Shown here: in pieces, positions 1 through 64,000 of the stretch
Layout of the letters: each line of letters begins with the position of its first letter
Numbering within the stretch: the first letter of the stretch is position 1
From: Welwitschia mirabilis
Taxonomy: Eukaryota
Direction of reading: 5' to 3'
Length of the DNA stretch: 64,000 nt
Assembly (NCBI GenBank): GCA_051453625.1
Contig: JBOZIK010000001.1
Location: forward strand, 47,674,809 to 47,738,808
Program-made: the position numbers and the translations under genes
The notes under the pieces: generated by a model
What the model was told of the DNA's origin: nothing
Seen by the model: only the letters and a program-made list of their open reading frames with translations
The model's database searches: none

Positions 1-2388
1 ACTATATAAAATATATAAAGTCACACTATAAAGGAATAAATAATATCAAGAGATTTGGCTTCACTTCCAACATTTTTGGCTCAAAATTTGATATTCAAGG
101 GTCAACTAGCTAAAGTTGTGGTTTGCTCCCCAAGAAGGAATTGCAAAAGTAAGTCTTTAAGATACGCTAAAACACTCTAAATGCTTAGCAAAACACATTG
201 AAGTCAATGAGATGCTTGATGCTCTCTAACAACAACAATTCTCTAGGTAAGAATGCATTTGTGCAAAATTTATAATGTCTTATTAAAGAGCTTACCATGA
301 TCACATACTTCACAGACGATAACAAAGATTGTAGTATCAACTCTCTTCCCCTATGATGCTGGATGCAACTCAGACAAAGCAAAAGCAAAGAATTCATAAA
401 CCAAACTCTAGAGGTTATGAAATGGGAGCACCTTCCAACGAATCAAATTCAGGACCCCTTTGCATGCCTTTGTGTTTCTTCATTTTGATGCGAGAGCATC
501 CCATAGCATTGTACATTTGGTATGCTTCTACTATGTTTTAGTGTAGATGTTTCAGCAAGCAACCATGGTAGAAGTTCAATACAACCACAGTATGTTCTTT
601 TCGACATTCTGCGACTCTCTGTGCGATCGACTGCATAATTATTCAGTCAACCTGCCTATTAACAAAGTTCAGAAGTTATCAGGATCGCAACCAGGTGATC
701 ACACTGTTTATCTGATCAATTCCACTATCAACAGAATTTGGTAAAACCATATCCAGACATCCAGACAGTTTGGTTGAAGATTTTATCCAAACAATAAAAG
801 GAATGTTTGCTGTTTTAGCACCCAAAAGGTGCAGGAATGATCTTTTAACATTTAGGAATGATAGAAATAGTAAAAAGAACTTCTAGCAAGGGATACTGCA
901 CATTGTGGAATCAGCTAGGTAATAAAGAGAGTCCTTTGGATTCCTTGGAAGAGGAAAAGATAGTAGCTTATTTGGATTTAGTTTACACAGATCGTGATTT
1001 GCAATCGGCTCCTTGGCCTCGACGAAATCTACCCTCAAAGGCAAGAAACCAGCTTTCCTGAGGTTTCCTTCTTGAGCTCAGTTTGGAACAAAAGATACTA
1101 ACCATTGGATAATGGTCCTCAATGCGCAATTCATACTTCAGACCCCTTTTGCCATTTTGTTTTATGAGCAAATCTTGCAAGTAACCTAGATCTTTATTCC
1201 ATTTTCTCAATTCAATAACAAGTCATACAGAAAGTAATTTTTCAAAAGATAGATATTCAAAAGTGATTCTGAATTGAAGGAATAATTATTAACTTCAAGA
1301 GTGGCAATGCAAAAATCAAAGAATCTCCTATCCTGATTAGCAGTCCTTGGGATTGCAACATATGGTGTGCATGATTGTCATCTCCGTTAACAATCACAAA
1401 ATGGGAAAAAAAAGGTTTGGATTTCTCAAGGAATGCATAATTTCAAATGATTTAAAAACACCCCAATTGCAAAAACGAAAAAATTGCCCTTGAAAATTTT
1501 GACATCAATTAAGTATAGTAAAAATAAATTTTGCTCAATACTCATCCTCAATTTACTAATTCTCTAAACAAACTTCAAAACCATAAGGTCAACACTCAAA
1601 ATCTTCATGAAAAGCTCAAGTTCCATTGGACAGAACAGGTCACACTGTGAAAGTATACTCCTAGCCGACTGCCTAACCTTTTGTTTTATAACATAATTCT
1701 TTGATGAAGAAATTAGGGTTAGATTTCAAAGGATGAACCCCTTTTAAGTCTTAACCTTAGGCTTTAAACATAAAACTAAAGTCATTTTAATAATCAACAT
1801 TTTAATAACTAAAATATAAAAAATAATCAAAATCATTAGAAAATCTAAGTTTTAATAATCTTAATCATGAACAATAAAAGAGATTTCAAAAAATTATAAA
1901 AACAATTAGAAAATGATTAAAAAACATTAATAATAATGATAAAAGGGGAAGCAATAAGCATTTGTTCCCCTGTCACCCATTGCCACTTTTGCTTAAAACC
2001 AAAATGGATCCCTAAAGGAAATGAATCTATTGGATGCTTAAGCTTTAATTTCTGCTATGATTTTAGCAGTCTTGTATCAAAACGATTTCTTTTCTTTGAT
2101 GTTTTCTTGAATGCAATCTATTAAATCGTCATAATGTATTTAGATTTCAAATCAATCAAAGCTTCATTTTTAGAATCATCACTATTGGATTCGTGATGGG
2201 ATTGTCTTCGGCTACTTGAGTATCTTCTTGAATATCTTAGGCAAACTCTTGGTAGTCTCAGATGACATGTTTTATTTGAGAACATTATTCGATGCAAGTT
2301 ACTAATCTAGAGCACATCTTCAAAATTTTGGAATTCATTTTTATCATAGATCTCTTTGAATATATTACTTCATTCTTCAAACTTCGTG

Positions 2389-2405
2389 GCTCTGATACCA
2401 TGTAA
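2389..2405 (-). mobile_element. LTR-retrotransposon primer-binding site (tRNA-iMet) and LTR edge, orphan remnant
   Basis: The minus strand reads ...TTACA TGGTATCAGAGC, an LTR-terminal CA directly followed by a canonical PBS. Confidence 0.6.
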
Positions 2406-2559
2406 TTTTAGGATTGTAACATCATGAAAGAATGACCATAGGAGATACGAGTCAGAATATATGAGGAAAACTAATTTACTGTATTAACCAATAACTAAGG
2501 TAATTAGATTTTAAAAAATTAATGTAATGGAAAGCACTAGGAAATAGGATCTCATAGTA

Positions 2560-2870
2560 ACCAAATTGAACTGTTATACCATTTGTTTTGGTTCAAGACT
2601 TATATTATTGTCTAAGTTGGGCTTCTATAAGAATGTGGGTGTTGAGCATTTCTCACTTATGTACACAAAAGCAATGATGGGTAACAAAACATGGCCTATA
2701 AGTGTTCAACATTCTTTTATTAAAGGGAGTCTTCACTGTGCTTCCTTGTTTATCTATTTACATTCTCCATTAACTTGATAAGCAAGAAGAAGACATATCC
2801 ATGATGCACCACGTTCATTATAGACATTAGTATACAGTAGACTTTGTTTAAGGGGAGAGGGTGTTAAAAG
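2560..2870 (+). mobile_element. Copia RNase H / PPT remnant
   Basis: CYTICFGSRLILLSK resembles the copia RNase H segment GYxFxLGSxxISWxSK. It ends in purine tract AAGGGGAGAGGG followed by TGTT. Confidence 0.4.
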
Positions 2871-3429
2871 TATAAAGTGTGTTTGCAAAGGCAACCTTGA
2901 TGTGCAACAGGAAGGGTCTGTGATAGGCGGGACAAAAGATTGGCATGAAACTACAGCTCACCAATTTGATGAATCATTTCTCAATTAAGAGAGAGTTACA
3001 TACTGATAATAAGAAATACAAGTGGATCCACAAACCATGGATCATATCCCACAAAACAGGAACAAACTGGTAACTTGTACTAAACAGATGCAAACTAATC
3101 TTAGTGGTTTGCTGGCATACCCATTGCACCTTATTTAAAAAGAGATCCCAACATAGAGAAACATTTAATAAGAGTTGTTCCATCATTATTAGAGTCTCAG
3201 CCCTTGGCAAAGTATATTACTTCTGATCCCATGCCAAATGGTAGAAAAATTCAATTCATTTCCTATAAGACCTTATTTTATAGTACTTCCAAGTACATGA
3301 CATATTTAATTTCCTTAGTTATCTAAGAATACGGTACTCTGCTTATGTATTCTTACTCATATTTTATGTTCATTCTTTCATATGTTGATGACCCTAAATT
3401 AAAATGACAATTCCTCTCTAAAGGCAAAA

Positions 3430-4330
3430 GAGCTTTTAAGGATGGATAAAAAGGACAGCCCTTATCACTTCAAAGGAGGACCTATTGGAAACTTTGGCAG
3501 ATTATTAGTGTGATGTCATTTCTCCCCAACACTCAAATGTTAGCCTTCTCAAAATGGAAGGCCATCTTGTAGACTTGGTAGAGCATTGAGAGCATATCCC
3601 TTCCTCTTCAATACTCACGCAAGACTGGGATGTTGGTTGAGCTTTCTCAAACGCCATAGACATGACCTCTTGCAACTTGGTAAAAGGATTATAACCCTTC
3701 CTCTCTAGTGCTCAAGGACTTGCTTGGACATTGGTTGGACTAAATCTCTCAATCCTAAGAGGACAAGGGTCTACAAAAGGCTCATCTCCAAGGTATAAAG
3801 AGTCACTATCAAAATAGCAACTTTCACAACTTCAAGTGACTAGCAAAAGAACACTAACCTTCTGAGGATAGGGGACTTTAGTTCTGCCCCATTTGTCTTT
3901 GCTAATTGGAGTCACAAAGCTCTCTCAATGGAGAAGTCACACAACTCTCTCAATGGAGTCATGAAGACAGACAGCAGATGTAGTTGACTTTAGGTTTTGG
4001 GCATTTTAGGCACCATTTCAGCAAAGATTTTGTCATCAAAAAAGACTAGATTTGTTCAAGCAGAAATAGAAAACTTCTCCTAATCTTGTTCTTCTTCCAT
4101 TTGAGCTACCATTGGAGTTACAACTTGGATTGTTTCCAAGTAAACTTCCACATAGACTGCATAATTGGAGCAAAGGCCTGAGGAACACTGCCAAGCTTCA
4201 AGGCCTCTCCAAAAATCTTGGTAGGAATTGCCTTTGATAGGTATACATGGTCATGTAAACTCTATAAGCTTCTTGGCAAGGTGTGTGCTNNNNNNNNNNN
4301 NNNNNNNNNNNNNNNNNNNAAGTAGACCTA
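3430..4330 (-). mobile_element. Degenerate gypsy-like fragment inside the gene's intron or downstream region
   Basis: The minus strand near 3460-3510 reads approximately NRSSFEVI, like the integrase SPFEVVYG motif. The rest is too decayed to assign. Confidence 0.3.
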
Positions 4331-5848
4331 CACATTCATGTAAACTCTGCAAGTTTCTTAACAATATGAAGAAACTAGGATATTCCTTTTTCCACATTTT
4401 ATGCATTCAACAACAAACAATAATAGGAGGAAAATGACTTGGGCAAACTATAGCTTGATCTTAGCTAGGAGTAAAATTCTAGGTTACAGCTTGACCATAT
4501 TCTTATAAAATAATAGATCATGATCTACAGCTACAACCTAACTCTCGCATAAAAAATGCTATGCTTTTACATGTGAGCGAAATGAACATGACTGGAAAGA
4601 TGGATGTTCGGTAGTTTAGTTACTATGCAGAGTTAAAAAATTAACAAAGTACAAAACAAAACAGGGAAACACGTAAATTTGTTAGCTGAGGCACCAACCA
4701 CCATATATAAATGTTAATGTAACCCGTGTCTGTAGCCTTCTCTTATGGCGTAAACTCTTAATGTTCTATTCGTATATATGTTTCCATGAAATGTAAGTGA
4801 GTGAGTGAAATTGCAGCATAAAAACAGCCTTCTACTCTTTTTGCTGGTCCATTGTTGTGGATGCACACTTCTTCTTTGTTTCTCTGCAATTGCTTTTTGT
4901 GATATAATGTAATAATATAAATAGAATGTAGTGTTCTCTTGTCAGAATAAGCATCATTCTACTTCTTTCAAGTACATATCCATCAGAAGACATGACATAA
5001 AGCTTTCAATTACAGTCCAATTTCCAAAAGATGAATCACAGAACTCTCTGCATTCTTGGCTAAAGGCCAAAACCACTTTCCAAAAGTCCAAAACATCTTT
5101 CATGCCAGAAATGTTTTAAAACTGCATGAAAATCCCTTAGACATTAACCCATACATGCAACCGATGATTTATCGTAACATTGGAGATCAAAAGAACTCTA
5201 TGGCAACAAAAAGCTCAAAATGAAGTAGCTACCTAAAGCAAAACTAATGATAAAAGTTTTTGAATCATTCATTTTTTCATTAACTATTTCTGTTCAAACT
5301 AGTTATATCATCATTTTCACATCCCTAACAATTTCTCCTATATGAGCATGCTGTAAGCATATTTTAATTTGCATATGAGATTATACTGGATCTCTAACAT
5401 GTAAAGGCAAATTATACACGGTTTTTAATTATTGCATAAAGTGGAGAGGCTGGAAGTTGGTAGATGAAATGATGAGACCACATGTTGTTGCATTCATGAA
5501 TGCAGCCCCTGCATCTGCCTTTGAATGACAGACTGCTACAACTATAAACTAAGCCAAAAATTCTATTATCAGAATATCCAAGACAGGTTTGATAAGCTAT
5601 CATGACAACACAATTGGCACTAGAACAACCTTAAACTTAAGAGCCCCTGGATATTTTCTCTACAACCCACACTAAAGACCCTTGAAGTAACCTCTGCCCT
5701 TCCATGATAGAAACATTTGTATTTATTCCAGCAATTTACATAGTAGGAATCTGAACTAGTTCCTGATGACTGATCCCTACATCTAACATGATAAGGTTTT
5801 GAAATTGGCTCTTGATGATGAAAGACACAACCCCCTACCTTGTTGTCA

Positions 5849-6345
5849 ACATCTCGTAGCTAGCGTGTACAATTTCTAAGAGCTTATGACCTAATTCTTG
5901 TCATATATCCACTTTTCACAAAATATTAACAAAGCAACAATACTCCATTCCTTAATAATGTCAGTGTTACATCTACCTTGCATGACAATATGCAACCCTT
6001 AATGAAAGAATTTTCATACATGTCTGTGGGAAAAGGAAAAAGACAAACATCCTCCAGCTTCATTCTAACCATCTGAATTTGGGTCTTGATGACCAAAAGA
6101 TTACTATCTACCACTTTGTGACATCTCATAGCTAGCTCATGCTAGGTTATTATGAACGTGTCACTGTATTCTTTCTGTGTGTCTCCCTTTTACTAAATAC
6201 TAACAAAAGAACAATACTTCATTTCTTAATAGTGTCAGTGTTACATTTATCTTTCATGACGATATGCAACAGTAAAAGAAAGAATTCCATAAGTGGATAT
6301 GCAAAAAGAAACAGCAAAATACCTCTTCTAGCTCTACTGCACCAC
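5849..6345. repeat. Diverged tandem duplication, period about 272 bp
   Basis: ACATCTC(G/A)TAGCTAGC occurs at 5849 and 6121. Both copies share the block AACAATACTYCATTYCTTAATARTGTCAGTGTTACATYTAYCTT-CATGACRATATGCAAC. Confidence 0.8.
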
Positions 6346-6421
6346 CTCGGCAAAGATAGCCCCAACAAGCTTTTCTAACTTTGTCTCCATGAATCCCATA
6401 GTCCTGTTTCTCTGCAAATGC
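6323..6421 (-). CDS. BTB/POZ protein, coding exon 4
   Basis: Acceptor ATTACAG. Encodes AFAEKQDYGIHGDKVRKACWGYLCRGGAVELEE (99 nt). Donor GAG|GTATTT. The four exons sum to 552 nt with no stop codon. Confidence 0.9.
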
Positions 6422-6503
6422 CTGTAATGCATAAGAAATGTCAAGCGACTAAGCATGATAAGCGAAATCACCAATATCATACATATAGATAAATGAAAAG
6501 AAC

Positions 6504-6572
6504 CTGGTAAACTAAAATATTTGAGCTCCAAATTTCAGCTGTTATAAAATCAGTGCACAATGAACAAAGGTC
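6504..6572 (-). CDS. BTB/POZ protein, coding exon 3
   Basis: Acceptor GTTTGCAG. Encodes DLCSLCTDFITAEIWSSNILVYQ (69 nt). Donor CAG|GTTCTT. Confidence 0.9.
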
Positions 6573-6692
6573 CTGCAAACAATAAAATAACATAACTGCT
6601 TGATGGTATTGCATACTAGTAGTTGCTTAATAATTAGTTTGATTAGTTCACTTAAACCAGCAGCTTGGTTGCTTCTTAAGATTTCTAATTAC

Positions 6693-6876
6693 CTGAAGAT
6701 CGAGAAAGGAAGCAGCTGCAAGAACACGAAAAGCATTATTTTCATTAAGTTTGGGGTAAATACCATACAAATAAGACAATGCCATGTCGATGGCCTCTTT
6801 ATTAACATTTTCATCATCTATTTTCAGTGTTACAACTGAAGCAGAAGCCTCCTTCCATGGACCTTGGAGCATATGC
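6693..6876 (-). CDS. BTB/POZ protein, coding exon 2
   Basis: Acceptor TTTATCTGCAG|G, phase-compatible with exon 1. Encodes HMLQGPWKEASASVVTLKIDDENVNKEAIDMALSYLYGIYPKLNENNAFRVLAAASFLDLQ. Donor CAG|GTAATT. Confidence 0.92.
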
Positions 6877-8902
6877 CTGCAGATAAAAACAATGCATCAA
6901 AGTACCTGAAATAGATCTTCGGATAGTTCATGACACATCCATGATTCGGATATATTTTTCTTAACAAATACGTGCACACATGAACAACCTTGGAGAAAAG
7001 ACATAATGATGTCATAAAAAGAGCTAAGAAGCAACATAGCTAAGCACACTGCCTCTTTGGTTTCTCTCCATAAATATGTTAAATCATTCAACATGTCACA
7101 TGTACCCAATAGAATCCAGCACATCTAATTAAACAGCAGTAGGAGTCTTTTGAAAGTTCATTTCAAAACTGTTGGCTGCATTACAGATAAATTTCACTTA
7201 CCAATACTATAAAAGTGGCTTTGGGTAACTTCTAATGTGCTACAATTTCTATGTAATAAGCTACAGTGGTCACTTCTGTAGAAATTTGGGCTACAATTTT
7301 GCTTCATCAAGGTCAAAAAGGCTCCCTTTATCTGCAATTTCATGTTTTTCCATTGTAGATAAGAACAACTTCACAATTTCGCACAAATCTTCTACTTAGA
7401 TTTATTTACATGCACTTTAGTATTTGTTTTAGAGTTCCATTTAGGTGTTCTCATATAATTATATCCTTTAAGACCTGAAATCAACATGTAACATAGTATA
7501 TTGCATAGAAAATGGTTCCTAATTATCATAATTTAACAGTTCAATTGACTACTTTGATTTTTAGTTTGTTAAGCTTTTTATCAATCTTTCAAAATCAGAA
7601 CATTTCTATTAATTTTCAAAATATCTAAACCTAATTGATATACTTTTTTAAATATGAATAAGAAAGAACTAAAAGGTGGGCAACACATAAAGATAGATAT
7701 TGAATACATCTCAAATTGTTTAAGCATTTGATCATCTCTTAGATGATCTTCTCCCTATAGATCAAAGTTGAAAGTATTGACCCTCAGTCTGTTGACTTAG
7801 AGACCAAAATTTGCTACTTAAAATCACTTTTGGATCTGTGGAACAAAAAAATGAAGACGAAAGTAACAGTCATTATAAGAGATGTATATGAAGCAGGCAG
7901 TTCCAAAATCTCAAAAAGAAAACCTCGCATAGCAGCTTTAATAAAAAGAGAAAAAGACAAAAAGTCCTAAAGTGAAGAACATTTTGTTTAACTGTCACTA
8001 TCAGCTTAGAGACCATCAAAACGAATGATTGCCTATGAATGGGTTCAGCTACTTCATTCAATTTATATTAACATATAAGAACAAAGAAGCACATAACTTA
8101 TTGTGTGAAATGAACTTCTGAAAAACAGATGGACAAATGAGATGTGTTTCTTATTTTTCAATGAGATGTAGTGAGAAGTAGCATATATTTTCTTTAATAG
8201 TTCCCAGAACTTTCCTTTCAAAAGGTGATTAGAACCCAGTAACTAAGTTTAAAGTGAAAAGGGAATGCAGAGGTGGTAGGCATAAAAGTTGAACGTCTCT
8301 ACATCTTCTTGTATTAGAACAAGCCTTTTAAAATATGGATCATAGAATCTGTCGATCGAAGCAAAGACTTTAAACCTGTAAGTTCAAGAAAGTGATAGGT
8401 AAATTTACTCCAGAGAAACAAAGAAGGTAGAGACATGATTGATCATGTAGAAAACAATTGATGTATACGCCCCACCCAAGGAATTAAAGTAAGAGATAGC
8501 AATAAAATAATCCTTGACGTAAAGTGTAGTTAAGGAGAACATTGGACGCAATAAGTTGAAATTTTGAATGCAAGCCTCTCAAACAGAGAAGACGAAAAGA
8601 CAAAGTAGCCATGGCACAGATATTGTATGTTGCTCAAAAACATTAAGCAGTATTGAAAAACAAAAATTCTATTCCCAACAAAGCTATGAATCAGACATTC
8701 TGTAAAAAGTCAAGGGTCCTTTATCCTAAAGTTGGAAAGCATTGTAAACTCAATAGTTTCTGTATGTAAGCAACAATCTAAATGCTGATAAGAAAATTGA
8801 AATCACAACGAATCGTCTTTTCTTGACATTCATACTTTCTAACATTCAAAAAAAAACAAAAGGAACGAAAAAACCAAATGTTGTGAAAATAGAAACTCAA
8901 AC

Positions 8903-9102
8903 CTAAAATACGAACTCCGCGAGAGAATAAGCTTGTGTAATTTAAAGGTTGAGCCCATGCATTCAATCGTCATGTCGGAAAAGGCGCCTGAATTCCAGGC
9001 ATCCATTTGAATGTGTTGACAAAGTGACGCCAAGTTAATGTCGATAGTCTTCAACTCCTCCAAGCTCCCACATTCAGTCGTCGAACCATCCACATCTCCC
9101 AT
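8903..9102 (-). CDS. BTB/POZ domain protein (plant germ cell-less-like family), coding exon 1
   Basis: ATG at 9102 gives MGDVDGSTTECGSLEELKTIDINLASLCQHIQMDAWNSGAFSDMTIECMGSTFKLHKLILSRSSYFR, a BTB start of the FSD...LH(K/R)LILSRSSYFR type. It ends at donor AG|GTTTGA, phase 2. A candidate acceptor TTTGCAG at 9178 suggests an upstream intron, so the true start codon is uncertain. Confidence 0.88.
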
Positions 9103-9658
9103 TTTGCATGTAAATACTTCAACAAATCTGCAAATGCTTTCAATTGCCTTGCCAGGTCGGAGTACGGCAAGCTTCGTCTGCAAATAAACAGCTTGAAAAC
9201 AGACTTATGGAAGGAACTGTAACAAAGAGTTGGTCAGCAGAATGGATGAGGCATCCGAAAGCTGAATCAACGATTTGTAACGTGTTATAGAATCCTGATT
9301 GTTGAATTTTATTGGAAATAAACACAAAGCCTAACAAATAAATACAAATAAGGAGTTGAAAAGGGATTTTAGGAGCTGTAAGCAAAGTTCAATTATACTT
9401 TCAATAGTTTAAAACACAATAAATAAATAAATGATAATTAACTTTTAATATTTTGAGTACCAAGAAATAAGGAATCATGCATAGTACTATCTGGCTATAG
9501 GAATTCCTGGTATCTAAAAGTTAGTTTTTTTTCAATTGAAACACTACACTTTATTTTTTTCCTATTTCTCAAAAAGATGGTAAAAAATATTTGTAAAATT
9601 TAATGTATAACTTTCAGAATATCAGGTATAATTTTGTCATATCAATAATATGTTAATG

Positions 9659-9722
9659 GGATGGTGGTCTAGCTGGTGGGATAAACGTCTTCCATTTAGA
9701 AGGCCAGGGATTCAAATCTTTA
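9659..9722 (+). repeat. tRNA-derived SINE-like head (Pol III A/B boxes)
   Basis: TGGTCTAGCTGG (A-box-like) is followed about 35 nt later by GGATTCAAATC (B-box-like). No cloverleaf can be drawn. Confidence 0.4.
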
Positions 9723-9959
9723 GATGACCTAATTTGCATACTATAAGGCTTTAGGCATAACTAAATTATTTGTTAGGTAATTATGGTGGCACTCCTAAAG
9801 GGCAAGCATGACCACCAAAAGTTTCAAGTTCAATATCCTTCAAATATTGATAATATAATTACATAAAACATGATATTATAATGTTTATCGAAGGAAATAT
9901 TTCTATTTGTTATATTCAAATTAAAATTGTACCCTGATTCCCAAAGACATATAATTTTG

Positions 9960-11460
9960 AATTACTATTTAAAAGAAACCTCCCCTAAATTCCATTCGAA
10001 TCACCATCCTATTCTCATAAAGCCCAACAAATCCTCTTCTTTATCATTACATCTTCCAATTGTCACATTCTTACTAGTGGACACAAATTTGATCTTCCAG
10101 TGATAAAGTCTAAAATACTCCAATTAATAACACACAATCATTCATCAATGTTTATAAACTTGAAATTCTCCAAAGGGTCCTTAAAATTTGGAAGAAAGGG
10201 TAATTGAATGAACTTCGAATAAGGAAATCAAAACTCAAAGGAAGAATGAAGAAAGTGACACTTTTATGAAACCAAAAAGGGAACTTCTTGCAACTGAACC
10301 TGATGTATGATGAAAGGAAGAAATACATTGGAAGCAATGATGTCAAATAAAATGAATTTCCAAAGATGATATGGATGCTAAATGCTTCTTCAAGATAAAC
10401 CTTCTCCTCCCTCCCCCTCTTTCACATTGTGTAAGCAATGTATCTATTATCTAATTCAAAAATGTTAATGAAGTTTTAAGAACATAAGTGTGTCTAAATG
10501 ACATTTCCATTAGCATACCCTTATCAGATGAACATAAACATTTACTGAATGACAGATTTATAAAAAAGAAATTTGGCAGGAACTATCAACTATGCAAGAT
10601 GGCAAAGTTTTAAGACTAAATGGATTTGGAGACAAATTTTTTAAAGTCTATGTACTCTAGCTAACAAGATTTACCAAAAGGGAAATTTTCATGTTCCTCT
10701 TAATGATTTCTTTTTATGCCTGGTTCTAAAGAAACATGATGCCACGATTACTTTTGATTGCCATCCTGTTAGCCTTTACAATGTCTTATACAAACATTAC
10801 TTAAAGCTTTGGGCAAGGCACTTGGCTTTAACACCCCCAAATATCATGGATGAAACCAATCCAAGTTCATTAAAAATAAATTAATTCATAATTATATTAT
10901 ATTAACAAATGATATTATCAAAGTAAACAAAAAAGAAATCAACCATGTTTGTAAAATTCGATATACCAAAAGTGTTTGATTTAATTCATGAGAGACCTCT
11001 TTTTTACCCTTTATCTAAAAAGGAGGAGATTCAATGAATATATAATCAAATTCATAAAACTTTTAACAAAATTAGCCTCTCTCACTTATTATTAATGGAA
11101 ATCATTATGGAGACGTCCAATTCGAATTTAAGCCAAGATAAGTAAGGCCCTTTTCATCTCTTCTTTTTGTCATAGTTATGAAATCCATGTCTTCCACAAA
11201 AATTTGAAATCAAAAGTTTACCATGTGCTCCATGATAGCCCATATTATAATTTGCATATGATTTTTTTTTAATCTAGTATTAGTACTACATCTAATGTAA
11301 AAACCCTCCTTAAATTTTGCTATTTCTTCTCTAAATTGAGAATTAACTTGAATGAGTAAAAAATTTACTTTATTGACACTAACATGGCTCCCAGAATAGA
11401 ATTCTTACTTTTTTATATTATGTCACAAGTTCATTTATATGTATATACCTAGGAGCATCA
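9960..11460 (+). mobile_element. Degenerate L1-type LINE ORF2 (end of endonuclease, linker, reverse transcriptase)
   Basis: Frameshifted motifs in the expected order: HHPIL (~10002); NGFGDKFFK (~10618); CHPVSLYNVLYK (~10758, cf. RPISLCNVLYK); DIPKVFD (~10960); INGN...SSLLFVIVM (~11090-11180); FAYD (~11251, cf. FADD). Confidence 0.8.
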
Positions 11461-11480
11461 AGTGATAAAGATGTGTGGAT

Positions 11481-11486
<6 letters not shown>

Positions 11487-11547
<61 letters not shown>
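11487..11547. repeat. (TG)n microsatellite
   Basis: About 30 TG units, directly visible. Confidence 0.98.
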
Positions 11548-11548
<1 letters not shown>

Positions 11549-12485
11549 TGCTGGGGAAGGGAAAGAAAAAGAATAAGAAGAAAGAGGTATTCAATAGAAT
11601 AAGCGTAAAACTTCATAAGTGGAAATATATTTTCTAAGTGTTGCTGCAACAATTTTACTAACAAAAGTTTGTATATGTTGCATTGTAATTTATATAGTAT
11701 AGTTTTTTTTCCTATCACAACCAAAATAGCTGATATCATAAATTCTACTATTCATAGTTTTTTCTAATCACATGAAAAATCTCATAGAATAATCCATCTT
11801 TTAAAATTTGAAATAGTGCTCAATGATGATTTATGAGATGTCTACATATTTGATTTATTTTAGATACTAATGTATGCATGTTGGTGAAGTTAGTTTATAG
11901 ATATCATTTAAATAAAAGTACTTCTTAAGTTTAGATTTTGTCAAAATCTATAGAGTAAGAGATATCAGTAAGGTTCTTATATTTAAAAATTGATAAAGAT
12001 AGTATGGCCTTTTCTACTTCAACCTAATGTTTTAGAAGATCAACTTCCTCTAGAAAATGATAAAATTAATGTGCAAATAATCTATAAAAAATTATTCAAA
12101 AGTAATAATAAATGAAAGAAGTTATGGAGACTCAAAATTCAAAAAAATATCCAAATGTTTATGTGATTTATTATCAATTAAAAACTTCTAATAACATATG
12201 AATAAAAACTTCATCATATCAATGTTCATTAGACTATTGATTCTATATAAAAGATATATAAAAACTACAATAGTAATTCTTTGATTATAAATTTGTCTAA
12301 CAATTTTGATATCGATTAGGAATAGATATTTAGCATTGTTTTTATACCATGTTTTTTTCACTTCTCAAAAAATCTAAGAATAGCTTATCTCATAGCCTTA
12401 TCAATTCTTTAAAAATATATAAATATAATTACATTAAAAAACTATAGACTCAAGAGCATAAAGTATGGAGATATAAAGGGAAGTA

Positions 12486-12703
12486 AAGCTTGGAATATAT
12501 GTTGTTGAAGTAGCTCGATGATTTCATTATTCATAAATGAATTTGTACAATAAGTTTTTACCATCTTTACATAACTACTTAACTAATCTAACTCTTACAC
12601 CGTTGGATCTCATCCATTATTATAAGATGAGTCAAAGATTAAGGCCTATCATAGACTCTAATTTTAGTGCATCAAGAACATCCATGTGCACTTTTATTAA
12701 TAC
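12486..12703 (+). repeat. Dispersed direct repeat, copy 1 (copy 2 at about 14900-15116)
   Basis: Shared blocks: GATGATTTCATT, ACAATAAGTTTTT, ATAACTACTTAACTAAT, TTGGATCTC(A/G)TCCAT, CCATGTGCA-TTTTATTAA. Confidence 0.8.
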
Positions 12704-14899
12704 ATGCCTTTGATATCAAATCTAAGTATTAGATTGATGTGAAAAATAACATCTTCAACAGAAGCACCAAAATCAATAGAAGCACTGAATCACTAAAGTT
12801 GATGATGAAAGTATCAAAATTAGTGGAAGTACTAAAACATAAAACTTACGATAGAAGAGTTGAACTCGATGAAAACATTGAAATATAAGACTTACCATGG
12901 AAGCATCAAAATTGACTGGAGCACCAGAACACAAGACTGACAATGAAACCATCAAAATTAATGAAAGCACTGAAACATAAGAGTGGATTAACTATATTTA
13001 TAGAACTTCTCTAATAATTTAGATATGAGAAAAAAATATCAAAAGAAATGTCCCATGCCACTCTTAATGGCATTATTTCTCTATATAATTATGTAATTCT
13101 TTAATGAATTAAGGTGTCTTATTCCATTTTAGGTCACCTTTGATAATAACAAATTTTTATAATAGTATTATATCCCAGTTAAATAATAAAACTTGTTTTT
13201 TTTAAACTTTTCTTTATATACACTATCAAAACATGTATTTACAACTAAGAAAATTTATCATGTGTTAATTAGACTTATATCCAATGATGTTTTTCATGAC
13301 CTCGATCTAAAACATAAGTTCTTGATGTTGATGATCTTCTTTATTATGCACTCTTTCATTTTTTTCCAATCATTTCCACCATTTTACCTCTTAGACTTCA
13401 CAGTGTTATGTTGATCTCTATTTCATTCTTTATCAAGAAATAAGAACTAGCATGGAAATGGAAAGTGAAGTTAAGGGAAAAAAAAAACTCTATGAAGATT
13501 TTTAGTATAAGACTGATCTCTTATTGTCTAGTAATTTAATTCACTTATTAAATAGGGCAAAATTCATTCACCAGTATAGACTTTTGATGAGCTATTTTCA
13601 TCTTCTAAAGAACTTTTCCAAATCTTCATTGTGAGATTATTTTCAATGTCTTCTTTACAGGGGATTCTTTTCCCTTTCCTTGACATAGCTTAATCCCTTA
13701 AATAACTTTTAGCATTGGTCTCTTGAGAAGGAAATCCTTCTTTACCATGGTCTAGCCCTTCAAAATGATTAGCACTTAGTAAAACGCTAATCCATTTTGG
13801 TAACCAAATCAAGTTTAGATTACAACCCCATAAGAGATAAAAATCTATTCATTAGGAGAACTAGAAGAAACATGAAGTTCTACAACTTTAAGATTTGTGT
13901 AGAATTTGAAAAAGATTTTAGAAGTATAATGCCTTGATTTATGAATCATATTGTCACAAAAGCTAGAAGAAATCATTAAAACAAAAATAAAGATGATTTG
14001 ATTATTACAAAGGAACACAAAATTGTCATTTAGCATAGGATAAATCATAGTAAGATAAAGTCACTCAAACCTCAAAACCAAAAGTGAAAACTTCACTGGA
14101 TTCACACAATTGTGATTATGAAGACAAAAATAAATGCTTGTAAGATGAGTCCTAAGCAAATGCTACTAAAATAAGCCAAGGAAAGCACTAAACAAATCAA
14201 GCATACATAAACACAAAATTTTAAAAGCTAGAGTTATAGTCAAAATTAATTTTAAAAAAATATAAACCAAATCAAAAAAGTATTAAAATTAACATTTTGA
14301 GATGTATTGCCAAAGAAACAAAAAAATAAAAAGAAGAAAAAACTAAATGGAGCATGACATGTTTAGTATCGATACTTCCCCCTCCTTTCTTTTTGTTGTT
14401 TCTATAGATTTATATTTACTAGAAGTTATATTCCTCTCAAGAGTTGCCAAGATGGATAAAGATACATTTGATGAAATAAAATTGGCTATGGATTTTAGTG
14501 CTATAATTTTAGCACTCAAAGATTTCAGTGATTTTTTCTATGAAGTGATAACACATTAAAGGCTAAAGGCTCTTAGAACTTCAAATGATCTTTCATAAAG
14601 ATGAAGGATGCTTTCTTTTTATAGACTATAATCATTTTAGGATGAAGCCTTCAAGAATGGCCTTTGTGAAAACTGAATTAAACTTCTCATAAAGAAATAT
14701 GCTTTAAGTAGTCACCTCTAATAATAAAGGATTTGAAGAAATTTGGTAGGTGCATACTACTGAAACATGATTATAAGAAGATCTTCCCTTCGATTTCCAA
14801 GATTTTAAAGGATTTTTTGTAAAGCAAGATCCCTTCGCTCATGCTCGGGTACTAATTGTAAAATTTAAAAGCATGAAGAATGGACATAAAGAGGGGGAT

Positions 14900-15116
14900 A
14901 AATCTTAGAAGATGCGTAATTGAAATATCTTGATGATTTCATTGTTTAGAAATGAGTTTACACAATAAGTTTTTTTCATCTTTGTATAACTACTTAACTA
15001 ATTTCACTTCTAAACTTTTGGATCTCGTCCATCATTATAGAACAAATCAAAAATTGAGGCTTATAACAAACACTAGATTTAATTCATTGGCATGCCCATG
15101 TGCAATTTTATTAAAA
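14900..15116 (+). repeat. Dispersed direct repeat, copy 2 of 12486-12703
   Basis: Same blocks in the same order as copy 1, diverged mostly by transitions. Confidence 0.8.
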
Positions 15117-18100
15117 ATAAGAAAATATAAAATAGATAAAAGTAGGGATTTTAATGTTTAACTTGATTTTCAATAAAAATCACTTATTTTCCTTTGTTTC
15201 TCTCATTAATTATAACCTAAGATTTTTTTCACTTTTTTACTTTATAAAACCCTAAGCCTTATATTATGTTATCACTTCTCTTCTACCTTAATCCTCATTA
15301 TTCTTCTTCTTAGGCCTTGCTTCTTAATCTTTACATCAAGTAATAGCTACCTTTATCATTATTATCCTTAGCCTCAAAAATTAACATTGCCTCATTACCC
15401 TGCTCCTAAATTGTGTTTTCACCATAATGACTTCTACATAGATGTTTCATTAAGCGATGGCTATCTTATCAAAGTCCTCTATGTAGAAATAATCACTCCC
15501 TGCTTTCACATCATGTGACTATAATGCCCTTGCATTATATTATCACTGTGCACTTGTCTTACATTATTGTCAATGCTCTTAGAGCTATTGCATCTGAGCA
15601 TTTTATAATTATAGATATAAATTCTTTATTTTAAAACAATAATAGCTTAAAGGGATAAAGAATTCCATCATGATTTTTTAACCAATAGTAATCTCATACA
15701 AAATTTATTTACATCTATAGTTTAAATAAACTTTATAGAAAGACTTCAAGCTCATGATCATAACATTTTGAAAGAATTTATCAATAACCAAGATGAGGAG
15801 TAATATTGGATTTATGATGCTAATTTCAATGAATCTATCATAGAAGAGGCTACCAAATATGATGAATAAGGCTATGAAACCAACATAGATATGGATCTTA
15901 CATCTTTAAAAGACAGATTTTATCATCTAGCAAATGTAATGCTTGAGAGAGTAATAGGCCATTGTAAGAAATGTTGAATTTCAATCTAAAAATAATTCAC
16001 TATGAAAGGCCATTTTGATAAGTTTATTAAGTATCATCTCTATTTCATTATGTTAGTGGCCAATAAATTTTACATAGACCTTTATTTAAGTATTAAAAAA
16101 TCATCATGAAGATCTAATTATACTAGGATGAGGTTAGTTTAAAATGTTATTGAGATCAAATGATCCTTAAGCTTCAATTTTACTAAGTTTTTATTCATCT
16201 TAAGACTTCCTATCATTTCATCACCTCACCTATTATGTTTTTATAATCACTACTTCCTTACCTGTTCTTTATTCTAAACCGAAGATCATCTACCATGGAA
16301 AACTAGTGCTACTTTGAGACCTCAACAGTGTTGTTGTCAACTTCTTCCTATTCACTTTATTTTTTCACACACAACCTCTTATTCAAATTCATAGTCATCT
16401 TAGGTCATTGGCAGGTCATGATCTTTTATAGAAATAGATTGTAACTTACTTTTCATCCATTTTCCATCTCATTTCAATAATTCCTTCATCATCTTCATTT
16501 TTATCTTTTTTTCATTTTTGCTTCTTCTCCCTCTTAACTTTTCATCTTTCATTTATCTCTATCTCTTTTACCTATAACAGTCATTTTTAGAGCGTTATCA
16601 CTTAGTGATTTCTCATAGAATTTCCTTCTACTTTATCCATTTTTTAGCATTTACCTTTTTCTTTTATATGCATTATAGTTTTATTTTGCATTTTTTTTAT
16701 TTTTCTTTCTTTAGTTTCAATAAAATAACATGTAATGAAGAATCTTCCTTCTAATGGGGTATCAACTTGTTTTCAAATTCTACATCAAATTTTTTTAATC
16801 TTTTTAAACTTTGAGGGCAAAGTTCAATTTTGGTTAGAAGTATGACATCCATTTTCAAAGAANNNNNNNNNNNNNNNNNNNNNNNNNNNNNNNNNNNNNN
16901 NNNNNNNNNNNNNNNNNNNNNNNNNNNNNNNNNNNNNNNNNNNNNNNNNNNNNNNNNNNNNNNNNNNNNNNNNNNNNNNNNNNNNNNNNNNNNNNNNNNN
17001 NNNNNNNNNNNNNNNNNNNNNNNNNNNNNNNNNNNNNNNNNNNNNNNNNNNNNNNNNNNNNNNNNNNNNNNNNNNNNNNNNNNNNNNNNNNNNNNNNNNN
17101 NNNNNNNNNNNNNNNNNNNNNNNNNNNNNNNNNNNNNNNNNNNNNNNNNNNNNNNNNNNNNNNNNNNNNNNNNNNNNNNNNNNNNNNNNNNNNNNNNNNN
17201 NNNNNNNNNNNNNNNNNNNNNNNNNNNNNNNNNNNNNNNNNNNNNNNNNNNNNNNNNNNNNNNNNNNNNNNNNNNNNNNNNNNNNNNNNNNNNNNNNNNN
17301 NNNNNNNNNNNNNNNNNNNNNNNNNNNNNNNNNNNNNNNNNNNNNNNNNNNNNNNNNNNNNNNNNNNNNNNNNNNNNNNNNNNNNNNNNNNNNNNNNNCT
17401 CATACTTGAATGACTTTCTTTGGAAATTTTCCATATTAAATCATTCTTTTTCACACTTTTTGCTAAGAGTCTAATAAACGCTTAGTTAGGAATGTGATAA
17501 CATGCAAAAATTAACATTCAGACTAAGTATATTAGATAAATTTAGCTTAGAGAAGACATTAAATTAACTCTTCTGCCATTTTAAACATAGTTTATGAACT
17601 TATGCATTTCCTCGTAATTTGTTACATTTTGGATGACATATTAAAGTTTAGAGATAATTTAGTGGAAAACATTAGTGTTGTCATCTAGGTCATTGGGGTA
17701 ATAGTTATTTGGAATAAAATACTTCAAGAGTTACATTTTGGAGTTGTCTTAGCAAAGTGATCAATTTTTAGTTATGGGGTTAAGTAGTTATAACACCAAA
17801 CTCTAACAAAATGTATGGCTATAAAGTGTTAAATCTTTAAATTTAAAATCTAAATTATAAAACCCTAGTTTTTGGAATCCTAACACTATTTTCACCTCTA
17901 ATAAGGACCAAGCACCCTCATTTGTAAAAATTCTTTAGCTGATGAAAATAGTTGAAACCTTAGAGTGTCAATCGCTAATGTGTCTGTCTAGGCTTTTCTC
18001 TTGGGAGCAGGCTAGCTTCAAGGCTAGCTTTGATGAGTTGGTATCAACTTGTTCTTCTTTCTTCAATGTAATCTAATTCCTGCTTTTATATAAAATAGAA

Positions 18101-18599
18101 ATAGTTTCTCATCTTTGATTTTAAGTTTCAATTAGCATTATACTTTTAGTGTTTAAATTAAACTACATTATTAAGTACTTTTATTTATCAAGTAAGTTTG
18201 TTTAATTTATTTCTTCATTTCAATCATCTTATTTAATGGTTCTTGAAAATTTTAATTCCTACTTTCTATGTTATATTAGGTTATGAAAGACCAAAGTGAC
18301 TGAGAGATTCACCAACACTCATGTGGTGAATGAAATTATGTTACCATGATCTAAGCCACAATAACTTGACAATCTAAGGTTTATTTTAGGAATTTATAGT
18401 ATATTCTTAAAGTGAAGGCCTATTGTTAGATGATTTAAGTTAGACATTTGAAGTCAGCTCATTTTCCTACTTTTGCCATCAAACTTGATCTCATCTCACT
18501 CTTGATTTTTATTTTTTTTGGGAATCCTTTCAAGTAAGAGAAGTTTGTGTCTTTTCTATTTAGTTTTTGACCTTGATTTATTCTTGTGAAAAAAATGAC

Positions 18600-21500
18600 A
18601 TTAAGATTCTACTATAATGTGAGTCTTGATTTATAAATTATAAAAACCAGATATGAACAGTAAGGCTATGATAAATATTCATTCAAGCATGGCTAATAGT
18701 GAATTTAAGAAAATTAGTAAATCCAAATTCACCGAGGTTATAGATAGGGTTAGGTGAGGTATATCAAGGCCATGAGCAACTTGAAGTCCATTAGATTATA
18801 GATTGTAAAATCTTAGAATCAAATTTGATACTATGAAGATGAGGGACAATTAAAATNNNNNNNNNNACAAAGTAAAAAACAATGATGTTCCATCAAAATA
18901 TTAAGATCCCTTATAAAATCATTCAAGCCTGAAGCCATCACCCTTCGTATTATCTTAGATTTAAGAATCCTCTTTTTAGAAGAACTATATGGTAGGCTTG
19001 TTCAATATGAGCTCATCTTAAAAAATATGAGGAAGAAAATGCTACCATTTTAAAGGAATTTAACGATGGTAGAGATAGAAGTGGTTATAGAGGAAGAGGA
19101 TAATATGATGAAAGAGAAAGAAGTAGAGGCCAAGGTAAAGGTCCAAGAAAAGGACAAGGAAGAGGCCAAAGTAGTGGAAGAGTTAGTTTTAATTTTGAAA
19201 ATGTCCCATTGTACTCTAACTAAAAATAAACTAAGGAATGTTATTATAACAACAAAAGAGGCCATTTTATCAAGGATTATAAGGAAAAAAGATGGAGTAA
19301 TACAAATAAAATCAACATAGTAGAACAAATTAAATCCTCTAAGCAATCTGAGTTAGAAGAGAAAAGTAAATCCAAATAAGAGAAAGAAGTTAAGGTGGGA
19401 GGATTTATGGTTGAAACATAAATAGATTCGATCTAATGCTCTAATAAATCAACTTTTTTCTACATCGATAGTGGATGTTCAATGCACATTACTTATCAAA
19501 AGCATTTATTGCATGAATTTATTGAATAAAATCATGGAGTTATACTATTTAGAGGAAGATCCTCATAAGAAATCAAAGGTCATGTCATCCTTTGTATTAA
19601 AAATTGCAAAGGTGAGAATTTTTCCATTCATGATGTTTTTCATGTTTTTAATGCATATTACAATCTTATTAGTTTAGGGAAATTAATTGGAAATGATTTT
19701 AAAGCTAAGTTTAATAATGAAAACTACATCTTTTACAAAGGAAAACAAATTCTAGAAGTGCCCAAAATGAGAAACAATTTGTATTAAATCACATTTGAGA
19801 AAGCTTCAATTTCTAGCAAAGAAGATTTTAGGCATGACATATAAAAATAGGCCACATCACATCTAAATACATAAAGGAAATAATTCAACACAATATTGTT
19901 ATGGGTTTTTCTCAATTTCCAAATTGGACCAATCAATACATGCATGAAAAGATTTCAAGGTAAGCAAAGAAGGGTCTCTTTCCAGAAGTCTTAGCTAGGT
20001 CATCTCAGAAATTGTTTTGGGTGTATTTAGACCTTTTTGATCCTTTCATTGCTCTAAGTGTAAGTTGTTATAAGTATTTTATTCATTTATTGATGATTTT
20101 TGGGATTATTCATGTTCATTTCTTGAAATATAAATCTCAATATTTATAATATTTTAAAGTTTTTAAAGATGGATTGAAAGAGAAACAAGTGCTAAAATCA
20201 AGTGCTTAAGAACTGATACAGAAGGTAAGTATTTATCAAATGAATTTTAATCTTGTTTGCAAAATAATGGCATTATTTTTCCATTGATAACAGCTTATAC
20301 TCCATAATAAAATGAATTCATCTAAAGGAAAAATAGCTCTCTAGTAGATATTGCAAGAACCATGTTTCTTTAAGTTAATCTTAATAAATTCTTTTGGATT
20401 GAGGTAATCAATATAGTAAATTACCTTTAAAATTACATGTTGAAAAGGCATCTTGTTTACTTGACCTTGTATGAATCATGGTATGGTATTAAACCCAATT
20501 TGTCTCATTTGGAAATATATGGATCTAAATTCTTTATTAAAAATAAAAAAGCTAGATAAGACAAATTGAAATCTAGATCTAGGCCATGCATATTCCTTAG
20601 ATATGCAAGTCAAAGAAAATCGTATAGATGTTATGATCCAAATTCAACAAAAAATTTAGAATTCACTGAGTTGAAATTTATGTCTTCAAAAACATTTAAT
20701 ATTGACTCTAATTCTAGTAGTGATATTTTAAATTCTAATTCTTATGATATTGATTATAGTGATTCTAATGATAATGGTGAAAATGCAAAGCATTCAAATT
20801 CCTATTCAAATCTTAAATTGAAGAAAGGTATGAATTCTAAATTCAATTAAGTTCCCATTTAACGTAAAAATAAGCTTAGAAATTTGTCTAATTATTGGAT
20901 TAAAATCTTGATGTTTAATCTAAACATAAGAGCCTAACCTCTCATCATAACCAATCTAACATATAGGTCCTAGTGATGATCTAATAAGAATAAGAAGTCA
21001 ACAAAATCTTGATGCAATCATAAAGGAAAAGGCATGCAATGACATTTTTAAAAATTATATAGCTTTAAGTTATGAATCTTTAAATTAAGATCTTATTTGT
21101 TTCAAGGAAGGTGTAAGACACCCATATTTAATAAAATCAATGGAGAAGAAAATCTCCTACATTGAAAAGATAATACATGGATTCTTGTTCCCCAACCATA
21201 AAACAAAGATGTCATTAGTACTAAAGGGATTCAAAGTAAGTTTAATTCCAATAAAACAATTAATATACATACAACTCATCTTGTTATTCTTGGATATGTG
21301 CTAGAATCAAGCATAGATTATGATGAAACCTATATTGCTATTACTTGTCTTGAATTTATAAGAATGTTTCTTTCTTATGCTTTAAAAATTTAAATGACTC
21401 TTTGGCAAATTAATGTCAAATCTAAATTCTTAAATGGGATTCTTTAAGAGGAGCTGTACATCTCACAACTACAAGATTTTATCAAAGAAGGTATAGAATA

Positions 21501-22600
21501 TCATGTTTACTTATTAAAAAAGAAACTTCATGGTTTAAAACAAGTTCTAAGAGTTTGGTTTTTAAGGTTAGATTCCTATTTATGAAATCATGATTATAAG
21601 TAATATCATCTAAACATACCTTATATAAGAAAGTCACCAAAGACCATTTCATTTTTGTCTTGAATTATGTTAATAACAGAATCTTTGATGGCATAGATAA
21701 AAATATGATTAAAAAATTTAAGATTAACATGAAAATAGATCTTGAAATAATATATCTTAGAAAACTTTCTTAATATCTTAAGATTCAAATATTGCAAACC
21801 CCAAGAGGTATATTTTTAAATCAAGGTAAAAATTATTTTGATATGTTCAAAAGGTTTGATATGCATGAGTGCAAACCCATGATCATTTTCTTGCCAACTA
21901 ATCACAAAATCAAAAGAGATAGAGAGGGAGATAAGATCGATAAACATATTTATAAATCCATGATTGGTAATTTAATACTACCACACCTCTTGACATTTAA
22001 TATGCAGTTGGTCTTATATCAAGATTTATGGTTTATCCAAGAAAGCCTCATCTTAACATGATTAAAAGAATTTTACATTATGTTGAAGGAACATTAAATC
22101 ATGGTTTATTTTATGAGGCAAATAACAATACATAACTTGTTTTTTAGATTGATGTAGATTGGACTGAGAGTCTTAATGATTAAAAGAGCACTGTAGACTA
22201 CAAAATGCTACTTACTAATAACCTCTTTTCTTGGACAAGGGGGGGAAAAATCCATATGTGGTTCATGACTATCTATTTAGCAAGCCAATAATTAATATGA
22301 CTTGATAAGATATTTGAACATTTCACAATTCTTATTGACAAGCAAATACATCTATTATGTGATAGTTCTTTTATCATTATACTTTTCAAGAATCTTATGA
22401 TGCATGCAAGAACCAAGCACATTGATATCACCTTTTATTTTATTAGAAATCTAATTGAAGTTGGGCTTCTAATTCTTGATTATTACCTTTCAAAACTATA
22501 ATTGGTCACTTTCTTTACCAAGGTTATTAAAAAGGCACAATTCCCAGATCTAAGGGAAAGACTCAAGATTCTTAATGTTAAGGTCAAGAGAAAGTAATCA
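18600..22600 (+). mobile_element. Degenerate Ty1/copia gag-pol (LTRs not resolved)
   Basis: Decayed zinc knuckle CYYNNKRGHFIKDY (~19240); protease YIDSGCSMHI (~19461); integrase IKCLRTD..GKY (~20197); LKSRSRPCIFLRY; RT GLKQV.RVW (~21532); RNase H D.DW and HARTKHIDI (~22403). Domain order is PR-IN-RT-RH. Confidence 0.9.
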
Positions 22601-23484
22601 TGATGATAAAACACCTAATAAGTTTGGATTGTCTCAACTATAAAGATGGTAGCATTTCTAGTTTAAATTTTTGCTTATTTCTTTCACTTCGTATATGGGT
22701 GTACTTTCCAATTCCTATTTGAGTTCTTACTATTTGTGATTAATGTGTTTTACTCATCCTATTGTGCCCTTAATTGCAAGGAATAGTTTCATGAAAGAAA
22801 TTTATAGTGCTATCAAAGGTGTAATAACTTACATGGACAATTTCCTGCATGTCATTTGCAAACATGACACTCTCTTGACATTTGATATATTAGTGTTATA
22901 CAAATTCCTATATTTGTGGAAATTCTTATATTTAAGGTTTTATGTAAATTCCTATGCTTAACAATGCAATGGGGAAGAGTTGGCAATTTAAAATAAATTA
23001 AAAAATAGAACATTTGAAGAATTTGTGCATTATATAAAAATTACTTAAACCTTGACTCATTCATGTTATTAACTTTAAAAATTAAAAAAAAAGATTGAGT
23101 ACACAACATTATTTATGATTTTCAAAGTTCAGTCTCCTCCCTGTTTTTGGTATGTTATTTTATCTAGTACTTAATAAATGTACAATCCTATGTAATATTT
23201 ATTCCATGTTTTTAAAGTTACCATCTAAAGAATGAATTCAATTTGGATTGATAAGAATTTTTAAAAATTTATTTTTTCATGGACTTTGAGTAAAGAATCT
23301 CTTCTAATCTCTTTAATCAAATATTTAATGACTTTTGATTTTGCCCTTTAAAGCTAGTGGTAACTTTGAGTTGATCTTAATGAAGTAATTAAATAATAAG
23401 AATTTTTTAAAACATGGTTAGAAAACTCAAACAATTGAAGAAGTTCCATTCTTGTTATAAGTAACAGATGGCTTTAATAGCTGG

Positions 23485-23782
23485 TTTCTTTATTTATTTC
23501 TTGTAATGTTCACATGTAAACAATACATCAAGATAAGATATAATACACATAAACAAAAGTTAATTCCTAAAGATCAAGCGGTTCCATAGTATATTTAAAC
23601 AAATCTAACTATTTGTCCTATTTCATTTAGAGTTTTAATGTATAATAATGTTCTTGCTTAATATTTAAATTGGCTAACACTAAATTAAAGTTGTAGTATT
23701 GAAGTCCTGACATTATAAATAGATGGATATAATTAATTATATTTATATTTTACTTCAAATTAAGTTTGTGTTTAAGTATTTA
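23485..23782 (-). mobile_element. Partial inverted copy of the MITE-like element at 28197-28648
   Basis: Matches the reverse complement of about 28232-28515, e.g. TATTTAAACAA(A/G)TCTAACTATTTGTC and CATTATAAATAGATGG-TATAATTA-TTATATTTATATTTT. Confidence 0.8.
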
Positions 23783-24919
23783 TAATGTTATGACTAAATG
23801 TTGGTATAGTGGCAAAGTATTGTAGCATTTAAGAGGAAGGTCTCAGGTTTAATTCTTGATGGATGGTAAAACCCCAATTTTTATAAATGTAATGTTTATA
23901 TTTTATTGAATGTCTCCACATTACATTTTGATATCAGAGCCATAAGATCACTAGTAATGTGGAGCTTGAGGATGAGCTCAATGTTAAGGTAGGTCGATTT
24001 ACATAGAAAAGTGCCTTAGCATTTTGGGTTGAATGGATTACTAGCTATGTCATCCTTTATGACATAACCCTGATTTGTTTTAGGGTCTTAGATTCTTAAA
24101 TTCTCTTAATCTGAAATTCTTTGAGCAAGATTAATTATATCTTTTAGTAACTTTAATAATATTTGCTTATACTTATGCTCTATAACCCATATATGTCTTT
24201 AACATTGGCTTGACTATAAACTCTTATTTATATTTTACATGTTATGTAGCTTGATTAGTATTCACTTAATTATTAATAATAATAGTTACCTCACCTTTAG
24301 TTATTCCATTTATTTTTTTAAGCTAAACATATAACTTTGGACTTATTCTACACATTTTATCCTTGACTTGTTAAGTTCTATATTGAGCATATTAACTTTT
24401 GAAGAAGAGATTCAACTAGATTATGTAAGAAAAAGTGTCAGAGAGGCATTGAAAGAAGCACATATAAAAGGTGTATAGATTGGAAGAGACTTCCAATTTA
24501 TGAACTAAGGCTTGAGGTATTTCTACATCTTTAGAAATGAGTGTTATAATTTGGAGTGTAAGATTGTTTTGTTGCAATATTTGATTTATAGTTTTGGATT
24601 TAATAATATAAGTTTATTTTCGCTTTTGGTTGTAGCAAGAAGATCATTGAGTTAGTTTGGTTTATAAAATTGAATGGTTCTCAATCATCTATAAGTACAT
24701 TCAACTATGCTCTTTTTCTTTACAAAACAATTATGTGATCTTTATATATCATATTATAAGAGATATGCTAGTTTATAACATTGTTCCTAATCTGATAATC
24801 ATTATGACTATAGGAAATGAAAAAGGTCATGTATAAAAGAATTTTGGATGAATGTTAAAGTTGATATACATATATAGTATAACTTTTAAAACACATATCA
24901 CGAATTCAAGTGAAGGGTA

Positions 24920-25200
24920 GAGGAAGAAAATAATTTCTAGAGGCTTAATCATTATAGACATAAGAGATGATTAGTGTTATTACGATGATCAATATCTTTG
25001 ATTAACAATCCTATAGACAACATTCCACATGATATGGCATTGAAGAAAGATAAATTCAACTTTGTAAGTACAACGATTAGAAGAAATAGAAGTAGAAGCT
25101 TCTTAGGAATATAAAATATATGTAGTATAGTGAACAATTAAGCTTTCTTATTCAAGTTTCAAGGACAAAACATTTTAAGGTGTGGAGGAATGTCATGTCC
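24920..25200 (+). mobile_element. Gypsy (chromovirus-like) 3' end: decayed chromodomain region, PPT and LTR start
   Basis: Ends in TTTCAAGGACAAAACATTTTAAGGTGTGGAGGAA|TGTCA, which resembles the Tekay/Del-type pre-LTR signature. It is preceded by a decayed E-A-S-(W)-E motif. LTR-like sequence with TATAAATAGG at ~25650 follows. Confidence 0.55.
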
Positions 25201-26398
25201 AAACTTTCAAGGTTCAAGATTCTAAATAATTCTTAACATCATAGATCCTCAAGCTAGTTTAATTATTGCATGTATTTATTATCTAATTTTCCATGGTGTG
25301 ATTTTATCATGAAAATTTTGTGCTATAATTCCTCACATTTTTATAGTACTCATAATATTACCTTTGTTCAAAATTATTAGTAATTTAATTATGATTATTA
25401 TTAGTTAAATTATTGTAACTATTGTACTTTATGTATTTTAACTAGAAAATAGCTTTTATGTGGCTTTTAGAAAGTACGTTTTATTGTAATAATTACATAA
25501 TAAGTGTTGTTATTTATTGTCAAGATATTAATGCACCTAGTGGTATGACAAGGAATTGAATCAGGGGGTTATAGAGTCACCTTCACTATCCTCCTTTATG
25601 ATGGTGTCTCTTCATTTTCTCATGTTCTTTTACATTTTACATCTCTAACTATAAATAGGATCCTTTTCTCCTCTCATTTTGTATCTTGAGAAGCCTTCAT
25701 TATCAAACCTTAAAGCTTGAAAAATTATTTGAACCTTAGAGCCTTGGAATCTTTAGGAGTTCTTGAGTCTTCATTTTAATTCCTGTATAGTTTTATGGTC
25801 TTCATTTCATTCTTGTATGATTTTTAGTTTATTATTTATTTTCTTGCATGGTCCTTATATTTTTCATCTTGAATAGTATTTATTTTTGAATGATTTAAAT
25901 CTTTGTATAATTCCTATAAGGTTGTTCTTACATATCGTTTAAATATTACTTATCACATATACCTCGTGATAGTGTTTTCTTTAGAACTTTACATGCAACC
26001 ACTATGAGTTGTTGTGAATTTGACTTGCTTAGCTATTAATCTTAGCTTAAAAATATCTAAATAAGAAGTATAAAACTGACAGATGTAATTATTTGTTCAA
26101 ACTTTAGGGAGTGATACTCTTTAAAGGGAGTCTTAAGGTTATGGGACTAAGCTTCTAGGATGAATTAAAAAAATGTGACCAATTTACCATTTGTTTCTTC
26201 TAGATTATATGCAATTGGATTACTGTAATCTATTATGGAGTAACAGTAAAGGAACATAAATTTTTAAATGGAGCCTAAATCGAATCTAGATTTTCTTGTT
26301 ATACCTTCTTCATTTGGAAACCCCATAACATTCCATACCTTGTCATTTACCATACTAGGAACTATGAAATTTTCATGGTTCTTACTCCATATTTCTTA

Positions 26399-28170
26399 TA
26401 TAAAATAGGTAGTAAAATTGGAGCTTAATTATTGAGAAGGGAAAGAAGAAGAATAAAATATCTTTTTCATACTATGTTGAGAATTTATGTTAGATTTAAA
26501 CCTGTAGTTCCATTATGAATCTTGAAATTTCTGTAATGTAACTATTTTGGCCTTGAGAATACTTTCCAAGTTAAATTATGTATATTTTGGTTAAATCTTC
26601 TTGATCTTATATATCAAATGTAATAAATTTTGATTTCTTGATAAAAATCTTTATGTTTTTAATGTTAATTTATTAAAATTTTTGTATCAGATTATAGAAT
26701 CTTGTTAGAATAAATGTTAAAATCATTAATTTATTACTATTTCATATTTTTGATATGATCATTAGGCATGTATTTTAGATTAATGATTATTTCATTATTT
26801 CTTGCAATTAGTCATTTTTAATTATGAAAAGATGGACATTTATTTTAGAAGAAAGGGTCATAATAAGAGTAATGTTATAAGCATCTTTAAAAGTTATCGT
26901 TCATGTCAAATAGAATGAAGATAAACTAGTTTATTTAAATAAAATCATACTCTTTAATAAATTATAATATTTTTAAAGATAACTATGGTTATTATATTTA
27001 ACAACTATTATGTTAATAATAAATATTAATATTTTAAATAATTACTGGAGTGAAAAGCAAATGATGTGTAACATATAGGATTCGAACCCTAACCCTCTAC
27101 TTGACTTGTTTTCTCCCTCACCATTACACGAACGATAGGAAAGGTTAAAGGAAAAGAAACGTTAAGGAATTTATGATGTCACCATCATTTTTCTTTTCTA
27201 CTTACATTCAACCTCCATCAGCAGGCTCAATGATGCCATAGACTACCGCTTGTCCTCCTTTTAAACCATATTTCAAGCCTTATAGTTCTTAGTCCTTTCT
27301 CCATGGAAATGCCTCATTTCAAGTCCAGTAATCATCATCTAAATGCATCCAATCCATGTGCTATTAGATAGTAAAATGTAAGGCAAATTGTATGTGGATT
27401 ATGGCATTACAAATATTGATGCCAATGAATGTCTGTAATCTACCGTCGGTATCTCCCAAATGAGAATGATCAATGCTGATTTTAACACAACGTCAATAAA
27501 CTTGACTTTGTTTCAAAGGATTTCATACTACAATTTCATAATTTAATTAGAAGAACTAATGTTTTTTTTCTATCTTAGATCATCCAATAATCTTTTTGTC
27601 ATTCCAATTACTAAAATTAGTCAATGAAACATCTTGTAATAGTTTAGCAAGAGCATATACAATATAGATTGAATAGTGGAAAGGAAGCCTGTTTGTACAT
27701 CATTAGAATGCCTCTAGTAACTACATCATAACCTAAATAGATTGCTCCTACCCCTTAGCATATCTCCCCTCTCCTCCATTTTATTCTTCTTCCCTAATTG
27801 TGTAATGAACTAGGAAAATTGTTGATTGACACTCTGTGCCCTGCAAATAAATACTTGTGCCTACTTTGTCCTTTTCTCTCATCTATATCAACATCAAACT
27901 TCTCGTAATTTATAAGTGTTTTAATCAAAAAGAAAACATGTCTGCATGATCCTTGATGAAAATGCACTTCTCCAAGAATAATGAATGCCTCATCTTGCAG
28001 GATTATTTAATTTAATTTGCCTTGCACTTTTAATTCTTACATAGCTTATTTCAGTTTGCATACAATAAATCACCATCTTTCTTAAACCTAATTGAGAAAT
28101 TAGCATTATCAAGAAAATTGATCAAGGTAAGTAAAGAGTTGGTTATGCCTTCAACCCTTACACTGTGTCT
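26399..28170 (+). repeat. Left arm of a long inverted repeat (foldback)
   Basis: Reverse complement of 28883-30738 along its length. Examples: TGTAACTATTTTGGCCTT pairs with AAGGCCAAAATAGTTACA, and TAGTCAATGAAACATCTTGTAATAGTTTAG pairs with CTAAACTATTACAAGATGTTTCATTGACTA. Confidence 0.95.
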
Positions 28171-28196
28171 GTTTCATCTTACTCCTTCTTTTATTC

Positions 28197-28648
28197 ATCT
28201 AAATTCATATGTACAATGTAGAAATATACTAAATTCTTAGATACAAACTTGATTTGAAGGAAAATATAAATATAACTAATTATAGCCATCTATTTATAAT
28301 GTTAAGACTTTTATTAGTGTTATCCAATTTAAATATTAAGTAAGAATATTATTTACATTAAGAATTTAAATGAAATGGAGACAAATAGTTAGACTTGTTT
28401 AAATACACAATGACATCACTAGATTTTTAGGAATTAACTTCTGTTTTTAGATATTATATCTTGTCTTGATGTATTATCTAAATGTAAACATTACATTTAA
28501 GAAACATTTAGAATAAGGGATTTTAAACTCCTAACTCCCTACATCATTGTAAAGAGATGGCTATAATTAATTATATTTTTATTTTCCTTCAAATTATGTT
28601 TGCATTTAAGTATTTAGTATGTTTCTACATGGTACATATGAATTTTGA
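28197..28648. mobile_element. MITE-like element with ~90-bp terminal inverted repeats
   Basis: 28200-28291 (AAATTCATATGTAC...ATTATAGCCATCT) is inverted at 28555-28646 (AGATGGCTATAAT...GTACATATGAATTT). A second partial copy lies at 23485-23782. Confidence 0.75.
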
Positions 28649-28882
28649 CTAACCTCCCGTCTATTGTGTTTCAAGATTATAATTTATGTAAAAGTAAAAA
28701 AGACCCAAAGATCAAATTTCAAATAAAAGTATTATGTAAGACTTGAGCTAAAAACCTAAGTCTTTGCATTTAATTTGATATCCATTTTGGCCATCAGCTC
28801 TTATTTTGTTATTATTTGCATTGTATACGTTAAAACCATGATTCAAACGCTTCCAAGATTGAGATGCTTTTCAACAAATAGA

Positions 28883-30738
28883 AGATATGGCATAGGGGTT
28901 AAAGGCATAACTGGCACTTTATTTATCTTGATTAATTTTCATGATGATGCCGATTGCTTGATTAGATTTAAGAAAGACGACAATTTATTGTGAGTAGACT
29001 GATAAGTTATGTAAGGATTGAGAGTGAAGGGTAAATTAAATTAACTAATATTGAAAGATCAAGTATTGATTATTCTTGAAGAAGGGTGTTTTCATCAAGA
29101 ATCATGTGGACAACCTCCCTTTTCAATTAAAACAGTTATGAATGGTGAGAAGTCTAATGTAGATACAAATGAGAGCAAGGAACAAAGTAGGCACAAGTAT
29201 TTATTTATAGGGCATAGAGTGTTAATTAACAATTTTCCTGGTTTACTACACAATGGGAGAAGAAGAATAAAATGGAGGAGATGGAAGATATGCTAAGGGG
29301 TAGGAGCACTCTATTTGGGCTATGATGTAGGCATAGAGGCATTTTGATGATGCATAAATAGGCTTCCTTTCTACTATTCTGACTATATTGTATACATTCT
29401 TACTAAACTATTACAAGATGTTTCATTGACTAATTTCAAAAATTGGAATGACACAAAGATTTTTGGATGATCTGAGAGATAGAGGAAAAAAACATAAGTC
29501 CTTTTGATTAAATTATAAAATTATAGTATGAAATCCTTCAAAGCAAAATTGAGTTTATTGATGTTATGGTGAAATCAACATTGATCATTCCAATTTGGAA
29601 GGTACCAACAGTGGGTTACAGGCATTTAATGGTATTAATTTTTACAATACCATAACTCATGTATAATCTACCTTGCGTTTCAATATCTGATAGCACATGG
29701 TAAGAATTTGGGAGGCATTTAGATGGTGATTACTAGACTTGAAGCGAGGCATTTTCATGGAGAATTAACTGAGAACTTTGAGGCTTGAAATATGGTTTAG
29801 GAGGAGAGAAAGCGACAGTCTATGGCATCATTGAACCTATTGATGGAGGTTAAACATAAGGGTAAAAGGAAATTGATGTTGACATCATAAATTCCTTAAC
29901 ATTTCTTTTCATTTAATATCTCTTATCATTCATGTAATGGTGAGCAAGGAAAGATGTCAAGTAGAGGGTCGAGGTTTGAATCCTATATGTTACACATCAT
30001 TTGCTTTTTCCTCCACTAATTATTTAAAATATTAATATTTACTATTAACATAATAGTTATTAAATATAATAACTATAGTTATCTTTAAAAATATTATAAT
30101 TAAAATATTAGTATTTATTATTAACATAATAGTTATTAAATATAATAACTATAGTTATCTTTAAAAAATTATAATTTATTAAAAAAATTTAGTTTATTTA
30201 AATAAGCTAGTTTATCTTTATTCTATTTAATGTGAACGAAACCTTGTAAAAATGCTTATAACTGTCATCTTATTATGACCCTTTCTTCTAAAATAAATGT
30301 CTATCTTTTCATAAGTAAAAATAACTTATTGCAAGAAATAATGAAATAATTATTAATCTAAAATAGATGCCTAATAATCATAAAAAAATATGCAATAGTA
30401 ATAAAGCAACGATTTTAACATTTATTCTAATGAGATTCTACAATCTGAATACAAAAATTTTAACAAATCAACATTGAAAATATAAAGATTTTTATCAATA
30501 AAATTAAAATTTATTAAATTTGATATACAAGATTAAGAAGATTTAACCAAAATATACATAATTTAATTTGGTAAGTATTCTTAAGGCCAAAATAGTTACA
30601 TTATTGAAATTTCAATATTCACAAAGGAACTATAGGTTTTAATTCAAGGTAAATTCTCAACACAATCTGAAAAAGATATTCTCTTCTTCTCCTTGTCCTA
30701 CTCGATAATCAAGCTCTAGTTTTACCACCTATTTTATA
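28883..30738 (-). repeat. Right arm of a long inverted repeat (foldback)
   Basis: Reverse complement of 26399-28170. Carries an arm-specific ~76-bp tandem duplication at 30025-30175. Confidence 0.95.
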
Positions 30739-32575
30739 ATATATTTTTACTTATATATGTTTAAAATTAGTAAGAAAATGAAAAAGGGAATGAATACAAC
30801 CATGCCTAGGATACTAGTGGGTAATAGGAAACAAAACACCACGAAGAACTAGCATGATACACACTAGTAAATATGAGATAGGAACTTAAGGAGGAAAACA
30901 TTTCAAACAACTGAAGGATTTAGAATATATTAAAAAAGGAATGGGATGTATGCATAGGACCTAGGATGTTAAACATAATGTTATAAGTAAGAGCTATATC
31001 AGATGACCTTAGATAATTAACAGGAAAATTTTTAGTATAATGATAAGAATTAGGTTAAGGTCATTTAAAATAGGAAATACCCTATTTTAAGTTCTAGGGT
31101 ACTAAGAAATAACACCATGATACTAAGGAAAAATAAAGACTTTATTGGAAACTTATTTGGGTGTGTTTGCCTATAAAAGCAAGCTCTATTATTTGAAAAG
31201 AGAAGAAAAATAAAAATATATTTTCTAAATCTCACTCTCCTTTTTTATTGTTTAAGCTTAATCTTACATGTGGTATTTGGGTAGTTTTATTCTTACATAT
31301 GATATGAGAGCATAAACTATAGTTCATGAAACTCTTAGACCATGCATGCCTTTACATGATTCTTTTACCATAAAGACTTTTAAGACTTTCTCAAATTTTT
31401 TTGAATTTTTTAAAAGTATTTATAAGATTTTTTTTAAGATCTATGTAGTGTCTTTTACTTTCCTTTATTTTTTTTTATTTTCAAGGTTATTGTTCATTTG
31501 TATTGAAGTTATTTACAAGGTTGTTGTTCCTATATGTTTTTAATTCCCAAAGAAGATAAAAAGGCATAAAAGAAGAAGAGCAAGTATTGCATNNNNNNNN
31601 NNNNNNNNNNNNNNNNNNNNNNNNNNNNNNNNNNNNNNNNNNNNNNNNNNNNNNNNNNNNNNNNNNNNNNNNNNNNNNNNNNNNNNNNNNNNNNNNNNNN
31701 NNNNNNNNNNNNNNNNNNNNNNNNNNNNNNNNNNNNNNNNNNNNNNNNNNNNNNNNNNNNNNNNNNNNNNNNNNNNNNNNNNNNNNNNNNNNNNNNNNNN
31801 NNNNNNNNNNNNNNNNNNNNNNNNNNNNNNNNNNNNNNNNNNNNNNNNNNNNNNNNNNNNNNNNNNNNNNNNNNNNNNNNNNNNNNNNNNNNNNNNNNNN
31901 NNNNNNNNNNNNNNNNNNNNNNNNNNNNNNNNNNNNNNNNNNNNNNNNNNNNNNNNNNNNNNNNNNNNNNNNNNNNNNNNNNNNNNNNNNNNNNNNNNNN
32001 NNNNNNNNNNNNNNNNNNNNNNNNNNNNNNNNNNNNNNNNNNNNNNNNNNNNNNNNTTTTCATAAATTTTCATAGATTATTTTTTTGATTGGTTTTCTTT
32101 ATACTATAACAAGATATAGACATAACCAAAACCCTCTATATCAGTTAGAATCAAAGATTCTTTAATTTGTTATGCTTGTTATGAGCAGTATTTAAAAACT
32201 TTCGCTACACATTTGGATAGTATTGTCATTCCTGTTACCATTTAAAACTATTTCATGAAATGCTAATGGGGATTTTATTTTCTTAATTATTGAATGTAGT
32301 TATAGAAATATTCTCTACCTCATCAACCCATAACCTCTCTGTCATCTCTATTGAACAACACCGCTGCATGTCCTTAGCTTATGTTTCCTCTATACTCAAT
32401 GTCACAGTTCTTCACTGGCACCGATTTTGTTACTAATTCATTGCTTATTACTTTAGCATAGTTACTTTTTAGGTGATCTCACATCTATTTGTTACTTCTA
32501 GATGTATAGCTTTATGTCATTGAGTACTAATACCCCTACACGTGCTACCACTGATGGCCATTCTTAGCATGTCAT

Positions 32576-32904
32576 TGTTAGGCCTTTTATCATCACACCA
32601 AAAGCAATAACTTAGGTGGAATTTGGTAATCTAGAATCATTTACATTTACTTACTTATCGAGCTGGGCATGATGACTGCATATTCAACAATCATCCCCTT
32701 GATCCATATGCTAAGAGCTCATATGAACCGGGAAGGCACTAAGAAGACTCGAACCTGAGACCAGCTAATAATCATGGATCTGATACTAATTGTTAGGCCC
32801 TTTACTATGACACCAAAAAACCATGACTTAGGTGGAATCTATAAACTGGAACCCTTTATAATTATCCACTTGTCAAGCTAGGCATGAGTACCGCACACCA
32901 AAGA
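32576..32904 (-). mobile_element. Complete TRIM (terminal-repeat retrotransposon in miniature)
   Basis: 114-bp direct repeats at 32576-32689 and 32791-32904 (TGTTAGGCC...). The 101-bp internal part has a decayed iMet PBS and PPT TCAAGGGGAT on the minus strand. Perfect TSD GTCAT at 32571-32575 and 32905-32909. Confidence 0.93.
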
Positions 32905-33331
32905 GTCATCTGTTATTACCTGCGACCCTATCATCATCGGCTGAATTGCTAAAACCAGTTGCTATTTCTAGTCTCTGGTGACTACATCGCTACTGTAAAG
33001 CCTCTTCTGTTTAAGCTTGGGTAACATAACATAGAGGGCTTATCACTAGACATTTACCATGTCTACAACTCTAGTGATGTCTATTCTCCTGGAAGACAAA
33101 ATTTCTCTCTTTTAATACATACATGGACTTTGACATGAAGATAATCCCTAAGATCCCTTATCATCTTTTCCATTTGCTATATAAGCATATGTGTTTATTA
33201 CCTTAATTTTAAGAACATCATCAAGAGCACCTCTAATGAATCTCAATGCGAAGCCAATGAATTTGGCAAAGTTCTGAAAGAAATGAAGAGAAATATTATT
33301 CTTTATTTTATAAACATCTTACTATAGACAC

Positions 33332-36300
33332 TGTTAAAATGCAATACTAGCTCATGCAACATATTTCTTTGAAGACTTAGTTGTCTGAGCTTACTATTTT
33401 AGTTCTTAGTTTACTTGTTTAATTATTCCTATTTACTTGCTAAGTTGGGTAGTTTAGTACAGAGTTCATTACTTATTTTTAACTGATTTTTTGAATTGTG
33501 CAACTTCTTATTTCCTATTATTTTTGAGTTAATTCTAGTTAGTGAAGTTAGTGGGTTAGTTATTTAAAAGAAGGAGAACTATTATTAAGTTAGTGGAGTT
33601 AGTGAATTAGTTATTGAAAAGAAGGAGAACTATTATTAAGTTAGTGGAGTTAGTGGGTTAGTTACTACAAAATAAGGAGAACTATTATTGAGTTTCTTAC
33701 TTTTTATGCCTATATAAGGCTCTTTAGTTGCATTAAATAAAATTACTCCCTTCACAACATCTGTTTTGTTTTCTATGAGATTTTTTTATAGAGTGCACAT
33801 CCTATTTTCAAATTTATATTTAGTCTTTTTCTCTCTAGTTTTCATCATTTTGGTATCATAGCTAGGTGAATATTTTCTACTAGCAAGATGAATGATCTTC
33901 AAGTTATTAGCAGAATTAGAAAGCTTAACAATCAAAGCAACAATTCATGATCGACATGTATGAAATATAACATGCAAAGCCAAGACTTGTGGGAAGTTGT
34001 CAATGCAAGCAAAGTTATCCAACTGAAAGAGGATGCAAATGGTACATTGCAGAAATGGAGGATAAAAGTGATAAGGCAATGTTTACTTTAAAGACTATGA
34101 TTAAAGAAACACATCTGAAAGGTCAAAACCCCCAAAGAAGCTTGGGACACATTAGCCATGCTTTTCTCAGAGAAGAATGACACAAGGCTTCAACTTCTAG
34201 AGAGCACACTATTTTCGTAGCATAACGCGACATGACGATTGCTCAGTTCTTCCACAAGGTGAAGTTACTATGTCAAGAACTTTCTGAGTTAGATCTAGAA
34301 GCTCTAATCAGGGAAACTAGGATGAAAATAATAATTATCCATGGTTTGAGATCTAAATATAGAAGCTTTATTACTATAGTATAAGGATATCAAGAGCAAC
34401 CATCACTTGTTGAGTTCAAAAATTTTCTTGCTAGTCAGGAAGACTTAGCCAAGAAAATGAGAGGAGTTTCATAGAAGAATGAAGAGGAAGAATTCTATAT
34501 CAACAAAAGCAGATGGAATTCCAAGTAACACACCATTAATGGATCCAATAGGAATGAGGACAATGTAAAAAATAATTAACATAAAGGAAGCGACTATTCA
34601 GGGGGAGATTCGAAGAATCATGGCAATGGTAATAAATTTGAAGGTAAGTGCTACAATTATGAGAAGGATGATCATATGCAAAAGATTATTACAACAAAAA
34701 GTTTCAAAGAAAGTTTTATAATTATGGAAAGGATGGTCAGATGGCAAAAGATTGTCGGTCGAAGAAAAAGACCATAGAGAGTAATGCTGCTACTTCCAAA
34801 AGTGAAGATGAATGAAATGCTAAGTTACTCTTTGATGCAAAGGAGGATTTAGCTCTTATAACAACAATCTTTGAATATATTAATTATGAGAAAGATTGGA
34901 TCATCAACTCAAGATGCTCAAATCATATGATAGGTGATAAAGAAAAGTTGTAGAATTTGTTAGAATACAAAGGGAGCTAAGTGTTGTGACAACCAAAAAC
35001 TCAAAGTTACCGATAGCTCACATTGGTTATATGGTAGTTTCTCCTCAAAATAGTGCTAATGGGGTATCACTTCAAAATGTGTATTATGTTCCAAGTATGA
35101 AGAAAAATATTTTGTCAGTAGTAAAATTTACATCTTTAGGCTATTTTTTTCTATTTGGTATACAAGATATGAAGGTATATTGCGACTTTGAGGCTATAGG
35201 AGAGCCAATGGTGAAGGGATGAAGATTAGAGTCAGTCTATGTGATGTCTTTAGAAACTGCATATGTAGATAAGACGAGTAAGAATGAGACAGCAAATTTG
35301 TGGCACATGTGATTAAGTCACATTAGCTATTCCAAGCTAAACGTGATGATGAAAAATTCAATGTTAAAGGGACTTTTGAAACTCGAATTAAGATCAGATC
35401 TAATCTGCATAGGATGTCAGTATGAAAAAGCACATTAGTTGTCATATGAAGAGTCCAAATTTAAATCAAAGAAACCATTAGAGTTAATTAACTCTAATTG
35501 TTTGGACCTGTTAAGCAAGTCTCTATCAATGGGATGAAGTTTATGGTAACCTTTATTAATGATTTTTCTAAGGATGTGTGGGTTCATTTTATGAAGGAAA
35601 AATCTGAAGTTTTTTTCAATGGGTTCAAAGAGATAGCAGAACCAAAACTCGGTAAGAAAATTAATTACTTGCGTACTAAAAATAGGTCAGAGTATACCTT
35701 AGACAAGTTTTTCAATTTCATTTGAGAGTACCAAATCCATCATCAGTTCACATGTACCAATACTCTGTAGTAGAATGGTGTAGTAGAAAGAAAGAACAGG
35801 CACCTATTAGAAATATGTCATAGCATGCTTCATGCAAAGAATGTTATGGGATGATTTTGGATAGAAGTAATGAATACTATAGATTTTATAATCAATAGGA
35901 TTCCTCAACAAAGGTTAGGTTTTCTTTCACCTTTTAAAAATAGTGGAACATAAAACCTACAGTTAGCTATTTTCATGTTTTCAGATGTGTGTGCTATGTA
36001 TTTGTACATGATCATTTATGTAGCAAGATTAGTAAGAAGGCCATTAGATGTATCTTTATGGAATATGATAGTCAAAGAAAAGGATGAACATGTTGTGATC
36101 CTAAATTGAAAAATGCTACACGTCCCAAAATGTAGTATTTGATGAAGCATATTCTTGGTGGTTTTTAGAAAAGAAGATATTACTAAACTTAGATGCTTTT
36201 AAAGATGAGTTAAAGTTTACTCAAATTCAATTAAATTTAGGTCAAGAAGAAGATGCTGATGATAATGGTTATGTTAAAGAAGGCATAGCTCTTGGTCCTT

Positions 36301-38474
36301 GGCAAACTGATATGCATCATTAACCAAGCAAAGAAGATAAGCCTGTTGAAGTAGTAGTATCAACTCCACTTAGAAGATCAACAAGAATCAGAAAGCCAAA
36401 TTCCAAATATGCTAATGCTTCTATAATAGAAGAAGAAGATGCAATGGAATTAGAGACATTTGAGAAAGCATTTCAGAATCCAAATTGGATTAAAGCTATG
36501 AAAGAAAAACAATGAAATCACACTTGGGTGGTCATGCCAAAGCTAAGAGATGCGAAGCCTATTTCATGAAAATGGGTTTATAAAATAAAATGCCACATAG
36601 ATGGACCGATTAAGAGATACAAAGCTCTTCTAATAGTGAGAGGGTTCTTTCAATAATATGAACTAGACTATAAAGAAATGTTTAGTCCAGTTGCAAAGCT
36701 TACAACTCTGTAAGTCTTACTAGCACTTGTAGCTAGCAAAAGTTGGAATTTGTGATAGATGGATGTGAGGAATGCATTTCTACATGGAGAATTAGATTAA
36801 GAGATATACATGACTTAAATAATGGATTTTCAGAACCAAGATCATCCTTAGTATGTGTATAAGCTTTGAAAGGCACTCTATGAAATAAAGCAGACACTAA
36901 GGGCTTAGTATAATAAGATTGCTGAATTTTTGATTCATATGGTTATTCTATGACACCTATAGATTCTAGTTTATTTATTAAAGTTAATGGAGAAAAACTA
37001 GCTACTATGCTAGTGTATGTGAAATTGTGAAGAAAAAATCCAGTGAATGAAGAAGAATTTATTAATTCATTTCCAAATGAAAGAAATTAGACAACTCAAG
37101 CACTTTCTTGATCTATAGGTTGATCGTACTCAAGAAGGAATATTTCTTCATTAGCAAAAATATTATAAAAAATTGTTGAAGAAGTTTTAAATTCTTGAGT
37201 GCAAGCTAATTTTAACTCTAATGGAGCGAAACACCACAATGTGTGCCCATGAAGGGAGAAATTTGAAAGACATGATAATGTATCGATAGTTGGTGCATAG
37301 TTTGATCTACCTAACTTTAATCAAAGGAGATATTTTCTATGTAGTTGGTGTGAGGAATCAGTACATGCAAAATACAAAGAATCCCCATTTGAAAGGAGTG
37401 CAACAAATTTTAAGATATGTGAAGAGTACTCTAGACTATAGTATCTTGTATAAGAAAGGTGGAGATTGCAAGATAGTTGATTACTATGATGTTAACTATG
37501 CAAGTGATCATGATACTCGACATTCAATTACTGGGTATATTTTTATGCTAAGATGGGAAGCAATTTCTTATTGTAATAAAAGACAGCCAACTGTGTCTTT
37601 GTCAATAATAGAAGCAGAGTATCAAGCTACGACAAGTGTAACTCAAGAGAGTACTTGACTTATGCAATTGTTAAAGGACTTGAATCAGTTAATAGATTCT
37701 ATAGGTCCTCTATATTATGATAATCAGTCAGTAATACGTTTGATAGAGAATCTAGTTTTTCATGCAAGAACTAAACATATGGAGCTGCATTACCATTTTA
37801 TCAGGGAAAAAGTTCTAGAAGAAAAGGTTGAGTTGAAGCATATTCAAAAAAAAAAAAAAAATCAAGCTGCATATTTATTGATGACAAGATTATGTAGCAG
37901 CAAGTTGGAAAACTCTTGTTATTAGCTTGGCATAATGAAAAGAATGAAAGCTAGTGTTGAGTGGGAGTGTTAAAATGCAACACCATCTTATGTAACAAAC
38001 TTCTTTAAAGACTTGGTTGTCTAAGTTTACTATTTTAATTTTTGATTTAATTACTTAATTATTACTATTTACTTGCTAAATTGGTTAGTTTGTTACAGAG
38101 TCTACTACCTATTTTTAGCTTATATTTTAAATTATGCAAGTAGTTATTTCCCATTATTTTCTAGTTGAGTCTAGCTAGTGGAGCTAGTGGGTCAATTACT
38201 GAAAAGAAGGAGAACTGTTATTGAGTTAGTGGATTAGTTGCTAAAAAAAGGAGAACTATTATTAAGTTAGTAGAGTTAGTGGGTTAGTTACTAAAAAAAA
38301 AGGAGAACTATTATTGATTTTGTTCCTTTGTATGCCTACATAAAGCTCTTTAGTTGCATTAAATAAAATTACTTCCTTTACAACATTTGTTTTGTTTTTT
38401 ATGAGATATCTTCTACAAAGTGCACTTCATCTTCTCAAATTTATATTTGGTCTTTTGCTCTCTAATTTTCATCA
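33332..38474 (+). mobile_element. Full-length degenerate Ty1/copia element with both LTRs
   Basis: LTRs at 33332-33847 and 37968-38474 (TGTTAAAATGCAA...TTTTCATCA). PBS TGGTATCATAGC at 33851, PPT GAGTGGGAG before 37968. Motifs: gag QDLWEVV, protease WIINSRCSNHM, integrase FGPVKQ...FINDFSK, RT MDVRNAFLHG, RNase [19 protein letters not shown] and FHARTKH. Confidence 0.97.
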
Positions 38475-38545
38475 GAGTGGTGTAGCGGAGGTGTGATGGG
38501 CCCATAATCCACAGGTACTAGGATCAAAACCTTGCTTCGATACCA
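38471..38545 (+). pseudogene. Retro-copied initiator tRNA-Met(CAT) including the 3' CCA
   Basis: ATCAGAGTGGTGTAGCGGAGGTGTGATGGGCCCATAATCCACAGGTACTAGGATCAAAACCTTGCTTCGATA-CCA is colinear with plant cytosolic tRNA-iMet over 72 nt. It has about 12 substitutions, mostly transitions, an intact anticodon and an encoded CCA. Confidence 0.93.
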
Positions 38546-38753
38546 TGTCTATCCCTTGATCCACATGCCAAGTGCTCACATGAAACGGGAAGCCACCAGG
38601 GAGACTCAAACCTGAGACTAGCTAATAATCATGACTTTGATACCAATTGTTGGACTCATTACCATTACACCAAAATCCATGACTTAGGTGAAAACTTGAC
38701 CCATCATATTTCACCCACTGGTTGGGCTGAGCATGAGGACTGCATAACCAATA
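38546..38753 (-). mobile_element. Second TRIM copy (one LTR, PBS, internal domain, PPT); same family as 32576-32904
   Basis: ATCCCTTGATCCA...GACTCAAACCTGAGACTAGCTAATAATCATG...TGATACCAAT matches 32693-32790. The LTR is at 38648-38753 and the other LTR is absent. Confidence 0.92.
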
Positions 38754-39902
38754 GATACCTGAGAGGATGTGTAGCACAATCAATTTCTCTTCAAAATATT
38801 CAACTAAGTTTTAGTTTATAGTAGATTTTTACACCAACTTGTGAAGGGTATTACAGTGTCAGAAGTAGGGCCAATGACACGGGTATAACTGATGCACTAA
38901 ATTCTTTTCATATTCCCTAGTTTTAAGGGATAGTAGTGGAATTGTGGAAGATCTTTTAAGTGTTGTATCTATTAAGTAAATGAATGATGCATAACATAAA
39001 TAATAAAGAAGTGGATAAGACCAGCTATATATTTCAAAAGAAGAGAAATCATTAACTCTATTATTATGTGTTTTCCTTCCTAAGATTTAATTAAATCCTC
39101 CTAAAATCATTTTTTTACCTCTTTGTGTGGTATATTTTCCTTTTAATAGGCTTTCTTTTGTAGTTTTAGAGTTTAAACTTATCATAAATTGTTATGATTT
39201 CATTATAGATCTACTCATTTTGAGTTACTTTCTATTTTTAAAATTTTGAACTTTCTTTAGTATTGTAAACCTAAAATTTTTAAAATTTCTTAGACTAAGT
39301 CAAGTTGAGATATCTAATAAGATCCACTTGACTTGATTGTCTCTTTTAAACCTCATTATTTCACTTATAATTTAAATAGGTAAAGTTAAGAATGTTGTTA
39401 AGAAAGATCCACTTAAATTAACTATATCAAAATAAAGCCACTTTTTGCTTTTTTTGGTTTCTTAGGGCGTCTTTATTTTTTAAACTTAATAATAAAATTA
39501 AAAATTATACACTTCTTAATCACATAAGATATTTCACTAGCAATAATTCTTGGTTAATGGTGGATTCAGTCCTTTACATAGACATTGATCTATGTAATGC
39601 TACATTGTTTTTTGAGCTTGTTATATACTATTTAACTATCATAACTATGTAGTTTGATCCATATAGAGTGCCACGTCTCTCTAAACAGAAACATATTAGG
39701 CATTTAAAGTTATAGATTCCCATGTAAGCCTTAGTGATTAAGGGTGTATTAAGTGAAGACTAGAGGCACAATGGTAGGGTCTACTTAAATTTTATCATTA
39801 AGTCAGTAAGGAGGCATAAGTGTAATAAAAATTTAAAATTTACTGAGTCTAAGGTATAATGAAAACTAATCAACAAATTAGATGCCTCACTAATGTGATT
39901 TA

Positions 39903-42900
39903 TATTGAATTATTATTTGCCAATAGATGTCAAACTAATGGTTTTTATGTAGCATAATTTGTTTTATTTTGTGTAGAAAATATTGATCAGGTTAAAAGCT
40001 GTAGCAATGTATGTCACATTTTGATCTTGAAACCTGTTAAGTTGTGTTACCCTCTTAAGGGATCAATCGAAATTCTAAGGAGTCGACCACACCTAATGCG
40101 AACTCTCAGAAAAGAACTGAATTTAAAGGGATTGACCAAACATCTAAGGGGTCGATTGGACCTATGAACCTAAGAACCAATACTCCTGAACTGATCATCA
40201 AGGGTTCATACAGACATATAAGGGGTCGACTAGACATGAGTACTATGCACCCAATTCTTCCTAGCAGATCATCAAGGAGTTGGCCAGACACCTGAGGGAT
40301 TGACTAGATCTAAGAACTTTGCATCAATACTTCACACTCAATTAGCAAGAGGTCAACCAGATTCTCGAGAGGTCGCCTGAACCTGATGCAGAAAAACTGA
40401 GATGGATTTTATCAAGACTAAGTAGGTGACTAGATAGATCTACGGGTGACTGGATGAGCAGTCGACTAGATCCTAAGGGTTTAACTAGACATGGAGTCAT
40501 AAGAAACTGGATCAACCAAAAAGGTCACTAAGATGACTTGTTTAAGTGATAGCACTCGGAGGGATCGACCAGACTTTTGAGAAGTCGACTGATCGGAATG
40601 AAAATCTAAATTTTATAACCATCATGTAGTTATTTTATGGCCATTGGAAGTGCGTTTTCACTTGTAATAATCCTAAAAGTCTTCCACTACAAATAGCCAA
40701 GAGTCAAATCACTGTAACATCTTTTGTCAAACTATTGGATCTTGCGGATTGATTAGTGTACTCATTTGGCATTGTATTCCTGGCTAAAGAAAGACCAACA
40801 TTTATTACATCTTTGCATATAAGGTCAGATTTATAGCACTCCCTTGTTCTTAGATTATTTCATCTTTAAGTGAAGTACTTCATTACTTTCATCGAGCCAA
40901 AGATCAAGTGGTACCTATGCACTTGGGCATACTTTCATCACTATCATGTTTTCTTGCACAAAGGTTGAGACTGAGCCTTCAAAAAAGTCTGTTTATAAAG
41001 GTTACAAGTTAACTTGCAATACCTGGAAGAGTTTAATAGAGATCCGGATTAGGCTTGGATAGAAGCTAATTATCAAGAGTGGAATAGGATTTTTTCCAAA
41101 CCACTATAAAAACTTGTGTGCATATGATCGGTATTTGTGTGCTTTCTATTATTTTTATTTTTTAGAATACTTTTAGTTTTTATGCCTACTTTTTCCAGTG
41201 ATTCTTTTTCAAGTATAGTATTTTTATTTGAAGATTATTCAATAAATTTTTAGAATCCTATTCACCCCCCTCTCCCCTCCAAGGGTTGTCGATCCTTCAA
41301 TTGGTATCAGAGCTACCTTGAGTTTTTATTAAGATTTTAACCAATCTAGAGTCTAAAACCTGAAAATGAGTAATCCCTTTAATGGTTTTTCCACTGGTCC
41401 TTCACCTATATTTTATGAGCTAAATTATGCTTATTGGAAAGCTTAAATGAGAATATTCCTTAGATTCCTAGATGTAGATATTGAAAAGGTTATTTATGCC
41501 TGCGTTAGCAAAACATAATACAAATGGTAATCCCATTTTAGTCCCAAAAACCTAAGACCAATGGACTACCACTAATAGATCTAAAGCTATCAGACGTCGG
41601 TGATCTTAATGCTATATTTTATGTAGTTTATGTAGATAAATTTAAACAGATTATAAATTGTGAACATGCAAGAGAAGCATGGGATATTCTTAAAGTTACA
41701 CATAAAGGAACTTTCACAGTCAAGCAAGCCAAGCTCCAAATTCTTATCCCAAAATTTGAAGACATTTATATGGATGAGAAGGAAACATTATAGGACTTCT
41801 TTACTAGAATTATCAACATTATCAATTCTATGACAAGTCTACATAAATGATTAGATGAAGCAAAAGTGATAAAAAAAGTGCTGAGATTGTTTCCAAAGAG
41901 ATTTGAACTAAAAGTCATAGCTATCAAAGAAAGTAAGAATATCAACATAATGGTACTAGAAAAGCTTTAAGGTAATTTGCAAACATATGAACTAAATTTT
42001 CTAAAGATAAGAAGAAAGGTATTGCTTTGAAGTGTGTGCAGGAAGAGTATAAGTTAAAGAAGTCAGATTAAGAACTAAATGATAATGAAGTTTCTCTCCT
42101 AATAAGAAGATTCAAGAAATTCTTATACAAAAGGAAAAAGAAAGGTAAGCCAAGTAGAGGTATAAGACAAGAATACAAAAAGTACAGGAAGGAGTAAGAT
42201 AGAAAAAAAAAAGAGATCCAATGCTACGCTTGTAAAGGCTTTAGACATATGAAAAATGAGTGCCTAAACAACAAAAGAGAACACAAAAAATCAAAGACAT
42301 CTTTATTTGTTGCAACATGGGATAATGTGGATGAGGATTATGATAGCAATTCGGATCAAGACTCAGATGGAGATAAAAGACTATCTTTCATGGTGATTGT
42401 TTCTTCTCTACAAAACTTACCTAGCACATCGAAACCTAATGTTTTGAATGTGATTGAAGAAGAATAAGATGAGCTAGAAGATACTTATCAAGAATTATAT
42501 TTGGAATCTGAAAAGTTGGCAAAGAGAATAAATGATCTGAATAAGATTGTAAAGTCTCTCACCAAAAAAAAGAGGAAATGAAATTGAAGTAAAAAAAGAT
42601 CAAATCTAAAAATTCTGATTTTATGTTATAGGTAAAAGATTTATCTCATTTTGTTAATTATATTTTCTTAGAATTTAGAAACCAACTTATGATAAGTTAG
42701 GTATTGGCTTCATCCCTAAAAAATTACAAAATTAGTAAAATTAGGTAACTTGACAAAATAAATTTAGTTCTAAAGCTACTTGTTATTTCTATGGTAAGTC
42801 AGGGCATTCAAAACCATTTTCTAATGCTAAAAGGTTAATGCTATTTTCAAATTCAGTCAGTTCCTTTCCTTTTAAATTTATTTTAAAAGGAGGTATACCA

Positions 42901-45900
42901 CATAAGTCTAAAAGGACTAAGTGGGTGAAAGATAATGATTTGAAATGTCTCTTAATTTAGATAGCTTTCAAAGTTTCAAATGGTAGTAACTGTTATTTGG
43001 ATAGTGAATGCTCAAGACATATGATGGGAGATAAATCTAGATTCAAATAGTTAAGTAACTTTGATGGAGGAGAAGTTAGTTTGATAATAATGAAAGAGTA
43101 AAAATTGAAGGTATTGGAAGCATTGGTGGAGGTAACTTACCTAAAATTAATGATGTTTTATATGTTAATAGTTTAAAGCATAATTTACTGAGTATTAGTC
43201 AAATTTATGATAAAAGTAATAAAGTAGTTTTTAACAGGCCTAAATGTGAAATTTTACATGGTAAAACAAATAATTTTATTCTTAAAGTAAATAGAATAGA
43301 CAATGTTTATAGTATAGATCAATCGTTTTTCTTTTATTATTTTTCTCATGTTGCTCAAGAAGATCTTTAACATAATTAATCAAGTCATATTAATTATAAT
43401 CAATTAAAAATAATTATTTGTAAAAACATTGTGAAAGGTATTCCTAAAATAAATGTTTAAAAACATGGTTTATGTGATGCATGCTAAAATTGAAAACAAA
43501 TAAGAATTTCACATAAAAGTAAAAACCAAGTTTACACAACTATGTCGTTAGAGCTCATTCATATGGACTTGGTAGGCCCCACTCAAACTCAAAGTCTAGT
43601 TGGTAAACACTATTTTCTTACTGTGGTCGATGATTTATCTAGATATACATGGGTTGCATTTTTTTCAAACAAATCTAAAACTTACAAATATTGAGTGGAG
43701 ATATGTAATAAGATTTAAAATAAGAAATAGTATACCATAAAGAAAATAATAAGTGATATGGTGATGAATTTAAGAATTATTTATTTGAGAAATATTGCAT
43801 TGACAATGGAATTAATCATTAATTTTCAGCCCCTAAAACACTGTAACAAAATGGTATAGGTAAAAGAAATAATAGAGTCCTCCAAGAAATGGCACAAACT
43901 ATGTTAAATGACAAGGAGGTTCCAAAATTATTTTGGGTTGAGACTATTAGCAGTGTATGTTATATTATCAATAAAGTTTATCTTAGACTTGGTATGGATA
44001 AAATGTCATATGTGTTATGAAAAGGAAGACAACTTAATGTTTCATAATTTAAAATCTTTGAAAGTAAATGTTATATGCTAAAAGATAGATATTAGTCAAG
44101 AAAATTTAAATCTAAAGCCGATGAAGCTATATTTTTGGGTTATTTAACTAAAAGTAAAGCTTATCATGTCTTCAACAAGAGAAGTCTAACTATAAAAGAA
44201 TCAATAAATGTGCAAATTGATGATGTTAGCACAAAGCCTATTTGTTCAAATGATGAAGAAGACATATCTCCAAGCACGCCCACAACTAATGTAGTATCTA
44301 CTAAGAATGAAGAATGTCCTATAAAAGAAGTGACAACTAAAATGTTCAAAGAGCTAAAAGATCATCCTTTAGGGTCTATTATTGGAGAAGTTAGCTCAAA
44401 AATAAAGATAAGGAGTTCTATAAAGAACTTTTATGCCCACATTTGTTATGTGTCTTAAATATAATCTAAGAAATTTGAAGAACATGAATCCCATAAAGAA
44501 TGGATGACGGCTATGCAGGATGAATTACAATAATATAAGAGAAATGATGTTTGGAAGGCTGTAGAAAGGCTAAAAGACAAAAATGTTATTGGAACAAAGT
44601 GGATCTTTAAGAACAAGTATGATGAAGAAAATAATGTTATTAAAAATAAAGCAATATTAGTAGCACAAAGATACAACCAAATAGAAGGCATTGATGTAGG
44701 CAGCACCTATGCTTCAGTTACAAGGCTTGATAGCATTTGAATGTTTTTATTACTTGTAGCTTTTAAAAATTTTGAAGTGTATCAAATGGATGTAAAGAGT
44801 TAGTTTTTAAATGGTCCCTTACATAAAGAAGTTTATATAGATCAACTACAAGGTTTTATTGATCCTCATAAATCTTATCATATTTATAAACTTAAGAAAG
44901 CTTTGTATGAGTTGAAGCAAGCTCTAAGAGCTTGGTATAAAAAGTTAGCCACTTTTTTGAATGATAATGATTATATTTGTGGAATGGTAGATAAGACTTT
45001 ATNNNNNNNNNNNNNNNNNNNNNNNNNNNNNNNNNNNNNNNNNNNNNNNNNNNNNNNNNNNNNNNNNNNNNNNNNNNNNNNNNNNNNNNNNNNNNNNNNN
45101 NNNNNNNNNNNNNNNNNNNNNNNNNNNNNNNNNNNNNNNNNNNNNNNNNNNNNNNNNNNNNNNNNNNNNNNNNNNNNNNNNNNNNNNNNNNNNNNNNNNN
45201 NNNNNNNNNNNNNNNNNNNNNNNNNNNNNNNNNNNNNNNNNNNNNNNNNNNNNNNNNNNNNNNNNNNNNNNNNNNNNNNNNNNNNNNNNNNNNNNNNNNN
45301 NNNNNNNNNNNNNNNNNNNNNNNNNNNNNNNNNNNNNNNNNNNNNNNNNNNNNNNNNNNNNNNNNNNNNNNNNNNNNNNNNNNNNNNNNNNNNNNNNNNN
45401 NNNNNNNNNNNNNNNNNNNNNNNNNNNNNNNNNNNNNNNNNNNNNNNNNNNNNNNNNNNNNNNNNNNNNNNNNNNNNNNNNNNNNNNNNNNNNNNNNNNN
45501 NNNNNNNNNNNNNNNNNNNNNNNNNNNNNNNNNNNNNNNNNNNNNNNNNNNNNNNNNNNNNNNNNNNNNNNNNNNNNNNNNNNNNNNNNNNNNNNNNNNN
45601 NNNNNNNNNNNNNNNNNNNNNNNNNNNNNNNNNNNNNNNNNNNNNNNNNNNNNNNNNNNNNNNNNNNNNNNNNNNNNNNNNNNNNNNNNNNNNNNNNNNN
45701 NNNNNNNNNATGCAAAAGATTTAATCAAATATTTTGGATTGGAGAATGCTAAAACAACTGATACTCCAATGTCAAATTCTTGTAAAGGCAATTTGGATGA
45801 AAATAAAAATTAGTAGATCAGAAGCTTTATAGGAGCATGATTAGAAGTTTATTATATTTGACTACAAGTAAACCAGATATTATGTTTAGTATTGGTGTTT

Positions 45901-48900
45901 GTGCAAGGTACCGAATCCAACCAAAAGAATCACACTTATAAGTAGTAAAAAGAATAATTAAATATGTAAAAGGCACATGAAATTATGTTTTATGATATCC
46001 TACGGAGACATCATTTGAGCTTGAAGGTTTTAGTAATGCAGATTGGACTAGATGTAAAGATAATAGAAAGAGTACAAGTGGAAATTATTTTCTATTAGAG
46101 TTATGCTTAGTAGGACAGGAAAGAAAAAAGCAAAATTCAATTTCCCTTTAAACAATAAAAGTCAAGTATATTGCAGCAGGGAGTTGTTGTGCTTGTCTCC
46201 TTTGGATGAAGGAAATGCTAAAGGACTTTAATGTAAATTTTAAACAATTTCATATTTTTTGTAATAATACTAGTGCTATAAATATTTCTGAAAATATTAT
46301 TTAGCACTCTAGAGCCAAATATGTTGAACTAAGACATTACTTTTTAAGAGATCAAGTTGAAAAAAGGAATATTATCATGAATTTTGTTAGCACAAATTAT
46401 CAACTGGTAGATATGTTTACGAAACCCATGAATTTTAATAATTTTATTCATCTTTAGAATGAATTGGGATTATCTTGTTATCCTTTGACTGACTGTAGGG
46501 CAGTCAACCAAATCTATGATGCAGTCAACTAGAGCGGTCGGTCGACCGGCCTTAAAGACCAATTGCCAAAACCCTTACTATGTTATAGACCCATGTCTCT
46601 ATGGATCGACTAGAATACAAATTGGTTAATTGGATATGTAGGGTTATAATGCAGAAGTACTATCATTGGACCCAATTCCTTTTTTAAAATTAACCTAATT
46701 GACCTTCTCTATAAAAGCAAGTGGAGCCCAAACCCTTTTTTTAATTTTTTAATGATCTGTCTTTGTCTGATCTAGTGTTTTCTTTATATTTTTCTTATCT
46801 TCAAGATCTTGTCAAGTAATTGCAATGGGAAGAAGGACCAAGGACGTTATAGCTAGAGATCCTTCTTATTTCTACCAGGGCATGTCTGAATATGCTTTGG
46901 AAAAGTTCTCTGAGAAGTTTGAGAAGAAGCCTATATGCTAGAAAAGATATATTGCTGCTTTAGAGTTTAGGGAGGTTGGAGATATGATTCAATCCTTGTG
47001 AGATTAGGATATATCTTATTTTCTTGACGTTTCATGTTTAACTTACTCTTTTCTTACTAGAATGTTTTATTGTAATACTTCTTATGATATTGACTTTAGA
47101 ACCCTTTTAACCCTTGTTTTGGAGAAGAGGATAAAAGTGACAACAAACTTTATTGCGGTTGTTACTGATCTTCTAAGAGGAGACTATGAGCAATTTTTGC
47201 CTCTTCATAACTCCATGGAAGATAAAGTAGAGATCATAAGAAAGCTTGTGGTGAATTCCATAGCTAGAAGAATACTATTTCCACTTCTTTGCTTACTTCA
47301 AAGTACCATTTTCTTCACTTAGTTTTTACCTATAACTTTTTGCCTTTGGAGGGTTATCGTGATGAGGCCTTCAACTATAAGGCCTAGTTGATGTACTTAG
47401 TAGAAACTAAACACTTTATTGATGTCATTACCATTATATTCAAGAATATGGTTTCTCAGTTGGAGTATCAAAGAACTAAGGCTTTATCCTACTCTGTGTT
47501 GAATATGTGCTGTTCTTATTGAATGNNNNNNNNNNNNNNNNNNNNNNNNNNNNNNNNNNNNNNNNNNNNNNNNNNNNNNNNNNNNNNNNNNNNNNNNNNN
47601 NNNNNNNNNNNNNNNNNNNNNNNNNNNNNNNNNNNNNNNNNNNNNNNNNNNNNNNNNNNNNNNNNNNNNNNNNNNNNNNNNNNNNNNNNNNNNNNNNNNN
47701 NNNNNNNNNNNNNNNNNNNNNNNNNNNNNNNNNNNNNNNNNNNNNNNNNNNNNNNNNNNNNNNNNNNNNNNNNNNNNNNNNNNNNNNNNNNNNNNNNNNN
47801 NNNNNNNNNNNNNNNNNNNNNNNNNNNNNNNNNNNNNNNNNNNNNNNNNNNNNNNNNNNNNNNNNNNNNNNNNNNNNNNNNNNNNNNNNNNNNNNNNNNN
47901 NNNNNNNNNNNNNNNNNNNNNNNNNNNNNNNNNNNNNNNNNNNNNNNNNNNNNNNNNNNNNNNNNNNNNNNNNNNNNNNNNNNNNNNNNNNNNNNNNNNN
48001 NNNNNNNNNNNNNNNNNNNNNNNNNNNNNNNNNNNNNNNNNNNNNNNNNNNNNNNNNNNNNNNNNNNNNNNNNNNNNNNNNNNNNNNNNNNNNNNNNNNN
48101 NNNNNNNNNNNNNNNNNNNNNNNNNNNNNNNNNNNNNNNNNNNNNNNNNNNNNNNNNNNNNNNNNNNNNNNNNNNNNNNNNNNNNNNNNNNNNNNNNNNN
48201 NNNNNNNNNNNNNNNNNNNNNNNNNNNNNNNNNNNNNNNNNNNNNNNNNNNNNNNNNNNNNNNNNNNNNNNNNNNNNNNNNNNNNNNNNNNNNNNNNNNN
48301 NNNNNNNNNNNNNNNNNNNNNNNNNNNNNNNNNNNNNNNNNNNNNNNNNNNNNNNNNNNNNNNNNNNNNNNNNNNNNNNNNNNNNNNNNNNNNNNNNNNN
48401 NNNNNNNNNNNNNNNNNNNNNGCCACATCAAATAAATCCTCCAAATCTCCTTCTCCCAAACAAACCTCTCAAGAAAGACATTTTCATACCTAAGGCGGAT
48501 TGACTCTCGTACCAGGCATACGAAGGAAGCTTTCATTATAACTAGGTATGAGGTTACTAACACTTCATAGGAACTAGAAGTTCACCATGAAAGGTAGTCG
48601 AAGAAGAGGAAGAGGAATAAGAAGAATATTCTAAAGAAGAATATGAAGAGGAGAAAGCATAGGAATATGATTAGATCTTTTTTTTCTATGCTTATGTTAG
48701 TATTTCATGCTTGTGTGTATTTCGTTCCTTTGTAATTGATGTCAAAAGGGAAGAATTAGTTATTGTATTTGATACTTTTAGATATATTTGCTCTTAATGA
48801 GCACTTTTTATTGTAATGTTTCTCTTTTAGTAATAGAAATGCACTTCTTTTTATGCTCTATAATTTATGTCTCAAATTTTCTAGTGCATATCTATTTTAC

Positions 48901-50581
48901 TATGAACTAAAATTTCTGTTATATCTTATGGTTAATCAATATTTCATGATCAAAATGGGGTTTATTATATATATATTTTAGCACTTAAAATTATCTTCAA
49001 ATTTTGGCAAAATTTGAGGTCTTATCAAAATATTTAACTTAATATAAAAGGTTTAATGTTTTTGCAAAAATTAATAGGCATCTTGTGAGGGGTAATTTTT
49101 TCAAATCTAATATCCATAACTAAGAAAATGTTTACCATCAATATCAAGGAGGCTGGTGGGGGAGGGCGGAGGAGGAGGGGAAGGGAGGGTGTGATGTTAA
49201 ATTATGATTTACTAATTAATGTCAAACTAATGTTTTTTGTGTAGTACAATTTATTATATCTTATACAGAAAATATTAATCACTTGTAGGTTAAAAGCTAT
49301 AATAATGTTTATTACATTTTAATCCTAAAACTTTTCAAGCTATGTTACCCTCTTAAGGGGTCAACTAGAATTCTAAGGATCAATTGCACCTGAAGTAAAC
49401 TCTCAAAAAAGAAGTAAATTTACAGGGTCAACTGAACATCCAAGGGATCGACCAGACTTGTAAACCTGAGAATCAGTACTCCTCAATCTATTATCAAGGG
49501 GTAGACTGAACATCTAAGAGGTTGACTAAACATGAGCACTATGTACTAAGTTATTTCTAGCCAATCGTCAAGGAGTCAAACACTTAAGGGATCAATCAAA
49601 TCTGAGAACGAAGCATTAATACTTCACACCTGATTAGTAAGGGGTCGATCAGATTTCTAAGGAGTCAATCAAACCTGATGCAAAAAAACTAAGATGGATT
49701 TTGTTATGACTAAGTGAGTGACTGGATAGATCTACGAGTAACTAGATGAGTGGTTGATAAGACCCTAAGGAGTTAACCAGAGATGGAGCCGTAAGAAATT
49801 GGGTCGACTGAAAAGTTCACTGGGATAACTTGTTTAAGTGATGAAACCAAGAGGGGGTGACCATATGTTTGAGAATTCGACTAACCGAGATGAAAATGAA
49901 AATTTTATAACCATTATGTAGCCATTTTATGGCTATTGAGAGTACATTTTCACTTGTAATAATCCTAAAAGTATTACACTATAAATAGCCAAGAGTCAAA
50001 TCACTGTAACATCTTTTATCGAACTATTGAATCTTATGGATTGATTATTGTACTCATTTAGCATTGCATTCTTAACCAAAGATGAACCAACATCTGTGTA
50101 TCTTTTCATACAAGGTCAGATTTGTAGCACTCCTTTGTTCTTGGATTGTATCATCTTCAGGAGAAGTGCTCCATTACTTTCTTTAAGCCAAAGATTAAGT
50201 GATACCTGTGCACTTGGGCATACTTTCATCACTATCATGCTTTCTTATAAAAAGGTTAAGATCAAGCCTTTAGAAAAAGTCTATTTGTAAAGATTACATA
50301 TTAACCTATAATACCTAAAAGAGTTTAATGGAGATGTAGGTCAGGTTTGGACAGAAGCTAATCATCAGGAGTGGAGTAGAGGGTTTTCTTGAATGACTAT
50401 AAAAACTTATGTGCATATGATCAGTATTTCTGTGATTTCTATTATTTTCATTTTTTAAAATATTTTTAGTTTTTATGCACAAGTTTTTCAGTGATTTTTT
50501 TAAGCAAAGTATTCTTATTTGAAGATTATTCATTAAATTTTTAGAATCCTGTTCCACCTCCCTAGGGTTTTTGATCCTTTA
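39903..50581 (+). mobile_element. Sirevirus (SIRE/Maximus)-like copia element, full length and degenerate
   Basis: ~1.4-kb LTRs at 39903-41299 and 49195-50581, PBS TGGTATCAGAGC at 41302, ATTCACCCCCCTCT near the LTR end, TSD ATTTA/ATTCA. Motifs: gag NYAYWKA (~41424), protease LDSECSRHM (~42997), integrase [24 protein letters not shown], RNase H to ~46480. Several purine tracts precede the 3' LTR. Confidence 0.95.
46825..48660 (+). pseudogene. Decayed extra ('env-like') ORF between pol and the 3' LTR
   Basis: MGRRTKDVIARDPSYFYQG...LTYSFLTRMFYCN... with an acidic tail near 48600. The position is typical of Sirevirus extra ORFs. It is interrupted by stops and a gap. Confidence 0.6.
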
Positions 50582-51099
50582 ATTCATACTTTTGTCTTTT
50601 TGCTTCTTTTGCATATAATGATTACACCCTTAAAGAGGATGTCATCATTACCTAAATGGGGAATAAGATTTAAATTTGATAAAGCTTTTACTTAATCATC
50701 TAATGATTTAGACCCCTTAGATTAAATTTAATACATTCACATAAGGCTCTTAAACAAATATGCTCTATTTTCCTTGTGTGTGTGATCATTAAGGGTTAGT
50801 TTTATCATACTTTGTTATATTTTTATAGATTGGATAGATCAATCAACTTGTGGATGTGAGAAATATCCCTTTCAAATTGATTATACCACTTTATCATTTG
50901 TCTTTTTTAAGATTTTGTTATATCATTATGATTTGAATGAACTGTTTAAACTTATGGATGTAAACAAGATCCCTAGTCAAATTGATTTTATCATTTTATT
51001 TTCTTTTATTTTTTTCTCTTGTTGAGTTGATAAGTATTATTTGTGTGAAGGATAGATCCATTTTTAAGTTATGGATGTGAAAAAGATCCCCTTAAAAAT

Positions 51100-54000
51100 C
51101 CACTATGACAATTCCAAAGAATAAGTTTTAGATGCTGTTAAACTCCTTTATATTGAATTTAATAATTAGAATCATAGCTAATATTAAAGTCACTATTTAG
51201 AAGGATTAGAGTTGAAAAGATTGGCTTGAAAATTTTAGATTTACCATGCATATATATATGATACAAAGTTTTTTAAAAAAGAACATGTTCCTCTTCAACA
51301 TCTAGAGGAATAAAATGCTTTGAAATCCATCACATTAAGTTAATAGAAATTATGAGAAAACTTGTGGTTTTATAGAATAAGACATTGGTAGATTTTAGTA
51401 AGACCAGCTATAATAACTTTATCATATTACAACATTCATTCTATTCAAAGAATAATTTTATGCTTATCATATCATCACAAGCATGAATAACTTGCATGAC
51501 GAGAAAGGAAAGATGCAATAGTTGATTACATGATGACTAATATTAACATGAGAGTTGTTGAAATTAACTTATAGAAAGAAGTTTACATATACTACGTAAA
51601 CTTGATTAGACATTATTTGAAGGATTCTTCTTTGTGTAGCTATTTTATGTTAATACAAAATAGTAGGAAACTACCAAAAATAATCTTCGATATACTCAGT
51701 AAGAATCTTGTAGTTATCAAAGAATAATTTAACTTTGCCAATATTTTATTCTTTAAAGATATATTTAAAGTGTCACATTTTTAAGTAAATCACATTTTAA
51801 TAAATAATCTTCAAGCAAACACACTTCTAATGTCAAACATCATGATAAGGGTAAAGCTCCTTAGAAACAATAAGCAAATCTAATGTAGTTACTAATAGCT
51901 CTAGTTCTCTAGATAATGTTGAATGCTATAAATCCAATGCCATGTTTCAAAGTTATAATTTTGTGTGTATGAGTGAAAATATACCTCATGATAAATCTTA
52001 GATTATAGGCACTACTAAAAATAGGCATATGATATAAACAAATGAATATTTAATGAATTTTTAGTGTAGCCTAATTAAGTTTATTGGGTAGATAAAACTC
52101 TAGTTTCTAGGGAATGTCATAGTATAGTTACTTTTTAGTTTCGTTCTCTCTCATACCAAATGCTCTCTTATGTTCTATATGATCTTTATTTAAGGTCACA
52201 TCTTCTTTCTTTTCTACATTAGTTAGAGAATATCATTTTATATCCATCATAAAGGATTTTATCGATGTTTTCAAAGATTTTTGGAATCTTATCATGAAGA
52301 ACCTAATGGATGGGAAAATTACATGTGTTTAAGGATGTGTTGATATGCATGAAATTGCATGTCCCATTTCACAAGAAGAAATTTCTCCATTGCTTCCATG
52401 GCATGCTTGTTTAGGTCATCCTAGTTCTTATTCATTAATTGTAATGTGTGAGAATGAACATCAACTTCTACCCTTCATATCATAGTATCTTTATTAATAT
52501 GAAGCATATATAATGAATAAATCAATATGAAAATGCGTTTCTTGCAAAAAGCATCATGGTAATTAAATGCTTCTACTTATGCATAGTGATCTATGTGATC
52601 CTATGCTAGTCCCTCTATGTTAATGCTATCATTAATCCATATCCTTCATAGATGATTTTTCACATATGACTTGGATGTATTGTATAGGATTCAAATCTCT
52701 TGCTTTTAATACTTTCAAGATTTTTGAAGTAAAAATAGAAAAGAAAACTAGTAACAAGACTAAGGGTTTTCATTCTAATAATGGTGAAGAATACACATCA
52801 ACTAAATTCAAGGACTTTATTAATTCAAAAGGCATTCATCATCTAAAGATATGTCTAGCAATGTTCTAAGATAATAACATCATTAAATAGTTTAATGAGT
52901 TCATTGTGGATATAGCATTTTTAATGATGTAATTTAATGGACGTAAGTCCTACTTATGGGATAAAGTTGTTAATACTTTATTCTATCTCAATAATCCTAT
53001 TAATCATGCTTTTAAAAAGGGCATTTCTCTTATTCTATCATGGACTAGATACAAGCCTATTTTAAACCATCTTCATGTATTTGAATGTAAGTGCTATATC
53101 CATTTTCTTACCAAATATTATGACAAGCTTGGTGCACATTCTTGTATCAGTATTTTTGTGGGGTATCCAACTAGATAGAAAGGATATCATGTGTACATTC
53201 CTGAGTATCGTAAGACCATTATTTATCATGATGTTATCTTTTCTGAAAGCTCACAGAATGCATCTGAGCTTGATCTTTTCAAGATATATTTTTTCTGTCA
53301 TCCTGTGTAAATTTTGGATGTTCAATGTCCTATGGTTGAGAGGGAAGATGTATCCACCAATTGTAATTTATCAATTCCTTCCATCCAAAATAGTTTGTTC
53401 ATAATACAAACTAGAAAATTAAGCTTTTTCATATGACTAGTAAATATAAACATAGTTTTAATAGCAACTGATTGGATTGTCCTACTAAAAATGTTGATCT
53501 CTTCCAAAGATAAAAATGAAGTACTTGGTTAGAATCTATTATACAAGATGCTCATTATGATGAAAGGGGAAAAGTTAGAACTAGGAAGAGCTCTCATGCA
53601 TCTCTTGATGATGATGATGAGAAGCTTCATTTAACCTTTGATGATGAATCAATTTATATTAAAGATACCATTCTATAAGATCATTGGATCCAAGCCATAA
53701 AAGAAGAATATAATGCGCTTGTGAAAAATTATGCATGAGAGTTGATTATTCTTCTATTATATTACATTCTGCTACCTAAAAAATGGATTTTTCATAGTAA
53801 GTATAAAGCGGATAATAACCTTGAATGATAGAAAAATTGTCTTGGTACCACAAGCCTAAGTTAAAGAAAAAGATTAGGCTATCGCAAAGTATTTATACTA
53901 ATAGGTAAATGGGCTAAGATCAAATCTATGATTGACTTAGTAGCTTAGAGGGAATAGAAGATGTACTAGTTAGAGATTAAGCTTATATTTCTCAATAGAA

Positions 54001-54187
54001 AACTTTAAGGAGAAATGTATATGATGCAGCCAAAGGGTGTAAAGTGAAAGGTAAGGAACAACAAGTATGTAGATTAATTAAGTCACTGTATGGGCTACAA
54101 TAAGCTCTAAGAGCATGGCATACTAAATTGAATAATTATTTAAGTATCAAGGAATTTAAACTATATGACTATTATGATGTAGATGCC

Positions 54188-54253
<66 letters not shown>

Positions 54254-55200
54254 GGTCTATGTAGATGACATGTTGATAATTGATAGTAATGAAGTGGATG
54301 TAAATCATATGATAATTACTTTAAGCCATTTCAAATTTCTGATCTAGGATTAGCTAGATTCAATCTTGGTATAGAAATTAAGCAAAAAAATAGATGAAAT
54401 ATTCCTCACTTAAAGAAAGTACATTAAATGCTTTATTTAGAAATCTAGATTAAAAAATGCTAAAGAAGTAATTATACCTTTTGAAAAATGCAAAAATTAG
54501 TGTTGATAAACACTTAGAATCAATAAATACAAATGAATATAGAAGAATAGTTAGTAGTCTCATTTATGTTACTAAAAATAGACTTGATATCTCTTGGTTG
54601 GTGTCCTGTTTAGAAATGTTCATGCATCAAAGGTTATTCATTTTAATGTTTCTATCAGAGTACTAAGATATTTAAAAAAGATAAAATACTTAGATCTTAC
54701 ATATAAGAGAAAGTCTTAATTTGTCCAAAAGTCATACTTTGACTCAAACTTTACTAGATAATCGAAAACATCCTTGTTAACATTAAGATATATCATTTTT
54801 TTAGGAGCCTTACCTTTATCTTAATGATCTAAGTATCAGATAATGATATCTCAATCCTTTATAGAAGTAGAATATATAGTTGCATTCAAAACTTGTAAAA
54901 AAAATGAATAATTAAAACAAATTTTAGAAGAAGTGAACTTAATGAAGATAAAGACAACTAATCTTTTCATTGATAATCAATCTATTATATGCATAGTAAA
55001 AGATCTAGTAAACCATGACAGGATAAAACATTTTTATGTTGGAGTTAATAAAATCAAGGAACTTACACAACAAGAAGTAATTGTATTAGTGTATTATCTG
55101 ACTATAGAAAAAATAGCTGATATTCTGACTAAAATTCTCCATCACAAAAATTTTCAATACTTCTAATCTAAGATAAAATTAACCATGAGTTAATATAACT
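51100..55200 (+). mobile_element. Highly degenerate Ty1/copia gag-pol (LTRs not resolved)
   Basis: WHACLGHPS (~52398), HSDLCDPM, FIDDFSHMTW, HSNNGEEYTS, KSLYGLQ*ALRAW, VYVDDMLI (~54255), IDNQS...HDRIKH...ADILTK. The 5' boundary is approximate. Confidence 0.9.
54192..54251. repeat. Compound (CT)n(AT)n microsatellite
   Basis: Directly visible. Confidence 0.97.
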
Positions 55201-58066
55201 TATTTTTCATAGATATTAGTTTTATCTGACTTTTAGAATCACTATAAAGATCCTTTCTTAATCCTGGTACTATGAGATGAAGCATGTGAATCCATCAAAC
55301 TCCTAGCCACTAGTGCAAAAAGGTATATCTAAGGTGTTAGCTATACCTTTAGGGGATCAATGAATAGTAATATTATTTATAATAGATGTTCATATGTTTT
55401 CATCTTTATAATAATGAAAGTTTTGGAAAAATATAAGAACAGTATGAACAAGATAGTATGCACTTTCAAGATTAACTAACTATATTACCTATCAAGTTCC
55501 TAATTAATTCAGCATCTTTAGAGGAAGAGGTAGAAAAGGCATGGAGAAAATGACTTTTGCCATAAAAGTCTAAGAGAAAAAGCATAAATAAGTCAAGTCT
55601 ATAGAGAAGATAAAATAAAATAGTTGAGATAGGGCTCATTACCATCCTGGAAAAGTTTTTCTATCTAACTTCTAAGGTCACAACACAACTCCATAGCTAG
55701 CTTTCCATGAAATGTAGAGTAGAAATGAGATCTAAGGAACAAGTCAAGATTTTCATAATGAGAAAACCATGGAATTTTCATTACAGTTTCATTATAGCAT
55801 TGTATTACATGTGATTTTTACACTATAACACTAATTTATTGAAATTAACATGGAATTATGGCTAATTTCTAAAAATTTAATAGCAGTTATTCCAAAATTG
55901 ATAAAGTAATGGCAAAATAATTTCAACCAAATGATCATATTCAAGAAACTATTCTTTCTAATTTTTCATCTATTTCATGCTATTTGTGTAAGATGTTCAT
56001 TTGTCATTTGAAAATCTTCTTCATTTTTTCCCATAATTTAGCAATCCTAGTCTTGTATTTTTTGGCACTTATTCAAGAAATGTTTTATTAGAAGAGGATG
56101 AAGAAGAATGTGAAGGATGAACAAAAGGAGAAGAAGGAGGAGGATGAGAAGTCTCTCCAATAAGGTTTTTGCATTGATGACAAGTTGTTGGAGGTACATA
56201 GGGAGTGACATATGAATAAATAGTGCAAATAGGAGGAGGTTCATACTATATTTCTTGTTCTTGCTTAAGATGCTATTGTTTTTCCTGCTTCTCATGTTGT
56301 TGCCTTGGGATTCAATTTGTATTTCTATACTTTTGGGCTTGGATTATTTTTTGAGAAATAATGGTTTTAATGTAAGCTCTTTATCAACCTTTATAATCTA
56401 AGGTTTGGTATAGGATATTATGGATAATATAAGAAATTATATAGGATACTATAAGGTTAATCTAATGTACTACATAGTTCATGATGGTTTGAAATAGAAA
56501 TTTATCAATGTTAAAAGGTTTTTTTTGGATAGTTCTAATGAGGTCTATGTGCTAGGTGGCTATTATAAGCATCTATAACATAATAAGTGGATAATAATTT
56601 TGAATGATAAAGAAAAATAAAGTAAGTTGGTTTTTATGAAAAAATTCACAAGGTAAATCTCCTTTTTTGTTAGGTGCATATTGTACATCTAAGGCATAAT
56701 AATAATATTATAGAGTTTTAGTTAAAGAAAATGGGAAATGATATAGATGTTCCACTCTTGAAACAACTTCAAAATTAAAAAATTGAAAAGAAAGTGTAGT
56801 GTATACAAGAATGGATTAACTAAGAGATTTAATCATCAAATAAAGAAGTTTTGTAGAATTCAAGAATTTATTTAGGGTATTATAATGTGTTGGCCTCTTT
56901 TAGAAAGTAGTTCCATCCTCTAGTTTTGATCCTTGCTAAGAAGAATGGAGCGTACATGTCTAAAAATGAGTTAAAATTTACTTCTTTAATAAAGGCTCCT
57001 TTTCTTCCATTCATTTTTCTTGAACAATCAATAATAGAATAGAGAAGAAATAGAAGAGTGGTAGAGAGAAGAAGAGAAAAAATAACAGAGATTAATGTTA
57101 GAATTTAAAGATGAATTAAAAATGAAATTTGTAAAATAGATTATGAAAGTAGACTAAAAAACAAATTCAAAGGACTCACCCTACAGTGCAATGAAGTTGA
57201 TGCATAAAAACTATGATTGAAAGTTGTACATGATTTTGAGGTGAAAGGATGATGGTGCTAGTGGAGAAAAGCAGTGGCATCAACTATTTGTAAAGGAAGA
57301 ATTTGTTGTTCGAATGATGGATGAAAGGTAGCGTAGAAGGATAATTAAGCTTATGGGAAAAGTGAAATCAAGAGAGGAGTTATAGGGTTTTATAGATATG
57401 ATGGTGAATGATGATAATAGAATTACCTAATTTCATTAATAGCTTGAATTTATTAGTCATGGATCAAGGCATGGATTAAAAGATCATTTTAAAATAAACA
57501 TAACTGTATTTTCAGATGTGCTTTCTCATAGAATGGAATGGTAAAATTGACAATGAAAATGATGAAAAAATGTAGAATGCAATGGGAAATAAACTTCAAC
57601 CATAAATTTTGGGAATGTAAGAGATAAAATGCCTATGTCAATGGCCGCTTCATTATAGTTTTTGTGAATTTTATTTTTAATTTAGTGGCATAAAATATCA
57701 TGTAAGTAAGATATTTATTAAGTAACATATAAGAATTCAAAATCAGTAAGCAAATTTTAAAGTGCAAGTTTAAGAAATGTAAACACCAGAGAATCTACGA
57801 TTCTCACCTATAATTGCTATAATTTATCTTTTCTAAAATTACACATCCCTTATTTTAAGAATTTGGATCATATTAAATATCCATAATTATGACATTTTCT
57901 TTTAATAAAATTAAGCATGTTGTTTCTTGAATAAATCGGTGCTACATTGCTAGCTAGTATCTATAGCCCTCATGTAGTTGAACATCTTATAAGTAGATCA
58001 TTAAATATCCATTAGCAATGAGTGTCCATAGCCCTAATGTAGTTAACTAAGCCCAATAAATTGATT

Positions 58067-58219
58067 ATAAAATATGATTTTGGAGAAGAGATATTATATT
58101 TATTTTTCATTCTACTTCTCATATTCATCATTTTTTTTGCACATAAAAATATGATTTTGGAGAAGAGATAGTATATTTATTTTTCATTCTACTTCTCATA
58201 TTTATCATTTTATTTACAT
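58067..58219. repeat. Tandem duplication, about 76 bp x2
   Basis: AAAATATGATTTTGGAGAAGAGATA-TATATTTATTTTTCATTCTACTTCTCATATT occurs twice. Confidence 0.92.
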
Positions 58220-58329
58220 GTAAGAGGTGTCATTAACTAATTAGCCTAATTAAGAAATATCATATTCTCATAAAATTCTTAAAAATAAAAGTATAATATG
58301 AAAGTAGAATTCACCTTTTTCATCCATAT

Positions 58330-61300
58330 TTTCGAAAGTTAGACATCTCAAGTAAAACTACCCTTAACAAGATAACTTAAAACTAAGCATAACCTTTTTT
58401 TATGATAAAAAGACAATTCAAAATTGTTAGCACACCATGGAGTAGGATGTTTAGAAGAGATGAAGTAAAAATGTACAGTGAATAAGAGTTTCTCATCTGA
58501 AAAAGTATCTTAAATAAGAAGGTCTAAAAAAAATGTATAGGATTTTGTTCATAAGGGATTCTAAAAAGATGATTAGCAAAACAATTATATTTTCCTTTTT
58601 TATTGATGATTGTTAGGTTAAAAATTCTTACATTTAATAATAACCATGTAATAAGTCTTACACTAGAATCATTTTTGGTCATCAAATATCAAATGACAAC
58701 TTGATTAGTTTAGACATTAGTATGAAAATCAAGAAGCTAATGTTGAAGTATATTAAGACAAAAGATGATAGCAACCATTTCTATTTTACTGGTTGTATAA
58801 TTAAGTTGGGCTCCTGAAAGGATTTTACTAATGTATTAAATGACCTTATAACCTTTCTCATGTTTTTGTCCTAACACACTCCACATAAGTTCAAAGTCTT
58901 TGTTCTAATTAGGTCCTCCTATAATAGTGCTAAATTGATCTTGTATTTCAGATTTTAAAAGTAATATTAACAAGACTCATTTCAATCAAACTAACATCTT
59001 TTTTTAAGATAGAATGAAAATTTTTATAAGTCTTGACATAGTCCTTAATGAATATTTGATAAAAACTTACCTATCTTATTTGATATTGATTAAAGAAGAA
59101 AGATTTCTAATGATGGCTATTTCAGTAGGATTTATTTAAATACCATTACTAGAAATATGATGATCTAAGCCTATTCCATTTCTTTCTAAGAATAAACTCT
59201 TTTCCTAACTAAGATGAAGGCCAGTTTCTATGCATCAGTCAAGGATGATTTTAAATCTCTTTAGATTTGCTCAAAAGAATCACCAAAAATAGAAACATTA
59301 TTCATAAATATTTCTATAGACTCTTCAATCATGTTTGAAGAGATACCTATCATGGCTTGTCAAAAGGTTATAAGTGCATTATACAAACCAAAGGGTGTTC
59401 TTATAAAGCGAAAGGTACCAAAAGGAAAGGTAAAAGTTATCTTGACTTGATCTTGATTAGCTATGCATACTTGATTGTAGCTACCATATCCATTGAGAAA
59501 GTGATAATATGCATGGCCTTAGATCCTATAAAGAATTTAATCTATAACGGGAAAGGAATAAAGATCTTTTGTAAAATCATTAAGCTTTCTAAGATTAATA
59601 TAGACTTATCACTTTCCACTCTTTTTAGGTACTACAATAAGAGGACTAATCCATTCACTACCAGAAATACCATAAATGATTTCTACATCCATAGATTTAA
59701 TGATTTCTTCCTTTACTACTATTTTAAGTGTAGGATTAAGTCTCTTCTATAGTTATCTAATGGATTTAGCATTATCTTTTAAATAAATTTAATGCAAAAT
59801 AATGAAAAAAATGAATAGGTAAAGGATCTTTATGATTTTAAGTAAAAGAACTTATTTTAGAAGTAATAAGTTAAAGAAGTGATTTTTCTTAGGAAGGATA
59901 AAGACATGCATTAATGATTAAGATTTTTTGATGTTTATTATTCAAAAAGATGTATTTCAACTCATTTTCTAATGCTTTAAGTTCTAAATCACAACCATTC
60001 TTGATTGTTATTATGATCCCATCTTGATATAGAAGGTTTTCTATGGATTTAACATGTTAAACATTATGATCAAAGAGGGATTCAAAGTGTTAATTTATTT
60101 TTCCATTTAAGTTATCATATAAGAGGTTCTTATTGAGATTATATAAATTAGAGGAATCAAGGCTTTCTAGGATTTTTTTTTCACATACTCTAAAATCATC
60201 AAATAAAGTTGAGTTATGTAAAGTAAGAAGACTTTCTTCTAAGGGGTGGTATTAAATAAGCATGAGGGTTCTAATTTGTTGTAAAAGATTATAATATTAT
60301 TTTGTATTTTTTTTTAGCTATATCAAAGACTCAAGTAATGAATTTCTCATTTCCTACATAGCATTTCATTATTTTGGTACTTATGTCAATAATACAATGG
60401 GCTAATGTACAAAATACTCCTTCTAAAAGTCAAAGGTATTATCCATTATGTTCTTCCTCAATGACAACCACATTTATAGGATAAAAGGCTTCTTCAATTT
60501 TTTATGATCAAATGCTTAATAACTCCAATTAATTTCCTAATAGTTACATATACTAATTCCAACATAACTTTTATTGAGTTAATTCTATTTCCAATACACA
60601 CTTATTACAAAAATGAATTGGCATAATGCTGATACTAGCTCCTATGCCTATCAATGATTTTTTGATATTCTTCCCCTCAACCCCAATCCCCCACCCAAGA
60701 TAATGCTAACTATAAAAGCCTCTACGTCATTGAATGTAGGACATTTTTATATCATTAAGTTAGAAAGAGACCAGGCACTAAATATGCTATCTAATGTGGT
60801 TCTTTTTTATTTTTTATTAACTAGGTCCTTCTAAATTTTATTATATTTTGGATTTTCTTACAATAGTTTTCAGAAAGGGAGGTTAATACTCACATCTTAC
60901 ATGATTAGCTTAAGATAATCATCATAAGTAGGATAAGTCTTCAATCTTTCTAGGTAATGGATTATAGGTTTATTTTCATTGTTTTAATTAGTTGTATTGT
61001 AACTTAATTTTACCTTAGAAGTTGAACGAAAACTAGGTTAATTAAGGATTTTTATGTCATCATCATGGATTTGATTTTTTTCTTAATTTTAAGAAGTGCA
61101 AGCTTTCTCATTATAAGTTGTATGATATTTACTTCTTCTCATTATCTTCCAATCCTTTTTAATAAAATTTTAGCTAGGAATGATTTGGATTACGAGAGAG
61201 CCTTGAGGTCCTTAATTTTCTAAGATGACTTGCTGAGATATGCCTATAAGATTATTCATATTTTTGTTGGTTGCCTCTTGCATTTTTTTCAACTCCTCAA

Positions 61301-64000
61301 TTAAATTTCTAAGGGAATTATTTTAGTATAGTTGAAGGACTTAGGCTAAAAATTATTATATTAAAATTATTGGGCTAAAATTTATTAGATTAAAAGGTAT
61401 TGAGCTAAAAGTTATTAGGCTAGAAGTGACTGGGATAAAGGTTGTTGCCTCTATATCTATTATTAAAAGAGGTTTTAAAGACTAGTTATGGCCTATTATT
61501 TTTTGGCTAAAATTATTGATTATTTCTAAAAGTGTTAGGTCTTTGATTAAATGCACAAGCATATTTATAGATCATTTCTTTACATGTTGGTAAGTCAAGA
61601 CACTACAATGGGAGTTATCTTCACATACTTCATAATGAGAGTAAGGTCTTAAAGTTTGTGGTTGTTGATTTAACAGTTTTATATTAAGTAAAAAGCCTTT
61701 CTATAAGTTTTTAAATTATTGATAAGATCTTAAATTAGGTTTTTAGGGCTAGGTTGCTTTTCATGTTATACTTTCTTTATATATTTTAACATTTTTCCTA
61801 TAGTTCCACCTTTCTTTAAGTATTGGTTTAGGCCATGTTTGACTGATTTCCATTAATTCCTCCAAATGTTTTTAAGCATCATTTAAAATTAGGTTGAGTA
61901 AATTTCCATCACATGTAAAATTTTTGTATTTTCTTGGTTTGGCTATTGAATCCACTATAGAATTGGTTAAAAAGGCCTTTTCTTGAAAATTCATCTATCA
62001 GATTGGATGAAACAATCATCAAGAATCTCTTATAGGTTGTAGCATAATCCTCATAAGGTTATTATGCAAAGTTGACAACTTTTCTTCTTCTTTTTCTCAT
62101 GGTTGTTTCATTCGTGAACCTTTTTATAAAGAAACTTAATTCCAAGTATTAAGGTTTTTATATGGGATAATTTTCAACCAATTTTTAGCCTTTCCTCTAA
62201 GGGTGAAAGGGAAAATAGTCATGTAAGTCCTATTAGTTACCTTATTTTTCCTATTTCCTGGGGTAAGTATAAGTTGTTATATTTTAGCCAGGTGTTGAAA
62301 AGGATCTTTTTCATCATCTTTTGAGAAGGTAGAATAATCTTACATGTTTTAAGTTCTACATCATCTCCATTGGATAGGTCAAAAGGGTTTTAAATATTTA
62401 TTTTTTTAAGAGCTATTATATCCTTGAGAGTTAAAAAAGTAAAAGCAGAGACTAATATGTTTGAAGGATTAGAAGAAAAAGAGGTTTGAGATGTAGGTTT
62501 TTTAGAGGGGTTTAAAGGTGAAGATAGTTTATAAAGCAAATTACTTTTAGAAATAAAAAAATTACTATCAAAAATATGCAAATGAAAAGTTGAATAATGA
62601 TCTTCTTCTATTCTAGATTTAAATGAAACTTTCTCATCTCTAGTTCTTAAATTGAAGTCTATTAATCCTCTGTGAATTACTTTGCTAATGAATTACTTCT
62701 TATGATGGTGCTTTTAGTTCTTTACCATTCCCTTATATATGCATAAAATGTTAAATAAACTTCTTCACGCCCAAATGATAACACCCTTCTAAATCACACA
62801 AAGTATAAGAAGGAGGTTATGCCAACAATGGATGTGGCACTTGCTCAGATCACATAAAGCATAAAGTGTAGACCAAGTTTATTATAAAGACAGTAATCAG
62901 AAATTCACATAAAAAGTAAAATCAACATGGAAAAGATACTAATAGAAATTAAAATGCAATCTAAACTAAGAAAAGAAAAACCTATATATACACACACTAT
63001 ACAAATAAGCATTTTGAAATGAAATTACTAACTTGAGTAGTAAGAATCAATCTTTCAAACTTCCTTGAACTTCTCCCTAGTAGGGGCACCAATTTGTTAA
63101 GGTGTGATTTATGTGGTTTTGTTTTTCAATTAAGTATCTTTAATAATAACCTATAATCTTAAGTATCTAATTCATAGAAAAACACACACTAGAATAAGGA
63201 GTCAAACCAATATCATGCTATAGAGCGGAGTTATAAGTACACTTGAAAAACTACTTTATTCAAAAAGGAATTGAAATGATTTTCTATTCTAATTTCAGAA
63301 TGATAAATAAATGATACTACAACTATGGATGAATTACAATGAATTAATGTAGTGATGAGATGTAATTCTAAACACAACTACTAATCAAGTTTTACTAACT
63401 TTTTGCCATCCAAATTAGTCCTCATATATTATATCAAAATCATACTTAAATTGATTTTAACATAACATATAAAGAGCATAAGAGAGAGATTAGTATAAAC
63501 AAAATGATCTTCTATTAATTACAATGTTTTATATGCACTTAAAAGTAGTCACTTCTCAATGGAGAAAACATAGCTTAACTCCAAGCTAAGCTCCCCTATT
63601 GAGCTAGATGAATTCCTTACATAATTGATTTCCACATTACTACAAGAATAATTGATGCACCAAAGATTTAGAGTGGGTTATCTAAGGGGGGTATTTATAG
63701 TTTTGGATTGATGATTTAGATCACTGAGAGTAGTAACTAACAAAGTGTTATCATATCACTAATTTTATAATAGATAAAATAATTATGTTTTAAATTCATT
63801 AGAGCTACCTTACTGCTAGGGATTATCTGGATAACATAAGGAATAACACTCATATCAAGTGATATTCTCTTATAATGGCTGATTATCCTCCACATGTCTT
63901 CTTGATGTAATGCCTAAGTGTCATCTTTATAGGTGTCATCCAAACAATAAGGTGGATGACTGTCAGTATGAAAATGAAGTTTCTATTTTTATACACTATT
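58330..64000 (-). mobile_element. Athila-like Ty3/gypsy element, degenerate, 5' LTR running off the window
   Basis: LTR edge at 63095. PBS-like TGGTGCCCCTACTAGGGA (cf. Athila TGGCGCCGTTGCCGGGGA). Motifs: gag IFPFTLRGKAKNWL (~62180), protease IGIGASISIMP (~60635), RT GHAYYHFLNGYGSYNQV...FPFGTFRF..TPFGLYNA (~59360-59520), RNase H VLGQK (~58870). TATA box at ~63690. Confidence 0.9.

Follow-up and report, generated by a model that had tools for sequence, protein, structure and literature searches.

A degenerate copia element joined tail to tail with an inverted one-LTR TRIM through a copy of the initiator tRNA-Met in Welwitschia mirabilis

The analysed window comprises 64,000 nt of contig JBOZIK010000001.1 of Welwitschia mirabilis (assembly GCA_051453625.1). 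It contains an old, dead copia element that is connected tail to tail, via a reverse-transcribed copy of the initiator tRNA-Met (tRNA-iMet), to a TRIM with only one LTR (TRIM B). A complete member of the same TRIM family (TRIM A) is located 422 bp upstream of this composite insertion. The features of the locus are compiled in Table 1. All sequence letters named in an initial annotation of this DNA were found where it had placed them.

Table 1. Features of the composite locus and the neighbouring TRIM (positions in the window)
Feature	Position	Strand	Basis or remark
Complete TRIM A with flanking duplication	32571..32909 (element 32576-32904)	-	LTR-PBS-internal-PPT-LTR
Left candidate target-site duplication GACAC	33327..33331	.	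directly before first base of copia 5′ LTR
Degenerate Ty1/copia element	33332-38474	+	LTRs 85% identical; ends in ...TTTTCATCA
Copia 5′ LTR, 516 nt, TGTTAAAATG...TTTTCATCA	33332..33847	+	aligned with 37968-38474
Copia PBS for initiator tRNA-Met, after TTT spacer	33851..33867	+	1 mismatch to 12-nt iMet motif
Degenerate copia gag-pol	33868..37958	+	Pfam, stops read as X
Copia polypurine tract GAGTGGGAG	37959..37967	+	purine-rich run immediately 5′ of 3′ LTR
Copia 3′ LTR, 507 nt	37968..38474	+	LTR pair alignment
Decayed reverse-transcribed tRNA-iMet copy with 3′ CCA, 75 nt	38471..38545	+	Rfam RF00005, plant consensus
Orphan dinucleotide TG between CCA and TRIM	38546..38547	.	unmatched in TRIM A or read-derived other copies
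TRIM B internal domain, PPT at left end (about 38548-38563, + strand)	38548..38633	-	
TRIM B iMet PBS (38634-38645) and AT spacer (38646-38647)	38634..38647	-	PBS with 2 mismatches to motif
TRIM B 5′ LTR, its only LTR, 106 nt	38648..38753	-	TRIM A alignment; high read depth
Right candidate target-site duplication GATAC	38754..38758	.	4/5 versus GACAC; directly after TRIM LTR terminus

Over 506 aligned positions, the two copia LTRs share 430 bases, and the alignment has 12 gap columns. The resulting K2P of 0.171 would correspond, at substitution rates in common use for plants, to an age of very roughly several million years. They start with TGTT and end with ATCA, i.e. they carry the TG...CA termini of Ty1/copia elements, and a self-match search revealed an internal 51-bp tandem repeat in the 5′ LTR. 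Pfam analysis detected RVT_2 (E = 2.6e-38), gag_pre-integrs, Pol_BBD, and SH3_retrovirus, as well as weak matches to rve, Retrotran_gag_2, and DUF4219. The domains follow the Ty1/copia order (gag, protease, integrase, reverse transcriptase), and the three frames are interrupted by 80, 141, and 82 stops. Within the window, no copies of the copia LTR were found outside the element.

Immediately downstream, a tRNA-like stretch aligned end to end with Rfam RF00005 (1-71 of 71), with the anticodon CAT and a subsequent CCA. Its score in a 101-base search was 20.4 bits (E = 0.022), below the gathering score of 29; a 6.5-kb Rfam search did not detect the stretch, ARAGORN found no tRNA anywhere in the window, and folding was no better than that of shuffled sequences (z = 0.57), with no cloverleaf. 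The low Rfam score, the ARAGORN result, and the missing cloverleaf are consistent with decay. Of the 18 nt at its 3′ end, which finish in ACCA, 15 agree with the published consensus for plant initiator tRNAs. Plant nuclear tRNA genes are not known to encode CCA, which speaks against a resident nuclear gene or pseudogene at this site; the CCA marks the source as a mature tRNA that was reverse-transcribed. The primer sites of both copia and the TRIM fit this same tRNA species. As a control, the complement of the tRNA-like stretch was compared with nine other iMet primer sites. Likeness was limited to the short primer-site stretch, reaching about 17 nt in the copia PBS and extending little past the 12-nt motif elsewhere, and none of the nine sites matched the full tRNA.

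TRIM A displays the complete organization of a TRIM (two short LTRs, PBS, PPT, and a short non-coding domain), and its LTRs are 76.5% identical. It is flanked by a perfect 5-bp duplication (GTCAT), so this TRIM family is shown to make 5-bp duplications. TRIM words reached a depth of thousands, compared with about 3-6 in the flanks, in all three contig runs; the TRIM is thus a dispersed multi-copy family. Small LTR pairs, an iMet PBS, a PPT, 5-bp duplications, and high copy number are likewise properties of the TRIM families described in the available text of two surveys (PMC4717578, PMC13570524). TRIM B resembles TRIM A in its internal domain (82 of 102 aligned positions identical; 83.5% over 139 nt by BLAST), in the identical AT spacer, and in its LTR, which is 70-71% identical to the two LTRs of TRIM A. 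The inverted TRIM of the initial annotation, with PPT, internal domain, PBS, and LTR, is therefore real and present in high copy number, but it has a single LTR; the 3′ LTR is absent, and TRIM B lacks the LTR pair of a complete TRIM. Unlike Helenus/TRIMp3 with its tRNA-like LTR, TRIM B gave no tRNA-derived match with Rfam at E up to 1 or with ARAGORN. Words resembling box A and box B were noticed in TRIM B by eye only.

Loose ends before 38553, derived from other TRIM copies, were counted in 28 contigs (X1), 26 contigs (X7), and 52 reads (X14). Since these copies have an LTR where TRIM B has the tRNA, the break lies at the PPT/U3 border. A linker TGTCT had been proposed between tRNA and TRIM. 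These letters are present, but TCT aligns with TRIM A and with the read-derived copies and thus belongs to the TRIM, leaving only TG unaccounted for.

At the inner joint on the copia side, the tip of U5 meets tRNA base 1 (base 5 if the ATCA overlap is counted): the first four nucleotides of the tRNA copy are also the last four of the 3′ LTR, so that the letters at 38471-38474 serve both, as previously annotated. On the TRIM side, the CCA-3′ end meets the PPT/U3 border within 1-2 nt. Four bases are shared at the LTR/tRNA joint and 0-1 at the tRNA/TRIM joint. All four inner junction points lie at natural molecule ends; they are not random breakpoints. The tRNA-like stretch and each of the two flanks occur only once in the window. 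Two simple routes to the TRIM-side joint were discarded: (i) mispriming by the tRNA at the beginning of the TRIM U3, where GGTAT occurs, predicts bases after CCA that disagree with TG; and (ii) if the AT spacer had been present, CCA-TG-TCT could not have resulted from subsequent loss of the TRIM 3′ LTR in one deletion. In the strong-stop-DNA model for the origin of tRNA-derived SINEs, U5-R sequence is predicted after CCA. The present junction is similar in that a CCA-bearing tRNA is covalently continued by retroelement minus-strand DNA, but here the PPT, and not U5-R, follows 2 nt after CCA.

The outer ends of the block are exact LTR termini on both sides, with 33332 (copia LTR start) set by the LTR pair alignment and 38753 (TRIM LTR start) by alignment with the complete TRIM A. 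The initial annotation had described GACAC before copia, no matching duplication after its 3′ LTR, and GATAC, one base different, after the TRIM LTR, and all three points hold. Copia has no 5-bp duplication of its own, as GAGTG after the 3′ LTR agrees with GACAC at only 2/5 positions. GACAC and GATAC, in turn, form a 4/5 direct repeat exactly at the position predicted for a single 5-bp duplication. Chance frequencies were taken from the window itself: 0.8% of its 5-mers differ from GACAC by at most one mismatch, and among 5-mer pairs drawn from it at random, 2.8% agree at 4/5 positions or more. No other offset up to 6 bases from any of the three candidate boundaries gave more than 2/5. The duplication is imperfect, and its one mismatch counts against a single event; with a K2P of 0.171 between the LTRs, one change in ten duplicated bases is expected.

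We favour, with moderate confidence, one integration event in which the U3 end of copia and the U3 end of the TRIM lay outside and the inner ends were connected through template jumping of reverse transcriptase or through end joining. Against this reading, it is drawn from a single old locus, the listed contigs do not show the two inner junctions, and no empty site was among the 15 joints listed from the read comparison, which gave 167 more. A single integrase-mediated event would have inserted a composite DNA with U3-type LTR ends on both outer sides, with a Ty1/copia cDNA supplying one of them and an oppositely oriented TRIM cDNA the other, and would have made one 5-bp duplication (GACAC), the right copy of which may later have mutated to GATAC. 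The inner ends would have been linked via a DNA copy of the whole mature initiator tRNA-Met. This reading postulates that a plant copia integrase can use two U3 ends together, which counts against it.

[quoted passage not shown] The tRNA would then have been copied through to its 5′ end, and the terminal TGAT would have paired with ...ATCA-3′ of the finished copia plus strand, which would have been copied in turn. That these jumps took place in one particle containing both TRIM and copia, and that one intasome used both U3 ends, is a tentative and rather doubtful elaboration. Host end joining of the same inner ends fits equally well, as does one intasome holding ends of two cDNAs, the free ends of which were joined later. 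The missing TRIM 3′ LTR and the missing AT spacer at CCA, which TRIM B does have beside its own primer site, are not predicted by a simple model and count against the single-event reading.

The earlier proposal that one composite cDNA had been integrated finds support in the exact outer termini, the 4/5 repeat, and the non-random joints, but the route as originally written is not supported. Between CCA and the polypurine tract, a canonical tRNA-primed TRIM minus strand should contain the AT spacer together with the complement of the entire LTR (about 106-114 nt), where 2 nt are present. Co-packaging, which had also been proposed, is not a necessary consequence, because nuclear end joining or one intasome with two cDNAs yields the same product. 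The identification of this copia as the helper of the TRIM is without independent sequence support: the two elements have nothing detectable in common except a primer site for iMet and a terminus of the TGTT...CA type.

Two alternatives to a single integration appear improbable. In the first, capture would have been independent of integrase, with a break patched by end-joined copia, tRNA, and partial TRIM cDNAs, so that GACAC and GATAC agree by chance. Capture of retrotransposon cDNA at breaks has been published (PMC4516963), and end joining typically leaves marks such as the 4-nt overlap of one joint and the two filler bases of the other. However, both outer ends are intact to the final LTR base, and the flanking 5-mers match at a position preset by the LTR ends, for which the chance is 0.8-2.8%. 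In the second, judged equally improbable, one or two copia elements and an older remnant of tRNA and TRIM would have been separate insertions that came together when a deletion or unequal recombination removed the intervening DNA. Retroelements abound in the region, every part is old enough for rearrangement, and another TRIM lies 422 bp away. Deletion ends would nevertheless have to coincide exactly with the tip of the copia LTR, the ends of the tRNA, and the PPT/U3 border, and the flank match would again require chance. Moreover, no TRIM LTR remnant was seen in the left flank, and the position of tRNA-CCA beside the TRIM polypurine tract would still need an explanation of its own.

We regard an assembly artefact, i.e. 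unrelated repeats joined in the contig, as very unlikely. In its favour are six N gaps in the window, the high copy number of the TRIM and of part of the LTR, and the lack of a listed contig across the inner junctions (38474-38553). The contig at the right end covers 29 nt on the TRIM side, below our bridging threshold of 31 nt. The junction between left flank and copia was found in three of three contig runs (X1, X3, and X7), including the run labelled organism B, and was bridged cleanly in X1 and X3 and with one mismatch in X7. Assemblers create mis-joins where long words are shared, but these joints have only 4 and 0-1 bases in common, and the tRNA copy, decayed like its neighbours, has no second copy in the window. 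Least probable of all is a resident tRNA-iMet gene or pseudogene beside which copia and TRIM both landed, since, although tRNA genes are targeted by some retrotransposons in other organisms (PMC5006619), neither copia nor TRIM B has its own duplication here, the TRIM is without an LTR precisely at the joint, and the CCA speaks for a mature tRNA.

Several known systems share parts of this arrangement. Template switching at microsimilarities leads to integrated chimeric LTR cDNAs in virus-like particles (Tan et al. 2016, PMC5131818). Common to both cases are an integrated composite cDNA, short shared or inserted bases at the fusions, and LTR ends outside. In the chimeras covered by the available text of that paper, a host mRNA serves as the partner and lies, in the same orientation, flanked by two LTRs from one element, whereas our block contains an inverted second retroelement, two outer U3 ends, and a whole-tRNA bridge. 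Copies of tRNAs adjoining LTR ends have been described both in MLV circles and in a provirus of HIV (PMC12220202). In the MLV circle, a near-whole tRNA copy likewise adjoins an LTR end, but the circle, as presented there, is unintegrated, has both LTRs of one virus, and involves tRNA-Gly, called a spurious primer; here, the DNA is integrated, two element families take part, and the tRNA is the normal primer species. In the HIV case, from cultured cells, a tRNA-Gly cDNA with CCA adjoins the 3′ LTR of the provirus (Gurgo and Franchini 2025, PMC12220202). The CCA-bearing tRNA copy in place of the expected duplication at the 3′ LTR and the microhomology at the joints are common to both loci. According to the available part of that report, however, the tRNA replaced host DNA, its independent integration was favoured by the authors, and no second retroelement was involved.

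Among TRIMs, derivatives that are chimeric or truncated occur commonly, and for most families an autonomous partner is not known, as far as the available text of the two surveys goes (PMC4717578, PMC13570524). The chimeras reported there combine non-autonomous parts, with extra LTRs donated by other TRIM families, unlike the tRNA bridge and inverted autonomous copia under one duplication considered here. Related larger elements are given for 11 of 289 TRIM subfamilies (Gao et al. 2016, PMC4717578), and a sugar beet survey from 2026 lists 61 of 115 non-autonomous families as unlinked (PMC13570524). Helpers of TRIMs are usually inferred from sequence likeness. A composite under one duplication would be a different kind of evidence, because it places ends from the two elements together in one integration complex. 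If the single-event reading is true, the locus would be one of the rare integrated traces left by the copying of an entire primer tRNA and would indicate that two U3 ends can act as an integration substrate in a plant. If the two cDNAs did share one particle and one intasome, it would be direct physical evidence that the particle and integrase of this copia lineage served the TRIM family. The anatomy of the block also suggests a rule for genome-wide searches, namely LTR end, then tRNA-iMet-CCA, then inverted element.

TRIM A was also considered as the source of TRIM B in the form of a filler copy. This candidate was rejected, as TRIM B is 71% identical to the 5′ LTR of TRIM A compared with 76.5% between the LTRs of TRIM A. 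The short distance of TRIM A from the insertion point counts against the single-event reading and may reflect either coincidence or local factors.

Reading of positions 33000-39200, together with pairwise alignments, established the plus-strand order of a composite consisting of a degenerate copia element, a probable tRNA-iMet copy, and an inverted one-LTR TRIM copy (TRIM B), flanked by GACAC and GATAC. The surrounding window (30% G+C, six N gaps) is AT-rich and plant-like in appearance.

Features of the composite and of the complete TRIM copy upstream of it (window positions)
Feature	Position	Strand	Evidence or remark
TRIM A, complete	32576-32904	minus	LTR, AT spacer and iMet primer site, internal domain of ~100 nt, polypurine tract, second LTR
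Left flank end, GACAC	33327-33331		outside copia 5′ LTR
Copia 5′ LTR	33332-33847	+	LTR pair alignment
TTT spacer, then copia initiator-tRNA primer site	33851-33867 (primer site)	+	
Copia coding region, degenerate	between primer site and polypurine tract	+	Pfam, stops read as X
Copia polypurine tract	37959-37967	+	
Copia 3′ LTR	37968-38474	+	LTR pair alignment
tRNA-like stretch, 75 nt	38471-38545	+	Rfam tRNA model; CCA at 38543-38545
TRIM B	38548-38753	minus	
Right flank, GATAC	38754-38758		

The copia element is of the Ty1/copia type. Pfam detected gag_pre-integrs, Pol_BBD, SH3_retrovirus, and RVT_2 (E = 2.6e-38) in Ty1/copia order, with weak matches for rve and gag. Its three frames contain 80, 141, and 82 stops, which marks the element as old and dead. 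Of the 506 positions aligned between the two LTRs, 430 are identical (K2P 0.171, 12 gap columns). Within the LTRs a 51-bp unit is repeated in tandem about three times (33537-33694 and 38173-38315); read depth over it was in the thousands, far exceeding the rest of the element, so it is common to other repeats. A run of 15 A within the RNase H region (37847-37861) was passed over as a repeat by the read comparison.

BLAST of the composite tail against the window returned a relative 5.9 kb upstream, TRIM A, flanked by a perfect 5-bp duplication (GTCAT at 32571-32575 and 32905-32909), with LTRs that are mutually only 76.5% identical. TRIM B belongs to the same family and has the same orientation; its alignment with TRIM A begins at the LTR start (38753), covers primer site and internal domain, and reaches the polypurine tract. 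The family is present in high copy in contigs and reads of four sequencing runs (coded X1, X3, X7, and X14). In other copies an LTR complement lies directly before position 38553, seen as loose ends in 28 contigs of X1, 26 of X7, and 52 reads of X14; TRIM B is hence cut at the PPT/U3 border and is without its entire 3′ LTR. A derivation of TRIM B from TRIM A was ruled out by LTR comparison; a complete TRIM only 422 bp from the insertion point is a coincidence that the reading as a single composite does not account for. Two words ~60 nt apart on the minus strand of the TRIM (within 38600-38680 and 32740-32820) resemble promoter boxes: a box-A-like one close to the LTR end and a box-B-like one (GGTTCGAGTC in TRIM A) in the internal domain. 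These words recall the pol III promoters of TRIMp3-type elements; the tRNA model gave no match backing them.

The tRNA-like stretch begins with ATCA (38471-38474), which is also the last four bases of the copia LTR. Positions 1-71 of the Rfam tRNA model aligned to it, giving anticodon CAT, and CCA comes next. Score-based evidence for a tRNA was weak: searching 101 bases gave 20.4 bits (E = 0.022), where the gathering score is 29; an Rfam search of 6.5 kb and ARAGORN did not detect it, and folding was no better than for shuffles. Its identity is better supported. The first base, A, pairs with a T near the 3′ end, a mark of eukaryotic initiator tRNAs. As plant nuclear tRNA genes are not known to encode CCA, its presence argues for reverse transcription. 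Fifteen of the 3′ 18 nt are identical to the plant initiator-tRNA consensus (PMC4974523). We read the stretch as a mature initiator tRNA that was probably copied into DNA and has since decayed. Its three differences in 18 nt are above the ~8-9% per-copy decay implied by the copia LTR pair but, given a short G+C-rich stretch, compatible with it, so that the ages need not clash.

The placing of both outer termini does not depend on the flanking 5-mers: position 33332 follows from the LTR pair and 38753 from alignment with TRIM A, and GACAC and GATAC lie directly outside them. When 5-mers of the window were paired at random 2,000,000 times, 2.8% of the pairs matched at no fewer than four of five bases; only 0.8% of window 5-mers are within one mismatch of GACAC. 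At the other offsets up to 6 bases from three points (TRIM end, copia 3′ end, tRNA end), no match exceeded 2/5. With about three candidate boundaries allowed for, the probability of a chance match is still only a few percent. Given how far the LTRs have diverged, one substitution among the ten duplicated bases is to be expected.

Capture of cDNAs during break repair, with the 5-mers matching by chance, is improbable, as are serial insertions with later deletions; against both stand the exactness of the termini, the matching flanks, and the very short joint overlaps. The same three features make a misassembly very unlikely. The filled left junction was bridged with 0-1 mismatches in X1, X3, and X7 (X3 carrying a second species label); no contig among those listed crossed the two inner joints, and the 15 joints listed (with 167 further ones beyond those) included no empty site. 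A resident tRNA gene serving as target is scarcely credible, with CCA present and separate duplications absent.

The inner junctions fall at (i) the copia U5 tip, (ii) the tRNA 5′ end, (iii) the tRNA CCA end, and (iv) the TRIM PPT/U3 border. All four are natural ends of molecules of retroelement replication, points that random deletion or breakage would not pick. The initial annotation had placed a TGTCT linker after the tRNA. Comparison of TRIM A and read-derived copies with TRIM B assigned TCT to the TRIM, leaving TG (38546-38547) as the only orphan bases; the G may be a mutated spacer base between polypurine tract and LTR, in which case a single base would be surplus. In a tRNA-primed TRIM minus strand, as had been proposed, CCA would be followed by the AT spacer and the complement of the entire LTR, and these are absent; a single later deletion was rejected as well, CCA-TG-TCT not being derivable from CCA-AT-TGTTGG.... 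The tRNA copy is sense relative to copia, which excludes read-through of copia's own primer, as that would yield the complement. With respect to TRIM B it is in complement, the orientation predicted for a tRNA copied by a TRIM plus strand.

The simplest route we propose is a jump of the TRIM plus strand via the tRNA to copia. The strand would arrive at the PPT/U3 border, the onset of obligatory strand displacement, add one or two bases, jump onto a tRNA-iMet at its 3′ end, and copy it through to the 5′ end. Its terminal TGAT could then anneal to ...ATCA-3′, where a completed copia plus strand ends, and that strand would be copied in turn. Both outer ends of the product would be U3 ends, TGTTAAAA... 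on one side and TGTTGG... (today TATTGG) on the other, and one intasome might insert it with a 5-bp duplication. The same sequence could also arise by host end joining of these ends, or if one intasome took single ends from two cDNAs whose free ends were joined later. Co-packaging, previously proposed as recorded here, is one route among several and not a consequence. Beyond TGTT-type termini and the primer site, no sequence common to TRIM and copia was detectable; the shared duplication is hence the sole ground for suggesting that this copia acted as TRIM helper.

Published work describes parallels: microsimilarity template switching leading to integrated chimeric LTR cDNAs (PMC5131818); an MLV circle with a tRNA copy between its LTRs, four 5′ bases missing, and a CCA-bearing tRNA-Gly copy beside an HIV 3′ LTR (both PMC12220202); and plus-strand synthesis continuing into the primer tRNA when modified-base stops are lacking (PMC8599865). 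Taken singly, the ingredients have precedents, since chimeric LTR cDNAs, chimeric TRIMs, and LTR ends bearing tRNA copies are all known. In the literature covered by full-text searches, no report was found of their combination, in which a primer tRNA links an autonomous copia to an inverted TRIM within one duplication.

Further probable LTR elements were noted in the window. A second copia-like element on the plus strand (41302-45000) has at position 41302 a perfect iMet primer site, followed by ORFs that by eye resemble gag, zinc knuckle, integrase, and reverse transcriptase, and extends into an N gap at 45003. Additional iMet primer-site matches at 2389-2400 (minus) and 23929-23940 (plus), each after an ...ACA-type LTR end, suggest more such elements; at one of the two, the LTR abuts the primer site without a spacer.

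Follow-up and report, generated by a model that had tools for sequence, protein, structure and literature searches.

Removal of the tRNA primer and the stop of synthesis at tRNA position 58 are textbook steps of LTR elements, known mostly from retroviruses, yeast and test-tube work. To our knowledge, genomic fossils of failed primer removal or of a failed position-58 stop have rarely been described. A strong-stop-DNA model for the birth of tRNA-derived SINEs was reportedly put forward by Ohshima et al. in 1993. This model is not mentioned in the review PMC3747384. Unmodified tRNA is copied to its 5' end in vitro, whereas the usual stop is set by m1A58, and synthesis runs further when the m1A58 methyltransferase is lost (PMC13191261). 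LTR elements also form chimeric retrocopies by switching at short similarities, sometimes with 2-26 extra bases, according to PMC5131818. TRIMs are described in PMC4717578 as high-copy elements with tandem arrays and copia partners. In a literature search covering the main texts of openly accessible articles, no complete primer tRNA with its CCA tail turned up as a fixed neighbour of plant retrotransposon sequence.

In the window (the whole stretch of DNA analysed, 64,000 nucleotides), 75 bases between a Ty1/copia element (here L) and a TRIM are best explained by a retrotransposon reverse transcriptase having copied a mature, CCA-tailed cytosolic initiator tRNA-Met into DNA. The features of the locus, together with those of a second TRIM copy in the window, are:

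32576-32904, minus strand: TRIM copy 1, complete; GTCAT at 32571-32575 and again at 32905-32909 forms a perfect 5-bp duplication
Parts of TRIM copy 1, minus strand: 5' LTR 32904-32791; spacer AT; PBS from 32788; internal region to 32690; 3' LTR 32689-32576
33327-33331, no strand: left candidate target-site duplication of the composite (GACAC)
33332-33847, plus strand: 5' LTR of L, starting TGTT and ending CATCA
33851-33862, plus strand: PBS of L (TGGTATCATAGC), 3 bases past the LTR, with 1 mismatch in 12 against the complement of the tRNA 3' end
33863-37958, plus strand: internal region of L, a broken gag-pol (Pfam on three frames, stops read as X)
37959-37967, plus strand: purine-rich tract of L (GAGTGGGAG), directly before the 3' LTR
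37968-38474, plus strand: 3' LTR of L, ending CATCA at 38470-38474
38471-38474, plus strand: ATCA overlap of the 3' LTR terminus of L and tRNA bases 1-4 (both LTRs of L end CATCA)
38471-38545, plus strand: decayed mature initiator tRNA-Met (72 bases) plus CCA, the CCA at 38543-38545
38546-38547, no strand: TG, neither tRNA nor TRIM according to the TRIM alignments
38548-38645, minus strand: internal region of TRIM copy 2, with the PBS from 38645 down to 38634 and the polypurine end GGATCAAGGGATAGA, ending at 38548
38648-38753, minus strand: 5' LTR of TRIM copy 2, ~106 bases, its end set by comparison with copy 1, where the GTCAT duplication marks the termini
38754-38758, no strand: right candidate target-site duplication of the composite (GATAC)

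The tRNA copy was compared with the commonest 72-base initiator-type tRNA-Met sequence, which makes up 35 of the 118 motif matches in metagenome contigs and starts ATCA. ARAGORN recognised the intact genes in two of these loci (L001 and L006), which carry this commonest sequence, as tRNA-Met(cat). The window copy is identical to the reference at 60/72 positions (83%), and the 12 differences are 10 transitions and 2 transversions. Positions 38471-38542 cover 1-71 of the 71 positions of the Rfam tRNA model, with anticodon CAU (20.4 bits, E 0.096). The score lies below the Rfam gathering score of 29 and ARAGORN called no tRNA anywhere in the window; unlike a functional nuclear tRNA gene, the copy has no cloverleaf that tRNA detectors accept. 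Eleven PBS-like sites (at most 2 mismatches in 12 bases) are present in the window. Only one of them, the tRNA copy itself, matches the tRNA across all 75 bases, at 8-9/10 per 10-base block, and in the remaining ten the match drops to chance after ~12-14 bases. The copy reaches beyond position 58, to at least base 5. Because ATCA is common to the LTR end and to tRNA bases 1-4, only 68 bases plus CCA are exclusively tRNA. The preliminary description of this DNA had reported all 72 nt of tRNA-iMet plus CCA, ending at 38550. The end-to-end Rfam alignment and the CCA agree with it, with the reservation that the first 4 bases are also LTR, and its end coordinate lay 5 bases past the CCA (38545).

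That description had further taken the sequence to be copied from mature tRNA rather than to be a gene, which is upheld by the CCA, the sequence downstream and the limits of the copy. Among the 118 motif matches elsewhere, CCA follows the tRNA body in only 3, all in metagenome contigs; these are truncated tRNA parts (52-66 bases plus CCA) adjoining LTR-like ends, and none is a gene. No T-run (TTTT) occurs within 28 bases downstream of the window copy, compared with a T-run in 53 of 101 gene-like matches, and both limits of the copy coincide with mature tRNA ends. A genuine nuclear tRNA-iMet gene, decayed in place, with a chance CCA and transposons arriving around it later, would account for the full length and the 83% identity. 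We nevertheless regard such a gene as highly improbable: besides the CCA and the missing T-run, both of its ends would have to equal mature RNA ends while touching retroelement landmarks, and the sequence is below the Rfam threshold and was missed by ARAGORN. The CCA is followed by TGTCTATCCC, with no A-run. A LINE-mediated tRNA retropseudogene was rejected on the lack of an A-rich tail or longer flanking duplication and on the 5' end, which abuts an LTR.

Non-transition mismatches were expected at modified positions if reverse transcriptase had erred there, and this expectation failed: 2 transversions were seen against 1.7 expected from ordinary decay (probability of at least two, 0.52). They map to positions 48 and 64, the latter being the ribosyl-phosphate site of plant initiator tRNA; two events carry no weight, and an error signature at modified bases was rejected. 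The positions mapped to 9, 26 and 58 are unchanged, which fits a hypomodified template and is no proof of one. The idea that reverse transcriptase read through to the tRNA 5' end is supported by the copying past position 58, antisense to the TRIM, and gains nothing from the modification signature.

The left neighbour, L, is a degenerate plus-strand Ty1/copia element (33332-38474) with an LTR pair, a tRNA-iMet PBS, a polypurine tract, and gag, integrase and RVT_2 in order. The Pfam domains detected are RVT_2 (2.7e-38), gag_pre-integrs, Pol_BBD and SH3_retrovirus, with weaker matches to rve and Retrotran_gag_2, and a single frame of the internal region contains 86 stops. The LTR pair (33332-33847 and 37968-38474) is 83% identical over 517 columns in BLAST and 85.0% identical over 506 aligned columns in a global alignment. 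The match of the PBS of L to the tRNA ends after ~14 bases. No 5-bp target-site duplication was found at the element's own ends (GACAC vs GAGTG, 2/5).

The right neighbour is the second of two TRIM copies. In copy 1, two LTRs of ~114 bases each enclose a PBS and a polypurine end, no ORF is present and a 5-bp duplication flanks the element; copy 2 shares all TRIM hallmarks but the 3' LTR, which is absent from its alignment with copy 1. The internal region of copy 2 is collinear with copy 1 and has a PBS-like site at 38645(-). Each LTR border of copy 1 carries the 4-base word ATTG. The only links between the TRIM family and L are the shared primer tRNA and the LTR start TGTT, which L has in common with one of the window's three TRIM LTRs. 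Six-frame Pfam searches gave no hit in 29000-33331 and, in 38546-39901, nothing but the gag of the next copia element. The window elements resemble known TRIMs in their LTRs of ~106-114 bases, tRNA-iMet PBS, polypurine end, 5-bp duplication, lack of coding capacity and tandem units, and differ from them in that copy 2 has a tRNA in place of its 3' LTR.

Two other identities for the right-hand repeat were rejected. A SINE or satellite, suggested by a B-box-like word and tandem joints, does not agree with the A-B-A layout, PBS, polypurine end and duplication of copy 1, which are those of a TRIM; Rfam gave no match in this repeat at E up to 1. An older decayed tRNA within the TRIM internal region was dismissed because 9/500 (copy 1) and 161/500 (copy 2) shuffles reached the local alignment score; the alignment of the copy-1 internal region with the tRNA comprises only the 17 bases adjoining the PBS.

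At the right-hand junction, the CCA ends 2 bases from the TRIM polypurine border, where the TRIM 3' LTR should begin, and, give or take 2 bases, the tRNA stands in place of that missing LTR. It runs in the same direction as L and opposite to the TRIM, and can therefore be the primer of the TRIM only, not of L. On the minus strand, TGGTATCG... (the tRNA complement, from the complement of CCA) lies downstream of TRIM sequence, in the orientation of a primer. It does not directly follow the U5 end of an LTR, in contrast to the metagenome locus L081, where the 5' LTR of a young copia runs straight into 53 bases of tRNA-iMet complement. The preliminary description had placed retroelement sequence directly after the tRNA and read the tRNA as a primer. 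A retroelement is indeed present, though after 2 bases (TG) and on the polypurine side of a TRIM rather than at an LTR end. Likewise, the primer reading agrees with a tRNA antisense to the adjoining TRIM, as for a primer copied during plus-strand synthesis, and disagrees with the missing LTR U5 end and with the orientation relative to L. Around L, tRNA and TRIM together, GACAC and GATAC match at 4/5 (mismatch C/T), for which the chance of at least 4/5 is 0.0156, a pair noticed after other pairs had been tried.

The locus resembles over-extended plus-strand strong-stop DNA in that the tRNA complement, on the element sense strand, runs from the CCA far past the usual 12-18 bases. It differs in that the copy spans all 75 bases (with the first 4 shared), follows a polypurine tract instead of U5 and is fused at its far end to a second, inverted element; the tRNA complement in L081 is partial and follows an LTR, whereas that in the window is complete and has none. 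Two further metagenome loci, L095 and L110, contain no direct repeats of at least 60 bases. LTR-mediated chimeric retrocopies may offer a parallel: the locus has a cellular RNA copy between retroelements, with 4 shared bases at one fusion point, 0-2 shared and a few extra bases at the other, no poly(A) or other A-run, and a candidate LTR-type duplication (4/5) around the chimera. Unlike in those retrocopies, the captured RNA is the primer tRNA itself, complete to both mature ends; its flanks come from two separate elements that run in opposite directions, and it lies beyond the LTRs of L instead of within an element. The strong-stop SINE model reportedly likewise has a CCA-tailed tRNA followed by antisense retroelement sequence, as when the primer is still on the minus-strand cDNA; the window unit differs from it in being single-copy in the reads, in a neighbour that is not U5-R and in showing no sign of transcription or further movement.

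From this arrangement we infer, with confidence falling a little short of even, that the whole block arrived in a single insertion, as a chimeric cDNA in which the primer tRNA had been copied in full. The tRNA would be the primer on the 5' end of TRIM minus-strand cDNA, which may have started beside the polypurine tract or may have lost its LTR by a jump between the ATTG words seen at the LTR borders of copy 1. Plus-strand synthesis would then have copied the entire primer with no stop at position 58, which would mean either read-through or a primer that lacked the blocking modifications. At the newly made 3' end, ...TGAT could have paired with the terminal ATCA of the L plus strand or of L RNA and been extended. 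The product would be an inverted chimera of L, tRNA and reversed TRIM, with LTR starts at both outer ends (TGTT... in L), inserted as one piece to leave GACAC/GATAC, after which all parts would have decayed together. One-piece insertion of the 5.4-kb composite (33332-38753) implies a putative original site of ...TACTATAGA(C/T)AC joined directly to CTGAGAGG. Integration via two LTR-start ends is unusual. Because no LTR precedes the tRNA complement, an extra step (mispriming or a jump) is needed relative to textbook read-through, and neither accounts exactly for the 2-5 bases at the junction. Mispriming might have occurred on a pseudo-PBS where the TRIM LTR starts, but only TGGT plus a bulged AT would pair there and the predicted junction is off by 2-4 bases. 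More specifically, and only tentatively, we propose an accident in one virus-like particle in which TRIM and copia were co-packaged, the initiator-tRNA primer of the TRIM, without its blocking modifications, was copied as far as its first base, 4 bases of this copy then primed synthesis on the copia template, and integrase put in the inverted copia-tRNA-TRIM chimera by way of two LTR-start ends.

The same junctions may be read as repair of a chromosomal break beside a resident TRIM, whose 3' LTR was lost and where the gap was patched in the nucleus by end joining with free linear L cDNA and tRNA cDNA as filler, the 4-base overlap stemming from microhomology. Breaks in yeast are known to capture Ty1 cDNA, and the lack of a target-site duplication around L alone, a 4-base overlap exactly at the free cDNA end, 2 unassigned bases at the other junction and a tRNA as old as L all agree with such a repair. 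It must, however, have removed the TRIM 3' LTR to within 2 bases yet spared the adjacent 5-base word; otherwise the GACAC/GATAC match is chance (P = 0.0156). The left end of L is intact to its first base, though captured ends are often trimmed, and to make the filler cDNA a reverse transcriptase must still have read through the entire tRNA. On balance we consider break repair unlikely.

Stepwise nesting would start from a resident tRNA retro-copy, with the TRIM inserting into its 3' end (target GATAC) and later losing its 3' LTR, and with L inserted or recombined at the 5' end. In its favour, GATACC to the right of the TRIM 5' LTR (38754-38759) equals the tRNA 3' end (38539-38544), 2 bases from the junction, a match that is unexplained by any step of the chimera model; nested insertions are also the rule in the window, where at least three LTR elements lie within 20 kb. 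But CATG separates the repeat from the TRIM end, the deletion of the TRIM 3' LTR would have to start at its first base, the last 4 bases of L would have had to recreate tRNA bases 1-4 by accident (1 in 256) and the flanks of L show no duplication. Nor does the tRNA, which is no more decayed than L, give any sign of greater age, and we hold this history to be quite improbable.

The relative ages come from the same decay. In the tRNA, 8/43 C/G sites (0.19) have decayed compared with ~0.19 per lineage in the LTRs of L, and transversions amount to 2/72 compared with 0.024 per site. The tRNA has thus decayed as much as the LTRs of L and is of the same age. As this is a single locus, ~15% decayed, every junction is read through later mutations.

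Copy number was estimated from raw reads, a ~1 in 100 sample of run X13 in which single-copy sequence has near-zero depth and a few-copy family would be missed. Depth per direction is 0-3.4 in the tRNA bins, 26-441 in the L LTR and 412-662 in the TRIM, a high-copy family with tandem units in reads; that of the L family falls from 34-39 at 38450-38474 to <1 at 38475. In the sampled reads the two flanking elements are high-copy, in contrast to the tRNA junction, and no other copy of the L-tRNA-TRIM chimera was seen. A tRNA-derived SINE was rejected, since it would be multi-copy and the tRNA bins are far below the adjoining repeat; in reads, the family of this repeat has another unit, not tRNA, before it. 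A false join in a repeat-rich, gapped assembly could be suspected from the 6 runs of N (2643 bases) in the window and from the high-copy repeats on both sides. We think such an artefact very improbable, as, in contigs from runs of two organisms, depth over the first tRNA bin (38475-38499) is about the single-copy depth of those runs (7.85 vs 8.31 in X1, 5.16 vs 4.5 in X5), a support that is partial: one of these runs may be the assembly source, X1 and X7 have no coverage in the middle bin, and among the pieces listed none bridges the whole junction.

Because the locus is single, old and non-functional, it has the weight of an instructive example; it looks like a rare reverse-transcription by-product frozen in a plant-like genome. 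The three chance-found metagenome cases suggest that long primer read-through is recurrent, and a systematic count of such copies could serve as a natural measure of primer modification. If our reading of the locus is true, in vivo copying by a plant copia-type enzyme can extend over an entire initiator tRNA, the products remain fit for joining and insertion, and a TRIM and a copia came together in one particle. If the particle accident is also true, the locus would be direct genomic evidence that the copia family of L mobilises the TRIM family, and a natural instance of the proposed route to tRNA-headed retroposons, with a CCA-tailed tRNA and antisense retroelement sequence together in DNA.

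The segment at 38471-38545 (+) is probably a reverse-transcribed copy of a mature initiator tRNA lying between two retroelement landmarks. Over its full length of 71 positions, the Rfam tRNA model aligns to 38471-38542 (+) with the anticodon CAU, at a score (20.4 bits, E 0.096) under the gathering score of 29, and ARAGORN called zero tRNAs across the full 64 kb. To find a reference tRNA, we took an 18-base motif from the anticodon arm in the window and searched metagenome contigs for it, which gave at least 117 loci and at least 118 usable matches. One 72-base sequence is common to 35 of the 118 matches listed, with two close variants in 26 and 7, and this commonest sequence among the matches listed served as the reference. 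It is tRNA-Met(cat) by ARAGORN in two of the metagenome loci (L001 and L006), and its 3' end exactly complements (0 of 12 mismatches) the PBS at 41302(+) and the PBS at 2400(-), each belonging to a copia-type element of the window. The preliminary description had reported a tRNA-iMet with CCA here, and this is borne out: the copy agrees with the reference at 60 of 72 positions and differs at 12 (10 of them transitions), and CCA directly follows the tRNA body at 38543-38545. Of the 11 PBS-like sites in the window, this is the only one where the match to the tRNA runs on over all 75 bases. On these results the observation is genuine and well outside what chance would give. What survives is a decayed pseudogene and not a working tRNA, a single old locus without sign of function. 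That it descends from a tRNA gene decayed in place is very improbable.

The left neighbour is a Ty1/copia element (L) and the right neighbour is the second copy of a miniature LTR element (TRIM), whose complete first copy lies further left in the window:

33332-38474, + strand, degenerate Ty1/copia element L
33332-33847, + strand, 5' LTR of L, starts TGTT and ends CATCA
37968-38474, + strand, 3' LTR of L, starts TGTT and ends CATCA
32576-32904, - strand, TRIM copy 1, complete, 329 bases (left-hand array read on the minus strand)

The PBS of L, TGGTATCATAGC, lies 3 bases past the 5' LTR, a purine tract directly precedes the 3' LTR, and broken gag, integrase and RVT_2 were detected in the internal region. 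The LTR pair is 83% identical by BLAST (85.0% across 506 aligned columns). Tandem units of ~50 bases occur inside the LTRs (33537-33694 and 38243-38323), and many joints going back 40-51 bases in L-LTR reads indicate that unit number differs among family members. The final four bases of the L 3' LTR, ATCA (38471-38474), are also tRNA bases 1-4; as the 5' LTR has the same ending, L and the tRNA have an equal claim to them. No target-site duplication was found at L's own ends (GACAC versus GAGTG).

On the right, the 200 bases 3' of the tRNA copy have a second occurrence at 32696-32895 (77%), and half a unit occupies 32574-32680. TRIM copy 1 has two LTRs of ~114 bases each, a spacer AT and PBS after the LTR, and an internal region of ~99 bases including the PBS that terminates in GGATCAAGGGG; the element is bounded on both sides by GTCAT, a 5-bp duplication without mismatch. 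Copy 2 runs collinear with copy 1 across its 5' LTR (first base 38753) and its PBS (38645) as far as its polypurine end (38548), and at the 3' LTR entry point of copy 1 it shows two bases and then the whole-tRNA complement. The earlier claim of retroelement sequence directly after the CCA thus stands as to the retroelement, but what begins two bases on is a TRIM entered from its polypurine end and no LTR end.

Other features of the window include a second + strand copia-type element (39902-50584; LTRs ~1.4 kb, 78% identical, spacing 9292) with the PBS at 41302 (0 mismatches), a gag domain near 41.6 kb and two interrupting N runs. Inverted self-matches (71-78% identity) at 28198-28648 and 28002-29049 suggest a palindromic or foldback repeat. 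Six N runs total 2643 bases (4290-4319, 16863-17398, 18857-18866, 31593-32056, 45003-45709 and 47526-48421), and one assembly gap lies ~500 bases left of TRIM copy 1.

We aligned contigs from three sequencing runs, together with raw reads from a fourth (~1 in 100), to 38200-38949 at a likeness of at least 80%. Raw-read depth per direction was 26-441 over the L LTR, 0.08/0.92, 0/0 and 3.4/2.6 in three tRNA bins, 412-662 in the TRIM part up to 38699 (1-in-100 sample) and about 0 past 38750. L and TRIM are therefore both abundant repeats, and the tRNA junction is part of neither family. In TRIM family reads, the end of another TRIM LTR precedes 38553 (353 loose ends in run X13, agreement 0.82), and joints going back 139-144 bases indicate tandem TRIM units, in agreement with PMC4717578, where TRIMs in tandem arrays are described. 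Misassembly would make the join an artefact, and the middle tRNA bin is without coverage in two runs, where coverage holes prove nothing; the first bin has about single-copy depth in contigs from two organisms (7.85 versus 8.31 in run X1, 5.16 versus 4.5 in run X5), which speaks in part against an assembly error, and we consider one scarcely credible.

Of the 506 aligned columns of the L LTR pair, 52 hold transitions and 24 hold transversions, corresponding to ~0.19 of C/G sites lost per lineage, if transitions are mostly C/G-site decay, and to 0.024 transversions per site per lineage. In the tRNA copy, 8 of 43 C/G sites are gone (0.19), with 2 other transitions, and the equal loss indicates that it is as old as L. 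No excess of changes calls for reverse-transcriptase errors at modified bases: 2 transversions were seen where decay predicts 1.7 (P = 0.52 for at least 2), and mapped positions 9, 26 and 58, which we take to carry blocking modifications, are unchanged. The preliminary description was largely right in its observation and partly right in its interpretation.

A primer tRNA is joined via its 3' end to minus-strand cDNA, and a copied primer reads antisense on the sense strand of the element. The tRNA copy is sense to L and so is not L's retained primer; it is antisense to TRIM, starting with the CCA complement, as expected of a copied primer. According to PMC13191261, unmodified tRNA is copied up to its 5' end, the normal stop being set by m1A58. 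No LTR stands between the TRIM polypurine tract and the tRNA, a departure from the textbook read-through product. Priming at or beside the polypurine/LTR border may have produced this, or a jump between short repeats at both LTR borders (ATTG in copy 1); neither candidate reproduces the junction bases exactly. On the left, the 4-base overlap falls at the very last base of the L LTR, which is exposed as an end only while the cDNA is extrachromosomal. We favour a finished tRNA copy (...TGAT) that would have paired with the terminal ATCA of L and been extended, because the overlap sits at that position. A stepwise history, with nesting into a tRNA retro-copy that was older and an LTR insertion that would have restored tRNA bases 1-4 by chance (1 in 256), is rather improbable.

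The chimera 33332-38753 may have been inserted as one piece, consistent with the GACAC and GATAC that exactly abut this block (4 of 5 matching, mismatch C/T, P = 0.0156), a match spotted only once L's own flanks had failed. GATACC at the tRNA 3' end (38539-38544) equals the six bases directly right of the TRIM 5' LTR (38754-38759); this repeat is without account in our best explanation and feeds a rival reading. Capture at a repaired break is unlikely. We conclude that a copy of mature tRNA made by reverse transcriptase was probably joined to free cDNA ends, and we propose tentatively, at slightly under an even chance, the full chain in which the primer of the TRIM was read through completely, its copy paired with L over 4 bases, and the chimera integrated as one piece.

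CCA is carried by 3 of the 118 motif matches listed, all 5'-truncated tRNA parts (~52, 66 and 65 bases) with TGT... 0-5 bases after the CCA, resembling an antisense LTR end. In L081 (429-4900), a young copia with LTR repeats 98% identical over 174 bases and a nearly open gag-pol ORF with rve and RVT_2, the 5' LTR is directly followed by 53 bases complementing tRNA-iMet positions ~23-75 and then T10; it is a natural partial primer read-through at the 5' LTR/PBS junction. L095 (minus strand; 2389-2670 as counted on the reverse complement) and L110 (2218-2300) hold CCA-tailed tRNA-iMet parts of ~66 and ~65 bases, beginning near tRNA position 10-11, beside LTR-like ends; the neighbour in L095 is a ~200-base unit (TGTTAGG start, CCTAACA end), single copy in the locus, and no second LTR was found in either. 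Such parts beside LTR-like ends indicate that long primer read-through is fixed in genomes now and then. Unlike these three, the window copy is complete, and it alone of the four is not beside an LTR end.

Ohshima et al. (1993) reportedly proposed a strong-stop model for how tRNA-derived SINEs originated. The literature searched, mainly the main text of open-access articles, described no plant genome in which a primer tRNA with its CCA tail is fixed in complete form. Strong-stop intermediates are reported in plant virus-like particles, and some dispersed LTR-fragment repeats are suggested to stem from them (PMC7197481). LTR elements make chimeric retrocopies by switching template where short stretches are similar (in Drosophila the median is 6 bp), and 2-26 additional bases are sometimes present (PMC5131818); the layout in the window is a variant of these in which the captured RNA is the primer tRNA. 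The locus varies known processes and is no new kind of system.
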